From the IMG/VR virus record IMGVR_UViG_3300044647_001247, positions 1 through 64,000 of that record: a stretch of DNA of 64,000 nucleotides. One strand, written 5' to 3'. The notes beneath the pieces are model-generated. The model was not told the DNA's origin, did not search any database, and saw nothing but the letters and a program-made list of their open reading frames with translations. The translations under genes were made by a program, and so were the position numbers. This document shows positions 1 to 64,000 of this stretch, in pieces; positions within the stretch are counted from its first letter, which is position 1, and every line of letters begins with the position of its first letter. The stretch comes from a virus.

Positions 1-262
1 GTAATTTTCTATCAAAAATTAAACACACATAATTGTCTTTTCCAATAAACTTTGGTAAGTTGTGTGTAAATCTATCTTCTACATAAAAGAAATTACAAAC
101 AATCAAACTTATTGTTTGTAATTTTTCAACAGTTAAGTTGCTATTATCAAAATATATTTCTTCCCAATCGTAGTTCTTACCTGTTTTAATTATTTTTACA
201 CCATTTTTTTTTGAGTAAATCAATAAGTTCTTTTTTATTTTTCATAACTTTCAATTTTTAAG

Positions 263-357
263 TAGTCAGGACAAGTTTCGAGCTTGCACGTTAGCTTTAC
301 ATTTCGTTGACTAACCGCACCTTAAAGCGAGCGTCTTACCAATTCCGCCACCTGACT
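263..357 (-). tRNA. tRNA-Leu(TAA)-like, class II, irregular anticodon arm
   Basis: Reverse complement: acceptor AGTCAGG/CCTGACT plus A73; D arm GGCGGAATTGGTAAGACGC; long variable arm GTTAG..CTAAC; T arm GCAAG-CTCGAAA-CTTGT; anticodon loop TTTAAGGT. Confidence 0.65.
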
Positions 358-368
358 ATTTGTTAGTG

Positions 369-626
369 TTAATTAACAGGATACAAAATTAATGTCCTTG
401 GTTTTGATTTTATTTCTTTCCATTTATCTTCTGACATACAAGCATCATCTGAAGTCCATCCCATTGAATAAACATTACCTGAATAAGTGTTATCAGGAAT
501 ATAAACAGAATCAGAGTCAACACCAGCAAGTGGACTATATCCGTTACCTTCACTATCTTTTTGTAAAACTACTTCCATTTCATTAGGAAGATTTGTTATT
601 AATTCTTTTAATTCTTTAATAGTCAT
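369..626 (-). CDS. hypothetical phage protein
   Basis: 85-aa ORF with the MTIKELKELITNLPNEMEVV..DSEGNGYSP N-terminus common in small phage early proteins; co-oriented with neighbours. Confidence 0.75.
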   Translation of the reverse strand: MTIKELKELITNLPNEMEVVLQKDSEGNGYSPLAGVDSDSVYIPDNTYSGNVYSMGWTSDDACMSEDKWKEIKSKPRTLILYPVN

Positions 627-653
627 AATTTTAAGTAGTTAAGAACAGATTAA

Positions 654-861
654 AAAACAACCAACTGCCTTCTAAGTAGGATATAATTAGCCATTAGGTG
701 TTCTGGAGTAAGGCAAATTCTAAAATCTTCCAGCCTTTTTAGTAATTATCATATACATTAACCTAAACCACTCACATCTTAGAACTGTGAGGTAACAGGA
801 CAGCTTTGCACTGCTTCCTACAAACCTTGTTACTGTCTAGTGTTTATCAGTTGGTTGTTTT
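654..861 (-). ncRNA. putative structured intergenic RNA (~210 nt)
   Basis: Perfect 14-bp terminal helix (654-667/848-861), internal hairpins, 3' U-tract on the minus strand, no ORF. Confidence 0.45.
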
Positions 862-868
862 ATAAGTT

Positions 869-1165
869 TTAGAACAATTCTGCTAACAAACCATTCAATC
901 TGTTAAGACCATCTTCCAATCCTTCAATTTGAAGCTGTGCATTTATAACAGCTTGAGAATCAAACGGTCTTGCAGATTTAGCAGCTTGTAACACTTGTTT
1001 ACTAGAGGCCAATGACCGTTTTGTAGCCAATACGTCTGCTTGCAATTGCTGTTGAGCTTCTTCTACCTGAAACTCCACTTGCTGTTCGTCTTTCTCCTTC
1101 TGTGATTGTTGCAACAGGTCTCTGTATTTTAATTGCTGTGCTACTAGTTGTGTTTCCTTTTTCAT
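869..1165 (-). CDS. coiled-coil hypothetical protein
   Basis: 98-aa Q/E/L-rich helical ORF; overlaps the 3' end of 1002..1823. Confidence 0.7.
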   Translation of the reverse strand: MKKETQLVAQQLKYRDLLQQSQKEKDEQQVEFQVEEAQQQLQADVLATKRSLASSKQVLQAAKSARPFDSQAVINAQLQIEGLEDGLNRLNGLLAELF

Positions 1166-1823
1166 TTTGTTTTGTTTTTATATGTGAATTAAACTCTTTA
1201 GGATATTTTTGAAAGAATACGTCAAACTTTTTATCACTAATAACAACATCCCAGAAATAATGTTTTTCTGGTGTTGATCCCCAACTAAATCCACCATCAG
1301 AGAGACAAGCATCTCTTTCAGCTACAAACACAGATATATCACGCTCACCTGTTTGTTCAAACTGTCTTTGAAGCATCATTTCTACTATTTCAGGAGGAAA
1401 ATCAGCTATTTCTCCTTGATATGAAAGAGAAGGTTTAGCACCATATTTTTCATAATAAACTTTATATATACCATGATTTATATCGTACCAAAACTCACCC
1501 TTCTCTGGTGTGTTAGTCCATAGAAATCCTAGAATATAGCGTTTTGGCCATTCTTGTTCCACTCTTCTATCAAGAGCTAACATAATGATTTCTTCAGGCA
1601 TATCTTTTGGATAATTCACCTTTGGATATTTATCATAGAAAACATCAAACTCTTTTTTATGAATAACAACAGCCCAGAAATCATGTTCTTCAGGTGTATC
1701 AGACCATCTAAAACCAGCAGTTTTACATCCTTGAAATACGCTCCAATCTTTCTTACCATATTTCTGTTGCTGTCTATACATCATAAGATGTCTTATTTCT
1801 ATTGGAAATTCATCTACAGTCAT
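1002..1823 (-). CDS. protein with three tandem ~65-aa repeats (FPxEI..M..RQ..GFxWxxTPE..FW..FDVFxxKYP)
   Basis: Three internal repeats visible in the translation. Confidence 0.8.
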   Translation of the reverse strand: MTVDEFPIEIRHLMMYRQQQKYGKKDWSVFQGCKTAGFRWSDTPEEHDFWAVVIHKKEFDVFYDKYPKVNYPKDMPEEIIMLALDRRVEQEWPKRYILGFLWTNTPEKGEFWYDINHGIYKVYYEKYGAKPSLSYQGEIADFPPEIVEMMLQRQFEQTGERDISVFVAERDACLSDGGFSWGSTPEKHYFWDVVISDKKFDVFFQKYPKEFNSHIKTKQNEKGNTTSSTAIKIQRPVATITEGERRTASGVSGRRSSTAIASRRIGYKTVIGL

Positions 1824-1834
1824 AATGTGTGTTT

Positions 1835-2047
1835 TTAAAAGTTAGGTACAGTAATTTTACTACTTACTTTTTCTATATCTTCAATAAATAATCCTGCAGA
1901 GGAAGAATCTCCCACACCCCCAGGTAAAAAATAACTACATTTAGGTTCTTGTTTATCATAAGAATAAAAACAAGGAGTAGGAGTTTTATAACCATAAATT
2001 AAAACCCAATACCAACCATTTTCTTTAGGTAAGTCTTCTAATTTCAT
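1835..2047 (-). CDS. hypothetical protein (probable start MKLEDLPK)
   Basis: ORF 1835..2119; the ATG at 2047 removes the overlap; LPKENGWYW motif. Confidence 0.6.
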   Translation of the reverse strand: MKLEDLPKENGWYWVLIYGYKTPTPCFYSYDKQEPKCSYFLPGGVGDSSSAGLFIEDIEKVSSKITVPNF

Positions 2048-2051
2048 AATT

Positions 2052-2294
2052 TTATCTCTTTTTAATGTTAAAGAATTTATTAGTAGTAAATGGTTTTTTA
2101 TTTTGACTATATAACTCAATAGATGTAAACATATACATCATTATAAAAGTAAATGTATTAAGTATAGGAAATATAACTAAAAATACATCTTTTTCATTTG
2201 GATTAATATTTGTCCATAATTTATTATATGTCCATCTAATTACAACATAAGACAACAAACAAGAAACAATGTAAATAATAATAAAATAAATCAT
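2052..2294 (-). CDS. small membrane protein
   Basis: Two hydrophobic segments; PILNT motif. Confidence 0.65.
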   Translation of the reverse strand: MIYFIIIYIVSCLLSYVVIRWTYNKLWTNINPNEKDVFLVIFPILNTFTFIMMYMFTSIELYSQNKKPFTTNKFFNIKKR

Positions 2295-2309
2295 AATATG
2301 TGTTTTTAT

Positions 2310-2501
2310 TTAATAAGTAATTCTTACATGAGCAAATAGCCATATTATTCCCAAAATACAATAAAATATTACAGATAAAAAACAACATATACCAGTTAAC
2401 AGTCCAATTGGTCCCATTTCACCCTCTTCAATTACACTACTTAATATTCCAAGAAGAAGAGTGACTATTAGAGGTATTAAATATAAATGTATTGTTATCA
2501 T
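2310..2501 (-). CDS. small two-TM membrane protein
   Basis: 63 aa, two hydrophobic helices; 4-bp overlap with the upstream ORF. Confidence 0.6.
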   Translation of the reverse strand: MITIHLYLIPLIVTLLLGILSSVIEEGEMGPIGLLTGICCFLSVIFYCILGIIWLFAHVRITY

Positions 2502-2875
2502 GGCTTTACGTATTTACCTTTAAACTCCACTGTTACACCAATAGTGGCAAAATGCTTTGTAATGGCTATTTCCCTTTCTTCTGATGTAATAACACTATCA
2601 TCATTTATTCTTACAGCTTTAGCTGTAAATGCTGAATTATAACCTGGAGAAGCAAGTAAATCTGGTATATCCCAATCAGCAGCTATACTACCAGGAGTTT
2701 GTTTGTTTAGTAAATCTTTCTTAGAAATACCCATTTGATGGCACCTAAATCCAAGACAGCACATAAAACCCTCAGAGTTTAAAAGAAACGTACCTCCAAT
2801 TCCTGTTTCGTTTTTACTATTGTAAATTCCTCCTGTTCTCCATTTTGCTCTGTTAATAATTAAATAGTCTTTCAT
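2498..2875 (-). CDS. hypothetical protein (G.MCCLG motif)
   Basis: 125-aa ORF with LLNSEGFMCCLGF and INDD motifs typical of a phage family. Confidence 0.75.
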   Translation of the reverse strand: MKDYLIINRAKWRTGGIYNSKNETGIGGTFLLNSEGFMCCLGFRCHQMGISKKDLLNKQTPGSIAADWDIPDLLASPGYNSAFTAKAVRINDDSVITSEEREIAITKHFATIGVTVEFKGKYVKP

Positions 2876-2896
2876 TGTAAAAATGTTTTAAAAATA

Positions 2897-2997
2897 CAGC
2901 GGGGGCTTTACCTTTTATCCAACACTAGCATATGAGGTGTTCCTAAAGCAAGGACTTTTTCATACCTAATACGTGATAATAGCATAAAGCCCCGCTG
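2897..2997 (-). ncRNA. putative structured intergenic RNA (~100 nt)
   Basis: GC-rich 13-bp closing helix cagcgggggcttta/taaagccccgctg with one bulge. Confidence 0.35.
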
Positions 2998-3006
2998 CAT
3001 TATAAA

Positions 3007-3813
3007 TTATTTAATCACTTTGACAAAAGGTAACCCACTACCTGACCATGTTCCAGGTAATACACCATTCCATTTATCAATGGCTTTTTGTTCTAAAATT
3101 TGTGGAGTTATACCTCTAGAGCGTATAATATCTTCTTGAGCTTGTAATTCAGCTAATTCATTCTTTTTTCTTTGTTCAGTAATTTGTTGATCAATTACAG
3201 AAATATTAGTATTAACTTCATTACGAGTGTCAATTTTAGTCTTTACCTTTTCAGAAAAGTCTAAATTAGAACTAAAAGATATAAGTTCCAAACCAGCAAG
3301 TTCAAAAGATTTTTTAACTATTTCTTGAACTCGTTGTTCAAATAGTAAAGAACCACCTTGAGCCATTAAAGTGTCTGTAGTGTATTTTCTGCTTTCTTTT
3401 TTAATAATATCATAAATACGAGGTTCTAATACATTGTCTTCTAATGCTCTCATAAAGCCATCACCGGATCCAAGTCTAGAATTTTGAAAAACAAGATCAA
3501 CAACTTTAGTTTCAATAGCTTTATATTAATATACAGGTTTAGAAGTAAATTCTGTGTTATCAGAAGCTTTAAGTTTTAACAGCTTGTCTGTGCCATCATC
3601 ATTTTGAAAAGCACCTCTTTGTTCCCATGCAGGAACTTGAAACAATTCTGTTCCTGGACTCCAGGTTGGAACTCTACCTTGTTGGCGTGAGTAATCACTC
3701 TTACCAGATTTACCATAATTCTCCATTAAAACACCATACCAATTAGGTGCTACTCTTTCACATGATGTAAAAGCAAAAGCTGCAATAGCTAAAACTAAAA
3801 TTAATTTTTTCAT
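3007..3813 (-). pseudogene. SPFH/band-7 (prohibitin-like) lipoprotein interrupted by one in-frame TAA at 3526-3528
   Basis: ORFs 3526..3813 and 3007..3453 share a frame and are joined by 24 sense codons (KPVY*YKAIETKVVDLVFQNSRLGSGDGFMRALED); lipobox FTSC; SPFH-type C-terminus (ITPQILEQKAIDKWNGVLP). Confidence 0.75.
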
Positions 3814-3977
3814 TTATTTTGTTTTTTGTTGTTTTTAAAAATTTTTGTTGATGCATAATATGTCAATCCTATAAAAATAGCCCAAGCTAACCAAGGATTA
3901 ACATGATTAAATGTCCATACTGTAGTAAAGAATCCTACAGCAAAAAATAATACAGTAAAAAAGATTTTGTTTAACAT
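3810..3977 (-). CDS. small membrane protein upstream of SPFH gene (55 aa, not in ORF track)
   Basis: MLNKIFFTVLFFAVGFFTTVWTFNHVNPWLAWAIFIGLTYY...; its TGA overlaps the SPFH ATG. Confidence 0.65.
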   Translation of the reverse strand: MLNKIFFTVLFFAVGFFTTVWTFNHVNPWLAWAIFIGLTYYASTKIFKNNKKQNK

Positions 3978-3993
3978 AAAAGTGTAATAGATT

Positions 3994-4031
3994 AAAAGTA
4001 ATGGGAGAATTAATATAATTCTCCCATTTTT
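3994..4031 (-). terminator. hairpin, probable intrinsic terminator
   Basis: aatgggagaatt/aattctcccatt stem downstream of the AAA gene. Confidence 0.55.
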
Positions 4032-4036
4032 GTAGT

Positions 4037-5482
4037 TTAATTGGTAGTAAATTCTTGTGTTCCATAGCCTTCTTTAAGACCAGGAAAAGCTCTACCTATT
4101 GATTTATACATGACATTACTAAGTAATGTATCCACTGTATTGTCTTTCACTTGATCTTCACGCATAAATTCTATATGATGCCTCATAGAAGCAATAGAAT
4201 CCAAGAATACATCAGTAGAAATAATTCCACCATGAAGCTTTTCTGCATATTTTCTTGCACGACGACCAATTTCAGCAACTACAGCACCTTGTAAATTTTT
4301 AGGAGCAGCAACTGCAGCTGCAGAAAAATCTACATTTTCAAAACCACGCATACCTTCAACATGTAATTGAAAGATTTTACTAATCATTACATCATCACAG
4401 TAGTCAAAGTGTACCACTTGATCAATACGTCCTGGACGACGCATAGCTGGATTGATCTTTTTATGATTATTAGTAGTGAAAATAAATGTACAGTTTACAT
4501 TTTTAAGTTCATTACCATCTAATTGATTTAAAAGATCATTCATACGGCTATCACGATCACCAGCTGATATTTGATCTACGTCTTCTACAAATACCATACA
4601 AGGTTGGTAATTCTTTAAGTAAGGAATAAGACTGTCAAATAAATCAGCATTATGAAGATAGAAGAAAGTACGGCCGTATAATTGTTTACCTGCTATACCA
4701 ATACGAATAGCTGTTTCTGTTTTTCCTGTGCCAAAATCACCAGTGAATAACAAAGATGTTTTAGTTTTATCAGCTAATGAAGGAATGATAAGATTACCAA
4801 TGATGCGTTCAACCTCATTACTTAAAACAATTTTCTTGTTTTCTTTAGGATTGATTGGATTAGCTAATAAACCACCTCTCACTTCACTAATTGTAACAGC
4901 ACAAGATTTAACAACTGAGTTTTGAATAATGTATTTTTCAACTTCTTCCAAGAAAGAATTGACTTCTTTCTCATACTTAAGTTTAACTTTTACATTAATA
5001 GTTCCATTTGGATAAATATCCAAAATAGCATCTTCCCAACATGGTGCTAATACAGAACCAACATATCCTTGTTGAGTTTGTAATTCACCATCTGCACCAT
5101 AACAAATAGGTATTTGTATATAATCATTTACTGCTGCATCACCACTTGTATCACGACGGCTTACGTGAATCATACCAAAATACTTTTTTATCATGGCATT
5201 CATTGCCACCATAAAATCATTCATGAAAAAATGCTTATAATGACGTTTATAAACACGAGTTGTTTCTTCTTCTTCAAACTGTTTTAACAAATTATAAGAA
5301 GCTTGCAATTTATTCATTGAAGTTGGAATAACCACTTTATGCAAGTTTTCCATTGAAATGGTTTCTGTACCATCTTTTCTGTCAGGAGAGAAATTATTTT
5401 TGTCCATCAAGTAAATTTGTTCGTCTTTAACTTCATCAATCATGAATTTATTTACACGATCTTGTAAGGTTTTGTTACTCAT
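4037..5482 (-). CDS. classical AAA+ ATPase
   Basis: Walker A GDFGTGKT, Walker B VFVEDVD, second region of homology TTNN..INPAMRRPGRID. Confidence 0.9.
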   Translation of the reverse strand: MSNKTLQDRVNKFMIDEVKDEQIYLMDKNNFSPDRKDGTETISMENLHKVVIPTSMNKLQASYNLLKQFEEEETTRVYKRHYKHFFMNDFMVAMNAMIKKYFGMIHVSRRDTSGDAAVNDYIQIPICYGADGELQTQQGYVGSVLAPCWEDAILDIYPNGTINVKVKLKYEKEVNSFLEEVEKYIIQNSVVKSCAVTISEVRGGLLANPINPKENKKIVLSNEVERIIGNLIIPSLADKTKTSLLFTGDFGTGKTETAIRIGIAGKQLYGRTFFYLHNADLFDSLIPYLKNYQPCMVFVEDVDQISAGDRDSRMNDLLNQLDGNELKNVNCTFIFTTNNHKKINPAMRRPGRIDQVVHFDYCDDVMISKIFQLHVEGMRGFENVDFSAAAVAAPKNLQGAVVAEIGRRARKYAEKLHGGIISTDVFLDSIASMRHHIEFMREDQVKDNTVDTLLSNVMYKSIGRAFPGLKEGYGTQEFTTN

Positions 5483-5498
5483 TTTTTGGTAATTTAGA

Positions 5499-5783
5499 TT
5501 ATTTAATTATTATTGTCAACTTTGTTTTACGATTACCTCTGTTAATTCTAGAAATAATCATTTGTTTTTCCAATGATTTTAAAGATCTTGTTACTGTAAC
5601 AGGTGCAATACTCAATTCAGAAGCAATAGTGTTCACACTAACTACTAACTGATTATTCTCGCTATCTGCAAATGTACATAAGTAAGCATACATTGCTTTA
5701 TCTCGTATACATATGTTTGGATCTCTCATTACAATACATGTACAAAATCCAAAACCACCTTTTTTTAAACGTGGATTAGACAT
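5499..5783 (-). CDS. winged helix-turn-helix DNA-binding protein
   Basis: KAMYAYLCTFA..SVNTIASELSIAPVTVTRSLKSLEK, a replication-initiator-type HTH pattern. Confidence 0.8.
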   Translation of the reverse strand: MSNPRLKKGGFGFCTCIVMRDPNICIRDKAMYAYLCTFADSENNQLVVSVNTIASELSIAPVTVTRSLKSLEKQMIISRINRGNRKTKLTIIIK

Positions 5784-5796
5784 AATACTAGTTTAT

Positions 5797-6417
5797 TTAT
5801 TGTGAATCATCAGATTGATTCACAATATTGTTTAAAAGTTGCGTAATTTCTTTATCAGAACTGTCATCAAAAGGATGATTACTCCATTTATAGAGTAGTT
5901 TAAGATAACTATCTACATTATAGTTTGATTTCTTAACAAGCTCAATGCGTTTAAACATTGTTTCTTTACTCATTTTATCAATCATTTCAATGTCTTCTTC
6001 ATCATTTTCTTCTTTGTCTTCTTCTTTTTGTTTCAATTTTTGAACATGTTCAATCAACTCTAATATTTTAAGTTTAACAACATCTTCATCATTTTTTAAA
6101 TCTTTTTCCACTTTGTAATGAGCAAAAGACTTAATCGCTAATTCTTCATATTGTCTGAAAAAGATTAACATAGAATAGAGTTCTAATTCATTAGTAGCTA
6201 ATTTTACTACTCTTTCTAGATCACCTGTTAAGGTTTTTAGTTCTCTAGGACAAATTCCTTTTTCGTCATCTTCTCCATATAAGTCATATCTTTGAAGAGC
6301 ACTTGAAAAAGCACAAAAAAATATTTTTTCTCTTGCTTTAATTCTAGTATCATCATTAATACCAATAGCATCAGTGAAAGCTGTAATTTCATGATTGAAA
6401 ATAAATTTAGTTTCCAT
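5797..6417 (-). CDS. hypothetical protein
   Basis: 206-aa ORF with an acidic linker. Confidence 0.75.
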   Translation of the reverse strand: METKFIFNHEITAFTDAIGINDDTRIKAREKIFFCAFSSALQRYDLYGEDDEKGICPRELKTLTGDLERVVKLATNELELYSMLIFFRQYEELAIKSFAHYKVEKDLKNDEDVVKLKILELIEHVQKLKQKEEDKEENDEEDIEMIDKMSKETMFKRIELVKKSNYNVDSYLKLLYKWSNHPFDDSSDKEITQLLNNIVNQSDDSQ

Positions 6418-6728
6418 TTTTAATTAATTTATTTGATTAGGAAATAAAAAAAAGCTGGCTTAACGTACCAGTTGTGTGTGGGTTTCTTACATCTAAACAG
6501 TTAAACTGGATAGGTTCAGTGTTATATAACTACTTATTTTGTACGTATATATATTTATAAATAAAAGTTTCGTCACCCCAATTACGGCAAGTGTTGCTTA
6601 ACATTTAAGTAAGATGAAATACATCATCAGCTTTTTCCTCCTGCAGCATCTCATTAGTTGATCAGACTTGATACCAAGGTTTGGAACATGAGCAGTGTCC
6701 ACGCTAGTTAATGCTAGCCTCACCGAGT

Positions 6729-7118
6729 TTAACTATTTAGATGTATGTTGTTATTTTGATCAATAACAAGCTTAGCCATTGACTTTTTGTGAATCTGAAT
6801 AGTAAAATCTTTAAAAAAGACAGTTCTGTATTCAACTTTTAATGGTTGACTACTTGATGTAGTTTCATTTTTAGTAGCCATGTTTTTTCTTCTTGTTACC
6901 CATGCTTTAAGTCTACTAGCAGATAGCTCATCTTTTGCTGGTGTTATTGTAACAAGACCATCAGCTTTAAGTCTTTTAATTCTTTGTTTTAACGCTTCTA
7001 CTGTTCTAAGATTATACTTAGACATTAATTCTTTTTGATTTAATTTTTCAGAATTAACATCAATTATAAAACTTTTTAATTCTTGATTAGTAAAACGTCT
7101 GTTTGCAATAGTTTTCAT
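6729..7118 (-). CDS. basic putative DNA-binding protein
   Basis: HTH-like N-terminus and an SRLKAWVTRRKN motif. Confidence 0.65.
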   Translation of the reverse strand: MKTIANRRFTNQELKSFIIDVNSEKLNQKELMSKYNLRTVEALKQRIKRLKADGLVTITPAKDELSASRLKAWVTRRKNMATKNETTSSSQPLKVEYRTVFFKDFTIQIHKKSMAKLVIDQNNNIHLNS

Positions 7119-7127
7119 AATTAATTT

Positions 7128-7730
7128 TTATGAGTTAGTAAATAAATAAAGAGACATTGGAACTCGAGACCCTTTATTTCTGTATTTCAGAATTTTTTGA
7201 AGGGTGAAATTTGGATGAACAATTTTAGTCATTTTAGTAAGCATTTTAGGAAACACTTTATATCTAAAATTGTCCATGTTTGCACAATTGTACAATTCAG
7301 TAAAAACTTTACTTTTTTGCTCACGACTTGAAGATAGAGTGAATGCAAAAATAGATTTTTTCTTTATAGTAGTTTGTGCAGCGGATATAAGATTGTTTAA
7401 ATTTGATACAGATAGATTACCACAAAGATCTAACCAAACAACATCATATGTATTAGGATTAGCTTGTAGCTTATCAAAAATGTCACCAAATTCATAATTA
7501 ATCTTACAAGGAACATCATTTTTCACTTCTACAAAAAGTGATTGATTTATTTCCATACAATCAATAATAGCATCAGGATATTTTTCAAGCACCATTTTTT
7601 CAAAAATGAAATTATTTGCTGGTAGACTTAAAATACGTATTTTGCGTTTATTCAATGTTGAAATTTGATCGAAGACATACTGTCTAGTTTTATGTTTCTT
7701 TTCAGAATAATGTTGATTAAATCTAGCCAT
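7128..7730 (-). CDS. SAM-dependent methyltransferase-like protein
   Basis: Rossmann-type strand pattern ILSLPA / IDCMEIN / FGDIFD / YDVVWLDLCG. Confidence 0.6.
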   Translation of the reverse strand: MARFNQHYSEKKHKTRQYVFDQISTLNKRKIRILSLPANNFIFEKMVLEKYPDAIIDCMEINQSLFVEVKNDVPCKINYEFGDIFDKLQANPNTYDVVWLDLCGNLSVSNLNNLISAAQTTIKKKSIFAFTLSSSREQKSKVFTELYNCANMDNFRYKVFPKMLTKMTKIVHPNFTLQKILKYRNKGSRVPMSLYLFTNS

Positions 7731-7745
7731 AGGTTTATCAATTTA

Positions 7746-8183
7746 TTATAATGATTGAATTAGAGGAAGTATTTTTAGAGCTTCTTCATAAGAAGTGGCC
7801 CAAATTTTATATCCGTCAATTTCATACTTGACTTTGACTGGTTGAACATTAATTTCTTTATTTCCCCATACAGATTCATCATTAAGAATACACACTGGTA
7901 TCCATACAAAACCTGATTCCACACTTTTTTCAGTGCGTTTAACAATGTTGTTCTTTACAAGAAAATCTAATACACCTTGATTTTCACTGCAATCTTTAAT
8001 AAGTATTTCATTTTCTTCCAAAAGAACATCAGGAAGATTTACAGAAGCAACAGCATAAGGAATACCATCTTCAACATCAATAAGTTCTAAACAAGTTCTA
8101 TCATTAGAATACTTACTTTTGTTAATTAACACTTCTGATACTTTTTTATCAAAAGGACTCGTAATGTAAAATGTTTTTTTCAT
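7746..8183 (-). CDS. hypothetical phage protein
   Basis: PYAVASVNLP..IKDCSENQGVLDFLVKNNIV..SGFV pattern recurrent in phage proteins. Confidence 0.75.
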   Translation of the reverse strand: MKKTFYITSPFDKKVSEVLINKSKYSNDRTCLELIDVEDGIPYAVASVNLPDVLLEENEILIKDCSENQGVLDFLVKNNIVKRTEKSVESGFVWIPVCILNDESVWGNKEINVQPVKVKYEIDGYKIWATSYEEALKILPLIQSL

Positions 8184-9306
8184 TTTTAATAGTTAAAGAT
8201 TTTAAAATTTGGTTTACTTCTTCTATAAAATCATTCAAATAAGGAAATTCTTTTTCTGTATCAAATCTTTCATTTCTAATAGATAAAAATTGACCCGAAA
8301 CTGCTTTATTACCAATTATATTAACTGATAAAGTGGCTCCATGTTTAGAAACATATCTGTTTTCACTATTAGAATTACTAAAATGAAACAATAAACATTC
8401 ACCACTCATCATTTTTTTAACATAATTAGTGTATACACAATGTTTCATTTGTTTACCTTCTTTAAAAACATCTAATTCAGAAGCTAATAACTTAATATTA
8501 TCAGTTTCAAGTTGTTTAAACGGCAATGCATGTTCAACATCAGTAGTGTTAAGAGAATCTAATTCATAAGACATTAATTCATCAGTCATTCTCTTATGTT
8601 CTAAATTCATTCTAGAATCACTCCATCTGTAGTCAATTTTTTGATCTAATGTTATACATTGAGTATACATATCAGATATATGTAGGTCTTGTTTAGTCCA
8701 AGCTTTAGACAAAAAAAAATGATTTATATTTTTGGCTACACTACCAAATGATAAAAATTCATGTTTATATAAATTATTTTTAAGAGCTTCTTTAAAAAAC
8801 TTATGAGATGCATCTTTATATCCATACATACTCAATATTTTTTTTAATAACATTTCTTGGTTAGTAATTTTACCAACTATAACTTTACCCAAAATACTAG
8901 GCACTAAATAACTTATTAAAATTGAGTATGGTTTATTTTCATTAGTTAATTCATTATCTAATTGTTCTAACCAATCAATATTTAAAACTTTAATTATAGT
9001 TTTAATATCATGTGCAATTGAAGATATGTTATGATTAAACCACATTTTCATCCTACCTGATTTATCAACAGTAAAACCATTAACTCTATATTGTTTTTTA
9101 TAATACTTACCATGTTTACCACGATTAATATTATAAGAAATATCACGATAATGTATTGTTCCATCATCGTGTTTGATAATGTCCTTTACAAAAGCCATTT
9201 GACCTTTAATATCTTTATGATAATAAATATTTTTTTTGATATCATCAGGTCTTGATAAAAACTCATTAAAAGTGTTCATGTTATTTTCAGAAATAGTAGT
9301 TATCAT
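8149..9306 (-). CDS. PcfJ-like domain protein
   Basis: C-terminal EGKQMKHCV..Y..TL motif. Confidence 0.7.
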   Translation of the reverse strand: MITTISENNMNTFNEFLSRPDDIKKNIYYHKDIKGQMAFVKDIIKHDDGTIHYRDISYNINRGKHGKYYKKQYRVNGFTVDKSGRMKMWFNHNISSIAHDIKTIIKVLNIDWLEQLDNELTNENKPYSILISYLVPSILGKVIVGKITNQEMLLKKILSMYGYKDASHKFFKEALKNNLYKHEFLSFGSVAKNINHFFLSKAWTKQDLHISDMYTQCITLDQKIDYRWSDSRMNLEHKRMTDELMSYELDSLNTTDVEHALPFKQLETDNIKLLASELDVFKEGKQMKHCVYTNYVKKMMSGECLLFHFSNSNSENRYVSKHGATLSVNIIGNKAVSGQFLSIRNERFDTEKEFPYLNDFIEEVNQILKSLTIKNEKNILHYESF

Positions 9307-9321
9307 AAAAAATGTTTATTT

Positions 9322-9363
9322 AAAATAAAAATAGCCCAGTGTATATAACACACACTGGGCATT
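9322..9363 (-). terminator. intrinsic terminator
   Basis: gcccagtgt/acactgggc stem followed by a U-tract on the minus strand. Confidence 0.7.
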
Positions 9364-9441
9364 AGGAAAAAAACAGAAAGCAGAAAACATAAAAATTTTT
9401 ATTAGTCACCATCCAAGTCATGCTCTGGTTGTACCAATTCT

Positions 9442-9993
9442 TTATTTGATTTTTCCGTAATTAGGAATTTTCCGTCTATACTTATAAGGAACTATGTATG
9501 CTTTTTGTGACCTATGTCCTTTGTACAAGGATTTTGATTTAGGTACACCACGCATAAAATAATTCTTATTAGTAGTGGGACATTGTCCACGACTACAAGA
9601 ACTGAATAGTATAATTATAACAAATAGAATTATTCCTATATGTATAAATCGTTTATAACCACCAGTAACTTGATAAGTGGGACGTGTGTCAAGAACAAAT
9701 GCAAAAGATAAAATCATTACAGATATAGTTGCTGAAATCATCAGTTTTAAATGATTATCAATAAAATAATAATATATTGCTACAATCATAAATATTGATG
9801 CAAAATATACAAACACTTCAGGCCAATAAATCTTTTTAACTATATGTCTCATTTGTTCTTTCCATTCAGTAATTGTCAAAGAAATAGATTCATAAACAGG
9901 ATGTTTCCATTTTACCACCTTAGTAAGTATTTCAAGGATAATAGCCAATATAAGAGCTAATACCAATACAACACTTTGTAAAAACTTTTTCAT
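9442..9993 (-). CDS. multi-pass membrane protein
   Basis: Four hydrophobic segments and a basic tail. Confidence 0.7.
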   Translation of the reverse strand: MKKFLQSVVLVLALILAIILEILTKVVKWKHPVYESISLTITEWKEQMRHIVKKIYWPEVFVYFASIFMIVAIYYYFIDNHLKLMISATISVMILSFAFVLDTRPTYQVTGGYKRFIHIGIILFVIIILFSSCSRGQCPTTNKNYFMRGVPKSKSLYKGHRSQKAYIVPYKYRRKIPNYGKIK

Positions 9994-10315
9994 AAATTAA
10001 TATGATTTTAGGTTAGGAAATAAAAAATTGAACGTTCTATTTTATCCAACTACAAACGTTCAGGCTGTCCTCACATGACGCTTTATTAGAGACATCATTG
10101 TCATAACGGTGAGTTAGGAATAAATCTTTTTCAGTTTGGTAGCTGCTAGTGATTAACTATACCCTTTAAAGCCACATTCAGGGTGAACAAGACTCATATA
10201 CATAACTAGTGTATTTCTCATCATCCAGAGTTGGACTATCCATTAGTGAAATGGAACGTAATTTTAGAAAGAGAACCCCTACATCTTTACAGATTTCAGG
10301 GTTCCCTAACCATAA

Positions 10316-11167
10316 TTATTTTTTCACTAGTTTTTCAAACAAAGTTTTTACAAGATCTACAGGACCCGGACCATTTGGGCCAATAACAGCAGCATAACCA
10401 TAGTTGTTATGTTTTTCTATTATTTCTGCACCTATTGGATAACCATATCCATCACTAATTCTATATGGTTGTTTAAACCAAGAAATAAAAAAACTATGTC
10501 TATAAGCACCACTAGTAAATACAGGAGCAAATGTTGTCCATGAAAATCTTTCTTCAGCACTTTTTATCTTTACTTGAAAAACTTCGTAATCAAAAGGAAC
10601 ATTTTCATACATTTCTTTTCCAAAAGTACAAAACCATATCTCTGTTGGTATACCCGCTGTTTCTAAAGCATATGTTGTAAGAATAGCTGTTTTAGCTATT
10701 TTTATAATATCCTCATCTGGTACATTACAACTAACACATATGTTAATTGCTAACTTTACAGTGGGTTTATTACCCTTACTTAAAACAACAAATGACTTAT
10801 CTTCACCAGAAATAGCTCTTGGAACACTCAATCTAACACCTGATTCAACAAAAACATTACGTTTTTTATACGTAAGAGCTTGTTTAAGAACACTTTGATA
10901 TTCTTTTGAAACCATGGTTTTAGAAATATCATTTTTACAAAGAGTTTTACCCTTGTTAGGATTCCATCTCTCTTCAAGAAACTTTTCACGAGTTTCTTCA
11001 TTACCATAGGTAAAATCACATTCACGTTTAGTAATTAGTTGTGTAAACTCACGGTCATTTCTTGTAAATCCTGTATCAATAGGTGTTTCATCTACACTTT
11101 GTGACATAAATTCTTTAAGATTGTCAAATGTCACTATGTATGTATCTTTTTCTATAACAGATTTCAT
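10316..11167 (-). CDS. VWA/CobT-like partner of MoxR AAA (probable start 11167)
   Basis: Directly downstream of the MoxR-type AAA; LETAGIPTEIW and GYGYP motifs; the extra 25 N-terminal codons span a terminator hairpin. Confidence 0.65.
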   Translation of the reverse strand: MKSVIEKDTYIVTFDNLKEFMSQSVDETPIDTGFTRNDREFTQLITKRECDFTYGNEETREKFLEERWNPNKGKTLCKNDISKTMVSKEYQSVLKQALTYKKRNVFVESGVRLSVPRAISGEDKSFVVLSKGNKPTVKLAINICVSCNVPDEDIIKIAKTAILTTYALETAGIPTEIWFCTFGKEMYENVPFDYEVFQVKIKSAEERFSWTTFAPVFTSGAYRHSFFISWFKQPYRISDGYGYPIGAEIIEKHNNYGYAAVIGPNGPGPVDLVKTLFEKLVKK

Positions 11168-11188
11168 AGAAATTAGTTTTTTGGTTAG

Positions 11189-11234
11189 AAAAAAGAAAAG
11201 GTGTACTAATTTGAACATTTCAGTACACCTTTTC
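11189..11234 (-). terminator. intrinsic terminator between AAA and VWA-like genes
   Basis: gaaaaggtgtact/agtacaccttttc 13-bp stem plus U-tract. Confidence 0.6.
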
Positions 11235-11241
11235 AATGACA

Positions 11242-12249
11242 TTATTTGAGATCTGCAATAATCTTGTCCTTCAAAGTTTCATCCCAATGCATAGAAACAA
11301 GGGATAAAACATCCTTCTTGGTAAAAGAATTAACTAAAAGAACAGTGGCATCATAGAAACTACGAGTAGAAAACTCTTCATTATCTACGTGCTTTTTCAT
11401 CCAACCTCTCACTCTGTTAAGCCAGTCATAGTGATTTCCAGCAATATGCTTTTCTAATTCCTCGTCATAGTTAATAACTATACGTGACATTTTAAATCTG
11501 TCTAGAAAAGCCTTATCCTGAATCTCACGTCCACTGTAATCTATAGAGCCACTACCAAATGTGTTACCTGCAAGGATGCAATAAAACTCAGGATGTTTAA
11601 CTGCTACAGGTTTTTCCACACGGTTGGGTACACCTAATTGTCCAGAACGATCAAATGCAGCATTTAAAACCACACTGATATTTGGACTCATTGCATCAAA
11701 CTCATCTACAAGAAACACACCACCATTCTCATAAAACTTGAGAAATGTAGATTCTATGTAGCCATTTATGTTAGCAAAGCCTAATAATTCAGACTTACTT
11801 GCTTCCATATTACAAGAAAAGCTTCCAAAAGGAAGATTCATAGCTTTAGCAGCTTGGCTAGCCATAGTGGACTTCCCAGAACCTGTTGGTCCTACAATAA
11901 GAGCTTGTTTGTACAGAGAAAGAAACTTAATCAGCTTGGTAAGCTCTTTATGAGCAGTGGGATCATCAACAGTGGCAATTTTTACGCTGTTTAAGTGAAT
12001 GTCTATACGTTTAGATTCAAGAAAGCTCTCAATGATAGAATCCCGAGTAACTGTGAGATCTGATGTAATCTGTTTTTCAAGAATATCTTTTAACTCTTTC
12101 TTGATTTCGGCAAAACTGTCAAGGCTGGTTTCTACAACAGATGTTTTAATCATCTGCTGGATTTTTTCGTGTCTTAGTTTATAAGACACAATTTCGTTGA
12201 TTTTAGCTGCTACCACTTCTTGTGGAATGCTAATTGAAAATTCACTCAT
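11242..12249 (-). CDS. MoxR/CbbQ/CobS-type AAA+ ATPase
   Basis: GPTGSGKS; GGVFLVDEFD; HPEFYCILAGNT; YSGREIQDKAFLDRF. Confidence 0.9.
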   Translation of the reverse strand: MSEFSISIPQEVVAAKINEIVSYKLRHEKIQQMIKTSVVETSLDSFAEIKKELKDILEKQITSDLTVTRDSIIESFLESKRIDIHLNSVKIATVDDPTAHKELTKLIKFLSLYKQALIVGPTGSGKSTMASQAAKAMNLPFGSFSCNMEASKSELLGFANINGYIESTFLKFYENGGVFLVDEFDAMSPNISVVLNAAFDRSGQLGVPNRVEKPVAVKHPEFYCILAGNTFGSGSIDYSGREIQDKAFLDRFKMSRIVINYDEELEKHIAGNHYDWLNRVRGWMKKHVDNEEFSTRSFYDATVLLVNSFTKKDVLSLVSMHWDETLKDKIIADLK

Positions 12250-12666
12250 GGTTAGGAGGTTTTTTAATAGTCATTAAATATAAAAAAAGAATAATACAAA
12301 AGGGAAAAACACAACTTTCTGACCTGTCGCTAGAGACATGTATAACATAGTATATATAAGAGAGTATATAATATAGTATGTTATACCTATCTCTACAGAT
12401 AGATCAGGAATATGGTATGAGAGCCCAGAAACGCTATTAAGCAATCTCCAGACTCTCTTCACCAAAAATGTGTTTATAAAATTTGAAATGATATAGGATT
12501 TATGTATTTTCGTAATTCTGAAAGACTGAGAGATTGAAGTAATTTAGGAAACTCTTTGGTGATTCTAGCTTTCCAATTACAATCTGCAGCATTATATGCT
12601 TCTTGAACAAATTTTCTTGATAATTGTAATTTTGACACAATAGTTTGTTTTAATGTGTTTTTTATT

Positions 12667-13047
12667 TTAAACTTTATTGCAAATTGCTCTATGTAGATTG
12701 GAAATACTCTCAAAAGTGAACATTTGACATCCTACGTGCACTATTTTATTCACTCTATCTATTTTAGCAGTGTAATTAGAATTTAGTTTTACATCATCAT
12801 TATTAGCCCATTCATCACAAAGTGCTATAAATTTTTCTACACTTATATTGTTAACATAAAGTGAGCTAGCTCCAATAAACATACCATCATTAAACCAAAG
12901 ATGAATAAAACCCTTATTATATGAATCTCTACCTGTTTCTGCATATACAGGAACATCTTTACTTCTAGCATAATTAGCTAAAAACTCAAATAATTCTGCA
13001 TTACATGGTGTAACTGAAACGTCTTTAAAAATTGATAAATCTTTCAT
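12667..13047 (-). CDS. hypothetical protein
   Basis: 126-aa ORF with a C-terminal VHVGCQMFTFESI motif; A/C-rich leader like its neighbours. Confidence 0.7.
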   Translation of the reverse strand: MKDLSIFKDVSVTPCNAELFEFLANYARSKDVPVYAETGRDSYNKGFIHLWFNDGMFIGASSLYVNNISVEKFIALCDEWANNDDVKLNSNYTAKIDRVNKIVHVGCQMFTFESISNLHRAICNKV

Positions 13048-13086
13048 GGTTTGTGTGTTTTTATTGTTATTAATTAGTAAATACTG

Positions 13087-13513
13087 TGGAGCCGAGGGGA
13101 GTCGAACCCCTGTCCAAACAAGTCAATCATAATACCATTTTTACATGCTTAGCTATACTGTACACAGTAGCAAGAGTTTAATCTGTTTAAGCTGCCTCCC
13201 AGACATTAAACTGCTGTAGTCCACACAGTTCACTTATTCTGATTAGTATTGGGGTCATACTGGTGTATAACCTTCCACCACTCTGTTCTATTACGTGCAA
13301 ACAGAGAAGACACGTGTGCTTGTGACCGTTATGAACGCTGGTCAGGCGATGTATTATGCAGCAACTGCTACACGTACATTAGCGAAAGCCATATTGATAA
13401 TGGCTGCGCCTTCAGATTGACGGTTGTCAATTATTGTTTAGGAGTTGTTTGGCTCTCCCAAGCCTTGCATGTGATACTATCATTACCCTTGCTGTCAAAA
13501 CCAATACGGCCCC
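13087..13513 (-). ncRNA. ssrA: tmRNA; tag ORF 13354-13428 encodes DNRQSEGAAIINMAFANVRVAVAA
   Basis: 5' GGGGCCGTATTGGTTTTGAC; 3' GACAGGGGTTCGACTCCCCTCGGCTCCA; acceptor GGGGCCG/CGGCTCC with G3:U70; ATAATT before the resume codon; tag ends in AA-stop. Confidence 0.93.
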
Positions 13514-13536
13514 ATAATGTTAAAAATGTGTTAATG

Positions 13537-13770
13537 CTATATACGTCTATCATCTTTTTTTTGATGTTCTCTAGTGCACCATCTAAGGACTTGAATTGAT
13601 TCACCACAAAGTGTCATCTCCCTACCATCGTATACAATTTCTTTTTCATCCATCCCAAAGAATATCATATCTCTAATGGCACCTAGTTTACTGAAATCAT
13701 CCTCTGTTTCAGCTATAAGTTTATATCCTACACGCTTTTCATCATCGTTGTAAATGAATTCTATTTTCAT
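13537..13770 (-). CDS. hypothetical protein (probable start MKIEFIY)
   Basis: ORF 13537..13839; internal ATG preceded by an A-rich leader. Confidence 0.6.
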   Translation of the reverse strand: MKIEFIYNDDEKRVGYKLIAETEDDFSKLGAIRDMIFFGMDEKEIVYDGREMTLCGESIQVLRWCTREHQKKDDRRI

Positions 13771-13834
13771 AATTGATTGATTTTTAATTGTTTGTGTATA
13801 TTGTTTGAAGAAAATAATTAAATAAATTCCCCTT

Positions 13835-14154
13835 TGCACAACAGATGTAATAGTAAATAATTATATCTTTCAGTATCTACCTCGTAAGGCGTTCAGATAA
13901 ATTATTATGATCAACTATTACATCTGTTTTCTCACCTCTTGAGAGCTGATTAATTAGTGGCTTTTTTACTAGGTAGTATCCACCAAGGTTGGTTACACAT
14001 TTAAGGCTAATGTTTCACCGTTACCTGTTGATTAATCAGGTCTGCTTACACACACATCTTATGAAGTAACCTCTCATCACCTTAAAGGCTCAAGGTACAA
14101 GTTAACTCCTGTTTAATACTTTCGCTAAGAAATGTGTCCACGTGAGAATGTGCA
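13835..14154 (-). ncRNA. putative multi-branched structured RNA (~320 nt), unclassified
   Basis: Nested helices 13835-40/14149-54, 13840-54/13914-28 (15 bp perfect), 13929-35/14142-48 and 13946-54/14031-39; no ORF. Confidence 0.5.
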
Positions 14155-14164
14155 TTGGAAAATA

Positions 14165-14263
14165 ATGTATGCTCTCAACCTTCCCAACTTTCTTACCCTT
14201 TCAAGAAAATGACTCTTAAAAATTAGAGGTATGGTAATAGGATTTCTACCAGAGAGCATACAT
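14165..14263 (-). ncRNA. putative structured RNA (~100 nt)
   Basis: Perfect 12-bp closing helix atgtatgctctc/gagagcatacat. Confidence 0.35.
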
Positions 14264-14266
14264 ATT

Positions 14267-14405
14267 TGGTCCCATAAGCAGGAATCGAACCTACACACAT
14301 ACATATGTTCCAGAAGGAGAACATATAATGTAAAAACCCCTAAACCCGACTGTTTAGTGTTTTCTTAATAGAACTGTCGCTCTATTAGTGATGCCAATCT
14401 ACGGG
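14267..14405 (-). ncRNA. tRNA-mimic RNA (139 nt) with acceptor stem, T arm and encoded CCA
   Basis: CCCGTAG/TTATGGG-A-CCA; T arm GTAGG-TTCGATT-CCTGC; three long hairpins replace the D, anticodon and variable arms. Confidence 0.65.
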
Positions 14406-14420
14406 AATTATATAACAAAA

Positions 14421-14584
14421 GAGCCCTGTTCCCTCTGCGTTCAGTTGTAATAGCAAGCCAATAACACAAAAATGTTATCTGTTTGCTGCAAGACTTTGTT
14501 CACGTATATAAAATACGTAGCTGTTTAGGCATTCTCTTTATCTCACTATTACAACTGCCTGTCCTTGGGAAACAGGAATGACGC
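14421..14584 (-). ncRNA. putative pseudoknotted RNA, unclassified
   Basis: 12-bp helix 14442-53/14546-57; hairpin CCTGT/ACAGG whose loop TTCCC can pair with downstream GGGAA; GCGT/ACGC closing stem. Confidence 0.5.
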
Positions 14585-14800
14585 ATTAGAATTGTATGTC
14601 CACCCTACATATTTGCATCACAAGAACATAAAAGCTCTATTTGGCCAAGCAAAACTGCCTGTTCTCTACAAATATGCATCACGGATGCATTAAGACACTA
14701 CACGGTCACATACAATATATTAAAAGAATGGTTTTGGTGAATTGGAAAGAAATGGTGAACCAGACTCATTCAAGAGCCCAGTTCACCATAATGCGTTTAG

Positions 14801-15055
14801 TTAGACAGCTATAGTACGAACCCATAACTTATCATCAAACTCCTCAACATACTTGTCAAGAGATTGGGTCAGTATAGCACATCCTACTTCAAAATTGTCT
14901 TTGGCTTGCTTTCCATATATGATATAGAAAGCTTCATAAAGCCATTTCCAACCACGCTTTTGTTTAGCCTGGATAGGAAAATACCTACGTGTACCACGAG
15001 GACTGTCTTTAACTACTGATTGAGCCATTAAAGGCTGTAAGTAATCTAAATTCAT
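14801..15055 (-). CDS. hypothetical protein
   Basis: 84-aa ORF co-oriented with the early region. Confidence 0.6.
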   Translation of the reverse strand: MNLDYLQPLMAQSVVKDSPRGTRRYFPIQAKQKRGWKWLYEAFYIIYGKQAKDNFEVGCAILTQSLDKYVEEFDDKLWVRTIAV

Positions 15056-15144
15056 AACAATTTGTTTAGCTGTATACAGCCATTTTGGTGACCTTACTCC
15101 CAGAAAGTTCTGGTTTCAACGCACTAGCCTTAACACCTGCTAGT

Positions 15145-15175
15145 AAAAAAAGAAAAGAGCCCTGTTACAGGCTCT
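15145..15175 (-). terminator. intrinsic terminator
   Basis: AGAGCC-TGTAACAG-GGCTCT followed by TTTCTTTTTTT on the minus strand. Confidence 0.6.
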
Positions 15176-15665
15176 GTTCAATTAATAACTCACTCAATCT
15201 CTCTTTATAGAAAGATAAATCTATTTCTAATTGGTGAATTAATTCTTTCTGCTCAGTGTACCAAACACTATACTCTTTTGCATCAGAATCATTTTCTACA
15301 TTAAAAGGAGGAATACATAAATCATATTGAGCAGTAGTGAGTTCAGCAGATGTATCACTTATAAGCTTACGAACATCTTCTATTTTTGCTGAGATGTTAG
15401 TAATAAATGGTGTATCATCAGCAAGTAACAACTGAAATCCAGAATTACACACCATAAAGAAATCATCATCAGATTGAATAATATCTCCCACTGATGTACT
15501 TCTACAAGGAGTTATTGGATTCCAAGGCTCATCAAAATTCTGAGAAAGGTAGTAAGCTTCATCTAAAGAAATAGCTTCTACACAACCAACATACTTCCTA
15601 GGTTGTACATCAACTTCCTGAAATCCATTTGGTTCATAACAATGGTAAATTAAATACAGAGCCAT
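15165..15665 (-). CDS. YodL-like domain plus coiled coil (probable start MALYLIY)
   Basis: RSTSVGDII motif preceded by LDEAYYLSQN. Confidence 0.65.
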   Translation of the reverse strand: MALYLIYHCYEPNGFQEVDVQPRKYVGCVEAISLDEAYYLSQNFDEPWNPITPCRSTSVGDIIQSDDDFFMVCNSGFQLLLADDTPFITNISAKIEDVRKLISDTSAELTTAQYDLCIPPFNVENDSDAKEYSVWYTEQKELIHQLEIDLSFYKERLSELLIEQSL

Positions 15666-15896
15666 ATAATTAGGGTTTTGGTGAATGAATGTAATATATA
15701 GCCATCTTATCCGCGACAAAAATTTCTTGATTGGTAATAGAAACAAATGAGAAAAAGTGTGGTTGTGTTACTACCATTCACACAACCACACATAAAACCT
15801 TGACAATCAACACATTACCATTGATTATCATTAGGGAATTCCGGCTTTTTGTTCTAGGGAACTTCAGGAAATCCGGATTACAACCTGATTGAGAGC

Positions 15897-15986
15897 CTAC
15901 GCACTACGTAGCTCTTCTGCTAATCTGATGGCAGCCATCATACTACCTACCAGAATCACAGTTCCGCTTGCTGTAATAGCAAACAT
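15897..15986 (-). CDS. putative 29-aa peptide MFAITASGTVILVGSMMAAIRLAEELRSA
   Basis: Short ORF with a CACACATAC leader resembling those of neighbouring genes. Confidence 0.35.
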   Translation of the reverse strand: MFAITASGTVILVGSMMAAIRLAEELRSA

Positions 15987-16096
15987 GTATGTGTGAATGA
16001 ATAAATAAACAAATCATGTAACGTGTAGATGTAAAAGGAGAACCGTGGCTTTGTGCTCACGATCCTCCTTAGTAACGTCCTAAAGAAAAGCCACCC

Positions 16097-16333
16097 TTAA
16101 AGGGTAGCTACTTCTTTCACGTTCTGGTTGAATACCCAGTAACTGTCATAAGTACCTTTAGCCACGAATAATGGCTTTTGAAGATTAACCTTTTCTGCAA
16201 AGTATAGTCTGCCTGCAACTGTGTCTGCAAACATTCTACCTGTGCCTTGGTTTACTTTAATGTTTGCAATGCCATTTAGGTCTTTAAATGCTTGCAAACT
16301 GATACTGTCGAGTGTAGATTGAGTTGTGCTCAT
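16097..16333 (-). CDS. hypothetical protein, first gene of the leftward arm
   Basis: 78-aa ORF with an A-rich leader. Confidence 0.7.
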   Translation of the reverse strand: MSTTQSTLDSISLQAFKDLNGIANIKVNQGTGRMFADTVAGRLYFAEKVNLQKPLFVAKGTYDSYWVFNQNVKEVATL

Positions 16334-16520
16334 TTTGATTTAAGTTTTAAGTTAACACTGAATTTAAGGGGGGTGCGGAGCTCAAAGAAGTCAGGAGGGG
16401 GACTTTAAATGGAGAGGTAACTACATCCTCTACTACACTATTTTCATAGGGGGGATGTAAATACAACCCCGGGGTTAGTTATACACATATAGAAGTATTT
16501 GTAAAATTTTTTATATAATT

Positions 16521-16733
16521 TTGTTTTCTATGGAAAAAGATATTATTGTATATACGGATTTAGAATCTCTTGTTTCTCTCTATGTAAATGGAGATCTTCC
16601 TTTAGAACAGATTGTATTTAAATACACTGTTCAGCCTGGAAGAGAAGCTTGGATACATATTGATGAATTAAAGAATCAAGTGAAGCTTGGGAGTGTCTAT
16701 CCACAGGCTAGTAATAAAAAAGGTAAAAAGTGA
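16521..16733 (+). CDS. hypothetical protein (probable ATG start 16530)
   Basis: First rightward ORF; protein-like composition. Confidence 0.55.
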   Translation: MFSMEKDIIVYTDLESLVSLYVNGDLPLEQIVFKYTVQPGREAWIHIDELKNQVKLGSVYPQASNKKGKK

Positions 16734-16850
16734 TAAAAAATATGTATATTGTATTATGAAGGTGATGATTTCTATATGTAATGTTTTCTGTTTCTGGCAG
16801 CAGTCTGTCAGCCGGGAATATTATGTCTAGTTAATAATTATAATTAGTGT

Positions 16851-16883
16851 AGCCCGGTTAGAATAGCTCTAACCGGGTTTTTT
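16851..16883 (+). terminator. intrinsic terminator
   Basis: cccggttag/ctaaccggg stem plus T-run. Confidence 0.75.
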
Positions 16884-16890
16884 GTTTTAT

Positions 16891-16963
16891 GTGGGTGTAA
16901 CTCAGTTGGTAGAGTGCTAGTCTCCAAAACTAGAAGTCCCAGGATCGTAGCCTGGCACCCATG
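16891..16963 (+). tRNA. tRNA-Trp(CCA)
   Basis: GTGGGTG/CACCCAT acceptor; CTAGT-CTCCAAA-ACTAG anticodon arm; G73. Confidence 0.9.
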
Positions 16964-16970
16964 CATATAA

Positions 16971-17041
16971 GACACCATGGCCGAGTGATTAGGTGGCTGT
17001 TTGCAAAACAGTTAAGGACAGTTTGATTCTGTCTGGTGTCT
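16971..17041 (+). tRNA. tRNA-Cys(GCA)
   Basis: GACACCA/TGGTGTC acceptor; GCTGT-TTGCAAA-ACAGT; U73. Confidence 0.85.
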
Positions 17042-17047
17042 CTATAG

Positions 17048-17118
17048 TTCTTCTTAGTATAACGGTAGTACAACAGATTTTGGCTCTGTTAGTTTTGGTT
17101 CAATTCCAAAAGGAGAAA
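17048..17118 (+). tRNA. tRNA-Gln(TTG)
   Basis: TTCTTCT/AGGAGAA acceptor; ACAGA-TTTTGGC-TCTGT; T arm TTTGG-TTCAATT-CCAAA. Confidence 0.8.
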
Positions 17119-17199
17119 CTAGCTTATACACATGTGTTAATAATTTACATATATACTTACAGAAGTTAAAACTAAATTTGGAGGGTTTAAACTTATTTA

Positions 17200-17217
17200 G
17201 TATATTATTAATGTAAA
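17200..17217 (+). promoter_or_regulatory. putative phage late promoter motif (GTAWATTWWWAWTGWRR)
   Basis: GTATATTATTAATGTAAA; recurs in intergenic gaps at 16744, 26402, 33275, 38770, 47051 and 52758. Confidence 0.55.
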
Positions 17218-17229
17218 CAAACACTAATT

Positions 17230-17535
17230 ATGGTACATCATTGTAACATTCATTGCCGTAGTATAGATGCAGATAGTGCTAGACTGCTAGAACAAGAAGA
17301 CGGAGGTAAATGGATGCCCTATATGTTTTTATTAGAAATAGTCTTAGCATGTAAGCTGGCTTCAGATGATGAAGAAAGCTTCACTTACAACTGCACCACT
17401 ATTTTTATAGAAGGAGGAGATAGTTATATTATTGACACTCCCTTTGTAGAATTTTCTAAAATTTTTAAAGAATATTATCAAGCTTCCCCATCATCTGATT
17501 CTTCAGATTGTGGAAGTAATGATTTTGAATTATAA
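17230..17535 (+). CDS. hypothetical protein
   Basis: 101-aa ORF after the promoter motif. Confidence 0.7.
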   Translation: MVHHCNIHCRSIDADSARLLEQEDGGKWMPYMFLLEIVLACKLASDDEESFTYNCTTIFIEGGDSYIIDTPFVEFSKIFKEYYQASPSSDSSDCGSNDFEL

Positions 17536-17551
17536 ACCAAACATTTATTTT

Positions 17552-17812
17552 ATGAGCACAGAACAAGAAAAACAAAACATTCCTAGCAAGGAAGAAGTGA
17601 TTACATTTCTACAAGAACAAATTGAGGTGAAGAAGGTACAATTAGAACTTCAGAAGCTTAATACAGAACTGGCTGTTTCTAGAGCTGAAGAATTTAGAGC
17701 TATTGCCTTTATTGGACAAATGACTAATTCCCCGGAGGAAGAAGGTGATGAAAAAGAAGAGAATGAAAACCAAGAGCCATCTGCTCCACGTTCTTTAAAA
17801 AAAGTTAAATAG
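17552..17812 (+). CDS. coiled-coil acidic protein (probable start MSTEQEK)
   Basis: ORF 17510..17812; internal ATG after an AT-rich leader. Confidence 0.7.
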   Translation: MSTEQEKQNIPSKEEVITFLQEQIEVKKVQLELQKLNTELAVSRAEEFRAIAFIGQMTNSPEEEGDEKEENENQEPSAPRSLKKVK

Positions 17813-17815
17813 CGT

Positions 17816-18253
17816 ATGAAAACAACTGTTCTTTATAAACTACGTGATTATAAGGAAGCGATGGTTTTTGAAAAAGAACATCCTTTGGAGCTTAGGTGGG
17901 ATTTTAAATACAAGTTTTATATGTTAACACAAAATGACAAATGTCAGGGAGTGTGGTTAAAACTAGGTAAGGAATTAGTAGCTGAAAGTGTATTAACTTG
18001 GCAAAGTGATAATGTTGTTAATATAGACAGTTTCACTGTTCTACCAGCTCATAGAGGAAAAGGACTTGGTTATGAAATGATCACCACCGTTTTAGATTGG
18101 TGTAAAGAAATGAAGTTTGAACATTTAATAGGGGAAGCTAGAAAAGGTGCTTCTTGGCACATTTTTGAAAACCTGGGAGCTTCCCCAGTTGTTCTGCATA
18201 AAAACTGGAACGGCACAGGAGAAGATTATATGAGTTTTAAATTGTCTGTATAA
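17816..18253 (+). CDS. GNAT family N-acetyltransferase
   Basis: Motif A FTVLPAHRGKGLGYEMI; ASWHIFENLG. Confidence 0.88.
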   Translation: MKTTVLYKLRDYKEAMVFEKEHPLELRWDFKYKFYMLTQNDKCQGVWLKLGKELVAESVLTWQSDNVVNIDSFTVLPAHRGKGLGYEMITTVLDWCKEMKFEHLIGEARKGASWHIFENLGASPVVLHKNWNGTGEDYMSFKLSV

Positions 18254-18624
18254 TGGCACTATTTAATCAAGTGGAAAAGAGAATGAAACTCACCACTTGG
18301 CAATCTGTAAAATACCAACTAATCACTTATTGCTATTTGTATAATATACAAGTGAGTGATGCTGATTTAGATTGTTTAACATTTCTGGCTCTTGAAGGAG
18401 AACAGGAGCTGACAAGTTTTTGCTTTAAAGCTTACGAAAAAAAGATTTTTTCTAGTACACAAAGTGTAAGAAACTGTCTTACAAAAGCAGAAAAGAAAAA
18501 CCTTATTAAGAAAGAAGGAAAGAATAAAAAGAAAATATACATTCATCCCGATCTAAAAATGATGGCCCAGGGTAATATATTATTAGATTTTAAATTCTTG
18601 TCTGTTGCGACCAAAGAAGGCTAA
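18253..18624 (+). CDS. putative winged-helix DNA-binding protein
   Basis: SSTQSVRNCLTKAEKKNLIKKEG helix-wing pattern. Confidence 0.6.
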   Translation: MALFNQVEKRMKLTTWQSVKYQLITYCYLYNIQVSDADLDCLTFLALEGEQELTSFCFKAYEKKIFSSTQSVRNCLTKAEKKNLIKKEGKNKKKIYIHPDLKMMAQGNILLDFKFLSVATKEG

Positions 18625-19009
18625 AGAGTTTATACCAGATGTAGCAAATGAACTAAATCTACCTGTAAAAACTGTAGAAGATGTTATTTCCTACCACTGG
18701 GTAGAAGTTAGAAAAAACTTAAGTGCACTTACACATACAAGAGTGCACCTAACTAATTTAGGAGATTTTGTTATTAAGCATTGGAAGCTAGATGATAAGA
18801 TTCAAATGCTTGAGAGATTTGAAGAAAAGAATAGATTAAAAGGTATGCAACAAATAACAGCTCGTTATAAAACAGCAGAAAATTTATACGATCTTAAGAA
18901 CATGAAAACAATGTTAGATGTGGAACAACAAAGAGCAGATTTTGTAAAAATGCATAAACGTACAACATATGAGTCTACGAGAAAACATAATCAGAATTTG
19001 GAAAGCTAA
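18605..19009 (+). CDS. HU/IHF-like DNA-binding protein
   Basis: VANELNLPVKTVEDVI..VRKNL..VHLTNLGDFVIK resembles the HU/IHF N-terminal fold. Confidence 0.6.
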   Translation: MRPKKAKEFIPDVANELNLPVKTVEDVISYHWVEVRKNLSALTHTRVHLTNLGDFVIKHWKLDDKIQMLERFEEKNRLKGMQQITARYKTAENLYDLKNMKTMLDVEQQRADFVKMHKRTTYESTRKHNQNLES

Positions 19010-19301
19010 AGGGCAGATACTTGAGGGAGTGACAAATAGCATATTTAAACGTGAAGATGTTGAACATATTGCTGAAGAAAGAATGAAGATTTGTCTTTTT
19101 TGTGATCTTTATACAGAAAATGATGATGGTTGTTTAGTTCCTGGAACCACTCCTTGCTGCAATGAAAAAATGGGAGGATGTGGATGTTCACTAAAGTTTA
19201 AAATAAGATCTCTTAGTTCTGAATGTCCAATGGGACATTGGAAATCTGAGATGACACAAGAAGAAGAGGATTTATTAAATCAAAAGCTAGGTCTTAATTA
19301 A
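18969..19301 (+). CDS. Cys-rich putative zinc-binding protein
   Basis: ERMKICLFC..CC..GCGCSL..K.RS..SECPMGHW. Confidence 0.75.
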   Translation: MSLRENIIRIWKAKGQILEGVTNSIFKREDVEHIAEERMKICLFCDLYTENDDGCLVPGTTPCCNEKMGGCGCSLKFKIRSLSSECPMGHWKSEMTQEEEDLLNQKLGLN

Positions 19302-19306
19302 ATATT

Positions 19307-20137
19307 ATGGTAGTAAAATTTATTCCTGAAAACCACAAATATTATAGTTTAGAACCTGATGATATTTCTTGGTTAAGTGTCACTTCTTTTATTTCTAATT
19401 TTAAGCAACCTTTTGATGCAGATGCTATTGCTTTAAAATCTTCAAGGAGTAAAAAATCCAAATGGTATGGACTTACACCAGATCAAATTAAAGAAGCTTG
19501 GAAAAACGAAGCTAACAGAGCTACATCACTAGGTACATGGTATCATAATTGTAGAGAGAAAGATCTTTCTGAATTAAAAACAATAGAAGTTCACGGTGTA
19601 GAACTACCTGTTATAAACCCTATTGAAAAAGAAGGTGTCAAGTATTCTCCTAACCAAAAGCTTGCCAACGGTATTTATCCAGAACATTTTGTCTATTTAA
19701 AATCAGCTGGAATATGTGGTCAGTCAGATAAGGTTGAAGTGATTAATAATGAGGTGTATGTAACTGATTATAAAACAAACAAAGAAATTAAGCTAGAAGG
19801 TTATACTAATTGGGAAGGAGTTTCTCAAAAGATGTTTGCTCCTGTTTCACATTTAGATGACTGTCATTTAAATCATTATGCATTACAGCTTAGTATGTAC
19901 ATGTTTATGATTTTAAAACACAACCCCCGTCTTGTATTTGGTGGTATGACAATACACCACGTTTTATTTGAAGAAGTGGGTAAAGATAAATACGGAAATC
20001 CTATTACAGCTTTAGATTCTAATGGAGATCCTATTGTAAAAGATATAGTGCAATATGATATTCCCTATTTAAAAAAAGAAGTGATTTCTCTTATTCACTG
20101 GTTACAAGATAATAGACATAAACTAAAAAAAGTCTAA
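19307..20137 (+). CDS. PD-(D/E)XK nuclease (RecB/Cas4-like)
   Basis: SVTSFI, GTWYH, E..ICGQSD..DYKTNK, HYALQLSMY. Confidence 0.88.
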   Translation: MVVKFIPENHKYYSLEPDDISWLSVTSFISNFKQPFDADAIALKSSRSKKSKWYGLTPDQIKEAWKNEANRATSLGTWYHNCREKDLSELKTIEVHGVELPVINPIEKEGVKYSPNQKLANGIYPEHFVYLKSAGICGQSDKVEVINNEVYVTDYKTNKEIKLEGYTNWEGVSQKMFAPVSHLDDCHLNHYALQLSMYMFMILKHNPRLVFGGMTIHHVLFEEVGKDKYGNPITALDSNGDPIVKDIVQYDIPYLKKEVISLIHWLQDNRHKLKKV

Positions 20138-20391
20138 TGATAGTTCAGACAATACACGAAATAGTCAATCCATTTGATGTATATGAAAAAAAGCACGGAT
20201 ATGGTGTGGCATTATTTATGATTGCTGGAAGCATACATTCTAATCCACAGTTTATAGTGAAGTTTTATAAAACAGGCATACTTCGTACAGTGGACCAAAA
20301 TGATTTAGTAGTTTATGGTAATCCTACGGCCGGAGAGAAGCTTAACCCCGAAGGTATTCAGGTTACAAAACAAGACGTGGAGTGTCTCTAA
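20137..20391 (+). CDS. hypothetical protein
   Basis: 84-aa ORF, translationally coupled (TAATG). Confidence 0.7.
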   Translation: MIVQTIHEIVNPFDVYEKKHGYGVALFMIAGSIHSNPQFIVKFYKTGILRTVDQNDLVVYGNPTAGEKLNPEGIQVTKQDVECL

Positions 20392-20401
20392 AGAAAAACA
20401 A

Positions 20402-20917
20402 ATGGTTAAATTATTTGACATACAGAATAGTAGGGTGATTCCAACAGAACACTGTTACACATTAAAGTTTTTAAAAAATATAATGGATGAATATCCAGAT
20501 GATTATTTAAAAATTTATTCCTATTTATTTTACATGACATGTCCTAGTCCGGACGTAAATCCATTTTTTGATGTACCAGAATCAGAAAAAGAAGAACTCA
20601 TTTTACAACAAGTTGAAGCTGACTTTTCGCCTGAAGAAGATCTTATTCTTAATGCTTTTGAAATGTGTAAAAAGCTCTACGAAACACCAACGTACAGAGC
20701 ATATGCTGGTATTAAAAGCATGCTTGATAGGTTTGCTAAATACATGGAGACCACAGAAATTGAACATGGTAGAGACGGTAACATTACAGCACTTGTTAAT
20801 GCCGCAGCAAAGTTTGAAGCAATACGTCAGAGCTTTAAAGGCACACTACGCGATCTGGAAGAGGAACAACAAAGCCAAGTGAGAGGTGGGCAACGTTTAA
20901 GTTATGATCAAGAATAA
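20402..20917 (+). CDS. conserved protein upstream of terminase (possible small terminase subunit)
   Basis: Probable start MVKLFDIQN; helical; position immediately before terL. Confidence 0.6.
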   Translation: MVKLFDIQNSRVIPTEHCYTLKFLKNIMDEYPDDYLKIYSYLFYMTCPSPDVNPFFDVPESEKEELILQQVEADFSPEEDLILNAFEMCKKLYETPTYRAYAGIKSMLDRFAKYMETTEIEHGRDGNITALVNAAAKFEAIRQSFKGTLRDLEEEQQSQVRGGQRLSYDQE

Positions 20918-20920
20918 CAA

Positions 20921-21013
20921 TGTAAGGTGGTGAAACTGGTAGACACGCCACCTTGTCTCGGTGGTGCTTTTACTAATAATAAAAGCTTGGACGTTCAAAT
21001 CGTCCCCTTACAG
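20921..21013 (+). tRNA. atypical tRNA: class II (Ser/Leu-like) body with GTC (Asp) anticodon
   Basis: TGTAAGG/CCTTACA plus G73; D arm GGTGAAACTGGTAGACAC; CCACC-TTGTCTC-GGTGG; long variable arm GCTTTTA/TAAAAGC; GGACG-TTCAAAT-CGTCC. Confidence 0.75.
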
Positions 21014-21036
21014 CTTAAAAAACCCAATAGGGTTGG

Positions 21037-23238
21037 ATGAATAAAATGTTTATAGAAGTTCCTACATATGAAAATAATCAATGGACTACAACATCTTTTT
21101 TTACAAGAAAAGACTTTGCAGATTATATATTTTCTATATTTAAAGAACCTGGTGAATATAATTTTGATGAAAGTTCTTTAGTATTTAATTCAGAAGGACG
21201 TAAGTTTAGAAAACAAGGTTTTTATTGTGCTGCTCCATTTAAATCCAAAGACTTTAGAATTTACTGGGATGACCAGAAAATAAAGTGTAAATCAGGCATT
21301 ATTGTCAAAAATGATAATAGTGAATGGTATATCAGTCGTGACTACTATATGTGGCTTAACTTTCTTCCCATATATGATAAGGAAGAAAAAAAGTTTGATT
21401 TTGCAAAGGTGAGAGATGCTCAATATCACATGGCTCTTTATGAATTATTAGGAGAGCTTAATTACAAGCATGCTATTATTCTTAAAAAACGTCAAATTGC
21501 TTCTTCTTATTTTCACATGGCTAAGCTGATTAATCAATGGGTTTTTGAATCAGGTTCCATTTGTAAAATAGGATCTTCTCTAAAAGATTATATTAATGAA
21601 AAAGGTTCTTGGAAGTTTCTAAATGAATATAGAAACTTTATTAATGAACACACTGCTTGGTATAGACCAGCAGAACCTGACAAGGTATTTGCTTGGGAGC
21701 AAAAAATTAAAGTGAGGGTTAACGGCCGAGATACTTATAAAGGTCTTAAATCAACTATAAATGGTTATTCTTTTGAGAAAGATCCAACAAATGGTGTAGG
21801 TGGTCCCGTAACTTATTTCTTTCATGAAGAAGCAGGTATTGCTCCTAAAATGGATGATACATATGGATTTATTAAACCAGCTTTAAAATCTGGTGAAATA
21901 ATCACTGGTCAATTTATTGCTGCAGGATCTGTGGGTGATCTTGATCAATGTGAACCTTTAAAAGAATATGTTCTTCATCCTGAAGAGAATGGTTTTTATG
22001 GTGTAAAATCCAATCTAATAGATAAAGATGGTACAATAGGTATCACTGGTCTTTTTATTCCTGAACAGTGGAGCATGCCTCCGTACATAGATGAGTTTGG
22101 TAACTCTATGGTGAAAGAAGCTTTAGAAGCTTTAGAGAAAAGATTTGAAAAAGCTAAGAGTGAACTAAAGCCTGAAGCATATCAGCTGGAACTTTCTCAA
22201 AGTCCTCGTAATATAGAAGAGGCTTTTGCTACAAGAAAAATAAGTGTATTTCCCCCACATTTGGTTTCAAAACAAATGCAACGTATTCAAGATAGAGAGT
22301 ATTCAGTGGAATATCTGGAACTTTCTCGTGATGCTGAAGGAAAGATTGTAGATAAACCCTCTAGAAAGATTCCTATTATGGAATTTCCAATTTCTAAAAA
22401 ACTAGAAAACAAAGAGGGAGTGATATGTGTATATGAGCGTCCTATGAAAGATCCCCAGTTTGGAACATATTATGCTTCTGTAGATCCAGTGGGAGAGGGT
22501 AAGACAACAACCTCAGATTCTCTTTGTGCTATATATATTTATAAAAACCCTGTAGAAATAATTAGAGATGACGGAGATGGTAAGGTGAAGAACAGTATAG
22601 AAAGAGATGGTATAGTTGCTTCTTGGTGTGGAAGATTTGATGATATTAATAAAACACATGAACGTTTAGAACTTCTTATAGAATGGTATAATGCATGGAC
22701 TATAGTGGAAAATAACGTAGCTCTGTTCATACAATACATGATTTCTAAAAAGAAACAGCGTTATTTAGTTCCTAAAGACATGATTTTGTTCTTAAAAGAT
22801 ATAGGTGCCAACAGAAATGTCTTTCAAGAGTATGGTTGGAAAAACGTAGGTACACTTTTTAAGGGCACAATTCTATCTTATGGAATTGAATTTTTAAGAG
22901 AGGAACTAGATCATGAAACTAAGCCTGATGGAGAAATAGTTAAAACAATATATGGTGTTGAACGTATTCCAGACATCATGTTGTTAAAAGAAATGCAAGC
23001 ATACAGAGATGGTGTAAACGTGGATAGACTTGTTTCTTTTTGTGCACTTATAGCATTTGCAAAGGTGCAACAATCTAACAGAGGTCTTGCTAAGCGTTTA
23101 GAGTATGGGAATAAAAAATTGGATAACTCACAAAAATTTAGTAAATTAAATTGGGGACCTTTCAGACACATGGGTTCTTCTGGAAGAGCTTCTAATGGTA
23201 TGAAAATAGCTCGTTCACCCTTTAAAAACTTAAAATAA
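21037..23238 (+). CDS. terL: terminase large subunit
   Basis: Walker A LKKRQIASS, Walker B FFHEEAG, coupling motif AGSVG, RNase H-like ASVDPV..DS..DR. Confidence 0.93.
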   Translation: MNKMFIEVPTYENNQWTTTSFFTRKDFADYIFSIFKEPGEYNFDESSLVFNSEGRKFRKQGFYCAAPFKSKDFRIYWDDQKIKCKSGIIVKNDNSEWYISRDYYMWLNFLPIYDKEEKKFDFAKVRDAQYHMALYELLGELNYKHAIILKKRQIASSYFHMAKLINQWVFESGSICKIGSSLKDYINEKGSWKFLNEYRNFINEHTAWYRPAEPDKVFAWEQKIKVRVNGRDTYKGLKSTINGYSFEKDPTNGVGGPVTYFFHEEAGIAPKMDDTYGFIKPALKSGEIITGQFIAAGSVGDLDQCEPLKEYVLHPEENGFYGVKSNLIDKDGTIGITGLFIPEQWSMPPYIDEFGNSMVKEALEALEKRFEKAKSELKPEAYQLELSQSPRNIEEAFATRKISVFPPHLVSKQMQRIQDREYSVEYLELSRDAEGKIVDKPSRKIPIMEFPISKKLENKEGVICVYERPMKDPQFGTYYASVDPVGEGKTTTSDSLCAIYIYKNPVEIIRDDGDGKVKNSIERDGIVASWCGRFDDINKTHERLELLIEWYNAWTIVENNVALFIQYMISKKKQRYLVPKDMILFLKDIGANRNVFQEYGWKNVGTLFKGTILSYGIEFLREELDHETKPDGEIVKTIYGVERIPDIMLLKEMQAYRDGVNVDRLVSFCALIAFAKVQQSNRGLAKRLEYGNKKLDNSQKFSKLNWGPFRHMGSSGRASNGMKIARSPFKNLK

Positions 23239-23573
23239 TGGAAAACTCACTGTATCAAGATAAAGTTGCTATTCTAAGTAGATTAATAAAAGATAGTTCT
23301 CTCACGTTAGAAGAGGCACTTTTGCTTTTAAAAGAAGAAGATCTAGAAGAAGAGAAAGAAGAAGAAGAAGCTGTTGCAGAATCTCCGGTTAAATACTATC
23401 CTGGTTGGAACAATCCAATAATTAACACTCCTAATCCATATACTAATATTGGTAGTGGTACAACACCAGTTATTTATACTTATGATAGTACAGGAACTTG
23501 CACTACTGTTAGTAATCCAAATCTAGGAACTTCTGTCACTAATACGTTTCTTACAGTTGATCTAAATAATTAA
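23238..23573 (+). CDS. hypothetical protein
   Basis: Coupled ORF between terL and portal; acidic then P/T-rich. Confidence 0.7.
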   Translation: MENSLYQDKVAILSRLIKDSSLTLEEALLLLKEEDLEEEKEEEEAVAESPVKYYPGWNNPIINTPNPYTNIGSGTTPVIYTYDSTGTCTTVSNPNLGTSVTNTFLTVDLNN

Positions 23574-23578
23574 TAATC

Positions 23579-26332
23579 ATGCAGTTATATAATGCTCTAG
23601 ATCTAAAAGCTGGTAAAAAAGCTGAACATAAGAAGATGGGTACACTTACCCAGCCAATTCAGTTTTTGCCAGAAAAAGAGAAAGATGATGAATGGAGGTC
23701 TCACAATCTTGACTGGCTAGAGTTCCAAGGAATGAAGCAACTTAGACGTAATGCTCGTAGATTAATGAAAAACTACAAGCTTTCTAAAGGGCTAATTGAC
23801 AAAACAGACTATATTATAGAAGAAGATAATGAGATGGCTGATCTAATAGACACTCTAACTAAAGAGGATGAATCAGCTTTAGAACTCAAATTCTATCCTA
23901 TTATTCCCAACGTAGTAAATGTTCTATGTAACGAGTTTTCTAAGCGTTCTTCTCGTATTATGTTTAAAGCCGTAGATGATATTTCTTATAACGAGATGTT
24001 AGAAGAAAAAAGAGCTATGCTTGAAAACGTCCTTTTACAGGATGCTGAACGTAAGATGATGATGCAAATGCTCAATATGGGAGTGGAGTTAGATAGTGAA
24101 GAAATGCAAAAAGCAACAGCTCCTGATAATTTAAAACAACTTCCTGAGATAGAATCATTCTTTCGTAAAGACTATAGATCAATGATTGAGGAGTGGGCTT
24201 CTCATCAAATGAGTGTAGACGAAGAAAGGTTTAAAATGCAAGAACTTGAAGAACGTGCATTCCGTGACATGCTTATTACAGATCGTGAGTTTTGGCATTT
24301 TAGAATGATGGAAGATGACTATGAGCTAGAACTTTGGAATCCGTTATTAACATTCTATCATAAATCTCCTGATGTACGTTACATTTCCCAGGGAAACTGG
24401 GTAGGTAAGATGGATCTCCTATCTTTACCAGACGTTATTGATAAGTATGGTTGGATGATGACTCAAGAACAATTAGAGTCTTTAGAATCAGTTTATCCTG
24501 TCCGTTCTTCAGGTTATATGATACCAGGTTATCAAAATGATGGAAGTTATTATGACGCTACAAAATCTCATGACTGGAATACACAAATGCCTTCTCTTGC
24601 TTATAGACAACATATGTCTATACATGATAATCAATTTGGTACAGGTGATATTGTAGAATGGATTCTTTCAGATTCTGAAGATGTAGTGGATTTTGGTAAA
24701 TCTCATATGCTTAGAGTTTCCACTATTTATTGGAAGTCTCAACGTAAACTAGGTCATCTTACTAAAATCACAGAAGAAGGTGAAATTATACAAGAAATAA
24801 TTAGTGAAAAATACAAGGTTACAGATAAACCATTGTATAACACAGCTTTATATAAACAAAAGTCTAAAGATAACTTAATATTTGGTGAGCATATAGATTG
24901 GATTTGGATTAATGAAACATGGGGAGGCATTAAGATTGGACCCAATAGACCAGCTTTCTGGGGTCAAAATAATCCAGGAGGTATAAATCCTATCTATTTA
25001 GGACTTAATGGAGGTAAACCAGGACGTATTCCATTTCAGTTTAAAGGTGATAATACATTATATGGTTGTAAGCTTCCTGTAGAAGGAGCAGTATTTGGAG
25101 ACAGAAACTCCCGTAGTACATCTATGGTAGATCTTATGAAACCCTACCAAATTAGCTTTAATATTGTAAACAACCAAATAGCTGATATATTAGTAGATGA
25201 GCTTGGAACAGTTATTCTATTGGATCAAAATTCTCTACCACGTCATTCTATGGGTGAAGATTGGGGAAAGAACAATTTAGCTAAGGCTTATGTAGCTATG
25301 AAGAATTTTCAGATGTTGCCCTTAGACACTTCCATCACTAACACTGAGAATGCATTAAATTTTCAGCATTATCAAGTGTTAAATCTTGAGCAAACAAATC
25401 GTTTACTATCTCGTATTCAACTTGCTACATATTTTAAAAATCAAGCATTTGAAGTGATTGGTTTGAATCCTCAACGTATGGGAGCTCAAATAGCTCAACA
25501 ACAAACAGCTACGGCCGTAGAACAAGCTATGAATGCTAGCTATGCTCAAACAGAACAATACTTTATACAGCATAGTGATAATCTAATGCCTAGAGTTCAT
25601 CAGATGAGAACTGACCTGGCTCAGTATTATCATTCCACTAAACCTAGTGTAAGACTAACATACATCACGTCTAAGGATGAGAAAATGAACTTTGAGATGA
25701 ACGGTACAGACCTTCTTCTTAGAGATCTTAATATATTCTGCACTACTAAAACTAATTCCCGTGCTGTAATGGAGCAGCTTAAACAACTAGCTATTAATAA
25801 TAATACCACCGGAGCTTCTATATACGATCTTGGAAATGTTATTAAATCTGAATCTATAGCTGAACTCACAGGTGTTCTTAAAGCTGCTGAAGAAAAAATG
25901 CTTGCTCAAAAACAACAAGAGCAGCAAATTCAGCAGCAAATGCAGCAAGAACTTATGGCTAGTCAGGAAAAACAAAAACAAATGGATCTTCAAGCTCAGG
26001 CCGATCGTGATGACAAAATGATACAGAAAGACATCACAGTGGCTGAAATACGGGCTGCAGGATATGGTTCAGCTGTAGATATAAATGAAAATAAGCAGTC
26101 TGACTATCAAGATGCTTTAGAAGGGATTAGAAAGCAGGAGAATTATCAAGAGCAAATGAACTTTAAACGTGAGCAAGAAGTAAATAAAACAAGCACTAAT
26201 CAACAAAAACTACAATTAGATAGAGAAAAGTTGCAGGCTCAAAAAGAAATAGCTGACAAGCAATTACAAATTGCTAGAGAAAACAAGAACAAATATGATG
26301 TAAAATCATCTAGTAAAAAGACAGGTAAATAA
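23579..26332 (+). CDS. portal protein (crAss-like)
   Basis: 917 aa after terL; YPIIPNVVNVL, WINETWGGIKIG, GCKLPVEG, SMVDLMKPYQ; long Q-rich C-terminal barrel helix. Confidence 0.9.
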   Translation: MQLYNALDLKAGKKAEHKKMGTLTQPIQFLPEKEKDDEWRSHNLDWLEFQGMKQLRRNARRLMKNYKLSKGLIDKTDYIIEEDNEMADLIDTLTKEDESALELKFYPIIPNVVNVLCNEFSKRSSRIMFKAVDDISYNEMLEEKRAMLENVLLQDAERKMMMQMLNMGVELDSEEMQKATAPDNLKQLPEIESFFRKDYRSMIEEWASHQMSVDEERFKMQELEERAFRDMLITDREFWHFRMMEDDYELELWNPLLTFYHKSPDVRYISQGNWVGKMDLLSLPDVIDKYGWMMTQEQLESLESVYPVRSSGYMIPGYQNDGSYYDATKSHDWNTQMPSLAYRQHMSIHDNQFGTGDIVEWILSDSEDVVDFGKSHMLRVSTIYWKSQRKLGHLTKITEEGEIIQEIISEKYKVTDKPLYNTALYKQKSKDNLIFGEHIDWIWINETWGGIKIGPNRPAFWGQNNPGGINPIYLGLNGGKPGRIPFQFKGDNTLYGCKLPVEGAVFGDRNSRSTSMVDLMKPYQISFNIVNNQIADILVDELGTVILLDQNSLPRHSMGEDWGKNNLAKAYVAMKNFQMLPLDTSITNTENALNFQHYQVLNLEQTNRLLSRIQLATYFKNQAFEVIGLNPQRMGAQIAQQQTATAVEQAMNASYAQTEQYFIQHSDNLMPRVHQMRTDLAQYYHSTKPSVRLTYITSKDEKMNFEMNGTDLLLRDLNIFCTTKTNSRAVMEQLKQLAINNNTTGASIYDLGNVIKSESIAELTGVLKAAEEKMLAQKQQEQQIQQQMQQELMASQEKQKQMDLQAQADRDDKMIQKDITVAEIRAAGYGSAVDINENKQSDYQDALEGIRKQENYQEQMNFKREQEVNKTSTNQQKLQLDREKLQAQKEIADKQLQIARENKNKYDVKSSSKKTGK

Positions 26333-26401
26333 TTATAGCTCTATTATCCTTACTTCAGCTATTTTTTTATAATACATTTTAAATTTTAAGAGTTTAAAAT
26401 C

Positions 26402-26419
26402 GTATATTTTTAATGTAGA
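26402..26419 (+). promoter_or_regulatory. putative phage late promoter motif
   Basis: GTATATTTTTAATGTAGA ahead of the scaffold/capsid genes. Confidence 0.55.
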
Positions 26420-26448
26420 AGAACTCCCCATAAAAAACCAAATAAGTT

Positions 26449-27723
26449 ATGGATACCCAATCAAATGTACAGACTAATGTGCAACAAGTAGATGTTGATA
26501 TTGATAGCTGGTTAGGTGCTCCTGGTGCAGAAAGCATTGTGACAGCTACATCAACCGATGCAAAAAAACCAGAAGCAAAACCAAGTATTTTTAGTAAAAA
26601 AGATGTAGATCTTAGTTTTATTGATGATGAACCAGCTGATGATTTAGAAGGTGGTGACACTCCTGATAAATCTAAAGACACTGTTCCACGTGGAACATCC
26701 ACTGAAAACATCTTTGATGAGTTAAATAAAGATGATGAAGATTTTGATGATAAGAAATCAAAACCAGGTCGTCCTAAAACTGAAAAATCAGGACTTGTTG
26801 AGTTTCTAAAGAAACGTATAGAGTCTAAAGAGATGTTTGCCTTTGATGATTATGATGAAAGTAAGCAAAGTCTTGATGATTATTTAGTTGGTCTTGGAGA
26901 AAAAGACGTAGAAGAACTCTGGCAAGCTAATGTAGAAAACCTTAAGCAAGAAGTTGCTGCTAAAACTCCAAAAGAGTTTTTTGAGTCTTTACCAGATGAA
27001 CTTCAATATGCTGCTAAATATGTGATGGATGGAGGACAAGATCTTAAAGGATTGTTCCAAGCTCTAGCTCAAGTTGAACAAGTGAGATCTTTAAATCCCA
27101 CTGACGAGAATGACCAAGAAGGTATTGTTAAATCATATTTACAAGCCACTGGTTTTGGTAATGAGGAAGAAATTGAAGAAGAAATTACCACTTGGAAAGA
27201 TCTTGGTGTATTAGAAAAGAAAGCTAAACAGTTTAAACCTAAACTGGATCAAATGCAAGAACAGATTGTTCAATCTCAACTTGCAGAACAGGAAGGTAAA
27301 AAACAACAACAAGAGCAAGCTGCTCAAGCTTACATGCAGAATGTATTTGAAGCTTTGAGACCAGCTGAAATCAACGGACTGAAGCTAGACAAAAAGACAC
27401 AAGCTCAATTATACAGTGGTCTTGTTCAGCCTCAATATCCTTCTATAAGTGGACGTCCTACTAACTTATTAGGACATCTTTTAGAGAAATATCAGTTTGT
27501 AGAACCAAACTACTCATTGATTGCAGAAGCTCTTTGGTTACTATCTAGCCCTGATGACTATCGTTCTGAATTAAAAAAACAGGGTAAGAATCAACAAGTT
27601 GAACAAACAGTGCGTCAGCTAAAAACAGAACAAAGTCGTAAAAATGCTTCATCCTACCAAGAAGAAGAACCAGAAGCAAGAACACGAAAAATAGCTAGAC
27701 CTACAAATATATTTAAACGTTAA
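26449..27723 (+). CDS. putative capsid scaffolding protein
   Basis: Acidic disordered N-terminus plus coiled coil; lies between portal and MCP. Confidence 0.65.
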   Translation: MDTQSNVQTNVQQVDVDIDSWLGAPGAESIVTATSTDAKKPEAKPSIFSKKDVDLSFIDDEPADDLEGGDTPDKSKDTVPRGTSTENIFDELNKDDEDFDDKKSKPGRPKTEKSGLVEFLKKRIESKEMFAFDDYDESKQSLDDYLVGLGEKDVEELWQANVENLKQEVAAKTPKEFFESLPDELQYAAKYVMDGGQDLKGLFQALAQVEQVRSLNPTDENDQEGIVKSYLQATGFGNEEEIEEEITTWKDLGVLEKKAKQFKPKLDQMQEQIVQSQLAEQEGKKQQQEQAAQAYMQNVFEALRPAEINGLKLDKKTQAQLYSGLVQPQYPSISGRPTNLLGHLLEKYQFVEPNYSLIAEALWLLSSPDDYRSELKKQGKNQQVEQTVRQLKTEQSRKNASSYQEEEPEARTRKIARPTNIFKR

Positions 27724-27755
27724 AATATTTTATTTAATCTAAAATCCGATTTACT

Positions 27756-29375
27756 ATGCCTACCCCAAGTTTAAACAATGGTATTTTCCTACGGGATACC
27801 AGCTACCAAACTAGCTCTCACGTAGATTCTTATCACCTTTCAAATCTGCTTAAGAGTGCAGAACCAACTGACTTAGGTCCTGTTGATCTGTGGGCTATGG
27901 CACAGAAGGTAGAAATGCCTTTATATCAAATGTCCAGTTTTGGTGGAAAGAACGTCATTATGGTTGATAACAACCGTGGTGAATACAAGTGGCAAGTTCC
28001 TGTTGCTCAAGATCTTCCTTATATTTTAGAAGATGTTGAATCTGCAAACACCACTAAAGGTCTTGATGGTCAATCTTTCAAGATTAAAATTAACAAACGT
28101 TCTTTTGGTAATGGTGACATTATCACTTATGACAAGTATAATGGAGTTGAAATGTATGTCACTGCAGATGATATCATACCTGCTGGTGATGGTTTCATTT
28201 ACACTGTACAACTTGTAAATAGTGATAGCACTCGTTTCTTAGAGAACCGTTACTTAAAAGTGGGAACTAAATTCTTCCGTAAGAGTTCTGCTCGTGGTGA
28301 ATATGGTGAGCGTTTTTCTGATCTTGGTAGTGTGAATGGTGGTTTCCGTGAATTTTATAACTACGTTGGTGGTGCTGAAGCTCACGTACACTATTCTATT
28401 AGCTCTCGTGCAGACTTGATGTTAAAAGGTGGTCTTCGTGCTGATGGTACTGTACCTGTTATTGAATTGTGGAGAAACTTTGACAAAAATGTTGATCCTT
28501 CTTTAAATAGTTTAGAAGATATTGCTTCTAAAATGGGTAAAGACTATGTTAAGAAAGCTTATGCTTCTGGACAACTCACTCGTTCTTTCCTCACTGCTCT
28601 TGAGTCTGCACATCTGACCAAGATTGCTAATGACATTGAGAACTACTTAATGTGGGGACAGGGTGGAAAGGTGAAGCAAGATGGTCCAGATGATATCAGA
28701 TTATCTGTAGGTCTTTGGAAACAACTTGATAACTCTTTCAAACGTGTTTATAACAAAGCTTCTTTTAACTTAGATCTTTTCAAATCTGAAATCTTCAACT
28801 TCTTTAATGGTAAGGTTGAATTTAAAGGACCAGATCCTAAACGTTCACTGGTTGTACAAACTGGTATGGGTGGTATGCGTCTTGTAAATGAAGCCATTAA
28901 GCGTGAAGCTATCAACTCAGGTCTTGTTATTAATGCTTCTGAGGTGGGTGCCATCACAGGTAAAGGTATGGATCTGAACTTTGGTTTTGCTTACACTCAA
29001 TACGTTATTCCGTTCTTGGCTAATGTTAAGTTTGTATTGAACCCAGCGTTTGATAATATTCATACTAATGATATTGAGAATCCTATTATAGATGGTTTCC
29101 CTCTGTCTAGCTACAACTTCATCATATTTGATATCACTGAGAATACTAATGACAACATCTTCTTGTTGAAATTATCTTGGGATAATCAATTGAAATGGTT
29201 CTATCAAAATGGTACTATGGATTACATGGGACGTAGTCAAGGATTCCAGTCTTCTGGAAACTTCAACGGATATCGTGTATTCATGACACAAACAATGCCA
29301 GCTATTTGGGTTAAAGATCCAACCAAGGTGTTAAAGATTGTTATGAGAAATCCTGTAACTGGTGGTTCATTCTAA
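27756..29375 (+). CDS. major capsid protein (HK97 fold, crAss-like)
   Basis: Position; biased high-expression codon usage; spine-helix KIANDIENYLMWG; TGMGGM; C-terminal IWVKDPTK. Confidence 0.9.
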   Translation: MPTPSLNNGIFLRDTSYQTSSHVDSYHLSNLLKSAEPTDLGPVDLWAMAQKVEMPLYQMSSFGGKNVIMVDNNRGEYKWQVPVAQDLPYILEDVESANTTKGLDGQSFKIKINKRSFGNGDIITYDKYNGVEMYVTADDIIPAGDGFIYTVQLVNSDSTRFLENRYLKVGTKFFRKSSARGEYGERFSDLGSVNGGFREFYNYVGGAEAHVHYSISSRADLMLKGGLRADGTVPVIELWRNFDKNVDPSLNSLEDIASKMGKDYVKKAYASGQLTRSFLTALESAHLTKIANDIENYLMWGQGGKVKQDGPDDIRLSVGLWKQLDNSFKRVYNKASFNLDLFKSEIFNFFNGKVEFKGPDPKRSLVVQTGMGGMRLVNEAIKREAINSGLVINASEVGAITGKGMDLNFGFAYTQYVIPFLANVKFVLNPAFDNIHTNDIENPIIDGFPLSSYNFIIFDITENTNDNIFLLKLSWDNQLKWFYQNGTMDYMGRSQGFQSSGNFNGYRVFMTQTMPAIWVKDPTKVLKIVMRNPVTGGSF

Positions 29376-29517
29376 TCTCCTGTAAATTATAAGAAGCCGT
29401 AACTTCTTCTAATTTACAAAATTATAACCTGGTGGATACGTCCACGAAGAGCTCGTAACTCTTCACCAGGTCAATTGTCCGCAAATTACGGACAGTTTAA
29501 AATAAAAAAAACCAAAC

Positions 29518-30534
29518 ATGAGTAGTGTGACTATTGTGGAAAAGTATCCACAGAACAAGAAATCTAGTATTGCTATTCGTCCTTATTTTAATCCTGTTAT
29601 TGAAAATATGGGATTACAAAAATATGGACTTAGTCTTTTTGATGGTGCTTTTCATGAGGAACAATTAGCTTGTTTAGAAATTAACGGTATTAAACGTTAT
29701 GTAACAGGTCTTAATGAGTTTTCTCCTGATATAAGAGAACTTCCTTTAGATGAACAAGAAGCAAAGATTAAACAGATTAAAGTTGTTGTGTCTCAACTTG
29801 AAAAAGAACTTGCTTCTAATGTAGTTGATCCTAGTGATGAACAATTTTGGAATAAGGTTAAACTGCTTAAACCAGATAATTTTGAGTTTTGGGATAAGAT
29901 TAAAATTAGATGTGGTAATGAACCTGTGTATTTAGAACCTGATACTGATCCTTATGATCTGATTAGATTATATGCTATAGAAGCAGGTGGTTTCTCAATA
30001 GTATCAAAAAGTTTAGAAGAAGCTAGAAAAATGGCTGTTTCTCCTAAATTCTATCTTGATAAACTTGAACAAACAGCTTCTATACAAACTGAAGTGAAGA
30101 AATTGCGTAACAAAGCTTTATCTGAACTTCAAAAGTTGTTTGACAAAAATCAAAATAAACTTTTATATGTAGCAAAATTGTTAGATCCTAACAGTGCTCA
30201 ATATAAGAAGTCTACACCAAATGATATCATCTATGATAATATGGATAAGTATATCAATGGTGAACTTATAGAAAAGGATAAACGTAAAACTGCTCAAAGA
30301 TTTTTAGACGCTGCAGGTTTAGATATGGAGTCTTTAAAAATCAAAGCAATAGTTAAAGATAGTTCTTATTATAAGTTTATTGCTACAAAAGGAGATGGTT
30401 TTATCTATCATATGCAAACATCAACAATGCTCGGAAGAAATCTTTCTGATGTTGCTGAATATCTTAAAAACCCTCTTAATGAAGAAATTTTAATAGATCT
30501 CACTAAGAAGGTTGAGAAATACTGGAATGCTTAA
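29518..30534 (+). CDS. conserved virion or assembly protein following MCP
   Basis: crAss-like synteny; FW..LEPDTDPYDLIRLY motif. Confidence 0.7.
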   Translation: MSSVTIVEKYPQNKKSSIAIRPYFNPVIENMGLQKYGLSLFDGAFHEEQLACLEINGIKRYVTGLNEFSPDIRELPLDEQEAKIKQIKVVVSQLEKELASNVVDPSDEQFWNKVKLLKPDNFEFWDKIKIRCGNEPVYLEPDTDPYDLIRLYAIEAGGFSIVSKSLEEARKMAVSPKFYLDKLEQTASIQTEVKKLRNKALSELQKLFDKNQNKLLYVAKLLDPNSAQYKKSTPNDIIYDNMDKYINGELIEKDKRKTAQRFLDAAGLDMESLKIKAIVKDSSYYKFIATKGDGFIYHMQTSTMLGRNLSDVAEYLKNPLNEEILIDLTKKVEKYWNA

Positions 30535-30539
30535 GACCT

Positions 30540-31241
30540 ATGAATAATAACCTGTTACAAATTAAAATTAAACAACGTTTAAATAAACTTGCTAGTCTTG
30601 ATTATGATAACATTGAATGTTGGCAAATTCAAGAAGCTTTTAATAAAGCACAAATTGAATGGACTCGCAGACAACTTCATGGGTTAAATTCTAAAAAAGA
30701 AGCAGCTGAACAGAGTATTAACACAATAGATGATTTACAAGTTCTTTTAAATACTGTTACATTAAAATCAACAGAGAATAATAACTATTACGAAACAGAA
30801 GTTATTCCTTCTAACTACTTGCATTTTGTAAGAGTGAGTGGTTTTGCAAAGACAAGTTGTTGTCCAAGTGTGAGTCTTTCTATATATCAGGTGGAAGAAG
30901 CTAACGTAGATATTCTTTTATCAGATGATTTTAAAGGTCCTTCATTTGAATGGGCTGAAACCTTTTGTACAGTGGGTGCAGATAAAATAAAAATCTATAC
31001 AAATAATTTATTTGATGTAGAAAATGTAAGTCTTGTCTACTATAGAAAACCAAAAGATATTCAGTTTATAAATTGTGTAAATCCTAGTACGGGATCTGTT
31101 TACACTACAAATGTGGATTGTGAACTTAAAGAGGACATCTGTGAAATACTTGTTGATGAAGCAGCTTCAATACTTGCTGGTGACATAGAAAGTATGAATC
31201 AATATCAAAGAAACTTACAAAATAGTGTAAAAAATAGTTAA
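30540..31241 (+). CDS. head-tail ring/adaptor protein
   Basis: FNKAQ..DDLQVLL..Y.RKP..CEL....EILVDEA pattern of crAss-like ring proteins. Confidence 0.7.
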   Translation: MNNNLLQIKIKQRLNKLASLDYDNIECWQIQEAFNKAQIEWTRRQLHGLNSKKEAAEQSINTIDDLQVLLNTVTLKSTENNNYYETEVIPSNYLHFVRVSGFAKTSCCPSVSLSIYQVEEANVDILLSDDFKGPSFEWAETFCTVGADKIKIYTNNLFDVENVSLVYYRKPKDIQFINCVNPSTGSVYTTNVDCELKEDICEILVDEAASILAGDIESMNQYQRNLQNSVKNS

Positions 31242-31669
31242 TGCAAAAGTTACAAAGACCTGGTACATCAAATGCAGCAGGAACATCTGTAGAAGCTAAA
31301 ACTGCAGCTTGTGTAACTGAACTTATGAATGCTTCTGCAAGTTTTCATAAGCTTCATTTAAAAGTGACAGGTGTAGGTTCTTTTTCTAGTCATAAAGCTC
31401 TTAATGAACTATATGACGCTCTTCCAGGACATGCTGATACACTTGCTGAGGGTTTTCAAGGAGCTTCTGAAAAACTTTTGGAATATAGCGGTGATGTAGC
31501 TCCTACTAATTTAAACTCAGTTCAAGAAGCATTAGCTTATTTAAGAACTATGACAAGTATGATAAACTCTTTACAGTCTATTATGCCTTACAGTGAAATA
31601 AGTAATGATCTTGATAATGTAAAAAGCACAATTAACAGTATTAAATATAAACTACTTTTTCTTAAATAA
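31241..31669 (+). CDS. Dps/ferritin-like four-helix protein
   Basis: HKLHLKV.G..SFSSHKALNELYD..DTLAEGFQG..KYKLLFL. Confidence 0.75.
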   Translation: MQKLQRPGTSNAAGTSVEAKTAACVTELMNASASFHKLHLKVTGVGSFSSHKALNELYDALPGHADTLAEGFQGASEKLLEYSGDVAPTNLNSVQEALAYLRTMTSMINSLQSIMPYSEISNDLDNVKSTINSIKYKLLFLK

Positions 31670-31711
31670 TTTTTTTTATTGTATATTTTATAACCCAAAA
31701 ATTCAAATCCT

Positions 31712-33193
31712 ATGTATTTTCCACACGCGTTTAGGAAATCTTTCTTGGTTTCCTCTGGTACTCTAGCATCAGGCGTAGCTACTAATGCCCTCACTGCAGG
31801 ACAACTTGGTATGTATGCTCCCACTAGTGCTACTAACTCTACACTTGCAACTGTTGCTGCTGGTGTAACTCCTTTTTTTGTTATTCAAGGATCTTATTTC
31901 ACGAATGACAAAATTGGTGTTCATGGCGGATATAAAGAATCCGTTAAATCTAAGCTGGTAAACCCTAAGTTTATTAGTCGTGTAATTAGAATTCCATCAA
32001 AAAGTGCTATTAACCAAGTTGTACGTGTAAGTGCAAATGGTGTAGGTCTTACAGCTGATGAAACTTACAGACTTCGTATAGATCTTAAAGGTTCTCCTGC
32101 ATTACGGTATTTAAGTCATCAATTGTATAGAGTTGTTGATTATTGGTCTGGTTGTGTAAATACAACTACTGCTACACATAAAAAAGATCCAGTGATGGCT
32201 TTGTTAGCATGGAAAGATCAAATTAACACCTATCCTTTGTTTGATCAAATGGTTAAGGCTCGTGTGTATAAGTATGTAACTGTACTTTCTGCTACAGGTG
32301 CTGCTACTGGTGTAACTACTCTTCAGGCTACTATTCCTATGACTAGTACCACTGGTGTTGTAGTGGGTCAAAAAGTTATCGGTACTGGTATTCCTGCTAA
32401 TAGCTTTGTAACCACTGTAACTGCTAATACAAGTATTGTTGTTAAATTTCCTGCACAAGCTGTAGCTCCTACTATTGGTGCGGCTGTATCTATGCAGTTT
32501 TTTAGTGATGTATACACTGAAGCTGGTACAGTAGCTCTTATTCCTGGTACAAGTGTAGCAACTGGTTTAACTTCTACTGCTTACTCAGCAGATGCTGATG
32601 CAGCTAGTTTCACCTACACTCAGCAGCCTCATATTGAATTAACACTTGGTTTTGTAGAAACTACTTTTGGTGCATGTACTTTCACTCCTACTGATAAGTA
32701 TGAACTGGAACCTTTGGTAGCATATCTTTCTGTAATTGACGAGAGTGGTGACGTATGTATTTCTGCTCCTTTTGTAGCAAATACTGCTGCTATCACTGCT
32801 GCCAATCCTTATTTATCTAGCCATGGTATTGAGATTCAAGCTGTTCAGCAAGTTTCTGGACTGGGTGAAACCTTATTACGTGAATTGATTTTGGACGGAC
32901 GTTATCTTCAGAATGCCTATCCTGATAGTTCTAGAGTGGAACATCTGCGTATGCGTGAGATTGAAGCAGATCCTATGTTAGCTCAAGTTACACGTAGTGC
33001 TTTATATGATAAAGTAATTGTTCTTCATAACGTTCCTCGTTGGAACAATCCTAACGGAACTTATGATAATGATCAATATGCTTTAGTATTTAATGTAACG
33101 GCCGGTACAGCTACCACTGCTATTACTAACTATTTCGTTACTGCCGCAAACGCTGCTCAGGGTGCTAACACCATTGCTTTAGAAACTTATTAA
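31712..33193 (+). CDS. major structural protein (auxiliary capsid/decoration-like)
   Basis: 493 aa, A/T/V-rich, high-expression codons, followed by a strong terminator. Confidence 0.65.
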   Translation: MYFPHAFRKSFLVSSGTLASGVATNALTAGQLGMYAPTSATNSTLATVAAGVTPFFVIQGSYFTNDKIGVHGGYKESVKSKLVNPKFISRVIRIPSKSAINQVVRVSANGVGLTADETYRLRIDLKGSPALRYLSHQLYRVVDYWSGCVNTTTATHKKDPVMALLAWKDQINTYPLFDQMVKARVYKYVTVLSATGAATGVTTLQATIPMTSTTGVVVGQKVIGTGIPANSFVTTVTANTSIVVKFPAQAVAPTIGAAVSMQFFSDVYTEAGTVALIPGTSVATGLTSTAYSADADAASFTYTQQPHIELTLGFVETTFGACTFTPTDKYELEPLVAYLSVIDESGDVCISAPFVANTAAITAANPYLSSHGIEIQAVQQVSGLGETLLRELILDGRYLQNAYPDSSRVEHLRMREIEADPMLAQVTRSALYDKVIVLHNVPRWNNPNGTYDNDQYALVFNVTAGTATTAITNYFVTAANAAQGANTIALETY

Positions 33194-33215
33194 GCAATTT
33201 AATCCTATAACAATC

Positions 33216-33254
33216 AGGGAGAGTGTACAGTTGTGCACCTCCCTTTTTGTTTTT
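33216..33254 (+). terminator. intrinsic terminator
   Basis: agggag-a-gtgtaca/tgtgcac-ctccct stem plus T-run. Confidence 0.75.
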
Positions 33255-33274
33255 GGAAAAGTGGTAAAAATTCA

Positions 33275-33292
33275 GTAAATTAATATTGAGGA
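33275..33292 (+). promoter_or_regulatory. putative phage late promoter motif
   Basis: GTAAATTAATATTGAGGA right after a terminator. Confidence 0.5.
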
Positions 33293-33333
33293 GTTGTATT
33301 TAAAATTATAATAAATTATAAAAGTTTATATCA

Positions 33334-33876
33334 ATGGCTAGTAAACATCAGTTAAGTTTAGAAATACTAGAGACTAATAATACAAAGGTGTTTAGAGTGG
33401 CTGATACTAGCACCTACAGTGATAATATTCCTGTAGATTGTGGTCTTTTACAAATTACTTCTCCCGGGTTTAGTCAACCTGTAAATATAGATGTGCAAAG
33501 TGGCTTTAATTTAATATTAAATGCATGTACATTAGGTATACAAAGTTCTGGTTGTGAGAATGCTCAAGTTTTACCAGATGGTGTGTATACAATTCGTTTT
33601 TCTGTTTCTCCTAATTCTGTAGTTTATGTTGAGTATGATCATTTGAGAATAACTCAAACTAACAATCTTTATTATAAAGAATTGTGTAAACTTGAAATGT
33701 CTGCTTGTGAACCAGATGCTGATGTAAAAGAACAATTAAAAGAACTTTCTTTAATTAAGAATTTTATTGATGGTGCCAAAGCAAAGGTGGAATATTGTGC
33801 TGATTTAGAAACAGGAATGGATATGTTAATATATGCTCAAAAAAGACTTCTTAAATTAGTTGATTCTTGTAATTAA
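33334..33876 (+). CDS. structural protein (tail hub-like)
   Basis: LQITSPGF..LPDGVYTIRFSV; position at the start of the tail module. Confidence 0.6.
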   Translation: MASKHQLSLEILETNNTKVFRVADTSTYSDNIPVDCGLLQITSPGFSQPVNIDVQSGFNLILNACTLGIQSSGCENAQVLPDGVYTIRFSVSPNSVVYVEYDHLRITQTNNLYYKELCKLEMSACEPDADVKEQLKELSLIKNFIDGAKAKVEYCADLETGMDMLIYAQKRLLKLVDSCN

Positions 33877-33892
33877 TAAAAAAACCAATTTT

Positions 33893-34030
33893 ATGGGACA
33901 GTGTTCATATTGCAAATCTCCTTTCACTTGTTCATGTCAAATAAGAGTTGCCTCAGATGGTACAAAACTTTGTGCTAGTTGCGTTCCTATTTATGAACAA
34001 TTATTACAAAATAATATAAATACTCAATAA
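33893..34030 (+). CDS. 45-aa Cys-rich protein (not in ORF track)
   Basis: MGQCSYCKSPFTCSCQIRVASDGTKLCASC...; fills the gap between two genes. Confidence 0.65.
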   Translation: MGQCSYCKSPFTCSCQIRVASDGTKLCASCVPIYEQLLQNNINTQ

Positions 34031-34035
34031 TAATA

Positions 34036-34626
34036 ATGAGAAATTTACTTCCTAATGTAATAGGGCATAATAAGACATATGCTAATGCTGTGGAACAATT
34101 ATTTAAGTCCATAAGATATGGAATTAATAGTTGTAAAACAAAGTCTTCTTATGATCAAGCTGTTATAAGAAAGCAAATTGTTAGTTGGCAACTTAATGAA
34201 GATAATGATGCTTTAACAACTGCTTCTATACAATATAACACTTGGCTTCCAGTTACTTATGAAGTGAATACTTCCGGAGCTATTGAGTCTGGAGGTTCTT
34301 CTCAATGTTCTCCTGCAGCACTATCTTTAGGATATACCTATCCAGGTGGAACACAGAATATTATTGATGTTAATAGTGGTGGTTGTATAACTAGAATTAA
34401 TCTAAACCCCACTGTAAATATTGGTGGAGGAACTGCTGATTATATTCATACACAATCTGTTGCTGCAACCACTTGGAATATAACTCACAATTTAGGTTTT
34501 ATTCCAAATGTATTTGTATTAGACGGGTCTGGTGTAGAAATTATTGGTTCTGTAACCTCTGCTACAACAACAACATTGGTATTAACTTTTTCTCAATCTG
34601 TTTCTGGAACAGCATATTTAACTTAA
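34036..34626 (+). CDS. tail-associated structural protein
   Basis: C-terminal YIHTQSVAATTWNITHNLGFIPNV domain typical of fibre-associated proteins. Confidence 0.75.
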   Translation: MRNLLPNVIGHNKTYANAVEQLFKSIRYGINSCKTKSSYDQAVIRKQIVSWQLNEDNDALTTASIQYNTWLPVTYEVNTSGAIESGGSSQCSPAALSLGYTYPGGTQNIIDVNSGGCITRINLNPTVNIGGGTADYIHTQSVAATTWNITHNLGFIPNVFVLDGSGVEIIGSVTSATTTTLVLTFSQSVSGTAYLT

Positions 34627-34627
34627 G

Positions 34628-37288
34628 ATGCCATCTAAAAAATATCTACATGATATTGACTTAGTTCAAAATCAGCTATTAAATGCTGTTTTAGATAGTA
34701 GATCATCTGCTCCTGCTTCTGGAGTGGATGGGCAGATTTATTATAATAATGCATCAAAGCAGTTTTTTTATTATAATGGAACAACCACTTTATGGCAAGC
34801 AATAGCTGGGGCTGGACTAACAAACCCAATGACTGCATTAGGTGACATTATATATGGTGGAGCTTCTGGTGCTGTTACAAGACTAGCTGGTAACATCACT
34901 ACAACTAAACAGTTTCTATCACAAACTGGTACAGGATCTGCTTCTGCTGCTCCAACTTGGGCAACATTAGCAGGATCTGATATAACAGGAGCTGCACTTA
35001 CTAGTAGTAATGACACTAACGTAACTATTACACTTGGTGGAACTCCAGCTACTTCTTTACTTAGAGCAGCTTCTTTGACATTAGGATGGACAGGTACACT
35101 TGCCGTGGCAAGAGGAGGTACAGGTCTTGGAACTCTAGGTACAGCAAATCAACTCATAAGAGTTAATGCAGGTGGTACAGCTTTAGAATATTTTACGTCA
35201 ACATTCCTCACAGCTAACCAAACAATCACTCTTACAGGAGTGGTGACAGGATCAGGAACAACATCTATTACAACAGCTATTGCTAACGGAGCCATTACAA
35301 ATGCTATGTTAGCTAATGGAGCTGTAGCTAACTTAAGTGGTACCAATAGTGGAGACAATGCTGTAAACTCTTTATATTCAGGATTGGTATCTAATGCTAC
35401 ACACACGGGTGATGCTACAGGTGCAACAACATTAACTGTTGTAGCATTAAGAGGTGTGGCTCTACCTGCATTAGGAGCATCTGCAGGATTTTTGAGATAT
35501 ACAGGAACAGGTACTAATACATGGGTGTTTGATACCAGTGTATACATCACTGCCAACCAAACTATAACATTAACAGGAAACGTAACAGGTTCAGGAACCA
35601 CTGCTATAACAACTACAATAGGAACTAACGTAGTTACAAACGCTATGCTTGCCCAAATAGCAACTGCAAGAATAAGAGGTAGGGTAACCGCAGGCACAGG
35701 TAATGTTGAGGACTTAACAGGCACACAAGCAACCACGCTATTAGATTCATTTGCAGGAAGTGTAAAAGGTTTAGTTCCTGTTAGTGTAGGTGGTACAACT
35801 AATTTCCTTCGTGCAGATGGAGTTTGGGCAGCACCAGCAGGTGGTGGAGGTGGAGGAAGCCCAGCAGGTTCTAATACACAAATACAATACAACAATAGTG
35901 GAGCATTTGGAGCAAGTGCAAGTTTAACTTGGGATGGAACAGCTATAACAGCACCATTATACAAGAGAGTAGCTGCAATTCCTGTTAACACCGTATCTGA
36001 TGCTATTTTACTAGAAAATACAACAGCAGCAACAGGTGTTTTCCCTAATGTTGGTTTTTCTCCTGCTATACACTTTAAGGGTACAGGATGGCCTAATCCC
36101 GGTTCATCTTCTGTTCCTATTGACATGAGAATGTACCTCACAAGTGAATCGTTTGGACAAGCATCAGGTAGGTTTGTGTTGGACTACTCAAGCAATGGTT
36201 CTGCGTACAAAGAAGCACTTGTTGTTGACGCTTCCACTTCTTTTAATACCACACTTCTTAGGTTGATAGCTCCCGGCGCAGGAGCGGTATTGGAAACGCA
36301 AGGAGCAAGTGTGTTGTTTACAAAATTAGGAGGTCAGCACGATATAGTATTTGGAGATGGGACTGTAGCTTATTTTTCTTTTAGAACAGATGCTTCTACA
36401 ACTAAAATGAGCATTAGAAATTACAGCGGAAGTGCTGATTTGTTAACAGTATTTAGAACATCAGGTAATGTAGTTATAGCAAATACATCAGACAACGGAG
36501 TAGATAAACTACAAGTTAACGGTTCTGCAATAGCAACTTCATTAAAAATAACAGGTGGAACAGCAGCACAAATACTTGCAGCAGATGGCTCTGTTATAAC
36601 AGCAGGAACGGGTATAACCATATCAGGTGGAACTATTAGCTCTACGGGTGGTGGTGGTGGAGGAACTACTACATTCGCAGTAACATTTAATAATAGTGGA
36701 ACAGGTGCAGCTTCTAGTACTACTTTTGATGGGTCGGCAGCAAGAACAATATCATACAACACTATAGGTGCCAATAAGGTTATTACATCAGGTGCTTCTG
36801 CTCCAACAGGTGGTGTAGATGGAGATATTTATTTACAAACAGATATTTCTTTTTTAACAGGAAGTGGTGCTGCAAATCAAATAGCATACTTTTCAAGTGC
36901 TACAGCAGTAGTAGGAAGTAACGACTATCAATGGGATAATACAAATAAAATACTTACAGTTAATGGATTATTTAGAGGAACTGTAACAGCTAATAGACAA
37001 ACTGCATCATATACACTTGTACTAGGAGACAATGGTAAGTTAATTGAAATGAATGTAGGTTCTGCTAATAACTTAACCGTTCCTTTAAATTCAAGTGTAG
37101 CTTTTCCAATAGGAACACAAATAGATGTAATTCAATATGGTGCAGGGCAAACAACAATAGTAGCAACAAGTGGTGTAACAATAAATAGTCAAAGTGGTTA
37201 TTTAAAAATAGGGGTGAGATATTCAGCAGTAACTCTTATTAAAATAGGAACAAACGAATGGTATTGTATTGGTAATCTAGTAGCTTAA
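34628..37288 (+). CDS. tail fibre protein 1
   Basis: G/T/A-rich mosaic of fibre modules (LAVARGGTG, TNFLRADGVWAAP, QIQYNNSGAFGA); C-terminal SYTLVLGD..AFPIGTQI..W.CIGNL domain. Confidence 0.85.
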   Translation: MPSKKYLHDIDLVQNQLLNAVLDSRSSAPASGVDGQIYYNNASKQFFYYNGTTTLWQAIAGAGLTNPMTALGDIIYGGASGAVTRLAGNITTTKQFLSQTGTGSASAAPTWATLAGSDITGAALTSSNDTNVTITLGGTPATSLLRAASLTLGWTGTLAVARGGTGLGTLGTANQLIRVNAGGTALEYFTSTFLTANQTITLTGVVTGSGTTSITTAIANGAITNAMLANGAVANLSGTNSGDNAVNSLYSGLVSNATHTGDATGATTLTVVALRGVALPALGASAGFLRYTGTGTNTWVFDTSVYITANQTITLTGNVTGSGTTAITTTIGTNVVTNAMLAQIATARIRGRVTAGTGNVEDLTGTQATTLLDSFAGSVKGLVPVSVGGTTNFLRADGVWAAPAGGGGGGSPAGSNTQIQYNNSGAFGASASLTWDGTAITAPLYKRVAAIPVNTVSDAILLENTTAATGVFPNVGFSPAIHFKGTGWPNPGSSSVPIDMRMYLTSESFGQASGRFVLDYSSNGSAYKEALVVDASTSFNTTLLRLIAPGAGAVLETQGASVLFTKLGGQHDIVFGDGTVAYFSFRTDASTTKMSIRNYSGSADLLTVFRTSGNVVIANTSDNGVDKLQVNGSAIATSLKITGGTAAQILAADGSVITAGTGITISGGTISSTGGGGGGTTTFAVTFNNSGTGAASSTTFDGSAARTISYNTIGANKVITSGASAPTGGVDGDIYLQTDISFLTGSGAANQIAYFSSATAVVGSNDYQWDNTNKILTVNGLFRGTVTANRQTASYTLVLGDNGKLIEMNVGSANNLTVPLNSSVAFPIGTQIDVIQYGAGQTTIVATSGVTINSQSGYLKIGVRYSAVTLIKIGTNEWYCIGNLVA
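36820..36838 (+). repeat. 19-bp direct repeat, copy 1 (tggagatatttatttacaa)
   Basis: Identical to 38421-38439. Confidence 0.85.
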
Positions 37289-37290
37289 AA

Positions 37291-38037
37291 ATGAAAGCAG
37301 GGATAGTAGATAATGTTCAAAGAATAGTTACAAGTGGACTTGTATTAAACCTAGATGCAGGAAACCCACTATCGTATCCTGGAACAGGAACAGTATGGAC
37401 TGATTTAAGTGGATATGGAAATAATGCCACGTTAACAAATGGGCCAACATATTCAACAGACGGAGGTGGAAGTATATACTTCGATGGCTCTGATGATTAT
37501 GCACCAATAGGAACTAATGGATTTCCATTTGGAGCTAGTCCTGGGACATTGTCTGCTTGGACTAAAAGACAAGGAGGACCTTCTAATGAGAATATGTACC
37601 AATGGTTTATAACTTATGGAACAGGTTCTCCAGGAAGAGCTAGATTTATAGGTGCTATTGATTATCAAGATAACTTTTATCCCCTACCTACTCTTGGTTC
37701 ATTAATTGCAGGAGGATATGCAGGAGGACCTTGTCCACCAGGGTCTATAGGATGTGATGCTAGTTATGAACTTATAAAAGTGCCAGAGTTAACTTGGTTT
37801 AATTTAACAGGAACTTATGATGGACAATACGCTAGAGTATATTACAACGGGATACTTTATTTAACATATAGAGTAGACTGGAATGCATTATCTGGTAATG
37901 CTCAGCTAGCAAGACAAGTAAATGGGGGTGAATATTATAATGGATATATAGCTACTGCGTATAATTACAATCGTGCATTATCTGATGCAGAAGTCTTGCA
38001 AAACTTTAACGCACTAAAATCAAGATATGGATTATAA
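37291..38037 (+). CDS. LamG/concanavalin A-like lectin domain protein
   Basis: IVTSGLVLNLDAGNPLSYPG.GT.WTDLSG..YNRALSDAEVLQNFNA.K.RYGL. Confidence 0.88.
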   Translation: MKAGIVDNVQRIVTSGLVLNLDAGNPLSYPGTGTVWTDLSGYGNNATLTNGPTYSTDGGGSIYFDGSDDYAPIGTNGFPFGASPGTLSAWTKRQGGPSNENMYQWFITYGTGSPGRARFIGAIDYQDNFYPLPTLGSLIAGGYAGGPCPPGSIGCDASYELIKVPELTWFNLTGTYDGQYARVYYNGILYLTYRVDWNALSGNAQLARQVNGGEYYNGYIATAYNYNRALSDAEVLQNFNALKSRYGL

Positions 38038-38049
38038 AAACAAAATAAT

Positions 38050-38322
38050 ATGTTAACACAACCACCATTAAACAGAATCTTTATGATTCTAAACGTAAGT
38101 GAAGTATCAAAAATAGACTTCAACCAAGTTGAAGAAACTGATGCTACCACTATTAGAAAATCAATAGACGGTACAAAAACTTTTATTAAATATGAAAGTG
38201 GGTCAAATCCATCATTTTTAGGTAGTTTGACTACTAAAGAGGGTCCCTATACATATCCTCAGATATTAAATGTTTTAACCGGTTCTGCATGGACTGCTCC
38301 TATAACTGGTTCTCTTAACTAA
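38050..38322 (+). CDS. small fibre-associated protein
   Basis: IDFNQV.ET...T.RKS.DGTKTF.K motif, typically found next to LamG genes in aquatic phages. Confidence 0.7.
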   Translation: MLTQPPLNRIFMILNVSEVSKIDFNQVEETDATTIRKSIDGTKTFIKYESGSNPSFLGSLTTKEGPYTYPQILNVLTGSAWTAPITGSLN

Positions 38323-38332
38323 ATTTTAAAAT

Positions 38333-38448
38333 ATGGGATTTAGAATTAATAGTGGAGGATTCAGAGTTAGTAGTGGTGTGATGAATATTAAACCACCTAT
38401 GCAGTTGGAGACTCCGTGCTTGGAGATATTTATTTACAATATGTTTAA
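38333..38448 (+). pseudogene. truncated, frameshifted tail-gene remnant fused to an orphan fibre end
   Basis: MGFRINSGGFRVSSG.. then, in another frame, TYAVGDSVLG|DIYLQYV*. Confidence 0.45.
38421..38439 (+). repeat. 19-bp direct repeat, copy 2
   Basis: Identical to 36820-36838. Confidence 0.85.
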
Positions 38449-38459
38449 AACTATAAAAA

Positions 38460-38738
38460 ATGAAAAAGATACAACCATTTAACATTTGGGTAAACGGACA
38501 AAATAAATCAGCAAAGTATATGTTTCTTCGTTGTGGAACAGATAACCTAGAAGATTCAGCAATGTTTTACTATTCACTACACGAAGCAACTTTAAACAAA
38601 GATGGTGAAGAAATTTCTGGAAATATTTTAACAGAAGGAAACATTACAATGACAGGAACACCATATACTAACTGGGAGACAAATCCTCAAGCATGGACCT
38701 GGGCTACAGGACAACTTGGTATAACAGTGTTAGTTTAA
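38460..38738 (+). CDS. small tail-fibre accessory protein
   Basis: MKKIQP..IW.NG..DNL..A.FYY..GN.TM.G..Y..W pattern common next to fibre genes. Confidence 0.7.
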   Translation: MKKIQPFNIWVNGQNKSAKYMFLRCGTDNLEDSAMFYYSLHEATLNKDGEEISGNILTEGNITMTGTPYTNWETNPQAWTWATGQLGITVLV

Positions 38739-38769
38739 TATGTTGATTTTTTACACTGCAAAAAATTCA

Positions 38770-38787
38770 GTATATTATTAGTGAGGA
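38770..38787 (+). promoter_or_regulatory. putative phage late promoter motif
   Basis: GTATATTATTAGTGAGGA. Confidence 0.5.
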
Positions 38788-38844
38788 GTGTGTGTGTGTG
38801 TATGTTTTTCATATATTTATAAATAATAATATAACTATTCAATA

Positions 38845-39294
38845 ATGCCAGATAATGTAGGATATACCCCAGGTATAGGGGCAACAGTAGCAGCAGAGGA
38901 AATACTTGGTATTTTATTCCAAAGAATAAAGCTGACTCTTGGTGCAGATGGTGTAAATGATGGAGATGTAAGTTCTTCAAATCCTATGCCAACACAAGCC
39001 CAAAAAACAGATGAATTGCTGTCAACCATACAGATGCTTATGGGAATCCTTGTAGGTATGTGCGAAAGCCTTCAAGTGGTAGATGCAGCACAAAGACAAC
39101 GTATTGCTATTGATGCTATTGCAGCAGGATTAACACTTGCCACTGTAACTACTGTAGGCACTGTATCTACTGTATCTACTGTAACAAACGTAGCTGCCCA
39201 AACTTCAATGGCAGGTATGGATAGAGAAATGTATATTAATATAGCAGACCAAACGTATGCATTGTGCATTCGTCAACACTTAAAATTTGAATAA
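38845..39294 (+). CDS. structural protein
   Basis: FQRIKLTLGADG..VSSSNPMP; TV repeats. Confidence 0.7.
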   Translation: MPDNVGYTPGIGATVAAEEILGILFQRIKLTLGADGVNDGDVSSSNPMPTQAQKTDELLSTIQMLMGILVGMCESLQVVDAAQRQRIAIDAIAAGLTLATVTTVGTVSTVSTVTNVAAQTSMAGMDREMYINIADQTYALCIRQHLKFE

Positions 39295-41929
39295 TATGCC
39301 AGCTTTAGTATCAAATACATTAATGAGAGGAGTGGATAAACCTGTATGGCAATGGACACGTTTTGCCCCAGCAGTTAGTTCTGCAATATCAAGTTCTTGT
39401 GCCGCAGATAATGGTAACTTTTTGCCAGAAGAACATGGAAGATATATACCTTATTTAATTTCTGCAACATCTTTTGTAAAATATGATACTTGGACTGATA
39501 TGTATCAACCTTTATCAGCCCCACCTATTGCACCTGTTACATTTTCCTCAATGAAATATAGTGCAGCTTTTGGTATAGAGGGTAGTGTTATTGCAGCAGG
39601 AGCAAGCACACTAACTATACCATCTGTTACAATGCAATCATTACTTGGGTATGATGTAGAAATTATATCAGGAACAGGTGCAGGACAAATACGAACTATT
39701 ACGGGTGTAGCAGAACCTATTATTGCTGATAGTGGGATAGTAACTGCTGTAAATAACGTAGTAGGTGCTTTAAACATTACAGATACATTAAAGGCTTTTG
39801 CAATTAATCAATATACAGGATATACACTTCGTATAACAGGTAATGCTGGGGTTAGTCAGATTAGAAGAATATTATCAAACACTGCCACTCAAATAGTTTT
39901 GGGTGATGTAACCCAAGCAAATGAAATTTGGAACAACCCTGCTGTATTCAACCCTGCAATTAATGCAACAGCAGGTTCACAAGCTGCATATTCTATTGAA
40001 TCACAAGTTGTAACTGTTGATTCTGCGTGGACTGTTCAACCTGATGCCACTTCTGTGTTTAAGGTTAAAACAGGAATTGTTATTTTAGTTTCTAGTGCTG
40101 CTGCTGCTCCGTTTTTCACTATGCAAGCCTATGACATGATTTCAGACACATGGTATATTATACCATCTATGTCTGGTATTTTTGCAGCAGTAGGTACAGA
40201 TTGCAGTATTGAAAGTACTACTGAAAACTCATCCTTATGGTATCGTGGTATTGCTGCATCAACAAGCACTGTAACTACATTGGTAGATTCTTCACTTGGA
40301 GTTGATAGAAAAGCATGGGAAGTTAACCAGTGGAAAGATTATTGGGTGTATATTTATTCAGGTGCAGGAGCAGGACAAATTCGTAAGATTGATAGTAATA
40401 CTGCTAACACGTTAACATGGACTACTCATATTAGTCCACATCCTAATGCAACAAGTAGATATTTTATTCTTGGATTTGATGCAGGAATAGCAACAGCAGG
40501 AGCTGCTTCTAGCATCACTGATTCAACTAAATCTTGGGTAGTAGACCGTTGGAAAAACTATGCAGTTAGAATCATGGCAGGTACGGGAGCAGGACAAGTA
40601 AAACCAATTGCATCTAATACAGCCACTGCACTAACTATTGTGGGCACTTGGGCAACTACACCTGATAACACATCTGTGTTTGTTATACAAGCTGACCCTA
40701 ATAAAGTATATCTTCAATTAGGAAGTGTTGCAGGATTGCCTATTCATAATATTGATTCACAAACTCCTACTTTTGGTAGACAGCAAGATTTTGGTATAGC
40801 AAGAAGTGGTTCTGCAACAGTTGCAGGTAACAGACCTGTAGCAATCACTACATTTGCAAATGCTACAACAACTGCAACTGTTACAACTGCACATAACCAT
40901 CAATTTAAGGTGGGTCAGTTGGTAACTGTTAGGGGTGCTACAGACGCAAATTTTAATGTGACGAATGTGGCTATTGCCACTGTACCATCAGCTACAACTT
41001 TTACCTACACAATGGCAGGAACACCTGCTGCTACTACTATTGCAAGCAACCAATCAACAACTGTACTTGTTGATGCTTCAAAGTCATGGACAGTAAACCA
41101 ATGGGCAGGACAAACAGTGTATATGTACACAACAGCAGTTACAGGGGCTACGGGAGCTGTAACAGGACAATCTTTTAGAATTGCAAGTAATACAGCAACC
41201 ACGTTAACACTTGTAGCTACTGCCACTGCTCCAACTAATGGTGTGAGTAGATATAGCATATCAACATCATCTGCTATTGGTGCTGCTGATTTTGGTGTAG
41301 CTACAGGTACTCAATCTACCACCACACTTCAAGACACTACAAAATCTTGGGCAGTTAATATTTGGGCAGGTAAAAGAGTAAGATATATAACCACAACGGG
41401 GGGACCAATAGAGGTTACAATTACCTCTAATACAGCAAATACACTTACTTTACCAACAACTAGTGCTGCAACTACTCTCGTTACAGGATATGTAATATTG
41501 GAGCAAACAGTAAAAGGGCTTGGTGTTAGTATGAACTGGACATTTGGAACAAGTGATTTGCTGACAAGAGGTAGGTATATGTTTTCAACACGTGGTGGTG
41601 CTGCTATTGGATTTGATAGATTTGATTTAACTACCGATAGGTGTAATCTTATATTTACAACTCCATTAACAGAAACCCTAACCACAGGTACAATGACTGC
41701 GTATGATGGTATGGACAATATATTCTTTCAGAAGGATGCTACACAAAGAGTGATGTCCTTGAACGTGGTAACGGGGAAGGTGAATGGTGGTTCTATGTAT
41801 CCTTACGCAGCACCAACAGCAATTATTGGCAATAGGATGGAAATCTTTACAACCAAAGATGGACTAAAATACATTTGGTTAAACCGGGCTTCTTTTGCAG
41901 AATGTTTCAAATGCTTAATCTTTTGGTAA
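39287..41929 (+). CDS. tail spike or receptor-binding protein with tandem beta repeats
   Basis: About six repeats of the type D..KSW.VN.W....V.I..G.GAGQ.R.I.SNTA..LT. Confidence 0.75.
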   Translation: MNNMPALVSNTLMRGVDKPVWQWTRFAPAVSSAISSSCAADNGNFLPEEHGRYIPYLISATSFVKYDTWTDMYQPLSAPPIAPVTFSSMKYSAAFGIEGSVIAAGASTLTIPSVTMQSLLGYDVEIISGTGAGQIRTITGVAEPIIADSGIVTAVNNVVGALNITDTLKAFAINQYTGYTLRITGNAGVSQIRRILSNTATQIVLGDVTQANEIWNNPAVFNPAINATAGSQAAYSIESQVVTVDSAWTVQPDATSVFKVKTGIVILVSSAAAAPFFTMQAYDMISDTWYIIPSMSGIFAAVGTDCSIESTTENSSLWYRGIAASTSTVTTLVDSSLGVDRKAWEVNQWKDYWVYIYSGAGAGQIRKIDSNTANTLTWTTHISPHPNATSRYFILGFDAGIATAGAASSITDSTKSWVVDRWKNYAVRIMAGTGAGQVKPIASNTATALTIVGTWATTPDNTSVFVIQADPNKVYLQLGSVAGLPIHNIDSQTPTFGRQQDFGIARSGSATVAGNRPVAITTFANATTTATVTTAHNHQFKVGQLVTVRGATDANFNVTNVAIATVPSATTFTYTMAGTPAATTIASNQSTTVLVDASKSWTVNQWAGQTVYMYTTAVTGATGAVTGQSFRIASNTATTLTLVATATAPTNGVSRYSISTSSAIGAADFGVATGTQSTTTLQDTTKSWAVNIWAGKRVRYITTTGGPIEVTITSNTANTLTLPTTSAATTLVTGYVILEQTVKGLGVSMNWTFGTSDLLTRGRYMFSTRGGAAIGFDRFDLTTDRCNLIFTTPLTETLTTGTMTAYDGMDNIFFQKDATQRVMSLNVVTGKVNGGSMYPYAAPTAIIGNRMEIFTTKDGLKYIWLNRASFAECFKCLIFW

Positions 41930-42090
41930 TGAATATAGCTAAATTAATAAATCAATGCGAGATACGCTTGGATTATCTTAGAATTCAATTGTTGACTTAC
42001 ACTCAATTGGGTAATATTGAAATGATATTAAAGCTTGAAACGGAGATAGCTGAAACAGAGCAAACAATAGCCATGCTAAAAAATAGTTAA
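41929..42090 (+). CDS. small coiled-coil protein
   Basis: Coupled TAATG start; 53 aa. Confidence 0.6.
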   Translation: MNIAKLINQCEIRLDYLRIQLLTYTQLGNIEMILKLETEIAETEQTIAMLKNS

Positions 42091-42092
42091 CA

Positions 42093-42260
42093 ATGCTTCT
42101 TACGTTATTACAGTCACAGGGTGCTCCACCATCACCAAGTGGTGTTACTGTGTGGTTGAAAGTGGGAAGTGTTTGGAAACAAGCTACTATGTATATTAAG
42201 GTGGCTGGTACATGGAAGACTGCCACTACTTTTACAAAAATATCAGGAACTTGGAAATAA
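42093..42260 (+). CDS. 55-aa fibre-tip-like peptide with three KxxxxWK repeats (not in ORF track)
   Basis: ..VWLKVGSVWKQATMYIKVAGTWKTATTFTKISGTWK*. Confidence 0.7.
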   Translation: MLLTLLQSQGAPPSPSGVTVWLKVGSVWKQATMYIKVAGTWKTATTFTKISGTWK

Positions 42261-42266
42261 TAAGAT

Positions 42267-45200
42267 GTGCCAATATATTCTACAACAAGACAGCCCGTAC
42301 AACCAGAACAAGGAATACTTAGACAAGACTTAAATGTAATTAGTCCTGGTCATGCTGTTATTAGAAAAATCATTGCTGGTTCCAATATAGAATTAACATA
42401 CACTGGAATAGATCCTGGTACAGGTGATGTTACAATAAGTTATGTTCCATCTTCTTCAAGTCCTAATCCAAATGTAGTTTTATTTAATAATACAGGGTCA
42501 GGTAATAGTTCTGGTTCTAGTTATAATGGATCTCAATCTATTACAATTAGTTATAACAGCATTGGTGCACAAGGAGAATCCCCAAGTCTTACCTCTCTTA
42601 CTAATTTAGTTTATTCAGGCACTACAGCATTTGTAAAAATGACTGGTGCTAATCTATTTACATTAGACACAAATGTCTATCTCACTGCTAATCAGACTAT
42701 TACACTCTCAGGTGATATCACTGGCTCTGGTAATACAGCCATATCTACCCTTATTTCTAATAATGTTGTAACATTAGCAAAGCTTGCTCAAGTATCTACG
42801 TCCACTATATTAGGTAGAGTGACAGGTGGCACTGGTAATGTAGAAGCACTAACTAGTGCACAAGCTACAACTGTTTTAAATGTTTTCACTGATCTTTTAA
42901 AAGGACTAGTTCCAGCTTCAGGTGGAGGTAGTACTAACTTCTTGAGATCTGATGGTGTATGGGCTGCTCCTCCTGGAGGTGGGGGAGGTAGTGCTGGAAC
43001 CACTACTAACTCACTCACTATTAACAATTCAGGAAGTGGTAATTCATCAGGTATCACTTTTAATGGTAGTGCTGCTGTCACTATAAGTTATAACACTGTT
43101 GGGGCACAACAAGCTAGTTCAGTGCTATCTGGATTGGCTGCTCTTTCTTGGACTTCAGGTACACCGTTTGTTAAGATGACAGCAGCTGGAACATTTTCTC
43201 TTGACACTGCCACTTACTATTTAGCTTCCAATCCATCAGGTTATACAAATAATACAGGCACAGTTACATCTGTAGCCATTACTCTACCTGGAATATTTGG
43301 TTTAACAGGTTCTCCCATCACTACATCAGGCACTCTATCTGTCACCTTAGCTAGCCAAACTGCTAATACAGTGTTTATTGCTCCTAATGGATCAGCAGGT
43401 GCTCCTACATTTAGAGCTTTACTTTTAGCAGATCTTCCTTCTCTATCTACAACAAATGTAAGTGAGGGTACAAATCTTTATTATACGGATGTACGTGTTC
43501 GTGCTGCAGTGAGTTTTGTAGCAGGTACTGGTGCATACAACTCTTCTACAGGTGTATTTACAATACCCACTAATACTAATCAACTTGTTAATGGTGCAGG
43601 TTATATAACAGGATATACGGAAACTGATACACTAGCTTCTGTAACAGGAAGAGGTGCTACTACAACAATTGCTATTAGTGCTCCTAACTTTTATGATGCT
43701 ATAGGATCTTATAATGTGAATTTAGGTTCAGGAGGTACTGAAGGCAGAGCACTAGTAGTAGGATATTCCGGAGGTAGTTATGGTGGTATAGGTTATAATG
43801 TTCGGCATACAACTACAGGTGGGTCTTATATAGCTCCAGGAACAGATACTTCTTCTTACATTTTATTTTCAGCTGGAGGAATTAATTTTTATGGTGCACC
43901 ATCAGGAGCAGCAGGTCGTACTTTAAGTTATACAACTCTTGGAACTTTTAGTAGTTCAGGACTTTTTAATGCTGTAAATATTAATGTTAATGGAAACCAA
44001 GTTCTTCACGCAGCTAACTATAACTCATACTCTCCAACATTAACAGGAACTGGTGCAAGTGGTACTTGGGGAATAAGCATATCAGGAACAGCTGCTAACA
44101 GTACACAATTTGCAGGAATAGGTTATGGTGGTGGGTATAGTTCTGGAACAGTGTCTTATTTCATGATATATAATGGTACTAACTCAAGATGGGAAGCATA
44201 TACAGCATCATCTTTAGGTCCAACATTCTTAGGACTTGGTTCTAATGCATACACTTCCACTGCTTATTTACCACTTTCTGGTGGCACTATGGGAGGTCAT
44301 ATAAACATGGGTGCATGGAATATTACAAATATCACTACATTAGGAGCAGTCACTTTAAACCTAAGTGGAACAGCTACTGTAGGTGCTATTTCTACTCCTA
44401 TTATACAAGGAAGTGGAGGTTCATATATACAATCCACATCAACAGGAGTTGCTTACACACAAAACTGGCAAATAAGAGAAAAGTCAGGAGGTAGTGGCAA
44501 TACAAATGTGATTTATGCACCACAATTAGCATTCCACTGGGGAGGTGTAGTAGCTTCAAGTATTTTATTGGAGTCATCAGGTAGAGTTTCTGTAAGAGAT
44601 AACCCAGGAACAAGCTATGAAAAATTCATAGCTGGTGCTACAACTATTGTTGGATATAGTGATTCTATATATTTATATGTTAACTATAATAATACATTAA
44701 ATGTTTGTACAGTTTCAGCTACTAGTACAGGTGTATCAGCACATGGTATTTTGGATCTATACAAAGGAGGTACAAGTAATATACAATTAAATGCCAATAA
44801 TACTTCTAATAGTTATATAAATGCCGGTAATTTTGGAATAGGTACTACAAGTCCATCTCAACTTTTACATGTAAATGGTAATGCTTTAGTTGCATCTTTT
44901 TTATATATTAATACTATAAGTGATAATGTAGTAAGTAACGCTAACCAAATAACAGGAAATAATACTGGTAGCAGTTATACTCAGTGGAGAATTAAAGGAT
45001 CTAAAAACAGTTATGCGGGTTTTTTTGATGAATATAGTAGTGTTAACGGAATGATGTACGATAGTGGTGGTAATGGTGGTATATATAGAGAAACTAATGG
45101 TCGTTGGTATTTATATCATAATGTAGGTAATAACTGTTTAGGAGTTGCTGCTTCTACTACATCATCTTCATACAGATTGTATGTAAGTGGTGCAATATAT

Positions 45201-45518
45201 TCTACAGATGATATAGTGGCTTATTCTGATAGAAGAAAGAAGACAAACATTACAACTATTGACAATGCATTAGATAAGGTGAATAGAATGCGGGGTGTAT
45301 TTTATGATAAGATTGATGATATAAAAAAAGGTAGACAAACAGGAGTGATAGCTCAAGAAATAAATGAGGTGTTACCTGAAGTGGTTACTTATGCTAAAGA
45401 TGTAGATGAGTATGGTGTATCTTATGGAAACGTAGTGGGTGTACTTATTGAAGCTATTAAAGAACAACAATTGCAAATTGAACAGCTTAAAACTAAATTA
45501 GATGGCATTTCCAGCTAG
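42267..45518 (+). CDS. tail fibre protein 2 with C-terminal intramolecular chaperone (peptidase S74)
   Basis: AYSDRRKKTNI..ALDKV..RGV..GVIAQE..VLPEVV..YGNVVGVLIEAIKE autocleavage chaperone. Confidence 0.9.
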   Translation: MPIYSTTRQPVQPEQGILRQDLNVISPGHAVIRKIIAGSNIELTYTGIDPGTGDVTISYVPSSSSPNPNVVLFNNTGSGNSSGSSYNGSQSITISYNSIGAQGESPSLTSLTNLVYSGTTAFVKMTGANLFTLDTNVYLTANQTITLSGDITGSGNTAISTLISNNVVTLAKLAQVSTSTILGRVTGGTGNVEALTSAQATTVLNVFTDLLKGLVPASGGGSTNFLRSDGVWAAPPGGGGGSAGTTTNSLTINNSGSGNSSGITFNGSAAVTISYNTVGAQQASSVLSGLAALSWTSGTPFVKMTAAGTFSLDTATYYLASNPSGYTNNTGTVTSVAITLPGIFGLTGSPITTSGTLSVTLASQTANTVFIAPNGSAGAPTFRALLLADLPSLSTTNVSEGTNLYYTDVRVRAAVSFVAGTGAYNSSTGVFTIPTNTNQLVNGAGYITGYTETDTLASVTGRGATTTIAISAPNFYDAIGSYNVNLGSGGTEGRALVVGYSGGSYGGIGYNVRHTTTGGSYIAPGTDTSSYILFSAGGINFYGAPSGAAGRTLSYTTLGTFSSSGLFNAVNINVNGNQVLHAANYNSYSPTLTGTGASGTWGISISGTAANSTQFAGIGYGGGYSSGTVSYFMIYNGTNSRWEAYTASSLGPTFLGLGSNAYTSTAYLPLSGGTMGGHINMGAWNITNITTLGAVTLNLSGTATVGAISTPIIQGSGGSYIQSTSTGVAYTQNWQIREKSGGSGNTNVIYAPQLAFHWGGVVASSILLESSGRVSVRDNPGTSYEKFIAGATTIVGYSDSIYLYVNYNNTLNVCTVSATSTGVSAHGILDLYKGGTSNIQLNANNTSNSYINAGNFGIGTTSPSQLLHVNGNALVASFLYINTISDNVVSNANQITGNNTGSSYTQWRIKGSKNSYAGFFDEYSSVNGMMYDSGGNGGIYRETNGRWYLYHNVGNNCLGVAASTTSSSYRLYVSGAIYSTDDIVAYSDRRKKTNITTIDNALDKVNRMRGVFYDKIDDIKKGRQTGVIAQEINEVLPEVVTYAKDVDEYGVSYGNVVGVLIEAIKEQQLQIEQLKTKLDGISS

Positions 45519-46083
45519 TGGTACAATATCATTCAATAATGCAAGGACAGAAATGGGTCAATCTGCAATGACTGATTATTCTTTTAGACGTTGGGCATCA
45601 GGTGCTGGTTGTGATAATGACACAACAAGTGGTCAAAGATATGCTCCTATAAATGTACATTCTTCTAATTCTGGAAAATATTCTACATCTTGTACAAATT
45701 ATCAAATGTCAAACTGGTATAATTATGATCATAGTCTTAATTATGCTAGTGATGGAACATTTAGAAATCTTTTTCTATCCTATTTAGCAAGTTGTGTATG
45801 TTGTCAAGGATCAATGATTATATTTGATTTAGGTACAACTAATAAAACATTTGATATTACAATTGATGGTACATCTACTGATTTTGCAAATATTTATAAA
45901 ATTGCAGTTTTTTATGGAAAACCATGGTCTTCAAATGGTGTAGGTGCAGGTAGTAGTAGTCTTGTTTATGATTATACTTATCCTTCTACTTCAGGTTTAA
46001 CTGTAACAATTAATTATAATTACACTTATAATAGCAGTGTTGGTCAATATTTATATGTTGTTGTTTATACAACTTGTACTTAA
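45502..46083 (+). CDS. fibre-associated adhesin-like protein
   Basis: MAFPASGTIS N-terminus, usually found after S74 fibres. Confidence 0.7.
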   Translation: MAFPASGTISFNNARTEMGQSAMTDYSFRRWASGAGCDNDTTSGQRYAPINVHSSNSGKYSTSCTNYQMSNWYNYDHSLNYASDGTFRNLFLSYLASCVCCQGSMIIFDLGTTNKTFDITIDGTSTDFANIYKIAVFYGKPWSSNGVGAGSSSLVYDYTYPSTSGLTVTINYNYTYNSSVGQYLYVVVYTTCT

Positions 46084-46097
46084 TTAAAATACTATTT

Positions 46098-46391
46098 ATG
46101 GCAATACAGGTAAAAGTTACACCAGGTGCGTCAAGTTATGAATATGATTTTGATGATTCTGGTTATAGCACTGGTTCTCAAGCATGTACTAATTATGCAG
46201 CATTAACAAGTGTATATGCTGCTGAGGCAACAGGTGACCTTGTCACTCAATTTTATACAAATTCTGGATTAACTACCACATTTTCTGGTACATCTTCAAC
46301 TTTCTATGCTTGGACAAGAGTAGGAGCAGGTACTACTTATCGTGGACAAGTGAATTCATCAGGAGTTACAAGTTTAATTAGCAATTGTTAA
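46098..46391 (+). CDS. small structural protein
   Basis: Probable start MAIQVK; FYTNSGLTT..VNSSG.T...C motif. Confidence 0.65.
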   Translation: MAIQVKVTPGASSYEYDFDDSGYSTGSQACTNYAALTSVYAAEATGDLVTQFYTNSGLTTTFSGTSSTFYAWTRVGAGTTYRGQVNSSGVTSLISNC

Positions 46392-46476
46392 ATTCGTATT
46401 ATTTTTAACATATGTTAATAACTTTTACAACATTACATTACATCTATTAATATCTTTGAGTTACAAAACCACATTT

Positions 46477-46971
46477 ATGAAAAAAATTACATTAAAACTA
46501 GTTGAGTTCTACAATCTTGACGCAGAGCTGAATGGTATAGTTGATCAAACAACAGGTGCTAAAAAGTCTTTTGGTCTTCTAGGAGAGAAGCTTTCTCTTG
46601 TTACTAAGTATTGGCTTACTGATCTTGCTAAAAAAGTAGCTGCTGAAAAAGTTGCAATAGAAGAACTTAGAAACGAACTTATTAAAAAATATGGTAAAGA
46701 AGAAAATGGGAATATTACAATCCCCATGTTAATAGATGATGATTCTAATGATGAAGAAACAGCAAGTAAAAAATTAAATCCTGATTTTCAACAGTTTGAA
46801 AAAGAATTTAATGAGCTTTTACAAACAGAAAAAGAAGTTGAATATAAACCAATTAAGCTTTCTGAATTAGAAAAGGTTGAAACATCAGAAAACTATGCTA
46901 CATTTTTCAAACTCTTAAATGAAGGAATCTCAGAAAATCCTGATAATGTTGTACCAATGACGCCTAGATAA
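46477..46971 (+). CDS. conserved phage helical protein (tail assembly chaperone-like)
   Basis: Probable start MKKITLK; RNELIKKYG..F.KEFNELL pattern. Confidence 0.65.
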   Translation: MKKITLKLVEFYNLDAELNGIVDQTTGAKKSFGLLGEKLSLVTKYWLTDLAKKVAAEKVAIEELRNELIKKYGKEENGNITIPMLIDDDSNDEETASKKLNPDFQQFEKEFNELLQTEKEVEYKPIKLSELEKVETSENYATFFKLLNEGISENPDNVVPMTPR

Positions 46972-46993
46972 TGTGTGGGTTTTAGTATTTATT

Positions 46994-47025
46994 AAAGCAC
47001 TCTCTTAAAATGAGGGTGCTTTTTT
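46994..47025 (+). terminator. intrinsic terminator
   Basis: aaagcactctc/gagggtgcttt plus T-run. Confidence 0.75.
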
Positions 47026-47050
47026 ATTTTGGTACTATCTGTAAAATTTT

Positions 47051-47067
47051 GTATATTATAGTGTAGA
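47051..47067 (+). promoter_or_regulatory. putative phage late promoter motif
   Basis: GTATATTATAGTGTAGA after a terminator. Confidence 0.5.
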
Positions 47068-47092
47068 GTGATTCTAATTTAAACTATAATAT

Positions 47093-47395
47093 ATGATTTT
47101 ATTTTCATTTATTTCAGACAGGTATAAATATACATTTCCTCAAGCTATTGCTGAGGTTGTTTCTGTTACAAAATCAAAATATGTAATGGCAGTGCCTCCT
47201 GGCTCTCAGCAACCTATTGAAGGTCAAGTGAATTTATATGCAAATTTTAATATATATGCTAGCCTTAATTCAAAAAATCAAGGTGGACAACCTATAGAAT
47301 CTATTTCTAAAAACTATTTGTGTGATGAATTTGATGAAGCATTTACTAAAGCAGAAGAACTGTTTTTAGATGAAGTGGGTGGTACATCTGTTTAA
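47093..47395 (+). CDS. hypothetical protein
   Basis: 100-aa ORF. Confidence 0.7.
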   Translation: MILFSFISDRYKYTFPQAIAEVVSVTKSKYVMAVPPGSQQPIEGQVNLYANFNIYASLNSKNQGGQPIESISKNYLCDEFDEAFTKAEELFLDEVGGTSV

Positions 47396-47415
47396 TTTAA
47401 TATATCTGATATAAT

Positions 47416-48642
47416 ATGTTACCTAAATCTAATGCTGCTAGTCAGGGTTGTATTCCTGTTTCTTCAAATTGTGTCGTATGGCAGGGACCTGATCTTTCCT
47501 GTCTTAACCTCTGCAACGGTGACACTGTTTCTGATGTAGTTTACAAGGTAGCTACAGACTTATGCACTATTAAGTCCACTCTGGATTTGACAAGCTTAGA
47601 CCTCACTTGTTTGGTCTCTTTTTGCTCTTCTGTAAATCCGGCACCCACTACAAAAACCCTGTCAGCAGTATTAGATTTTATTATAGATAAGGTTTGCTGT
47701 TTACAAGCTACTATTCCTGGAAGTCCAGGATCTACTTATACAGAACCCACTCTCACTCTTCCTACATGTTTACAATATGTAGATGGTGGTACAGGACTTA
47801 CAGTAACACAACTTGTTCATAATCAATACACTCTGCGAATAGCTAATCAGTATTGCTCTTTAAAAGCCACTGTTGATTCTCAAACAACTACACTTACTAG
47901 TCACAACGCACGAATTACAGCATTAGAAAATGCTCCTGCAATAACTCTTCCTACTGTTACACCTAATTGCATTCTTCCTAGTGTTCCTACACAAATGAAC
48001 GTTGTATTAGATAAGTTAGAAGAAGAATATTGTCTTCTTAGAACAGCTTTAGGATCTAACACTCAAATTACAGCAGCTGCTTCTCAGCAGTGTACCGCAT
48101 TAAGTGCTGCATCAGCACTTAGCCAAGCTGGTGCAATGTCATCTATAACTGGTTGGAATTCAACTGTTGCTAACATGTCACAAGCTATGCAGAATCTTTG
48201 GATCACTGTATGTGATATGAGAGCTGTTATAGCTGATCTTAAAAACTGCTGTGGTCAAACAGATTGTTCTGGATTTATTCTTGAATACAGTGCTACAGCT
48301 AATGGTGCCCGTCAGGAAGTATATCTTGACTTTAACCCAACCACTATTATTCCTTCAGGCTTTATTCAGGCTGTTCAAAACACTACAGTTGTTATTTCTG
48401 ATGGAACTAATAGTAAGTCTTTTGTAATTAACATTGTAACAGAAGCTGCTAATGTCAGTCCTTATACATTTATTGTAGCTGGTGGAAGTGTAGTGGGAAC
48501 TCCTCTTAATAGCTCAATGCCATACACTGTTGTTGTTAATGCATTCATATCTAAGAGTAATAATGTATGTAATAAATCTGTAACTAAAAATATCACTGTA
48601 CCTTGTCCAATTGTGACTAGTGTAAGTGCAACCTTAATATAA
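47416..48642 (+). CDS. Cys-rich fibrous structural protein
   Basis: SSNCVVWQGPDL.CL motif, coiled-coil segments, many cysteines. Confidence 0.75.
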   Translation: MLPKSNAASQGCIPVSSNCVVWQGPDLSCLNLCNGDTVSDVVYKVATDLCTIKSTLDLTSLDLTCLVSFCSSVNPAPTTKTLSAVLDFIIDKVCCLQATIPGSPGSTYTEPTLTLPTCLQYVDGGTGLTVTQLVHNQYTLRIANQYCSLKATVDSQTTTLTSHNARITALENAPAITLPTVTPNCILPSVPTQMNVVLDKLEEEYCLLRTALGSNTQITAAASQQCTALSAASALSQAGAMSSITGWNSTVANMSQAMQNLWITVCDMRAVIADLKNCCGQTDCSGFILEYSATANGARQEVYLDFNPTTIIPSGFIQAVQNTTVVISDGTNSKSFVINIVTEAANVSPYTFIVAGGSVVGTPLNSSMPYTVVVNAFISKSNNVCNKSVTKNITVPCPIVTSVSATLI

Positions 48643-48643
48643 T

Positions 48644-49189
48644 ATGAATATTACATTAACATGGACTCCAGGTGCTGGTGCATCAAATCAAGATGTTCAG
48701 TATAAGTTATCTACTGAGCCAACTATTTGGACTACACATTCTAGTGTAGCTGCTGGTGTTGCTACAGCAACTATAAATGGTTTGTTAGATAATAGAATAT
48801 ATGATTTTAGAGTGGTTACAAACTGTGCAGGAGGGATATCAACATCTGCTGCTACACAACAAATTAACATTATATGTCCAACTGTCACTACCAATCCATC
48901 AAGTACTACCATTGGTTTTAGCTTTCCTGAAATTGGTGGTTCTATAACAGGTTACACTGCTAAGATATTTGACACTACAGGAACTACATTAATATCTTCT
49001 CAAACACCAGCTGGTACCACTACAAGAACAGGATCATTCACTAGTTTAACCGCTAGTACAAATTATAAGATACGTATAGAAATAGCTGCAGGGTCTTTTT
49101 CTAAAACAAACTGTTCTTTTATAAGTGTTACGACCACTGCAAGTCCCACTTGTAATCCACCCACTGGTGTTACAGCTACCCTAGTATAA
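48644..49189 (+). CDS. fibronectin type III domain protein (two domains)
   Basis: ITLTWTP..VQYK..W..INGL....YDFRV; LTASTNYKIRI. Confidence 0.8.
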   Translation: MNITLTWTPGAGASNQDVQYKLSTEPTIWTTHSSVAAGVATATINGLLDNRIYDFRVVTNCAGGISTSAATQQINIICPTVTTNPSSTTIGFSFPEIGGSITGYTAKIFDTTGTTLISSQTPAGTTTRTGSFTSLTASTNYKIRIEIAAGSFSKTNCSFISVTTTASPTCNPPTGVTATLV

Positions 49190-49215
49190 TTAAAAAACAT
49201 TAAATAATACACACT

Positions 49216-49869
49216 ATGTCTTGCGGATGCACACATACACCTTGTGAACCTTGTTGCTCTAGTTACGGATCATCTGTAAGCTATGTTCTTCCAGATTGTC
49301 CTGGTGGAGAACCTTGTGATGAAATAAGTGAAGCACCTTGTGTTTTATATAAGGGACCTAATCTTCCTGCTCTTGGTATAAGTAATAATGATAGACTCAT
49401 CACTATATTAACAAAACTTCATAAAGTGCTGAATGGTGTCATAACACCAACTATTCCATTAACTACTTATACAGCAACAAACACTACAACGCTACCTTCT
49501 ATTCCTACATTTAATATTAGTTATTTAGGACTTGGTCCTGTTTATACATCAACAGCAGGAGCAACAAGTTCTTCAACCACAATAACAGTGGGTTCTACAA
49601 CTAACCTTGTAATAGGTATGGTGGTAGAAGTTACTGCTGGTGTAGGTGCGTTTGCTACAAACACACTTGTTGTAACTATTCCTAGTGCAACTACATTTAC
49701 AGTTTCTCAAGTTCCTAGTACCCCTCTTTCTGGAGGAGCTACTGTTGTTACAGGAACGGGTTCTACACACACTATATTTAGTTTAAAAGTGGTAAAAAAT
49801 ATTCCTCAATCTTTTAAAGCGTTTACAGGTTCTGTAGTAACAGACTCTGGAACAGGAACAGTTGTATAA
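49216..49869 (+). CDS. Cys-rich structural protein
   Basis: Cys-rich N-terminus; CVLYKGPNL motif shared with 47416..48642. Confidence 0.7.
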   Translation: MSCGCTHTPCEPCCSSYGSSVSYVLPDCPGGEPCDEISEAPCVLYKGPNLPALGISNNDRLITILTKLHKVLNGVITPTIPLTTYTATNTTTLPSIPTFNISYLGLGPVYTSTAGATSSSTTITVGSTTNLVIGMVVEVTAGVGAFATNTLVVTIPSATTFTVSQVPSTPLSGGATVVTGTGSTHTIFSLKVVKNIPQSFKAFTGSVVTDSGTGTVV

Positions 49870-49880
49870 AATTATAATAT

Positions 49881-50309
49881 ATGGCTTCTTTGTGCAATAC
49901 ATATAAAACCTTACAAGTTGCTTTTACAGCACCGGCAGTATCTCCTGCTAATGGATATTTAGTTAAATGGAGAATAGTTGGTGATACAAACTGGAATACA
50001 GTTACTCAAAATCAAAATCCCATCACTATAGCAGGTGTTCCTTCTTGTTATAATATTGAAGGTAGTATACAAGCTGATTGCGGTGGAGGAAACTTTGGTT
50101 CTCCTATAGTGTTTGCAATATCTTCAAGTTCTAATATTTGCAGACAAGTCACTCTATTACAGACAGCAGTTTATTATTATGTTGCTTGTAATAGTTCTGA
50201 ACAAGTGCAAATTATAAATAATGCTGCCACTCCACAAACAATCTGTATAAAAGATGGTACATTAAGTGGTGGAACATTCACTGATTTAAATACAAGTTGT
50301 AATATATAA
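49881..50309 (+). CDS. FN3-like domain protein
   Basis: FTAP..PANGYLVKWR..W..ITI.G..EG.IQADCG. Confidence 0.7.
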   Translation: MASLCNTYKTLQVAFTAPAVSPANGYLVKWRIVGDTNWNTVTQNQNPITIAGVPSCYNIEGSIQADCGGGNFGSPIVFAISSSSNICRQVTLLQTAVYYYVACNSSEQVQIINNAATPQTICIKDGTLSGGTFTDLNTSCNI

Positions 50310-50316
50310 TTAAGTT

Positions 50317-51240
50317 ATGGCCACATTAAGTGTATCGTTTACTCCTCCTGGAACACCCCCTGCAAATGGTTATAGGGTGCAATACTGGCTTGCATCAGAT
50401 CCTTCTACTATATTTACAGTGTCACCCAATCCTACATCATCTCCTGTTACTATTACAGGTCTTACTGGAACTTTTTATCAAGGTACTATAGAAGCTGATT
50501 GTGGTGGGGGGTTATATTCTTCTTTAAATACTTTTTCAGCCAATACAATAACAGGAGATCCTTGTTTATCAGGAAATACACTTGCTAATGCAAACTGTTC
50601 TCTTACTGAAACTAAAACATTTACACTATCTACAGGTTTTTCAACAACTGTAAATTTATATGGTTTTTATTATTCAGGAACAGGAATAAGAACTATATCA
50701 GGAAGACTGTTAAATAACAGTAATGCTTTAATCCAAGAGTTTACTTATACGCAAACAGGGGCTAGTGTAGGAACGACTAGTCCTAGTTTTTATACACTTA
50801 CTAATATATCAGGATCTGCTGTAAGTTATAAACTTCAAATTGACACTGTAATTTGCACCAACGGTACAGGTGTTGGAGCCATGACTGCTAGTGGTTGCAC
50901 ATCTACAAGTCCTTCTGTAGTAGTTAATAACGCTACATTCTCTGGTTTAACTATATCAGCAGTAACTGTTAATAGTGTTGCTGTAACATATGAAACAGGT
51001 GTTAACTTACCTATTGCATATTCAGGTTTAGGTTATTTTAGAACTACACAAGTGGGAACATTTAATATAGCTGTTTCATATAGCAATCCTGCTGTTTCTA
51101 GTCCAAGAGCTATACGTGTAACAGGTAGTAATGGTGTTTCTCAAACACAAACTTCTCAAGCAACAAGTGCAACACTTACATTTAGTAACGTAGTGGTAAA
51201 CACTTCACAATCTGTACAGATAGCTATTGTGCAGAGTTAA
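50317..51240 (+). CDS. FN3/Ig-like domain protein
   Basis: N-terminal domain paralogous to 49881..50309 (PANGYRVQYW..TIEADCGGG). Confidence 0.7.
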   Translation: MATLSVSFTPPGTPPANGYRVQYWLASDPSTIFTVSPNPTSSPVTITGLTGTFYQGTIEADCGGGLYSSLNTFSANTITGDPCLSGNTLANANCSLTETKTFTLSTGFSTTVNLYGFYYSGTGIRTISGRLLNNSNALIQEFTYTQTGASVGTTSPSFYTLTNISGSAVSYKLQIDTVICTNGTGVGAMTASGCTSTSPSVVVNNATFSGLTISAVTVNSVAVTYETGVNLPIAYSGLGYFRTTQVGTFNIAVSYSNPAVSSPRAIRVTGSNGVSQTQTSQATSATLTFSNVVVNTSQSVQIAIVQS

Positions 51241-51279
51241 AATATAAAGTCAGTGGTTTTGTTGGTTTACCCACACGAC

Positions 51280-51315
51280 AGGTCTCGGTGTTTCTACATT
51301 GAGACCTTAATTTTA
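51280..51315 (+). terminator. probable terminator hairpin
   Basis: aggtctcggtg/cattgagacct plus AT-rich tail. Confidence 0.5.
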
Positions 51316-51402
51316 TTAAACTGTTTATAAAATGTGCATAAAATATGTTAGAGTTATATAATATAATCTAACTTTATGCACCATATACCAAATACTAAAA
51401 TT

Positions 51403-52719
51403 ATGTCTTTAATTAATCAGGTGTATGGTTCTCTCAGATGGAAAAAAACTGATGAGTTCTGTGCGACAAAGTTAGGTGTTTCATTACAGAAATACCAAGA
51501 AATCAAAAAACAAATCTCAGAAACAAAACAACTGCTACAAGAAGAATTAGATTCTAGTCTTATAGAGTTTGTAGGTAAAAGAATGCTAGAACTTATTGAT
51601 GACGAAGGAATTAAGAATGAGTATGTTTTAGATATGAAATACAATCTACAAGATGCTATACTTTCTGAGAAAGAAAAGGTGATAGAATTTAGAGAAAATT
51701 TAGATGACTGCACTGCTGAAATTAAAGGAATAGCTTTTGTAGAACCAAAAAGTCCTGAAGAAATAATAAGGATTTTAAAAATTGACACTACAAAATGGAA
51801 GCTTAGCTCCTATTGGAATAAGCAACATAAAGACCATTGGCTTATTTCTGCCATGGTTACTCAAAAGACTTTAGAAGAAAAAGATTTTTTAAAGGAAGTG
51901 ATTGAAAACTTCCAGCCAAGTTATACACCAGTTGCAGAGGTGCATTTGAATGACACATTCGTTTTACCTACAGTGGGGGTTTTGAGTATTCAAGACCTTC
52001 ACTTTGGTAAAGAAGGTAATGATGGAGTGGCTGATGACTTTAGAGAAGCTATTAGTAATTTAGTATTAAAGGCTTATAAAAGTCATAAACTTGATAAAAT
52101 CATTTATGTATTTGGTGGTGATCTTTTAAACATGGATAGTTTTCATGGATCTACTACAAAGGGTACACCTGTAGATAATGATTTAAGAGCACAAGATGCT
52201 TATAAAATAGCATTTGATTCATTATACTGGAGTGTAAACTTTGTAAAACAATTTTGTAATAATCTCCATGTAGTGTATCTACCTGGTAATCATGATAGAC
52301 TTAGTAGCTATCATATGGCTCATGCTCTTTCCAAATGTTTTAATACAGCTTCTAATATCATATTTGATGTTGAATATGCTGAAAGAAAAGTTATTACTTA
52401 CGGTGATAACTTTTTTGCTTTTGAGCATGGTGATATTAGCTCAAAAAATACTCCTTTAGTATATGCAACAGAATTTCCAAAACAGTGGGGTGCAACAAAT
52501 TATAGAACTTGTTACACCGGTCACTGGCACCATAAGAAAACAACTCAGTATATATCTGAAAATGAAATACACGGATTTGCCATTAAACATCTTCCTTCTC
52601 TCTCTAAACCTGACTACTGGCATTACCATAACAAATATACAGGTGCTAAACGCCAAGCTATTATTGAAATCCATGATCAGAGGAAAGGTAAAATATCTGA
52701 GTTTGTATATACAGCGTAA
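51403..52719 (+). CDS. calcineurin-like metallophosphoesterase
   Basis: DLH, GGDLL, GNHD, HGD and GHWH motifs. Confidence 0.9.
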   Translation: MSLINQVYGSLRWKKTDEFCATKLGVSLQKYQEIKKQISETKQLLQEELDSSLIEFVGKRMLELIDDEGIKNEYVLDMKYNLQDAILSEKEKVIEFRENLDDCTAEIKGIAFVEPKSPEEIIRILKIDTTKWKLSSYWNKQHKDHWLISAMVTQKTLEEKDFLKEVIENFQPSYTPVAEVHLNDTFVLPTVGVLSIQDLHFGKEGNDGVADDFREAISNLVLKAYKSHKLDKIIYVFGGDLLNMDSFHGSTTKGTPVDNDLRAQDAYKIAFDSLYWSVNFVKQFCNNLHVVYLPGNHDRLSSYHMAHALSKCFNTASNIIFDVEYAERKVITYGDNFFAFEHGDISSKNTPLVYATEFPKQWGATNYRTCYTGHWHHKKTTQYISENEIHGFAIKHLPSLSKPDYWHYHNKYTGAKRQAIIEIHDQRKGKISEFVYTA

Positions 52720-52757
52720 ACCTGTAAGGTTTAGTTTTAAACTATAGAGATTTTTAC

Positions 52758-52775
52758 GTAAATTATTAATGTAGA
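52758..52775 (+). promoter_or_regulatory. putative phage late promoter motif
   Basis: GTAAATTATTAATGTAGA. Confidence 0.5.
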
Positions 52776-52780
52776 CAACT

Positions 52781-53389
52781 GTGAGTAAACCATATAAAAA
52801 ACCAGATCTTAACGCTCCTAGGTATAGACCAAAGAAGTTAAATTTTACCAATGCTACTTTTTATGAGCAATTTGTAAAAGATAATCCTAAGTATTCAAGT
52901 CTCATCACTCTAGAAATGTTTAAGAATATAATTACCACGTTCAATGGTAAAATCTGGAAAACTGTGGTAGAAGACAGAGATGGTGTAGAACTTCCTGAGC
53001 AGCTTGGTTTTATTTTTATAGGTACATGTCCTCGTAAAAAAAGTAATATAGATTTTAATAAATCAGAGAAATATGGAGTAACACTCCAGAATCAAAACTG
53101 GGAGTCTGATCAGTATATAGCTAAGATATTCTATACAAATTTTGAAACTAAGTATAGGTTTAAACATCATGAGATGTGGGGATTTTCTGGTGTTAGAGAT
53201 TTCAAAAGAACAATAGGTCAAACCTATCCCAAAGAGTGGAAGAAGTATTTAATGGTTGATAACTTAGTGAGAATAAGTAGAATATTTAGAAAGCAAAGAT
53301 TCAAACAACATAAACAAGAATTAACTAAAGACCTTCTTGAAACATATGATGAATTTAATTTAGAAAATCCATGGGCAGAACTACAATAG
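52781..53389 (+). CDS. basic HU/IHF-related protein of the tail module
   Basis: RDGVELPEQLGFIFI and IDFNKS motifs; crAss-like synteny before the ring genes. Confidence 0.55.
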   Translation: MSKPYKKPDLNAPRYRPKKLNFTNATFYEQFVKDNPKYSSLITLEMFKNIITTFNGKIWKTVVEDRDGVELPEQLGFIFIGTCPRKKSNIDFNKSEKYGVTLQNQNWESDQYIAKIFYTNFETKYRFKHHEMWGFSGVRDFKRTIGQTYPKEWKKYLMVDNLVRISRIFRKQRFKQHKQELTKDLLETYDEFNLENPWAELQ

Positions 53390-54045
53390 GAAACGTTATT
53401 TCAAGAATACGTACACAGGTTAAGGCTGTTAGGCAAGATGCTTTCTTGACTGATCGGGCCATTTATGCTTTTATATTAAAGCATAGTAAGTGGCTCATGA
53501 AAAGAGAAGATAGTAAAAATAAACTTCTTGGTTATTCTGGTATTATACAAACCTTGGATTTTGTTGAATTAGAAGAAATTGATAAAGTGGAAGCTAAGTG
53601 TACAGGAGTATCTTCAGATTGTGTTATTAAAAGAACTAAATCTGTAATGCCTGTATTTATGCAGGGATATTATGGTCCACTAATTAGAAGTGTAACTTCT
53701 TTAGATGCATCTGAAGAACTTCAAATTACCAATCCTAGTACGTATTTGGTAATGAGTAGAAGCAAAAACTTCAAATATAATAAAACTAAATACTATTGGT
53801 ATTTAAATGATTATTTATATTTTCCTAATTTAGAATGGGATGCTATTCGTGTAGAAGGAATATTTGAAGATGATATTTCTAATTTTACTTGTGCACAAGA
53901 TAGTTGTGTTCAGAAAGTTGATCAACCTTTTAATGTACCTGATTATCTTTCTGGTGAGATAGAAAATAATGTATTTAAAGATCTTGTAGGAATGCTTCAA
54001 CTACCCTCAGATGTAAGTGCAGATAAGCAAAATATAAGTAGATGA
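53371..54045 (+). CDS. tail ring/tubular protein
   Basis: YYWYLNDYLY..IRVEGIFEDD..F.VP.YL; crAss-like synteny. Confidence 0.7.
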   Translation: MGRTTIGNVISRIRTQVKAVRQDAFLTDRAIYAFILKHSKWLMKREDSKNKLLGYSGIIQTLDFVELEEIDKVEAKCTGVSSDCVIKRTKSVMPVFMQGYYGPLIRSVTSLDASEELQITNPSTYLVMSRSKNFKYNKTKYYWYLNDYLYFPNLEWDAIRVEGIFEDDISNFTCAQDSCVQKVDQPFNVPDYLSGEIENNVFKDLVGMLQLPSDVSADKQNISR

Positions 54046-54908
54046 AAACAGAACTTTCATATAAAACATTTGATGAACTTCTTAGTGAGGTGGCAACAGA
54101 CTTTGCCACTTATAACAATGAGGGGATGATTGAACCAGGTCAACTTATCAAGGTGGCTCAAAGAGTTAGTTATGATTTGGGTCTTAGAATACATGGTACA
54201 AAAGAAAAAGTTTTAGAGGTAACAAATAAAAAAACAAAGCTTCCTGATGATTTTTATGTTTTAAACTATGCTTATTTATGTGGTAAGTATAGTGTTACAA
54301 ATGCTGTCCTATCAGGAAGACAAACAGAAGATGTTATTTTAAATAGTTCTTATTGTTCTAAATGTGGAGAGCCCGATCCTACATGCACTTGTGAAAAAAC
54401 ATACACTATTGAATGTAACACAGGAGAGAAGATATTTGTACAGGTGGTTGAAAAAAGAAAATATGAAACCAGGGTGTATGATAGTTTTACACCTATCAGC
54501 ATTGCAACATCTACTGGAAGAATAGATGCTCTAGATGATTCTAAACCAGCTGGTTATATTAAGAACAAGTTTATATACACTAATATAGAAGAGGGAAGTT
54601 TGTTTATATCTTATGAAGGTGCTCTAGAAGATGAACATGGAAACTTGTTAGTATTAGATCACCCTATGATTAATGAATATTATGAATATGCTTTTAAGCA
54701 AAGGATTCTTGAAAATCTATACATTAATGGAGAAGATGTAATGCAAAAAATGCAACTTATAGAACAGCGTCTTAGAGCTGCTCGTAATAATGCTTTAACA
54801 ATAGTGAACACTCCAAATTTTTCAGAAATGAAGAAATTATGGGAAACAAACCGTAAAGCTCAATATGGACGATATTATAATATGTTCAAATCAGGAGAAA
54901 GCTGGTAA
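54042..54908 (+). CDS. tail ring/tubular protein
   Basis: KLPDDFY..IYTN.EEG.LFISY..DEHGNLLVLD. Confidence 0.7.
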   Translation: MKTELSYKTFDELLSEVATDFATYNNEGMIEPGQLIKVAQRVSYDLGLRIHGTKEKVLEVTNKKTKLPDDFYVLNYAYLCGKYSVTNAVLSGRQTEDVILNSSYCSKCGEPDPTCTCEKTYTIECNTGEKIFVQVVEKRKYETRVYDSFTPISIATSTGRIDALDDSKPAGYIKNKFIYTNIEEGSLFISYEGALEDEHGNLLVLDHPMINEYYEYAFKQRILENLYINGEDVMQKMQLIEQRLRAARNNALTIVNTPNFSEMKKLWETNRKAQYGRYYNMFKSGESW

Positions 54909-55275
54909 CACCTTCAGACGTTGCAGCACAACTATACAGTTTACAACTTATGGATGTAAGCTTGTTATTGCTGTAGTGGATAGTGTTAAAAAAGAGGTGG
55001 AGAAATTATATAAAAAATACAAGATTGATGAGGAATTTGATGATGATGCAGAAGGGGCATTAGTAATGCCTGATATGAAAACTTATTATTTACTTCTAGG
55101 AAAGGCGTTCATCACTCATAACACTATAGCTCATGAAGTGTTTCATGCATCTGTAAGAATTACAGAACATCGTGGAATAACTGATGAAGAAACTCAAGCT
55201 TGGATGGCAGGGCACATTACAGAGATATTATATAAGTTTTTAGAAAAAAAGAAGTTAGAAGTAAAACATGGCTGA
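54865..55275 (+). CDS. zincin metallopeptidase-like protein
   Basis: TIAHEVFH (HEXXH) with downstream EETQAW third ligand. Confidence 0.75.
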   Translation: MDDIIICSNQEKAGNTFRRCSTTIQFTTYGCKLVIAVVDSVKKEVEKLYKKYKIDEEFDDDAEGALVMPDMKTYYLLLGKAFITHNTIAHEVFHASVRITEHRGITDEETQAWMAGHITEILYKFLEKKKLEVKHG

Positions 55276-58200
55276 GCAACAACAAAATCCTGGAGTGATC
55301 ACTAACACCTTTAGTAATGGTATGGTGAAAGACTACAATGAAACATTTGTAGGAGAAGGATTATATACTCATGCTCGCAATGTTGTAAGTAATTCACATG
55401 ATGGTCAGCTTGGTGTAAAAGGTAATGAGCCAGCTAACTTAAGTTGCATCACTCTTCCTTATAGCTTAATAGGATGTATTCATCTTTCTGATGATCAATG
55501 GTCTGTATATACAACAGATGATACTAATTCTGAGATAGGAATATTTGATGAAAGTCAATGCACTTATACAAAGGTGGTAAATGATCCATGTTTAGGATTT
55601 AAAAGATCTAACTTAATTACAGGTGCTTCACGTAAACGTTATGATTGCGATAGACCTGTTTATTGGGTTGATGCACTGAATCCAGATAGATTTATGGATC
55701 TTAGTAATCCCCCTTTTAAATATATAGAAACTATAGTTGATGGTTGTAAAGTAAAAACTATAACACAACCTTTACAGCTTGATTGTGAAAAGATAAGACT
55801 TGCATCTTTAATACAACATCCTTGTTTAATCTTAAATAAAGGAAAAGTTGCAGGAACTTTACCTAATGGTTCTTATCAAGTTGCTATAGCTTACACTGAA
55901 GATGGTGTTAGATTAACCGGGTATATTGGAATATCAGAAGTACAATCATTATTTACACATGAAAATGTTAGTTCTTCTTTAGAACTATCAATTACTACTA
56001 TAGATACAACATTTGACGAATTTGAGTTAGTTGTAATTGGTCGTATTAATGGTACAACAGTAGTTAAAAAAATAGGAAACTACTCAACCTCACAAGGTAA
56101 AATATACATTGACAGGTGGGATCAAGAGTTTGAAACAGTGCCAATTAGTCAAGTGGTATTTAGAGGAGACTCTTCTGAAAAAAGTGATGCTATATACGAA
56201 GTGAATAATTATTTATTAAAAATTGGAGACTATTCAAAGTTTAAATTTAATTATCAAAAACAAGCTAATAATATAAATGTTAGTTGGACAGCTGTTCAAT
56301 ATCCTTCTAATTATTATTTTAAAGGTGGAAATAATACTGGTTATTTAAGAGATGAACAATATTCATTTTTTATAAGATGGGTATACAACACTGGTGAACG
56401 TTCTGAGTCCTATCATATACCTGGAAGAGATGCTCTAGCTAGTGATAGAACTTTAGTAATGGGAGATGATGCTTTTGAAACATCTGGTATAGATTCTATT
56501 ACAAGAGAAAGATGGCAGGTGTATAATACAGCCACTTTAGATAATCTAAATAGTTACACTCTTTCTGATGGAGGGCTTGTTATAGCATCAGGTAAAATGG
56601 GATTTTGGGAAAGCACTGAAAAATATCCAGATAACACTCCTGATATTTGGGGAACATTATGTGGAAAAAACATTAGACATCATAAGATGCCTGATGAAAC
56701 TACAGCTCCATCCTTAAATTTATTTTCAAATAATGGTAAATTTATTAATATTCTTGGAGTTAACTTTAGTAATATAACTCATCCTTTAGACAACCAAGGT
56801 AATCCTATACAGTCAATTGTAGGATATGAATTATTAAGAGGATCTAGAGAAGGTAATAAATCTATTATTGGAAAAGGACTGCTTAATAATATGAGGGAAT
56901 ATTCTATTCCTAATCAAACAACTAAAGGGCTTTTTCAAAATTATCCATACAATGATTTAAGACCAGATCCTTATTTAACAGATTCTCCTAATTTAGATGG
57001 TCAATCTGCATTAAAAGGACAAGCTAATGTTTCCACTTCAAAAATGAGTGGCTATAAAAAGAATATATTTTCATTTCATAGTCCTGATGTAACTTTTTCC
57101 AATCCTTTTTTAAATGCCAATGAACTAACTATTTATCAGGAAGTGTATGGTGAATCTAATGGTAGATTTGTTAATTCTTGGAAACATCCTAAATTTAAAG
57201 TTTTAAGTAATTTTAGTTCAGTTTTCGGAGATGTAGCTTCTATAATAAGCACAGTTCAAACAGCTCTTGGAGCACTTGGAGGAGGTCTTGATTTAAAAAT
57301 TGAAGCTGATAAAGATGCTCCTGTATCAACAGGACTAACTTTAAATCCAAACTATGCTGGAGATACAGTTACTGTTTTTGGTTCAGGTGCCTCACCTTTA
57401 ACTATTGCACAGTTTATTGCAGCAGGTGTTGCAAATGGACTTTTAATAGGTGCGTTGATAGGAACAGGTATTCTACCAGCAATGTATAAACAACAGTATT
57501 TAAGACTTTTTATATATTTAATTCCTAAAAAACAATACTCAGCTCAATATAATTCACATGGTGTTTATGATGGAGGAGCCATACCAAAAAAAATAGGTAA
57601 TAAAAGAAGAAAGATTAAAGAAGCATTATATATAGGAAGTGGAAATAGCCAGTTTAATTCTGACTATTTTGTTAATAACACAGCTAGAAGTAATGTAGTT
57701 GTTTTAGAAACTGAAAAAGATTTGGATGATCCAACCACTACAGACAATAGTAGAGTGACATTAGGTGAAGCAAATAGTAATTTATATCAAAATATTAAAA
57801 CAACTATATCAAGTCACTATGGTGCTTTAAAAATTAGCATACCTTCTCAATATGGTCAATTAGGTGGAATAAAACAATTTCCTATAAATGGAGGTTGTAT
57901 TTTTAACACTACACCTGATAAGACTAAAAAGTTTAATACATCTTCTCCACTTTTTAACGGAGACACTTATATAAATAAATTTACTGAAAAAAACACAATG
58001 TTCTTTTTCACTGATTGGATGATTGGTGAGCCTGATAGAACTGAATGGGATTACACTTTATATATGTATATTCCCTATCCAAGATTTTGGATAAATAATG
58101 TAGAAGAAAATGTAGCTTTTTTAGAAGCAGCTGATAATTATAGATCATTAGATAAAAGAACATCTGGTTTCTTACATGTAAGTTCTGGATATTTTTATTT

Positions 58201-59866
58201 ATTTAATTCTGGTGTTAGAGAGTTTTTTGTTGAAAGTGAGGTTAATTTAGCATATAGAGATTGGGAAGAAGATCCATCTAAGCGTCATTATGATTCTGAT
58301 AGATACACTGATCTTGATAGTATGTTTAGAAGTGACATTATAAAAAGTGGAAACTTTTATAAATATGATTATAACTTAAGTGTATCTAAATTATTTAATT
58401 CTCATATTACTTGGGGAAATATATTAGGTCTTGATTATGATCCTACCACTGCAGAAAAATGTTACGTATATAGACCTAGTAGAGTTAGATATTCTCTTCC
58501 TCAATTTCAAGAATCAAAAAAAGATAACTGGAGAATATATTTAACTAACAATTATAAAGATTTTGACTCTCCTGTAACATCTATAAAATCTGTAAATAAA
58601 ACAGGTGCTTTGTTTATGATGTCAAGACAGAGTCCTATGCAGTTTATGGGTGTAGAAGAACTGAAGCTAGATGGAACGGGTGCTAAAATTACAATAGGTG
58701 ATGGGGGGCTTTTTAATCAACCTTTACAACAAATTGTAAATACCGAAAGTTCTTTTGAGTATGGTTCTTGCCAAAGTAAGTATTGTTCTATTAATACAAT
58801 ACACGGTGTTTTTTGGGTGAGTCAAAATCAGGGAAAGATATTTCAGTATGCTGGACAAATAAAAGAGATATCTAAAAATGGTCTTAAGTGGTGGTTTGCT
58901 AGATATTTACCTAGTGAACTATTAGCAGCGTATCCCACCTATCCTTATTTTGATAACCCGGTAATTGGTGTAGGGGTACAAATAATGTATGACAATACTA
59001 ATGAGATTGTATATATTACTAAGAAAGACTATAAACCACTAAAAACCAATTTGTTATTTGACTCAAAAGGTTTTTATGAAATAAGTTCATCTAATGGTAA
59101 GGTGTACATTCCTTTAACTAACACTAGTTATTTTGAAGATGCTAGCTGGACTATATCATATGATCCAAACGGGAATGATGGTAAAGGTGCTTGGGTTAGT
59201 TTTCATGACTGGATACCTAGCTTTTTAATTCCTGGGAAAGCTCATTTTATGAGTGTCAATCAAAATTCTATATGGAAGCATAATGTAAGATGTGATAAGT
59301 TCTGTAATTTTTATGGTGTAGATTATCCTTTTGAAATTGAGTTTATATCATCTACGGGTCAGCAAGTTGTTTCTATGAGAAACGTAGAGTATATATTAGA
59401 AGCTTATAAAATTCACAATGAATGCAGAGATGAGTTCCATGTATTAGATGCAAACTTTGATCAGGCTATTATATATAATTCAGAACAAGTATCTGGACTT
59501 TTAGAACTAGAACTTAAGAATAAAACCAACCCGGTGGCAATGCTTAGTTATCCTCAGATAAGAGCACAATCTATAGGAATAAACTATTCTAAAGAAGAGC
59601 AAAAGATTAGATTTAATCAATTTTGGGATATAACAAAAGAAAGAGGAGAGTTTGCCCCAAATACAAACATTCCAATGTTTATTACAGAGGCTAATGGATA
59701 TAAGTTTAAAATCAATCCAGCTTATGTAAACTATCAAAAGTCACCATTAGAGCGTAAGAAGTTTCGTCACAATTTAAATAAAGTGTTCTTAAGAAAGTTT
59801 AAAAGTGATGATGTAAAGATGTTATTTAAAATATCTAATCAGAAAATACAACTTAGTCAAAGGTAA
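55268..59866 (+). CDS. tail stabilisation / muzzle protein
   Basis: 1532 aa; NTFSNGMVKD start, GYLRDEQYSF, HHKMPD, WVSFHDW; crAss-like position before the cargo genes. Confidence 0.8.
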   Translation: MAEQQQNPGVITNTFSNGMVKDYNETFVGEGLYTHARNVVSNSHDGQLGVKGNEPANLSCITLPYSLIGCIHLSDDQWSVYTTDDTNSEIGIFDESQCTYTKVVNDPCLGFKRSNLITGASRKRYDCDRPVYWVDALNPDRFMDLSNPPFKYIETIVDGCKVKTITQPLQLDCEKIRLASLIQHPCLILNKGKVAGTLPNGSYQVAIAYTEDGVRLTGYIGISEVQSLFTHENVSSSLELSITTIDTTFDEFELVVIGRINGTTVVKKIGNYSTSQGKIYIDRWDQEFETVPISQVVFRGDSSEKSDAIYEVNNYLLKIGDYSKFKFNYQKQANNINVSWTAVQYPSNYYFKGGNNTGYLRDEQYSFFIRWVYNTGERSESYHIPGRDALASDRTLVMGDDAFETSGIDSITRERWQVYNTATLDNLNSYTLSDGGLVIASGKMGFWESTEKYPDNTPDIWGTLCGKNIRHHKMPDETTAPSLNLFSNNGKFINILGVNFSNITHPLDNQGNPIQSIVGYELLRGSREGNKSIIGKGLLNNMREYSIPNQTTKGLFQNYPYNDLRPDPYLTDSPNLDGQSALKGQANVSTSKMSGYKKNIFSFHSPDVTFSNPFLNANELTIYQEVYGESNGRFVNSWKHPKFKVLSNFSSVFGDVASIISTVQTALGALGGGLDLKIEADKDAPVSTGLTLNPNYAGDTVTVFGSGASPLTIAQFIAAGVANGLLIGALIGTGILPAMYKQQYLRLFIYLIPKKQYSAQYNSHGVYDGGAIPKKIGNKRRKIKEALYIGSGNSQFNSDYFVNNTARSNVVVLETEKDLDDPTTTDNSRVTLGEANSNLYQNIKTTISSHYGALKISIPSQYGQLGGIKQFPINGGCIFNTTPDKTKKFNTSSPLFNGDTYINKFTEKNTMFFFTDWMIGEPDRTEWDYTLYMYIPYPRFWINNVEENVAFLEAADNYRSLDKRTSGFLHVSSGYFYLFNSGVREFFVESEVNLAYRDWEEDPSKRHYDSDRYTDLDSMFRSDIIKSGNFYKYDYNLSVSKLFNSHITWGNILGLDYDPTTAEKCYVYRPSRVRYSLPQFQESKKDNWRIYLTNNYKDFDSPVTSIKSVNKTGALFMMSRQSPMQFMGVEELKLDGTGAKITIGDGGLFNQPLQQIVNTESSFEYGSCQSKYCSINTIHGVFWVSQNQGKIFQYAGQIKEISKNGLKWWFARYLPSELLAAYPTYPYFDNPVIGVGVQIMYDNTNEIVYITKKDYKPLKTNLLFDSKGFYEISSSNGKVYIPLTNTSYFEDASWTISYDPNGNDGKGAWVSFHDWIPSFLIPGKAHFMSVNQNSIWKHNVRCDKFCNFYGVDYPFEIEFISSTGQQVVSMRNVEYILEAYKIHNECRDEFHVLDANFDQAIIYNSEQVSGLLELELKNKTNPVAMLSYPQIRAQSIGINYSKEEQKIRFNQFWDITKERGEFAPNTNIPMFITEANGYKFKINPAYVNYQKSPLERKKFRHNLNKVFLRKFKSDDVKMLFKISNQKIQLSQR

Positions 59867-62811
59867 TGAAACGGACAGATTCTATATTACAGCAGTTTTA
59901 TATGTCTAGGCTTCCTAAAGCTCAGATGGGACTAGCCATATCTGATGGTACAAGGGTGGCACCAAGACCAAAAGCTTTAACTGAAGCTGAATATCAAGAA
60001 AATGAACGTGCTAGAAAAATAACAAAAGAAGGCACTGAAAGACGAAATAAGCAAATTTTAGAAGAAAGACAAAAAGCAAGAAATACAAAAGGTACATTTA
60101 AGGAAAAGAACTTTAACATAGGTGAGAAGTTTAGAATGTTTCCTGGTAGTGTAGGTGGTGCAGGAGAACTCTTTGATGACTATATCAATCCTTTAAAGTT
60201 TGTTGGAGACATGGCTTCAAATCTAGGTAATTCTAGAACACCCCAAGAAGCAGCTCTAAATGTAGCAATGACAGCAGGACTTGGTGCTCTTGGATTTGAC
60301 CCATTAGGTAGTGGATTAAAATCTTCAGCTTTTAAAGAAGCACGTGCATCTTTTCCAAAATTTATAGATGAAGTTTCATATTCTATAAATAAACCTAAGT
60401 CTGTAGAACAAATAACTAATAAGAATTTATATAAAGAATTAGGATCTCCTTTGAATATTTCAGAAGGATTAAATAATCAAGGTGTATTTAGTTTAAAAAG
60501 ATTTCCTGACCATGTTGTAAAATTTGAGCCTGTTGAAACAGTAGGTAGAGGTATTGGTTATCCTGAATATACAAATTTTGATTTTGTAAGTGCTATGAAA
60601 AATATAAAAGATAAACCTAACATAGCAAAGGTTAAAAATCAACTTAATGTAGAAAATAACAAGAGAGCTCTTATAATGAATAGGATTGATGATGGATACC
60701 GTCCTTTAGATCTTAATCCTATCAATTATAGAAAAATGCCAGATGACTCAGTTCGTAAAATGTACTATGACTTAAAAGATGTTATTAACAATGATTTAGG
60801 TTTTGATTTTATGGGTAACAACTACCTATACAATCCTAAAACAAAAGATTTTTCATTATTTGATTTTTCTCCACAATTTAAAGCAGGTAATGATGGTAAT
60901 TCACAATTCTGGATTAATGATGTTTTAGGTAATACTAATAGTAATTTACTTGGTAAAGCTCAAGCTAATAAAAACTTAAAAACAGCAATTATATCTAAGC
61001 TTGTTAATGATCATAGAGTGGCTGGACAAAATTTATTTAAAGAGATTGGTACAGGATATACATTACGAAGTCATGCTGATATTTCAAAACTTCTTGATAA
61101 AGGTGATAAGTTTGCTTTTCAAAAATTTAATAATGCACTTAAAGATGTTGATATATATCAGCAAGGTGGTGTAATAAAAGATGACAGAGGACAATGGGCA
61201 CATCCAGGTAAAGTAACTCGTATATCTAGTCCTAATATAACTATGAAGGGTGTACCCTATCCTGTACTAGGTGTAGGTTCTAATGGTGAAGAACAAATGA
61301 TGTATCCAGGACAAGAATATAATTTTGGTGGTGCATCTTATGTAGATGAATATCCTATGATGAAAAATGGTGGAGAAATGATTAAACGTAAAGATGGTAG
61401 TTATTCTAAAAGAGGACTCTGGGATAACATTAGAGCTAATAAAGGCTCAGGTAAAAAACCTAGTAAAGAAATGCTAGAACAAGAACGTAAAATAAAATCT
61501 AAAGAAATGAAATACGGAGGAACAAATAACTCAGGCTTTGAAGCTTTACCAGAATATGTACAAGCTAAAATATTAGCTAACATGGGATATGGTGGATATT
61601 ATAATCCAATGATGGAAGAAGGTGGTGAACCTAATGGTGGCATGGCACTAGGTCAGATAATGGCTGTTTCAGATAAGATGAATAAGCTTCGTCAGTTTAT
61701 ATCTCCTGATAAAAACTTAGATCCATGGATTGCTTCTAAGCTTGCAGTTATGGATGATAGTGCAGATGCTATTGCTAATTATATGATGTACAATCCTGAA
61801 GCTCAGGGTGATGAAGAAGAAATCTCACAAATGAGTAGAGGAGGATATGTTGTAAGTAGAAGTAGTGCACGTAAGGGTAAGACACATAAAGTGACAGGTC
61901 CTGATGGAACTGTTAAATACTTTGGTGATTCTAAGTTAGGACAGCATCCTGATGATCCTGAAAGAAAAAAAGCATTCTATGCTCGTCATAAAAAGAATTT
62001 AGATTCTAATCCATATTTTAGAGCCTTTGCTAAAGAAACATGGCAGCAGGGTGGACAACCTGGTTTATCATTTTGGAATGCTAGTAAAACTCCACAAGGT
62101 GCTGTTACACCTACAGGAATGTCAAATTATTTTAATGATAATAAACAAGGTTTTGATCAAGCAAATTTTACTAAAAAGATGCAGGAGTTAAATCTTGATA
62201 CATCAAGTAATGTATCATTACAACAAGATATGATGAAAAAATATCCTGATCTTGTAAATCAAGTGATGTCTGAATATGGTGATACAAATGCAGGTAGATT
62301 TGATGATGGTATTATAGGAGCTAGAGTTATTAATGCTGCTAGTAAAATTCCTACTCAAACTAAACAAGTTCCTCCTCAAATACAACAATCAATGGCACCT
62401 CCTCCTGCTACATATAAAAATCCAAATGCAGGATATGTAGTTAATGTAAGAGGAGATGATAATGACGGAGCTTATTATTTTCCTAGCTCTGAAAACTTTG
62501 ACAAACTTAGTTCAGCAATACCTGGTGGTAAAGAATACAGAGATGGTTATAAAGGAGCAACAGTTAATATGACTAATGCAAACTTTATGAAACAATACGG
62601 AAACAACTACAAAGAAGCACTAGGTCAAGCATACAAACGTAATCCACAAAATCCTGAGCAGTATATTCCAATGCAAAGAAATGGAGGATCTACTTGGTCT
62701 GGTAATAACTGGTATCAAAATGGAGGTTTAGTAAATGGTGCAGAAATGGAAGTGACACCTGAACAAGCTGAGATGTTACGTCAACAAGGTTATGAATTTG
62801 AAATAATTTAA
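59866..62811 (+). CDS. putative virion cargo polyprotein with kinase-like domain and repeated [MFYW]xxGG motifs
   Basis: Position after the muzzle gene; eight motif copies delimit small modules; kinase-like signature at ~60440-60880. Confidence 0.75.
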   Translation: MKRTDSILQQFYMSRLPKAQMGLAISDGTRVAPRPKALTEAEYQENERARKITKEGTERRNKQILEERQKARNTKGTFKEKNFNIGEKFRMFPGSVGGAGELFDDYINPLKFVGDMASNLGNSRTPQEAALNVAMTAGLGALGFDPLGSGLKSSAFKEARASFPKFIDEVSYSINKPKSVEQITNKNLYKELGSPLNISEGLNNQGVFSLKRFPDHVVKFEPVETVGRGIGYPEYTNFDFVSAMKNIKDKPNIAKVKNQLNVENNKRALIMNRIDDGYRPLDLNPINYRKMPDDSVRKMYYDLKDVINNDLGFDFMGNNYLYNPKTKDFSLFDFSPQFKAGNDGNSQFWINDVLGNTNSNLLGKAQANKNLKTAIISKLVNDHRVAGQNLFKEIGTGYTLRSHADISKLLDKGDKFAFQKFNNALKDVDIYQQGGVIKDDRGQWAHPGKVTRISSPNITMKGVPYPVLGVGSNGEEQMMYPGQEYNFGGASYVDEYPMMKNGGEMIKRKDGSYSKRGLWDNIRANKGSGKKPSKEMLEQERKIKSKEMKYGGTNNSGFEALPEYVQAKILANMGYGGYYNPMMEEGGEPNGGMALGQIMAVSDKMNKLRQFISPDKNLDPWIASKLAVMDDSADAIANYMMYNPEAQGDEEEISQMSRGGYVVSRSSARKGKTHKVTGPDGTVKYFGDSKLGQHPDDPERKKAFYARHKKNLDSNPYFRAFAKETWQQGGQPGLSFWNASKTPQGAVTPTGMSNYFNDNKQGFDQANFTKKMQELNLDTSSNVSLQQDMMKKYPDLVNQVMSEYGDTNAGRFDDGIIGARVINAASKIPTQTKQVPPQIQQSMAPPPATYKNPNAGYVVNVRGDDNDGAYYFPSSENFDKLSSAIPGGKEYRDGYKGATVNMTNANFMKQYGNNYKEALGQAYKRNPQNPEQYIPMQRNGGSTWSGNNWYQNGGLVNGAEMEVTPEQAEMLRQQGYEFEII

Positions 62812-62815
62812 TATT

Positions 62816-64000
62816 ATGAAAATACGCATTACAAAAAAAGGATTGCCTAAAGCACAATGGCAAAATAGTCAAATACCAGGAGGTCAAGCTATTAATCCAA
62901 GAAAAGTAGCAGGAAAGGAAAACTTGACCTCTTGGAATGTTTTTGATAATGCACCACAGCAAGGTGTTCCTACACAATTTATTGATCCTCAATCAGTTGT
63001 AAACACAGAACGTAATGTTTGGAATTATAGTCCCTATCGTAATAGTCAAGGTGAAAGTATAACAGGTGATGAGTATTATAATCAATTTTGGACTCCTCCT
63101 AACACTCCTGCAAAAACTGCTCCTAATATAAATAAAAAATCTACTTATAAAAAAACAAATAACTTTAATGATTATTTTGCTGCAGGAGCAATGACATTAA
63201 ATGCTTTAGATAATAGACAAACTGATAAGGAGTTGGAAGCTTCTTGGCGGAATGGTCTTATTAGTCCTGGTATTATTGATTATTCTCAAAACAGAGGAGA
63301 TTATGAAATGAACACTGGTATGGTAGACCCTTATAATACAGGAGCAAAAAACAAAGGACAATTTACTAATTCTTTTTATACTTCACAGTTTCAAGAAGGT
63401 GGTATATTTACACTAAATGAGGTGCAACAAGCTATATTACCTAATATGTTATCGGTAGCTTATGAAAGAAACACACCTGCATCAACATATGTTAATCCAC
63501 CTAATAATTCATTAAAAATAGATTACACAGATGCTGCTGATTTTATTAAATCACAGGAAGGATTTATACCAAAAGCAAAATGGGACTATGCTCAATATAG
63601 TGTAGGATATGGCACAAAAGCTAAAAATAAGAATGAAGTTATTTCTAAAGAAGAAGCTGAAAATAGATTAAAATTAGAACTTGCTCCTGTAATGGAAAAA
63701 ATACAGAGCAAGCTTAAAGTTCCTATTAATTCAGGTCAACTTATAGCTCTTGCTTCTATAAATTATAATACAGGTTCTTTAGCAAATAAATTAATTGATA
63801 GAATTAATAAGGGTGAAAGTCCTGACATTATAGCAAATACTATTAAAAGCATGGCATTAACTGGTGTGGGTAGTAATAAAATATTACCGGGATTAGTTAA
63901 ACGTAGGAATGAAGAAGCTGGCTTATTTTTACGTGGTTATGAAAATGGTGGTGAAAATACAGAAATTATGAAAATACGTATTACAAATTCTCCTGAGAAA
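62816..64000 (+). CDS. putative virion cargo protein with GH24 lysozyme domain (partial; runs off the window, absent from ORF track)
   Basis: Open for 395 codons from the ATG at 62816; IKSQEGF..WDYAQYSVGYGT..LASINYNTG..LPGLVKRRNEEAGLF, flanked by FQEGG and YENGG. Confidence 0.85.
   Translation, partial: MKIRITKKGLPKAQWQNSQIPGGQAINPRKVAGKENLTSWNVFDNAPQQGVPTQFIDPQSVVNTERNVWNYSPYRNSQGESITGDEYYNQFWTPPNTPAKTAPNINKKSTYKKTNNFNDYFAAGAMTLNALDNRQTDKELEASWRNGLISPGIIDYSQNRGDYEMNTGMVDPYNTGAKNKGQFTNSFYTSQFQEGGIFTLNEVQQAILPNMLSVAYERNTPASTYVNPPNNSLKIDYTDAADFIKSQEGFIPKAKWDYAQYSVGYGTKAKNKNEVISKEEAENRLKLELAPVMEKIQSKLKVPINSGQLIALASINYNTGSLANKLIDRINKGESPDIIANTIKSMALTGVGSNKILPGLVKRRNEEAGLFLRGYENGGENTEIMKIRITNSPEK

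Follow-up and report, generated by a model that had tools for sequence, protein, structure and literature searches.

The gene-poor island described here, on the minus strand of a lake phage, is in our judgement probably an RNA-processing array, made up of separate RNA modules and a twister-type unit that would cut itself, with transcription running on into a gene for a 77-aa protein and a tmRNA gene. The units of the island fold, two of their families are conserved with compensatory base changes among other phages, and close relatives have gained and lost them as modules. Throughout, the window denotes the whole stretch of DNA that was analysed (64,000 nt), and L-numbers denote fetched phage loci, about 190 in all.

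Layout of the island

All RNA units between 14715 and 13826, as well as the neighbouring genes, lie on the minus strand (Table 1). The stretch of about 980 nt from the terminator at 14752 to the 77-aa gene contains no credible ORF; the ORF list has none of at least 60 aa on the coding strand between the hairpin at 14789-14752 and the ORF at 13770-13537. A preliminary description, made from the sequence of the window, had proposed a gene-poor stretch tiled with folded units, and comparison with relatives bore this out by resolving discrete structured RNAs, whose family borders agree within a few bases with those it had drawn at 14591-14716, 14421-14584, 14267-14405 and 13835-14154. The last of these stood as a border, but its supposed 320-nt multibranch RNA turned out to be a diverged twister copy lacking the catalytic residues. 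The hairpin at 14752-14789, which had been counted among the island RNAs, is instead the intrinsic terminator of the gene upstream; it forms the upstream border of the island and recurs 3' of the homologous gene in L002 and L003. Of the checks that had been suggested, an Rfam scan recovered the tmRNA (RF00023) and no other island unit, and a search for covariation among homologues succeeded for two families (given below).

Table 1. Features of the island, in the order in which the minus strand would be read
Feature	Position	Strand	Basis
Intrinsic terminator of the upstream 84-aa gene (15055-14801)	14752..14789	-	16-bp stem, 7 G-C pairs, U-rich tail
TCACCAAAAC motif, possible promoter element	14731..14740	-	lies some 15 nt before the start of u126
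Three-way-junction RNA, new family u126	14592..14715	-	homologues and covariation
Predicted twister-type self-cleaving ribozyme, type P1 layout, large P5 domain	14430..14588	-	own covariance model
Linker, ribozyme to tRNA-like unit	14406..14429	-	remnant of a terminator hairpin (3' half)
Anticodon-less tRNA-like RNA (mimic)	14267..14405	-	sequence reading, consensus fold
Helix-closed 99-nt unit u99	14165..14263	-	predicted fold, 12-bp closing stem
Twister-derived scaffold, subtype C	13826..14163	-	second match of own model
77-aa protein gene between RNA array and tmRNA	13537..13770	-	ORF list
tmRNA	13084..13513	-	ARAGORN; Rfam RF00023

The motif TCACCAAAAC occurs three times in the window, each time on the minus strand (14740, 15091 and 15684), a count reached by 4 of 100 shuffles, and it stands at corresponding places in the relatives L193 and L002, which makes it a possible promoter element. 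A scan for sigma-70 promoters returned matches no more numerous than in shuffled sequence. The 77-aa gene is conserved, its homologue in L193 being 89% identical in DNA with the frame kept open; neither this gene nor the other small ORFs beside the island matched a PHROG or Pfam family. No match to the island was found among GenBank phages by blastn, nothing relevant beyond the tmRNA was returned by a full Rfam scan of positions 12900-15300 (E up to 10), and a literature search with the motif strings located no relevant paper. Single-sequence folding of the island units exceeded shuffles only modestly (z of -2.3 to -3.4); the real support for the units is comparative.

A probable twister-type ribozyme family in phages

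Our own covariance model scores the unit at 14588-14430 with 98.6 bits (E 2.8e-22); the predicted cleavage lies between U14588 and A14587. The elements follow one another as a cut between N and A-A, P2 (14585-14581 with 14439-14435), a 2-nt PK1 strand, P4 with its loop UUCCCAAGG (14576-14558), a stem at the P5 position (base 14557-14546 with 14453-14442, around a 92-nt insert at 14545-14454), the 3' strand of P2 and lastly G-A-GGG (3' core GAGGG, 14435-14431).

Twisters are called on a cleavage site NA, a general-acid A, a general-base G, PK1 of the form NC and a complementary PK2 (PMC11662667). Here the predicted cleavage site, which in twisters belongs to loop L1, reads U14588-A14587-A14586 and is followed by P2, with both A's invariant in 50 of 50 aligned sequences. 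P2 encloses P4; the two helices covary strongly and are paired in 100% of cells, with compensatory changes at 3 of 5 pairs in the former and 4 of 5 in the latter. The loop UUCCCAAGG is of the UCCCAAG type (the rice twister has CCGGTCCCAAGCCCGG as P4/L4; PMC11662667); in alignment A2 the retrieval pattern itself imposed the constancy of L4 and of the P5 base, but the loop is also kept in the rows that the pattern did not force. PK2 (T1), between the CCC of L4 and the GGG 3' of P2, is paired in 97.5% of cells, the pseudoknot having been left out of the model used to build the alignment, and its middle pair, otherwise C-G, is A-U in L009:995-1092 and L079:5118-5203, both of them unforced. For PK1, the two nucleotides after P2 are CC (UC in the window); they could pair with the final GG of L4, and their C-G pair does not vary. 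The N position, however, covaries too with the nucleotide just 5' of the P2 3' strand (C-G 86, U-A 6), so two pairings compete. The general-base G, followed by A, lies in GUGCA-G-A-GGG (ACGCA-G-A-GGG in the window); these positions are invariant in A2 and are kept in unforced rows. Across the family P1 is paired in 63% of cells over 5 candidate pairs, and none was seen in the window copy.

Two Clostridia twisters obtained through Rfam RF03160 (55.5 and 53.3 bits) read U, cut, AAUGCA ... UCACAAGC ... UGCAGAGUG, and have in common with the family of the window the 5' string UAAUGCA, an L4 of UCNCAAG and the 3' string UGCAGAGNG. The Rfam twister models (RF03160 and RF02684, with RF03154 in full scans) found no match at E up to 10 in the window, in seven loci or in two of the shortest family members, and our own model gave the two Clostridia twisters just 7.1 bits (E 2.8). 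The link to twister is therefore one of shared architecture and core nucleotides, not a significant profile match. We read the unit as a putative twister-type ribozyme and infer that it cleaves itself. Part of the linker on its 3' side (14429-14406) matches, at 17 of 17 nt, the 3' half of the terminator lying ahead of the L193 twister (L193 1083-1099).

The twister-type motif was present in at least 120 IMG/VR phage contigs, and our model made 116 matches among 100 loci. In 104 distinct family sequences 98.5% of pair cells are paired (P2 99.2%, P4 98.3%), compared with at most 56% in slid controls, and 16 of 24 pairs, the catalytic pseudoknot included, show compensatory changes; alignment A5 was fitted to the nested pairs of the model and favours those pairs. 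P5 inserts are unrelated between copies: the interior, of about 30 to 250 nt, varies freely on a strongly conserved base, CAGUUGUAAU, and a collection scan for the P5 insert of the window's twister gave zero matches. Some members carry a large insert inside L4. A locus may hold several copies (four in L119, three in L069), and an ORF starts within 100 nt downstream of about half of 78 copies, counted without a control.

The family appears to be essentially restricted to phage contigs. One genome from each of 185,579 species was scanned, yielding 13 pattern matches where about 17 would be expected by chance (19 specified bases, 596 Gb); our model confirmed a true copy in only 4 MAG contigs of these 13. 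Herpetosiphon, Massilia, Bacillus and others were accordingly rejected as hosts or carriers. When five of the pattern-matched bacterial genomes were searched with the model, no match was found among the 150 candidates scored out of thousands, too few for the result to be informative.

A diverged copy without the catalytic residues

The second match of the model (13966-13816; 26.7 bits, E 2.6e-4) belongs to a diverged copy at 14163-13826, here called subtype C. Its P1 pairs 14163-14157 with a 3' GGGGAAU, its P2 is AAUGCAC with GUGCA, and its P4 (CUCAC with GUGAG) surrounds a 185-nt insert, with the loop CUCUCAAGAG; P5 joins 13926-13915 to 13853-13842. In the 3' core, GUGCA-A-AGGGG, the general-base G is replaced by A. 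This substitution is shared by the copies in the window, L193 and L115, in which CCC has also become CUC, CUU or UUU, the PK1 C is lost and P1 now pairs with the GGG; derived states were seen in L195 as well. Twisters reportedly do not tolerate a combination of defects that affects PK1, PK2 and the general base (PMC11662667). Since the general-base G, the CCC and the PK1 C are all missing, we classed the unit as a twister-derived scaffold instead of a ribozyme; from its sequence it probably does not cut. An exact search of the collection for the subtype C loop string returned L115 only, and the metagenome scan added L193 and L195. L194, also from the metagenome scan, was rejected as a copy, being a chance match inside a coding region.

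The three-way-junction family and the 99-nt unit

The u126 unit has an outer helix and a 3-bp hairpin (loop CNNNUAGU); its further parts are the junction UUAAY, a helix of 6 bp, a bulge GUGA and a distal helix. The distal helix is capped by a GNRA tetraloop in short members; in the window copy it holds an insert of about 60 nt. Homologues were found in 12 IMG/VR contigs. In alignment A4 (9 sequences) 98.5% of cells are paired, as opposed to at most 51.5% in slid controls, and 9 of 24 pairs are compensatory. Rfam searches at E up to 10, of the island and of a canonical u126 copy, gave no match for the family. Hammerhead, pistol, hatchet, HDV-like and k-turn identities were rejected by eye, the core strings being a misfit.

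In the window u126 occupies the P0 position, its 3' end 3 nt before the predicted cut site. In L052, L069 and L129, as in the window, it stops 3-5 nt short of a twister cut site; in L018/L130, L060/L131 and L132 it lies inside the P5 of a twister. The unit u99 is found directly upstream of subtype C, likewise at its P0 position. This unit, proposed in the preliminary description at 14165-14263, retains the closing stem and a fold z-score of -3.4 (minus strand; -4.3 for the plus strand), but no homologue was detected in the roughly 190 fetched loci or by the collection scan (zero matches), and for that reason u99 is defined by its predicted fold.

The tRNA-like unit and the tmRNA

Read from 14405 to 14267, the mimic has a 7-bp acceptor stem, an A discriminator, an encoded CCA and a canonical T arm with the T loop UUCGAUU. 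Three hairpins replace the D and anticodon arms, giving no cloverleaf, and neither ARAGORN nor the Rfam tRNA model RF00005 called the unit. The structure is kept in L002, the one other contig with a homologue, with 2 compensatory pairs and with every one-sided change still pairing; the fold z-score is -2.6. The T arm and the 3' acceptor strand closely resemble phage tRNA-Arg(UCU/CCU) genes, and by sequence the mimic looks derived from a tRNA-Arg gene. A pattern scan for the mimic returned almost exclusively true genes of the tRNA-Arg type. Three phage tRNA genes called by ARAGORN lie about 2.5 kb away. A tRNA-like minihelix with CCA suffices as a substrate for RNase P and CCA-end enzymes, as is known from bacterial RNase P model substrates.

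The tmRNA noted in the preliminary description is real: ARAGORN calls it at 13513-13086, and RF00023 matches over the full length of the model with 88.9 bits, above a gathering score of 47. The tag frame ends in ANVRVAVAA followed by a stop, the hydrophobic-Ala-Ala ending of a degron. No RtcB or SmpB gene was found in the 110-kb record, which is 84% complete.

Relatives, transcription and the proposed course of processing

Close relatives carry different subsets of the units, and we therefore regard the island as a modular array and not as one large RNA. In L002, where a neighbouring gene is 99% identical, the mimic is followed by a twister whose P5 insert is a different one. L193 has the terminator, a twister, a small ORF, subtype C and the homologue of the 77-aa gene, without the tmRNA, the mimic or u126, and in L006 and L007 the whole island is absent. 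L052 and L128 differ by an indel of 156 nt whose edges are exactly the A that follows the cut site and the final G of GAGGG. In L003 a Hatchet ribozyme (78 bits) lies 300 nt upstream of the homologous gene, together with two twister-type copies.

A scan of the minus strand placed the next strong terminator after 14752 at 9360, and between the two found only a weak 5-bp stem at 11835, inside an ORF. With no terminator predicted between 14752 and 11835, one long precursor across the array is plausible. The one hint of discrete transcripts comes from the contigs of one study, a lake metatranscriptome: a 373-nt contig, 99% identical, lies wholly inside the tmRNA, and contigs also cover the twister P5 domain of a relative, the flanking ORFs being uncovered. 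The units u126, mimic, u99 and subtype C are not covered by the contigs of this one study, and non-coverage carries no meaning.

The proposed order of events is as follows. Transcription would probably start at a promoter just downstream of the terminator at 14752, and would pass through u126, the twister, the mimic, u99, subtype C, the 77-aa mRNA and the tmRNA into the genes beyond. Cleavage between U14588 and A14587 would set the 3' end of the upstream RNA, which would bear a 2',3'-cyclic phosphate, and would leave a downstream fragment with a 5'-OH, headed by the ribozyme and its 92-nt P5 insert. The mimic could be excised by RNase P and a 3' processing enzyme; subtype C, with its fold retained and its catalytic residues lost, would stay in one piece as a scaffold, and RNase P would release the tmRNA. 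Self-cleavage, co-transcription, these processing steps and any role of the RNAs so released are proposed from sequence. A precursor punctuated by tRNA-like ends had been envisaged in the preliminary description. The ends of the mimic and the tmRNA are indeed plausible substrates for RNase P/Z. The clearest mark of processing is the predicted twister-type ribozyme, which that description had not foreseen and had listed as a pseudoknot unit.

Alternative explanations

The units might instead be RNA cassettes, selfish or neutral in effect, each a ribozyme frame around a variable insert, that spread and are reshuffled among phages without benefit to them. The exact, cassette-sized indel between L052 and L128, the different subsets and orders of modules among close relatives, the several copies in single loci, the lack of kinship among P5 inserts and the terminator remnant that adjoins the twister in the window would all be expected of such elements. 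We nevertheless consider this unlikely: in more than 100 phage sequences the core is conserved with compensatory changes, which indicates selection on the fold (selection that could still act for the cassette), copies are placed consistently by genes or other RNAs (with the uncontrolled count of downstream ORF starts as given above), and no reverse transcriptase, endonuclease or other mobility gene stands beside the units here. It is also improbable, to a greater degree, that the released RNAs, the mimic above all, serve as decoys or sponges for anticodon nucleases or RNA-sensing defences, or act with the tmRNA to modulate translation. A role of this kind, which the preliminary description had raised, would suit the acceptor stem, the T arm and the CCA of the mimic, its tRNA-Arg-like 3' part and its place in a block with the tmRNA and near phage tRNA genes. 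That suggestion found no support, however, in the only relative of the mimic: the anticodon-like loop differs between the two copies (UCCUUCUG and CCUGAUA), and the encoded CCA is missing in L002. The stem below the loop is 10-14 bp long, so that the mimic lacks the geometry of an anticodon arm; the close relative L193 does without the mimic, and the sequence reveals neither a nuclease target nor a defence context.

Little probability attaches, in our view, to the twister-like unit being a structured RNA without catalysis, for instance a pseudoknot that binds a ligand or a protein and resembles twister only in form. The silence of the Rfam models, the weak or absent P1 and the existence of subtype C, from which it follows that the twister fold can persist for non-catalytic reasons, speak for it. 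Yet every catalytic or pseudoknot position known from the literature is there and hardly varies, in unforced rows as well, the pseudoknot covaries, real twisters carry identical core strings and P1 is dispensable for cleavage (review PMC6154101). That the whole 0.9 kb folds into a single large ornate RNA like GOLLD or ROOL and acts as one particle, we hold to be very improbable. GOLLD and ROOL (RF01998 and RF03087) commonly occur in phages as long, protein-free stretches beside tRNA-type genes; the island shares that setting, and its global fold contains many long-range helices. No such model matched positions 12900-15300 at E up to 10, however, and each helix-closed unit is self-contained, occurring alone or reordered in other phages as an independent module; a central self-cleaving ribozyme would, moreover, split such an RNA in two.

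Alongside the processing array, we entertain tentatively a broader reading, in which the twister fold is a portable RNA frame of phages, with a self-cleaved end and exchangeable cargo in P5 and at times in L4, moving as cassettes with ribozyme-exact edges. Retention of the frame after the loss of catalysis, in subtype C, is the reason for supposing a further task without catalysis, for instance to protect or display the cargo. As part of the same tentative reading, u126 might be cargo itself, or a client whose 3' end is made by the ribozyme.

Comparison with known systems and implications

The nearest known system is the type-P1 twister with auxiliary P0 and P5 (RF03160; Roth et al. 2014, as presented in PMC6154101 and PMC11662667), whose element order, as given there, is that of the window family. 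The 5' UAAUGCA and 3' UGCAGAG of the family are identical to those of the two Clostridia twisters, P2, P4 and PK2 covary, and a structured element stands directly upstream at the P0 position. The family departs from catalogued twisters in going undetected by any Rfam twister model, in its P5-position stem, always present here but found in about 1% of catalogued twisters (PMC6154101), in its weak or missing P1, in the large L4 insert of some members and in being essentially confined to phage contigs. The mimic resembles the tRNA-like domain of tmRNA and the bacterial Y RNA YrlA in forming a minihelix of acceptor and T arm with CCA; unlike tmRNA it has no mRNA-like domain or tag frame, and unlike YrlA no long Ro-binding stem, and it matches neither in Rfam, its 3' part being tRNA-Arg-like.

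Clusters of self-cleaving ribozymes occur near phage-related genes (Weinberg et al. 2015, as summarized in PMC10085705 and PMC6765202), and the function proposed for them in the literature is the processing of polycistronic transcripts. Like those clusters, as there outlined, the loci described here place ribozymes beside ribozymes or other structured RNAs in phage DNA, L003 with its Hatchet and two twister-type copies being an example; relative to the same outline, the island adds a tmRNA, a tRNA-like RNA, a new three-way-junction family and a disabled twister derivative.

The island and its relatives present a testable picture: a common phage ribozyme family missed by the standard catalogue, a ribozyme placed exactly at the 3' edge of a conserved RNA, hypervariable inserts, gain and loss of exact cassettes and a derivative free of catalytic residues. 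Ribozyme clusters near phage genes have been known for a decade. If cleavage and its products are confirmed, phage annotation would be extended by a ribozyme model and an RNA family, both new, the reuse of a ribozyme fold as a scaffold would have a natural case, and there would be a handle on the role of the RNA islands that phages keep around tmRNA and tRNA genes.

Setting of the RNA island

The window comprises the initial 64 kb of an IMG/VR phage record of 110 kb, and its DNA was also present in 22 lake-water metagenome runs. On the plus strand, terminase and portal genes are found from about 21 kb; the island sits within a minus-strand block of small genes. A 94-nt tRNA-Asp(GUC) gene with a long variable arm was called by ARAGORN at 20921-21014 and went unreported by the Rfam tRNA model; the related locus L002 has it too. 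About 980 nt of minus strand without a credible ORF separate the terminator of the 84-aa gene from the 77-aa gene. Downstream of 14752, the first terminator that a simple scan predicted on this strand is at 11835, a weak 5-bp stem within an ORF; a strong one follows at 9360. The motif TCACCAAAAC (14740-14731, minus strand) is repeated ahead of two neighbouring genes and is also present in relatives. As TCACCAAAAY it has three minus-strand copies in the window (14731-14740, 15082-15091, 15675-15684), each after a terminator or before a gene or RNA start, with matching places in L002 and another close relative, L193; it may serve the phage as a promoter or as a leader element.

The helix-closed units listed in the preliminary description all exist, on the minus strand and with borders within a few bases. 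Folding energies of the single sequences were modestly better than those of shuffles (z of -2.3 to -3.4), and relatives were therefore sought.

Features of the island and its surroundings
Feature	Position	Strand	Basis or remarks
84-aa gene	15055-14801	minus	first in minus-strand order
Intrinsic terminator of 84-aa gene	14789-14752	minus	terminator scan
Three-way-junction RNA (u126)	14715-14592	minus	
Twister-type unit	14588-14430	minus	own covariance model, 98.6 bits
Linker	14406-14429	minus	
tRNA mimic	14405-14267	minus	7-bp acceptor stem, A discriminator, CCA, UUCGAUU T arm
99-nt unit	14263-14165	minus	
Twister-derived unit	14163-13826	minus	P2 AAUGCAC with GUGCA; P4 CUCAC with GUGAG; P5 CAGAUGUAAUAG with CUAUUACAUCUG
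77-aa gene	13770-13537	minus	
tmRNA	13513-13084	minus	ARAGORN and Rfam
126-aa gene		minus	after tmRNA

A probable twister-type ribozyme

Six loci were retrieved through the neighbouring 84-aa protein. In L002, where this protein is 99% identical, a variant of the tRNA mimic directly precedes a form of the pseudoknot unit whose outer parts are identical to those in the window and whose interior is completely different. In another locus, L003, these outer parts occur twice, and the same 2-kb stretch includes a Hatchet ribozyme (L003:5578-5710; Rfam RF02678, 78 bits), 300 nt upstream of its homologue of the 84-aa gene. A pattern built from the shared outer parts matched at least 120 IMG/VR contigs, with the consensus N/AAUGCAC-C-AUWM-(5-bp hairpin with loop UUCCCAAGG)-CAGUUGUAAU...variable...AUUACAACUG-A-GUGCA-GAGGG, the slash marking the cut site. 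Judged by sequence, this layout is that of a type-P1 twister. Twisters have been recognised by an NA cleavage site, a general-acid A, a general-base G, an NC in PK1 and a complementary PK2 (PMC11662667); the phage consensus shows these features, PK1 as a candidate pairing, and matches the P4/L4 of the rice twister, CCGGTCCCAAGCCCGG, given in the same work. As references, a search of 150 Clostridia genomes with Rfam RF03160 yielded two twisters (55.5 and 53.3 bits), both reading U/AAUGCA-GCC-(P3)-GA-CGG-UCACAAGC-CCG-UGAUAAAA-UGCA-GAGUG. These have in common with the phage family the 5' UAAUGCA, the L4 UCNCAAG and the 3' UGCAGAGNG. In the window, cleavage is predicted between U14588 and A14587.

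Pairing is well conserved. P2 and P4 are 100% paired in an alignment of 50 sequences, with compensatory changes at three of five and four of five pairs, respectively. The covariance model built from this alignment, which did not include the pseudoknot, gave 116 matches in 100 loci; across 104 distinct sequences 98.5% of cells are paired (at most 56% in slid controls), with compensatory change at 16 of 24 pairs. In the first alignment the retrieval pattern imposed the invariance of L4 and the P5 base; two sequences not forced by this pattern have A-U in place of C-G as the middle pseudoknot pair. P1 is weak across the family (63% paired) and none was seen in the window copy; P1 is dispensable for cleavage, and P5 is found in about 1% of catalogued twisters (PMC6154101). 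Rfam twister models did not match the phage family in any scan, and our model gives the Clostridia twisters only 7.1 bits, yet aligns exactly the common strings. Taking these points together, we file the unit as a putative twister-type ribozyme, an uncatalogued variant outside the Rfam family as it stands.

The same model matched the genome a second time, at 13966-13816 (26.7 bits, E 2.6e-4), within the 320-nt unit of the preliminary description. Its P5 shows a compensated change from U-A to A-U relative to the family consensus, and P4 encloses a 185-nt insert; inserts are located there too in a related, catalytically intact subtype, where the GUGG...CCAC and CUGAUUAA...UUAAUCAG stems are conserved. 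In the window unit the general-base G is replaced by A, the loop is CUCUCAAGAG rather than UUCCCAAGG, the C after P2 is missing, and a 3' GGGG with an upstream UUUUCC provides an ordinary P1. L115/L195 and L193 share these derived states, so the form is conserved rather than randomly decayed. Since combined defects of PK1, PK2 and the general base are reported as not tolerated (PMC11662667), we predict that this unit does not cleave; it is apparently a disabled copy of the twister-type ribozyme.

Other RNAs of the island

Homologues of u126 were found in 12 IMG/VR contigs by BLAST and pattern scan. They fold as a three-way junction; short forms measure 66-72 nt, with a GNRA tetraloop capping the distal helix, in which the window copy and L131 carry inserts. 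At L131:1366-1492 a second copy is nested inside the distal helix of the first. In nine sequences 98.5% of cells are paired (slid controls at most 51.5%), with compensatory change at 9 of 24 pairs; no Rfam match resembled u126, which appears to belong to a new RNA family. The link to the ribozyme is tight: u126 sits either at the P0 position, ending 3-5 nt before the twister cut site (the window, L052, L069, L129), or inside P5 (L018/L130, L060/L131, L132).

In the tRNA mimic, three hairpins replace the D and anticodon arms, and neither ARAGORN nor Rfam called it. L002 holds the only relative found; the fold is kept, with two compensatory pairs, an apical loop different from the window's and no encoded CCA. 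In its T arm and 3' acceptor strand the mimic is very similar to phage tRNA-Arg genes. The 99-nt unit had no homologue found and therefore stays a prediction. ARAGORN's tag peptide for the tmRNA (13351-13425, minus strand) lies in a frame without the usual Ala-Ala end; the frame ending ANVRVAVAA and then a stop, proposed earlier, is the plausible tag.

Modularity and distribution

The whole island is absent from two of the loci (L006 and L007). In L193, a close relative whose homologue of the 77-aa gene is 89% identical in DNA, the order is terminator, twister (with the same frame but another P5 insert), small ORF, disabled twister form, terminator and 77-aa gene; tmRNA, mimic, u126 and the 99-nt unit are lacking. 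L052 and L128 (L052:1683-1990, L128:400-590) are about 98% identical on both flanks of a 156-nt indel whose edges coincide exactly with those of one twister unit: it starts at the A following the cut site and stops at the final G of GAGGG. The linker carries the 3' half (17/17 nt) of a terminator hairpin that is complete where it precedes the L193 twister, and for this reason we read it as a scar of recombination between modules. Arrays are common, given four twister-type copies within 1.6 kb at L119:7077-8638 and three within 0.6 kb at L069:9868-10483. A P5 insert common to L091:10111-10257 and L115:4442-4589 contains the T-arm-like string UAGGUUCAAAUCCUA, so some P5 cargoes may themselves be tRNA-like. 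Among 185,579 bacterial and archaeal species (one genome each), true twister-type copies occurred in only four MAG contigs; the family is thus essentially confined to phages.

Transcripts and proposed processing

RNA evidence came from contigs of two metatranscriptome runs of one study. One contig of 373 nt (99% identical) falls entirely within the tmRNA, others match the form of the twister P5 domain found in a relative at about 91% identity, and none covers the flanking ORFs: a weak hint that tmRNA and twister P5 RNA accumulate.

A single GOLLD- or ROOL-like RNA was considered and rejected. The earlier suggestion that the RNAs are decoys for anticodon nucleases or other RNA-sensing defences is an unlikely reading that finds no support in the sequences; a purely selfish cassette is a serious rival reading. 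The comparisons establish folds, conservation and modularity, whereas cleavage, co-transcription and roles of the products are inferred. In the most likely mechanism, a single transcript would start near the TCACCAAAAC motif. The twister cut would generate the 3' terminus of the three-way-junction RNA, with the ribozyme and its cargo left bearing a 5'-OH; RNase P and 3'-end processing would act at the tRNA-like RNA and the tmRNA, and the disabled twister fold would remain intact.

Follow-up and report, generated by a model that had tools for sequence, protein, structure and literature searches.

How are long chains of virion cargo stored, threaded through the tail and diversified by crAss-like phages? 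The question is raised by two adjacent genes, ORF A and ORF B, at the end of the window, by which we mean the whole stretch of 64,000 nucleotides analysed (positions 1 to 64,000 of the 110-kb record IMGVR_UViG_3300044647_001247). The source is an uncultured crAss-like phage; a cultured relative was looked for and none was found.

Gene neighbourhood

Upstream of the two genes lies a crAss-like virion block that includes terminase, portal, Crass_capsid, ring 2, ring 1 and a muzzle-like gene. What resembles an acidic scaffold is encoded between portal and capsid. Ring protein 1 (54042-54908), upstream of the muzzle-like gene, was assigned by its Pfam match (PF24228), and the muzzle-like virion protein of 1532 aa (55268..59866), just before the cargo genes, by matches to phrog_37948 and phrog_15100, 'virion structural protein'. 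ORF A (59866..62811, 981 aa), a mosaic cargo protein punctuated by seams, begins at the stop of the muzzle-like gene (59866). ORF B (1045 aa) occupies 62816..64000 within the window and continues to record base 65953. The muzzle-like gene, both ORFs and the modules and handles described below are all on the plus strand. A preliminary description started from the knowledge that genes after the muzzle of crAss-like phages encode head-packaged, ejected proteins; this arrangement agrees with it, as ORF A and ORF B directly follow the muzzle-like gene of a crAss-like virion block. The cargo proteins C1 (gp45) and C2 (gp46) of Bacteroides phage crAss001 are likewise encoded first after the muzzle, gp45 directly after gp44, and are virion cargo proposed to leave the particle first and to contribute to the channel (Bayfield et al. 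2023, PMC10172136). We infer that ORF A and ORF B are also packaged in the virion and ejected.

A Gly-Gly motif concentrated in the first cargo genes

Translation placed all eleven motifs listed in the preliminary description at the bases given there: YQQGG at 61156, MKNGG at 61360, MKYGG at 61507, MGYGG at 61582, MEEGG at 61612, MSRGG at 61831, WQQGG at 62041, the variant MQRNGG at 62671, YQNGG at 62713, FQEGG at 63389 and YENGG at 63938. An additional one, YNFGG at 61318, had been overlooked, and three further motifs, MEYGG, FKKGG and MAYGG, were found in ORF B as continued to record base 65953. The enrichment over the rest of the proteome is about tenfold, with 14 occurrences of [MFYW]xxGG in the 2026 aa of ORF A and ORF B against 21 in the 32,458 aa that the 110-kb record encodes elsewhere (rate ratio 10.7, Poisson p 1.5e-10). 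One of the four residues M, F, Y or W occupied position −3 of Gly-Gly in 14/21 cases in ORF A and ORF B and in 21/152 elsewhere (Fisher p 7e-7).

A chance or compositional origin in proteins rich in glycine, methionine and tyrosine could be argued from the fact that the pattern was defined post hoc, after inspection of the sequence, and from the two of 14 instances that lie inside folded domains. Against it, composition-preserving shuffles never or almost never reached the observed counts: nine motifs in ORF A compared with 1.28 +/- 1.11 expected (0/20,000 shuffles reached nine), and five in ORF B compared with 0.62 (6/20,000 reached five). The motif also recurs in independent homologue sets, at aligned invariant columns, where 119 homologues of ORF A had a density of 11.4 motifs per 1000 aa and proteins retrieved solely via the C-terminal 42 residues one of 9.4. 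The shuffle tests, together with the conservation, rule chance out, and we assign it practically no probability; the seam pattern in ORF A and ORF B is real. It is limited to the first cargo genes and does not extend into the large downstream cargo: in about 30 related contigs the ORFs upstream of the B-like gene carried 5.7-7.6 motifs per 1000 aa and those downstream 0.1-0.3. We found no published description of this pattern.

The junction peptide has the consensus P-x-[M/Y/F/W]-[A/Q/E]-x-G-G-[E/Y]. In the logo of 1314 distinct Gly-Gly sites the information peaked three residues before the first Gly (−3), a position corresponding to P5, and P4 was mostly A, Q or E. The Gly-Gly codons showed ordinary usage, seam DNA had at most about 5-6 bases in common (GGTGG) with varied codons before them, and the DNA between motifs was non-repetitive, as had been claimed.

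Seams delimit exchangeable modules

The 658 homologues of ORF A mostly had only 8-30% of the length in common with it, at 60-87% identity. Internal homology breakpoints fell within 8 residues of a motif in 69% of 454 cases, compared with 26% for uniform positions. When the proteins were cut at the motifs, the segments formed 33 families of at least five members with up to 15-19 different neighbours, which bears out the earlier view of the modules as unrelated. ORF A and ORF B are mosaics whose small modules are exchanged among phages, and the motif marks where one module meets the next. The Gly-Gly and the −3 residue were invariant or at least 90% conserved in two alignments where the mean column identity was 12% and 25%. 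Modules seen in relatives include ART-PolyVal, YkuD, M23, SLT and lysozyme domains.

The further claim that motifs fall at module boundaries held for most of them: breakpoints cluster on motifs, and 12 of 14 lie at order/disorder edges of confidently predicted domains in AF2 models whose confidence is low overall (mean pLDDT 55 and 59), the other two being inside confident folds. In these models the −3 residue belongs to the last helix turn at MKYGG, MGYGG, MSRGG, WQQGG and YENGG.

In ORF A a kinase-like module spans residues about 185-425 (60418..61140) and ends just ahead of the first seam. Pkinase clusters are structure neighbours of its Atlas model (TM 0.53-0.58 over about 220 residues) and no Pfam match was obtained for the module; its kinase identity is a lead only. 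The seam YQQGG (61156..61170) marks the edge of a confident beta domain, and 53 homology starts lie within residues 421-440. It is followed by the small beta-rich module (residues 436-498, 61171..61359, pLDDT above 90), which contains YNFGG, the sole buried motif of ORF A, and whose segment family (family 10) comprises 30 members with 9 different neighbours on the left and 11 on the right. After the seam MKNGG (61360..61374), where Gly-Gly is at least 90% conserved, comes a basic module (61375..61521; family 7, 38 members with 15 different left neighbours) that ends in MKYGG, in a low-confidence stretch of the model. Next come a 25-residue helix module ending in MGYGG and a 10-residue piece ending in MEEGG (together 61522..61626; family 0, 116 copies in 103 proteins); M573, Y575, G576/577 and G586/587 are invariant or at least 90% conserved. 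The helical module of residues 588-655 (61627..61845; family 2, 104 members) ends in MSRGG. The alpha/beta basic module of residues 661-725 (61846..62055, pLDDT 71-92; family 1, 109 members with 19 different right neighbours) ends in WQQGG. Finally, a variable low-confidence stretch (62056..62727) has MQRNGG and YQNGG at its end.

ORF B starts with an N-terminal handle (MKIRITKKGLPKAQ) and continues with a disordered stretch that contains FQEGG, a GH24 lysozyme (63509-63937), the seam YENGG, a second MKIRIT (63968) and a conserved core. The lysozyme matched PF00959 over the whole profile at 64 bits (cut-off 22.3), its fold (model residues 232-383) gave structural Z of 11-12 to GH24 muramidases and P22 lysozyme, and the E-G of its catalytic motif aligns with E-G of 8b2s. 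ORF B is fused in this phage and consists of two separate ORFs in some relatives, split at a seam.

Such extensive shuffling with breakpoints on the motif, together with gene fission or fusion exactly at a seam, would also be expected if the seams were a footprint of module exchange and nothing else, each module carrying its own cap or neutral stop/start joins having survived, with no role beyond the separation of folds. Uncut glycine-rich motifs between hypervariable, swappable segments are found in T-even gp38 adhesins, a comparable case, although in gp38 these belong to a receptor-binding tip folded as a polyglycine sandwich rather than to internal cargo, and motif and context differ. The 5-6 bases common to seam DNA are too little for homologous recombination, and without selection on the peptide decay would be expected, yet the seams are among the best conserved columns. 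We consider a purely evolutionary origin improbable, the least probable of the alternatives apart from chance.

Terminal handles

Two terminal elements are new here, an MKIRIT...LPKAQ N-terminal handle and a C-terminal handle of Gly-Gly plus about 27 residues. The N-terminal handle of ORF A (MKRTDSILQQFYMSRLPKAQMG, 59866..59940) has an LPKAQ/KMQKGG-type start common to many homologues. The C-terminal handle (LVNGAEMEVTPEQAEMLRQQGYEFEII, 62728..62808) comprises the 27 residues after Gly-Gly and was modelled with pLDDT 79-87; true matches among 107 representative hits were all at the extreme C-terminus, and Gly-Gly stood exactly 27 residues from the end in 121/173 proteins. A match of this handle to DUF7210 was weak and sub-threshold. 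The handles probably act as docking or incorporation tags.

Docking has also to be considered for the seams themselves, as an uncut short linear motif bound repeatedly by a virion component (the portal, the ring or muzzle lumen, the capsid interior) or by an assembly chaperone that loads or orders the chain. The conservation exceeds what a linker needs, copies occur at the extreme N-terminus, just before the C-terminal handle and in tandem, and gp45 segments of crAss001, present in 12 copies, bind portal and ring proteins (PMC10172136). However, the −3 residue is often part of the preceding helix in the AF2 models and not of a free peptide, and A-like proteins differ several-fold from B-like ones in how densely they carry the motif. 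Multivalent docking is quite unlikely in our estimation, with slightly more in its favour than the purely evolutionary origin.

Search for a Gly-Gly protease

Modules released by a Gly-Gly-specific protease had been proposed initially. In such a scheme a phage or host protease would cut after Gly-Gly, free the modules and remove the handles as propeptides, either at head maturation or after ejection. Invariant Gly-Gly with a conserved −3 residue in short linkers at module boundaries would suit this, as would the constant distance of 27 residues from Gly-Gly to the C-terminus, and cutting at Gly-Gly would make the fused and split forms of ORF B yield identical products. The search for an enzyme of the suggested kinds (adenain/ULP/C39/OTU/JAB) failed in the record and in 12 near-complete relatives: C39, C48, S78, ClpP and Prok-JAB were absent from the relatives with control searches that worked, and C5 (adenain) and OTU gave no match there, with control searches that were likewise silent. 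Across the 110-kb record the ORFs of 110 aa or more, among them ORF A and ORF B, gave no match to a Pfam peptidase. No prohead protease was found in the record or the 12 relatives, and MPTase-PolyVal (PF18818), for which the control search worked, had no match in the record at E<=1.

The sole protease-like gene in the record, and what would be the obvious phage candidate, is an ORF of 136 aa (54865..55275, plus strand) between ring protein 1 and the muzzle, with the invariant signature THNTIAHExxH...R..D.E..W..GH. H90, E91 and H94 are invariant in 21 homologues, the protein matches phrog_1365 (function unknown), and from its sequence it is a candidate minimal zincin metallopeptidase. The family was present in 8/12 near-complete relatives and gave no match even at E<=10 in the other four, which keep seam-rich cargo. 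Moreover, the signature is of zincin type and not that of a cysteine clan known to cut after Gly-Gly.

The seams resemble the sites of adenain, ASFV pS273R, Ulp/SENP, C39 and coronavirus PLpro in their conserved Gly-Gly, with a hydrophobic residue before it, at boundaries of functional units. Gly-Gly protease sites have the hydrophobic residue at P4 (M/L/I-x-G-G or L-x-G-G). The seams differ from adenain, PLpro and double-glycine leader sites in having it at P5, and from Gly-Gly processing systems in that a cognate cysteine protease was not found in the record or the 12 near-complete relatives. A further precedent is given by the head proteases of T4 and phiKZ, which trim many internal proteins at short motifs (T4 gp21 after L/I-x-E, phiKZ gp175 after S/A/G-x-E). 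Both situations combine a short motif that recurs across numerous packaged proteins with potentially removable targeting peptides at the termini; the motif is another one, and S78 and ClpP are absent from the 12 relatives with controls working.

The seam arrangement itself also argues against cutting. Many of the pieces between motifs span 10-25 residues, with tandem motifs, so that many such short products would be expected and tandem sites would be redundant; the idea of an 'effector cocktail' fits poorly with this and was not sustained. Motifs at residues 3-10 of many proteins leave nothing upstream for cutting to release. The polyprotein reading is unproven, and the alternative offered with it, that the chains are 'threaded or packaged using the motif', accounts for the data no less well. 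Taken together, we regard processing as unlikely, although it is the most probable of the alternatives. Somewhat less probable is its specific form in which the seams would be true processing sites of a dedicated unrecognised protease, possibly the HExxH protein of 120-136 aa or a host enzyme, acting in the particle or after ejection, stripping the handles and freeing a phage-specific set of small modules with Gly-Gly C-termini.

A proposed model: uncut junctions in ejected cargo

The motif, its enrichment and conservation, its position where modules meet, the shuffling of modules, the terminal handles and the existence of ORF B in fused and split form are established. The best reading is that of uncut junction peptides in ejected polyvalent cargo, which we hold at a little short of even confidence. 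ORF A and ORF B would be virion-packaged, ejected polyvalent cargo proteins, each chain consisting of small, independently folding modules exchanged among phages (here the kinase-like domain, the small beta and helical domains and the GH24 lysozyme). The junction P-x-[M/Y/F/W]-[A/Q/E]-x-G-G-[E/Y] would most likely be left uncut. Its hydrophobic residue may cap the upstream module, often in the last turn of the final helix, and Gly-Gly may provide a tight, flexible stop or hinge, so that each bead could fold, unfold and refold separately during storage and threading via portal and tail channel. The MKIRIT...LPKAQxG N-terminal handle and the C-terminal handle would serve as docking or incorporation tags.

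The structure of crAss001 offers support for an uncut chain by analogy only, as gp45 has no detectable sequence homology to ORF A or ORF B (BLAST E above 0.1). ORF A, or a profile of its residues 420-981, gave no match to PDB chains, and the whole 110-kb record was without a match at E<=10 to PF25725 crAss_CARG1, the portal-binding domain. Bayfield et al. model one polypeptide that spans from tail barrel to capsid, with resolved gp45 segments at 214-245 and 425-552 (PMC10172136). A[YF]GG or FAEGG motifs flank both segments, and the built stretch 425-552 contains Gly-Gly at 427/428 (seam-like AFGG), 434/435 and 447/448, which counts against cutting at such sites. The protein has 21 GG dipeptides and a Gly-rich hydrophobic N-terminal part, a membrane-inserting segment. 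Residues about 129-150 of ORF A (AALNVAMTAGLGALGFDPLGSG), a possible counterpart, are Gly/Ala-rich and moderately hydrophobic. Mosaicism is far stronger in ORF A and ORF B than in gp45 and gp46, from which they also differ in their MKIRIT/LPKAQ and C-terminal handles and in enzyme modules such as the lysozyme.

The polyvalent proteins known from phages and conjugative elements (Iyer, Burroughs, Anand, de Souza and Aravind 2017, PMC5512222) are similar in combining several unrelated effector, enzymatic and cell-wall domains per polypeptide with extreme mosaicism and in being encoded among late or virion genes of a phage. Autoproteolytic domain release was proposed for them, which would favour processing, with an embedded MPTase or other peptidase that is frequent and not obligatory (PMC5512222); in contrast to these proteins, the proposed releasing domain (MPTase) was not found in the present record. 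The conserved junction peptide and the terminal handles are apparently undescribed in that work, as 'glycine' and 'linker' are absent from its text.

Several features weigh against uncut junctions. Invariant Gly-Gly and a conserved −3 hydrophobic residue exceed the needs of a plain linker, as if a partner, which may be a protease, recognised them; the Gly-Gly at a constant 27 residues from the C-terminus has the look of a site where a propeptide is cleaved off; cutting would make the fused and split forms of ORF B equivalent in their products; and a conserved protein with an HExxH signature is encoded beside the muzzle.

Significance

Ejected cargo governs the first minutes of crAss-like infection, namely envelope crossing and host takeover. 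One junction peptide and two handles are common to hundreds to thousands of mosaic proteins, and the handles and seams are possible sequence markers for cargo genes in uncultured phages. The seams mark module boundaries for structural and functional work and suggest a simple grammar for the swapping of payload modules among phages. Whether they are cut or uncut distinguishes beads-on-a-string ejection from polyprotein processing; if the seams were processing sites, they would represent a polyprotein-processing system in a tailed phage.

Genomic setting of the cargo genes

The 64-kb window is the first part of a 109,819-bp virus record (84% complete by CheckV) and encodes a crAss-type virion block on its + strand. 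Genes for the terminase (21037–23235) and portal (23579–26329) are followed downstream by those for a Crass_capsid protein (27756–29372), ring proteins 2 and then 1, and a muzzle-like protein of 1532 residues (55268–59866), all on the + strand. The closest cultured counterpart of the capsid protein is found in the Leptolyngbya (cyanobacterial) phage Lbo-JY46 (28.5% identity, 99% length coverage), to which it is nearer than to any gut crAss phage.

The first two cargo genes are ORF A (59866–62811, +, 981 aa), directly after the muzzle-like gene, and ORF B (62816 onward, +), which directly follows A, runs past the window end and encodes 1045 residues in the full record. In an INPHARED search residues 431–981 of A gave no phage match, and the match of B was confined to its lysozyme module. 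Large cargo ORFs of 1000, 1103, 3834 and 2193 aa lie downstream of B. The 2193-aa protein (G000 83835–90416, G000 being the whole record; L006:11835–18416 in the stretch L006) showed a PD-(D/E)XK nuclease domain match at residues 488–608 (PF12705, E 7e-5) that was barely over the cut-off.

A conserved junction peptide

Translation placed every motif listed in the preliminary description at its correct coordinate and gave counts for [MFYW]xxGG, hereafter the seam, of nine in A and five in B. The proposed test for enrichment over the rest of the proteome was positive, with a rate in A and B 10.7 times as high as in the remaining 108 ORFs. Composition-preserving shuffles predicted 1.28 motifs for A and 0.62 for B; the observed counts were reached in 0 of 20,000 shuffles for A and in 6 of 20,000 for B. 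Counting back from the first Gly, M, F, Y or W occupied position −3 in 14 of the 21 GG dipeptides of A and B, versus 21 of 152 elsewhere. The four large cargo ORFs downstream of B held 0–2 motifs apiece.

A sequence logo of the 1314 distinct GG sites of 119 homologues gives P(−5), [M>Y>F>W](−3), [A/Q/E](−2), x, G, G, [E/Y]; in this set 64% of all GG had M, F, Y or W at −3, against a background of 14%. In the family alignments, with mean column identities of 12% and 25%, the GG and the −3 residue were invariant or at least 90% conserved. Across about 30 related contigs there were 5.7–7.6 motifs per 1000 aa in the ORFs just upstream of the B-like gene, 4.0 in that gene itself and 0.1–0.3 in the two ORFs downstream of it. 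Among the GG codons GGT GGT and GGT GGA predominate, matching the usage of the genome. Because these codons are ordinary, the signal is one of protein sequence, and codon usage also led us to reject seams as internal translation starts (Shine-Dalgarno-like GGAGG). The seam pattern is real, conserved and widespread, and our literature search found no description of it or of the terminal handles discussed below.

Exchange of modules at the seams

At E ≤ 0.001, A had 658 homologues, most covering just 8–30% of its length at 60–87% identity, and its modules recur elsewhere in different orders and positions. The distance from a homology breakpoint to the nearest motif had a median of 3 residues (20 for uniform positions), and 69% of breakpoints fell within 8 residues of a motif (26% for uniform positions). 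When 120 proteins were cut at their motifs, end-to-end clustering of the segments yielded 33 families of at least five members, with up to 15–19 different neighbours each. The suggestion that the motif persists in relatives while the modules between are swapped is borne out by breakpoints and segment families alike. A reading of the seam as purely evolutionary is the last of the four that we ranked, and we consider it improbable.

Payload modules in relatives of A include ART-PolyVal, YkuD, DUF5872, DUF3597 and DUF5754, and those of the B family M23, SLT or lysozyme. DUF5872 and DUF3597 were rejected as parts of A, both mapping to homologue modules that A lacks. The unit at 62683–62727 (GGSTWSGNNWYQNGG) is similar to the GGSVxLTSSxxxGNQWY units that recur in very large bacterial repeat proteins, such as P0245 (3842 aa, 24 stretches); convergence or chance probably explains this similarity, and bacterial proteins with such units that matched the C-terminal query in multiple stretches were judged unrelated.

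Predicted structures

AlphaFold2 models made with family alignments for A 420–981 and B 1–640 had low overall confidence (mean pLDDT 55 and 59, respectively). Confident domains were predicted at A 436–498 (beta-rich), at A 661–727, in the last 27 residues of A, at B 232–376, a lysozyme with Z 12 to GH24 enzymes, and at B 425–578, the B core. The expectation that motifs lie in linkers held in these models for 12 of the 14, predicted at domain edges or in low-confidence stretches, and failed for two, YNFGG of A and FKKGG of B, which appear buried in folded domains. At MKYGG, MGYGG, MSRGG, WQQGG and YENGG the −3 residue was modelled in the final turn of the upstream helix and the next module's first strand began directly after the GG, so that the "linker" would comprise a few residues only.

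A fold search with the A 420–981 model returned nothing from the PDB at E ≤ 0.001, and from BFVD only uncharacterised viral proteins with one module in common. With the B model the lysozyme was the sole match and the core was scarcely covered. In the Atlas model, residues ~185–425 of A (60418–61140) had Pkinase clusters as structure neighbours, at a tabulated TM of 0.53–0.58, and the fold stops just short of the first seam. No Pfam match was found for this region, which we regard as a candidate kinase-like fold and as a lead only.

Search for a processing protease

If the seams were processing sites cut after GG, as the preliminary description had proposed, a GG-specific protease might be encoded in the genome. 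Pfam scans of every ORF in the record from 110 aa upwards found no peptidase family, nor was MPTase-PolyVal present there. C39, C48, S78, ClpP and Prok-JAB were absent from 12 relatives (96–100% complete) with working controls, and searches for C5, S77 and OTU returned nothing, with controls for these three that did not respond. The slot between portal and capsid holds no prohead protease gene. The + strand ORF at 26449–27720 in this slot (424 aa), acidic, rich in Glu, Gln and Lys, predicted helical and with no family match, was rejected as a hidden protease; its location and composition point to a scaffolding protein.

A regular expression for HExxH retrieved a 136-aa ORF (54865–55275, +) located between the genes for ring protein 1 and the muzzle, the sole protease-like gene in the record. 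Its signature THNTIAHExxH...R..D.E..W..GH is invariant across 21 homologues. It matches phrog_1365, annotated "function unknown", has no Pfam or NCBIfam family, and its Atlas neighbours are small viral hypothetical proteins; judged by its signature, it is a possible minimal zincin metallopeptidase. The family was found in 8 of the 12 near-complete relatives; the remaining four, which kept seam-rich cargo, gave no match even at E ≤ 10. The HExxH protein is therefore not an obligate partner of the motif. We rank cleavage after GG second among the readings and hold it to be doubtful.

A second HExxH (GYHEAFHGVF) occurs at residue 959 of the 3834-aa cargo protein (G000 72346–83850; L006:346–11850), with a Peptidase_U32 match that was sub-threshold only (E 0.002). 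N4-type virion RNA polymerases have been reported with a metallopeptidase domain (PMC5512222).

Terminal handles and the fusion in ORF B

Almost all A-family proteins finish in GG followed by xVxGxEM[ED]VTPEQxExLRxQGYxFEI[IL], the C-handle, with the GG exactly 27 residues before the C-terminus in 121 of 173 proteins. An exhaustive search with the last 42 residues of A found this element nowhere but at the very C-terminus of proteins, whose lengths ranged from 45 to 2135 residues. DUF7210 was rejected as its identity (just 15.9 bits, under the cut-off). N-termini carry ...LPKAQxG or KMQKGG, B-family proteins start with MKIRITKKGLPKAQ, and many proteins have the seam itself at the N-terminus, e.g. 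MYYQQGG. Complex prediction for the C-handle of A with the N-terminal 60 residues of B scored 0.16 against a mark of 0.32, a value that speaks neither for nor against binding.

In B a second MKIRIT, the start of the N-handle, occurs at residue 385, directly after the lysozyme and the YENGG seam (YENGG-ENTEI-MKIRIT, 63938–63985), and its internal Met is retained in most fused forms. Among 30 relatives recognised by the core pattern, the two halves of B were split in 9 and fused in 21. At two loci of relatives (L002:8233–12008 and L003:8168–11811) the halves are separate genes, the upstream one finishing in GG and a C-handle variant, the downstream one beginning MKMYKVRIKK...MAYGG. ORF B is a fusion of two genes that stand apart in some relatives. 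A seam can thus join modules covalently in one phage and coincide with a handle-bearing gene boundary in another.

Relation to known ejected proteins

The concept of polyvalent proteins (PMC5512222) fits the architecture of A and B; the words "glycine" and "linker" do not occur in that text, so the junction peptide is apparently not described there. In the crAss001 virion, gp45 (C1) has a segment in the tail barrel (214–245) and another on the portal (425–552), and the authors' model has one continuous chain passing through the portal (PMC10172136). Its translation contains 21 GG dipeptides; A[YF]GG or FAEGG motifs flank each of the two resolved segments, and the built stretch 425–552 holds three GG. 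The parallel with A and B is an analogy: homology of either to gp45 was not detectable, and PF25725 was not found in the record. Peptide-mass fingerprinting, aimed at the size of gp45 and based on MALDI peak lists published for gel bands of the crAss001 virion (PMC6235969, supplementary file 14), correctly recovered gp44, gp47/50, gp49, gp20, gp26/22, gp25 and gp23 (bands 1–9); for gp45 the matches in bands 1–10 were no better than chance.

Of the four readings, which are not all mutually exclusive, we tentatively favour a seam that stays uncut and acts as a hinge or stop, the chain having docking ends. A multivalent docking motif comes third in our ranking and seems unlikely. In summary, the data support A and B as mosaic cargo proteins, presumably ejected, in which a conserved Phi-x-x-G-G junction links the modules and terminal handles cap the chain.

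Follow-up and report, generated by a model that had tools for sequence, protein, structure and literature searches.

The locus and its genes

The window analysed here is the whole stretch of 64,000 nucleotides that forms positions 1 to 64,000 of the IMG/VR virus record IMGVR_UViG_3300044647_001247. The virus is an uncultured phage of ~110 kb, a distant relative of crAss-like phages and of Cellulophaga/Flavobacterium phages. Within its block of virion genes lies an open reading frame for a large multi-module protein, P0001, whose ATG start codon overlaps the TAA stop codon of the upstream virion-protein gene (TAATG). The features of this locus are as follows (aa, residues of P0001):

55268..59866, plus strand: upstream virion structural protein of 1532 aa, a homologue of Cellulophaga phage phi4:1 gp042
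59866..62811, plus strand: P0001, multi-module protein of 981 aa, in the virion gene block
60124..60333, plus strand: conserved Gly-rich, weakly hydrophobic module, aa 87-156
60388..61155, plus strand: protein-kinase-like domain, aa ~175-430
60457..60495, plus strand: Gly-rich loop ISEGLNNQGVFSL between beta1 and beta2, aa 198-210
60508-60522, plus strand: DHVVK, aa 215-219
60520..60528, plus strand: K219-x-E221 in strand beta3
60670-60690, plus strand: LIMNRID, aa 269-275
60799-60831, plus strand: GFDFMGNNYLY, aa 312-322
60805..60822, plus strand: putative catalytic loop D314-F-M-G317-N-N319 (D-x4-N)
60853-60870, plus strand: SLFDFS, aa 330-335
60862..60873, plus strand: DFG-equivalent D333-F-S-P336
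61156..61170, plus strand: boundary motif YQQGG, the first GG motif, aa 431-435
61171..61383, plus strand: constant all-beta module of ~70 aa, aa 436-506
62816..64000, plus strand: start of the downstream protein of 1045 aa, with a phage-lysozyme domain and further GG motifs, which continues past the window

An initial annotation of this DNA had proposed a minimal kinase domain on the basis of five motifs, from the Gly-rich loop to SLFDFS, and all five are found in frame in the open reading frame 59866-62811 (+). The domain had also been said to end before the first GG motif, which agrees with a domain that runs to about residue 430 and is directly followed by YQQGG. Roughly two in three relatives likewise have a motif of the form [FYL]xxGG at the end of the kinase module or at most ~20 residues from it. 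The Gly-rich module that precedes the kinase domain is mobile in its own right and was present in 100 of the 164 proteins retrieved. Residues 129-147 in this module are hydrophobic and were considered as a transmembrane helix, but with a mean Kyte-Doolittle value of 1.19 such an assignment is not confident, and it was rejected.

Structure of the kinase-like domain

The AlphaFold2 model of residues 170-435 (pLDDT 93.1, pTM 0.90) consists of N-lobe strands beta1-beta5, a catalytic core and four C-lobe helices, in the order beta1, loop, beta2, beta3 with the Lys, helices, beta4, beta5, helices, beta6, D-x4-N, beta7, beta8, Asp, beta9 and helices. In the numbering of the model, K219 lies within strand 47-53, and D333 is located between strands 159-162 and 165-167. 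The C-lobe helices comprise ~90 residues, and those at residues 344-425 sit inside the aligned range of kinase C-lobes in VIA-align. The span originally flagged (60440-60880) therefore captured the N-lobe and the catalytic core correctly but left out the C-lobe, with which the domain reaches ~61155. Only ~10 residues separate D333-x-x-P from the next helix, and hence the modelled domain has no activation loop.

Structural comparisons place the model among kinases. Foldseek against the PDB returned at least 500 matches at E<=1e-3 (best E 3.7e-6), with kinases in every row listed, and the best 50 of 48,161 chains compared by VIA-align are all kinases (Z 8.3-10.1, ~200 residues aligned), for instance PknS (Z 10.0, rmsd 5.3, 198 residues aligned). 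Among the best 50 matches in BFVD, the proteins are kinases wherever they are named. The fold of the protein-kinase-like (PKL) superfamily that had been suggested from the motifs is thus borne out. Residues ~175-430 very probably adopt this fold with a competent active site.

The absence of an activation loop, together with the lack of a substrate-binding GHI subdomain in the model, would also suit a PKL kinase for small molecules, lipids or sugars (APH, Kdo/WaaP or ABC1-like). The target of such an enzyme might be a metabolite, a nucleotide signal or a precursor of the envelope instead of a protein. Rio2 is among the best structural matches, and the nearest named clusters of the ESM Atlas, which rest on language-model features and serve as leads only, include APH, ABC1/RIO1 and YrbL, with OspG_kinase in first place. 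However, the best 50 VIA-align matches and the Foldseek rows listed are protein kinases or Rio2, with no APH, choline or Kdo kinase among them, and the best profile matches, OspG and NleH, are protein kinases as well. A small-molecule kinase is therefore considered unlikely, and the substrate may well be a protein.

Conservation and the putative active site

A phmmer search of 1.8 billion representative sequences yielded 153 matches, ~45 of which cover the kinase domain. These relatives are distant (21-42% identity), yet they keep the catalytic residues, and the motif set is thus more than a chance occurrence. Family members P0003, P0005, P0021 and P0154 are encoded on IMG/VR and JGI contigs of ~100-135 kb. 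Five residues, G201, K219, G277, D314 and D333, are invariant in the family alignment (43/43), and P336 and E221 are found in 40/43 and 39/43 sequences, respectively. N319 is present in 39/43, and the remaining four carry an Asn one residue along. The consensus of the Gly-rich loop is G201-x2-N204-x-G206-[VI]-[FY]. By secondary structure, K219, D314, N319 and D333 occupy the places of the beta3 Lys, the catalytic loop and the DFG motif, as had been anticipated; the sequence profile pairs D314, N319 and D333 with the catalytic Asp, the Asn and the PID Asp of NleH/OspG.

In other respects the motifs are unusual. The catalytic loop reads L-G-F-D and lacks the His or Arg of HRD, and the family motif at the DFG position is D-[ILF]-x-P. 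E221, which lies two residues past K219, is the sole conserved Glu of the domain; neither a conserved helix Glu (alphaC Glu) nor a conserved Glu before beta2 was found in the alignment of 43 sequences, and none of its columns has His as the majority residue. Assignment to the canonical Hanks kinases (PF00069) was rejected, given the missing Pfam match, the absence of HRD and DFG motifs and the lack of an activation segment.

Kinase folds with chemistry of the AMPylation or glutamylation type are known from several bacterial effectors that are injected. In light of this precedent, the atypical motifs of the P0001 domain (K-x-E in beta3, no HRD, D-x-x-P in place of DFG) might point to a kinase fold with non-kinase chemistry, e.g., AMPylation as in SelO or glutamylation as in SidJ. 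Against this, the D-x4-N motif and the Mg-binding Asp are intact at kinase-like spacing, and neither a SelO nor a SidJ chain is among the best structural matches listed by Foldseek and VIA-align, which renders this possibility very improbable. The same divergent motifs could be taken as a sign of a pseudokinase, or of a domain with a purely structural part to play, its fold being a scaffold in the virion. But K219, D314 and D333 are retained in 43/43 sequences at such low identity, which points to selection on catalysis, and an inactive domain is regarded as extremely improbable.

Relation to known kinases

The kinase region gave no match in single-protein searches of Pfam (E<=1), PHROGs and PDB sequences, and the models PF00069 (Pkinase), PF22303 (OspG_kinase) and PF10707 (YrbL) had no match at E<=10 in the six-frame translation of the phage genome. 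Outside its constant module, P0001 has no tblastn match in 50,697 GenBank phage records, and a word-indexed homologue search retrieved its own fragment only. In IMG/VR, no related loci were found from the kinase domain alone or from the homologue P0003, and the alignment-based locus search (A3) detected two viral loci only. The same alignment found no locus in the GTDB species genomes, a scan of low sensitivity because a single search pattern was used.

A sequence profile searched against the PDB ranked OspG, NleH2 and NleH1 first, at weak scores (E 0.2-0.3, ~14% identity). NleH1, NleH2 and OspG (PDB 4lrj, 4lrk, 4o96; PF22303) are likewise minimal kinases without an activation loop, and they are injected into a target cell. 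In VIA-align, NleH1 matches the domain with Z 8.5, rmsd 4.2 and 155/160 residues aligned, a Z that is tied with those of many other kinases. Unlike these effectors, which are delivered by type III secretion, P0001 is proposed to be delivered by a phage particle; moreover, its domain has additional C-terminal helices, and the PF22303 model does not match it. The Rio2 kinase of A. fulgidus (PDB 1tqi) shares the compact core without an activation loop; VIA-align superposes it over 176 residues with Z 9.7 and an rmsd of 3.9 A, at 16% identity. In contrast to RIO kinases, the P0001 domain has neither the RIO-specific N-terminal winged helix nor the flexible loop, and it has no Pfam RIO1 match.

Kinase domains were predicted computationally in phage polyvalent proteins (Iyer, Burroughs, Anand, de Souza, Aravind 2017, J Bacteriol; PMC5512222). 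They were described in Verrucomicrobia-Chlamydia and Bacteroidetes, from phages as well as prophages, and were predicted to be packaged and injected and to act in the manner of T7 kinase (PMC5512222). P0001 likewise carries a domain of the Ser/Thr/Tyr-kinase superfamily in a large multi-domain protein encoded among virion genes. The polyvalent clade is described as having lost the whole C-terminal subdomain, with a conserved His...Asp pair that an insertion interrupts and with a Glu N-terminal to strand 2 (PMC5512222). Set against that description, to which the comparison is confined, the P0001 family differs in lacking a conserved His and in having its sole conserved Glu, E221, after the beta3 Lys, and it may also differ in keeping ~90 residues of C-lobe helices. 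A literature search for cargo kinases of crAss-like phages found nothing.

The T7 protein kinase gp0.7 (T7K), to which the initial annotation had likened the domain in concept, disarms defences via phosphorylation (PMC13645617). T7K is also phage-encoded, has a non-canonical substitute for DFG, and serves host takeover and broad anti-defence (PMC13645617). However, T7K is an early product that is not packaged, with a DPV motif and a shut-off domain, whereas P0001 is encoded in a late structural operon and carries D-x-x-P. Membership in the T7K family was rejected: no kinase PHROG matches P0001, and no protein of a T7-like phage appears among the best 50 matches in BFVD.

Virion context and the variable slot

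In Cellulophaga phage phi4:1, every protein from gp042 to gp038 was detected in virions by MS/MS. The constant module of P0001 matches phi4:1 gp040 at E 2.7e-10, and it is found in every protein at the genome position of P0001 in 22 related loci (E 1e-30 to 1e-37). The model of this module has a pLDDT of 66 and no convincing structural neighbour, the best being generic beta-sandwich/cupin-like folds with Z up to 5.0. Together with the overlap of the P0001 gene with the upstream virion-protein gene, the module shared with gp040 suggests that P0001 is likely carried in the virion.

The slot occupied by the kinase is filled differently in related phages. In one related locus (L009) the slot holds an ADPrib_exo_Tox domain and in another (L016) Amidase_2 plus LysM; altogether, the modules that share a protein or a genome slot with the kinase comprise ADP-ribosyltransferase (ART), peptidoglycan hydrolase, SET and zincin-like domains. 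The kinase is thus probably one of several swappable enzymes in the particle that would be injected with the DNA. The Alt protein of phage T4 is a host-modifying enzyme that resides in the head and is injected with the DNA. Alt is a packaged ADP-ribosyltransferase, and its fold and chemistry are unlike those of the P0001 kinase, but an ART domain occupies the kinase slot of P0001 in related phages.

Alternatively, P0001 might be a competent kinase that is not injected but acts late in the infected cell or in the assembling particle, e.g., on structural or cargo proteins of the phage. Its gene lies within a late structural operon, which would fit such a role, and ejection itself is a step that we infer. 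Yet the constant module is common to a virion protein verified by mass spectrometry, and the ART and cell-wall amidase modules that fill the slot in related phages represent classic injected or entry functions. A kinase that acts without being injected is accordingly regarded as improbable.

A putative mode of action

The explanation that accounts best for these observations is a minimal active kinase that is carried by the virion, ejected, and active on proteins of the host or on co-injected phage proteins; taken as a whole, it is regarded as reasonably probable, and the kinase interpretation of the initial annotation is supported. In the active site, K219 would bind the phosphates of ATP, D314 would serve as the catalytic base, and N319 and D333 would hold Mg2+. 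The kinase domain would represent one cassette of a modular virion protein, the gene of which would be expressed late, together with the structural genes, and the constant 70-aa module would probably take P0001 into the particle. Upon infection, P0001 would probably be ejected into the cell along with the DNA, and the kinase would then use host ATP to phosphorylate host (or co-injected phage) proteins, ahead of any phage gene expression. A role in host takeover or anti-defence is possible, but should be viewed as tentative.

An extended and rather doubtful version of this idea is that the phage lineage possesses a dedicated 'payload slot' in a virion protein. The 70-aa module would then act as an anchor that loads the protein, and cleavage at the [FY]xxGG joints would free exchangeable enzymes, namely a kinase, an ADP-ribosyltransferase, a SET methyltransferase or an amidase. 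The kinase, injected in finished form, would phosphorylate defence or transcription proteins of the host earlier than any phage gene could be expressed.

Implications

The kinase domain of P0001 appears to represent a new family among kinase domains of the polyvalent-protein type, as judged from the published description of that clade. Since the underlying idea was predicted computationally in 2017, the advance is a well-defined new family with its delivery context rather than a new principle. Neither Pfam nor PHROG models match the domain, and annotation from these libraries would consequently leave it 'hypothetical'. With ~260 residues and clear catalytic residues to mutate, it offers a compact test case. 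The T7 kinase was recently shown to disarm many bacterial defences (PMC13645617), but it can do so only once it has been expressed, whereas a kinase within the particle would act from entry onward. If the enzymes of the variable slot were indeed freed from an anchored virion protein, the kinase would be a pre-emptive, virion-borne counterpart of the anti-defence strategy of the T7 kinase.

Motifs and Conservation of the Kinase-Like Domain

All five motifs from which the initial annotation had proposed a protein-kinase-like domain inside a putative injected protein are found in frame, and in the order known from kinases, in P0001, a multi-module protein.

Features of P0001 (gene in window coordinates, motifs in residues)
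59866-62811, + strand, P0001 gene (ORF, 981 residues)
aa 198-210, + strand, ISEGLNNQGVFSL, in frame
aa 215-219, + strand, DHVVK, in frame
aa 269-275, + strand, LIMNRID, in frame
aa 312-322, + strand, GFDFMGNNYLY, in frame
aa 330-335, + strand, SLFDFS, in frame
aa 431-435, + strand, first YQQGG, in frame, after the five kinase motifs

A phmmer search of 1.8 billion cluster representatives with aa 90-455 returned 153 matches, which split into three independently mobile modules: a Gly-rich module (aa ~87-156), the kinase-like domain flagged initially (aa ~175-430, about 45 proteins), and the GG motif with the sequence after it. In an alignment of the kinase domain with 43 relatives (21-42% identity), G201, K219, G277, D314, and D333 are kept in 43/43, G317 in 42, N204 and G206 in 41, P336 in 40, and E221 and N319 in 39, the remaining four having the Asn of N319 shifted one residue later. 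By these counts, the K, D, N, and D residues singled out previously are the positions under the strongest constraint. The same alignment contains no conserved His at any position of the domain.

Single-sequence searches of Pfam, PHROGs, and PDB sequences found nothing for the flagged stretch, and the OspG and YrbL family models do not detect the domain. A canonical Hanks kinase is ruled out, as a Pfam match is absent and the domain is devoid of HRD, DFG, and APE. A relationship to T7 gp0.7 was likewise rejected, as P0001 matches no kinase PHROG and the best 50 BFVD matches include no T7-like phage protein.

Predicted Fold and Putative Active Site

The AlphaFold2 model of aa 170-435, computed with the family alignment (mean pLDDT 93.1, pTM 0.90), presents its elements in canonical kinase order: β1, a Gly-rich loop (G201-x2-N204-x-G206), and β2 are followed by β3, which bears K219, short helices, β4, β5 (RALIMN), the hinge, and two helices; a short strand then leads to D314-x4-N319, and β7 and β8 lead to D333, another short strand, and four helices extending to aa ~425. 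The helix that follows D333 begins only about ten residues further on, so an activation loop is absent from the model.

Fold searches agree with the kinase-like domain initially proposed. Foldseek against the PDB gave at least 500 matches at E ≤ 1e-3 (best 3.7e-6), all protein kinases among the matches listed, a picture unchanged by re-ranking. The best 50 rows of VIA-align, run against 48,161 representative chains, are kinases only (Z 8.3-10.1, about 200 residues aligned) and include PknS (Z 10.0), Rad53 (9.9), Rio2 (9.7, 16% identity), and NleH1 (8.5, 155/160 residues). In the viral library BFVD, the named matches are kinases as well, none of them close. Language-model features, which provide leads only, placed OspG_kinase, YrbL, APH, and ABC1/RIO1, all kinase-like, as the closest named clusters.

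When the family profile was compared with PDB sequences, OspG, NleH2, and NleH1 came out on top, with E-values (0.2-0.3) that are weak taken alone. In this alignment, D314 and N319 lie opposite the catalytic-loop D and N of these kinases, and D333 opposite the Asp of their PID motif; catalytic-loop D/N and PID motifs define the OspG/NleH family (10.1101/2020.12.11.418251). Topology and alignment together thus point to a placement of K, D, N, and D as in a kinase active site.

Variable Modules and the Constant Module

In the kinase-bearing proteins, which span 364-2575 aa, the position of the domain varies between near-N-terminal and C-terminal. It is followed directly or within about 20 residues by [FYL]xxGG in about two thirds of them; in the others, the domain is mostly at or near the C-terminus. 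SET domains occur in two kinase-bearing relatives (Pfam E 1e-6) and DUF5872 in four. Two other kinase-bearing homologues, P0006 and P0008, contain HExxH (e.g., AHEISHA), which is suggestive of a zincin-like peptidase module.

About half of the kinase-bearing proteins also carry the constant module (aa 436-506; window 61171-61383), GQWAHPG...ITMxGVxYP...YVDEYPMM, which is flanked by xxGG on both sides. An HMM built from aa 436-506 matches the protein after the ~1530-aa virion gene in 22/22 related IMG/VR loci (E 1e-30 to 1e-37; synteny checked in eight of the 22), where the remainder of the protein is variable (800 to 2051 aa). The module is 54-75% identical to counterparts in related phages with different flanking modules. 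The HMM also matches the N-terminus of gp040 of Cellulophaga phage phi4:1 (E 2.7e-10), so P0001 has its one constant module in common with a protein found in virions by MS/MS. The module, a candidate virion-loading anchor, is predicted to form a small all-β domain (pLDDT 66; a clear fold match is absent).

Among the other loci fetched, only L005 and L028 matched the kinase HMM. At the same genome position in two related IMG/VR phages, an ADP-ribosyltransferase exoenzyme domain (L009:7598-11506, E 2e-9) or Amidase_2 and LysM (L016:8267-14419) take the place of the kinase. The genome slot of P0001 appears to hold exchangeable effector modules.

Other segments recur as well. The Gly-rich, weakly hydrophobic module of ~70 aa (window 60124-60333; DDYINP...G.MA..LG...GLGALG) is present in 100 of the 164 proteins fetched, at varied positions and mostly in proteins lacking the kinase. 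By eye, LPKAQ is seen ~10-16 residues from the N-terminus of both P0001 and the next, 1045-aa protein (window 59866-59940 and 62816-62870), and a similar [FV]PxAQ[MT]G in the homologues P0004 and P0070; these may represent a shared processing or address motif. The C-terminal ~20 residues of P0001, EMEVTPEQAEMLRQQGYEFEII (window 62740-62808), weakly match DUF7210 (E 0.19), and P0018, a homologue of unrelated length, ends in a similar tail.

Genome Context

The 109,819-bp IMG/VR virus contig encodes terminase, portal, major capsid protein, and tail fibre. The portal (window 23579-26332) shows distant likeness to crAss-like, Flavobacterium, and Cellulophaga phage portals; its best cultured relative is that of the Leptolyngbya (cyanobacterial) phage Lbo-JY46 (33% identity), and other matches are mostly from Bacteroidota-host or crAss-like phages (~22%). 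Because the matches are divided between these groups, host assignment is uncertain.

The ATG of P0001 overlaps the stop codon (TAATG) of the upstream 1532-aa gene, a homologue of phi4:1 gp042; in phi4:1, gp042 and the next four genes (gp041 to gp038) each carry a virion-protein annotation based on MS/MS. The next gene downstream of P0001 encodes the 1045-aa protein, which has a lysozyme domain, and after it come ORFs of 1000, 1103, about 3834, and 2193 aa. These very large ORFs (66010-90416 of the phage record, G000; L002 4010 to L003 8416) have no PHROG match, and their sole Pfam match is a marginal PD-(D/E)XK in the last. The layout resembles the giant virion/cargo gene block of crAss-like phages.

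Proposed Mechanism and Relation to Known Phage Kinases

Beyond the observed fold, conservation, and gene context of the kinase domain, the following steps are proposed. P0001 would be made late, co-translated with structural proteins, loaded into the particle, most plausibly via the constant module, and ejected together with the DNA. As it requires ATP, the kinase would work only in the cytoplasm, where it might phosphorylate host or co-injected proteins ahead of phage gene expression; the GG joints are candidate cleavage sites.

A clade of kinase domains was predicted in phage polyvalent proteins (Bacteroidetes and Verrucomicrobia), likely packaged and with T7-kinase-like action (Iyer et al., 2017; PMC5512222), and the concept of a virion-packaged phage kinase is therefore already known. 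The clade is described as having lost the entire C-terminal subdomain and as showing a His...Asp pair interrupted by an insert, together with a Glu N-terminal to strand 2 (PMC5512222). The P0001 family does not fit the last two features, and its C-lobe helices appear not to fit the first. In the literature, we found no report of a phage kinase in the virion or among crAss-like cargo proteins. A virion-borne kinase is topical, since the T7 kinase disarms defence systems through promiscuous phosphorylation (PMC13645617).

The initial observation is confirmed, and its interpretation as a minimal kinase delivered with the DNA is supported. The P0001 domain is a minimal kinase-fold family, not annotated before, with a predicted intact active site, and probably one swappable payload of a modular protein linked to virions by gene context and the constant module. 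While kinases in phage polyvalent proteins had already been predicted, the kinase-fold family itself is new.
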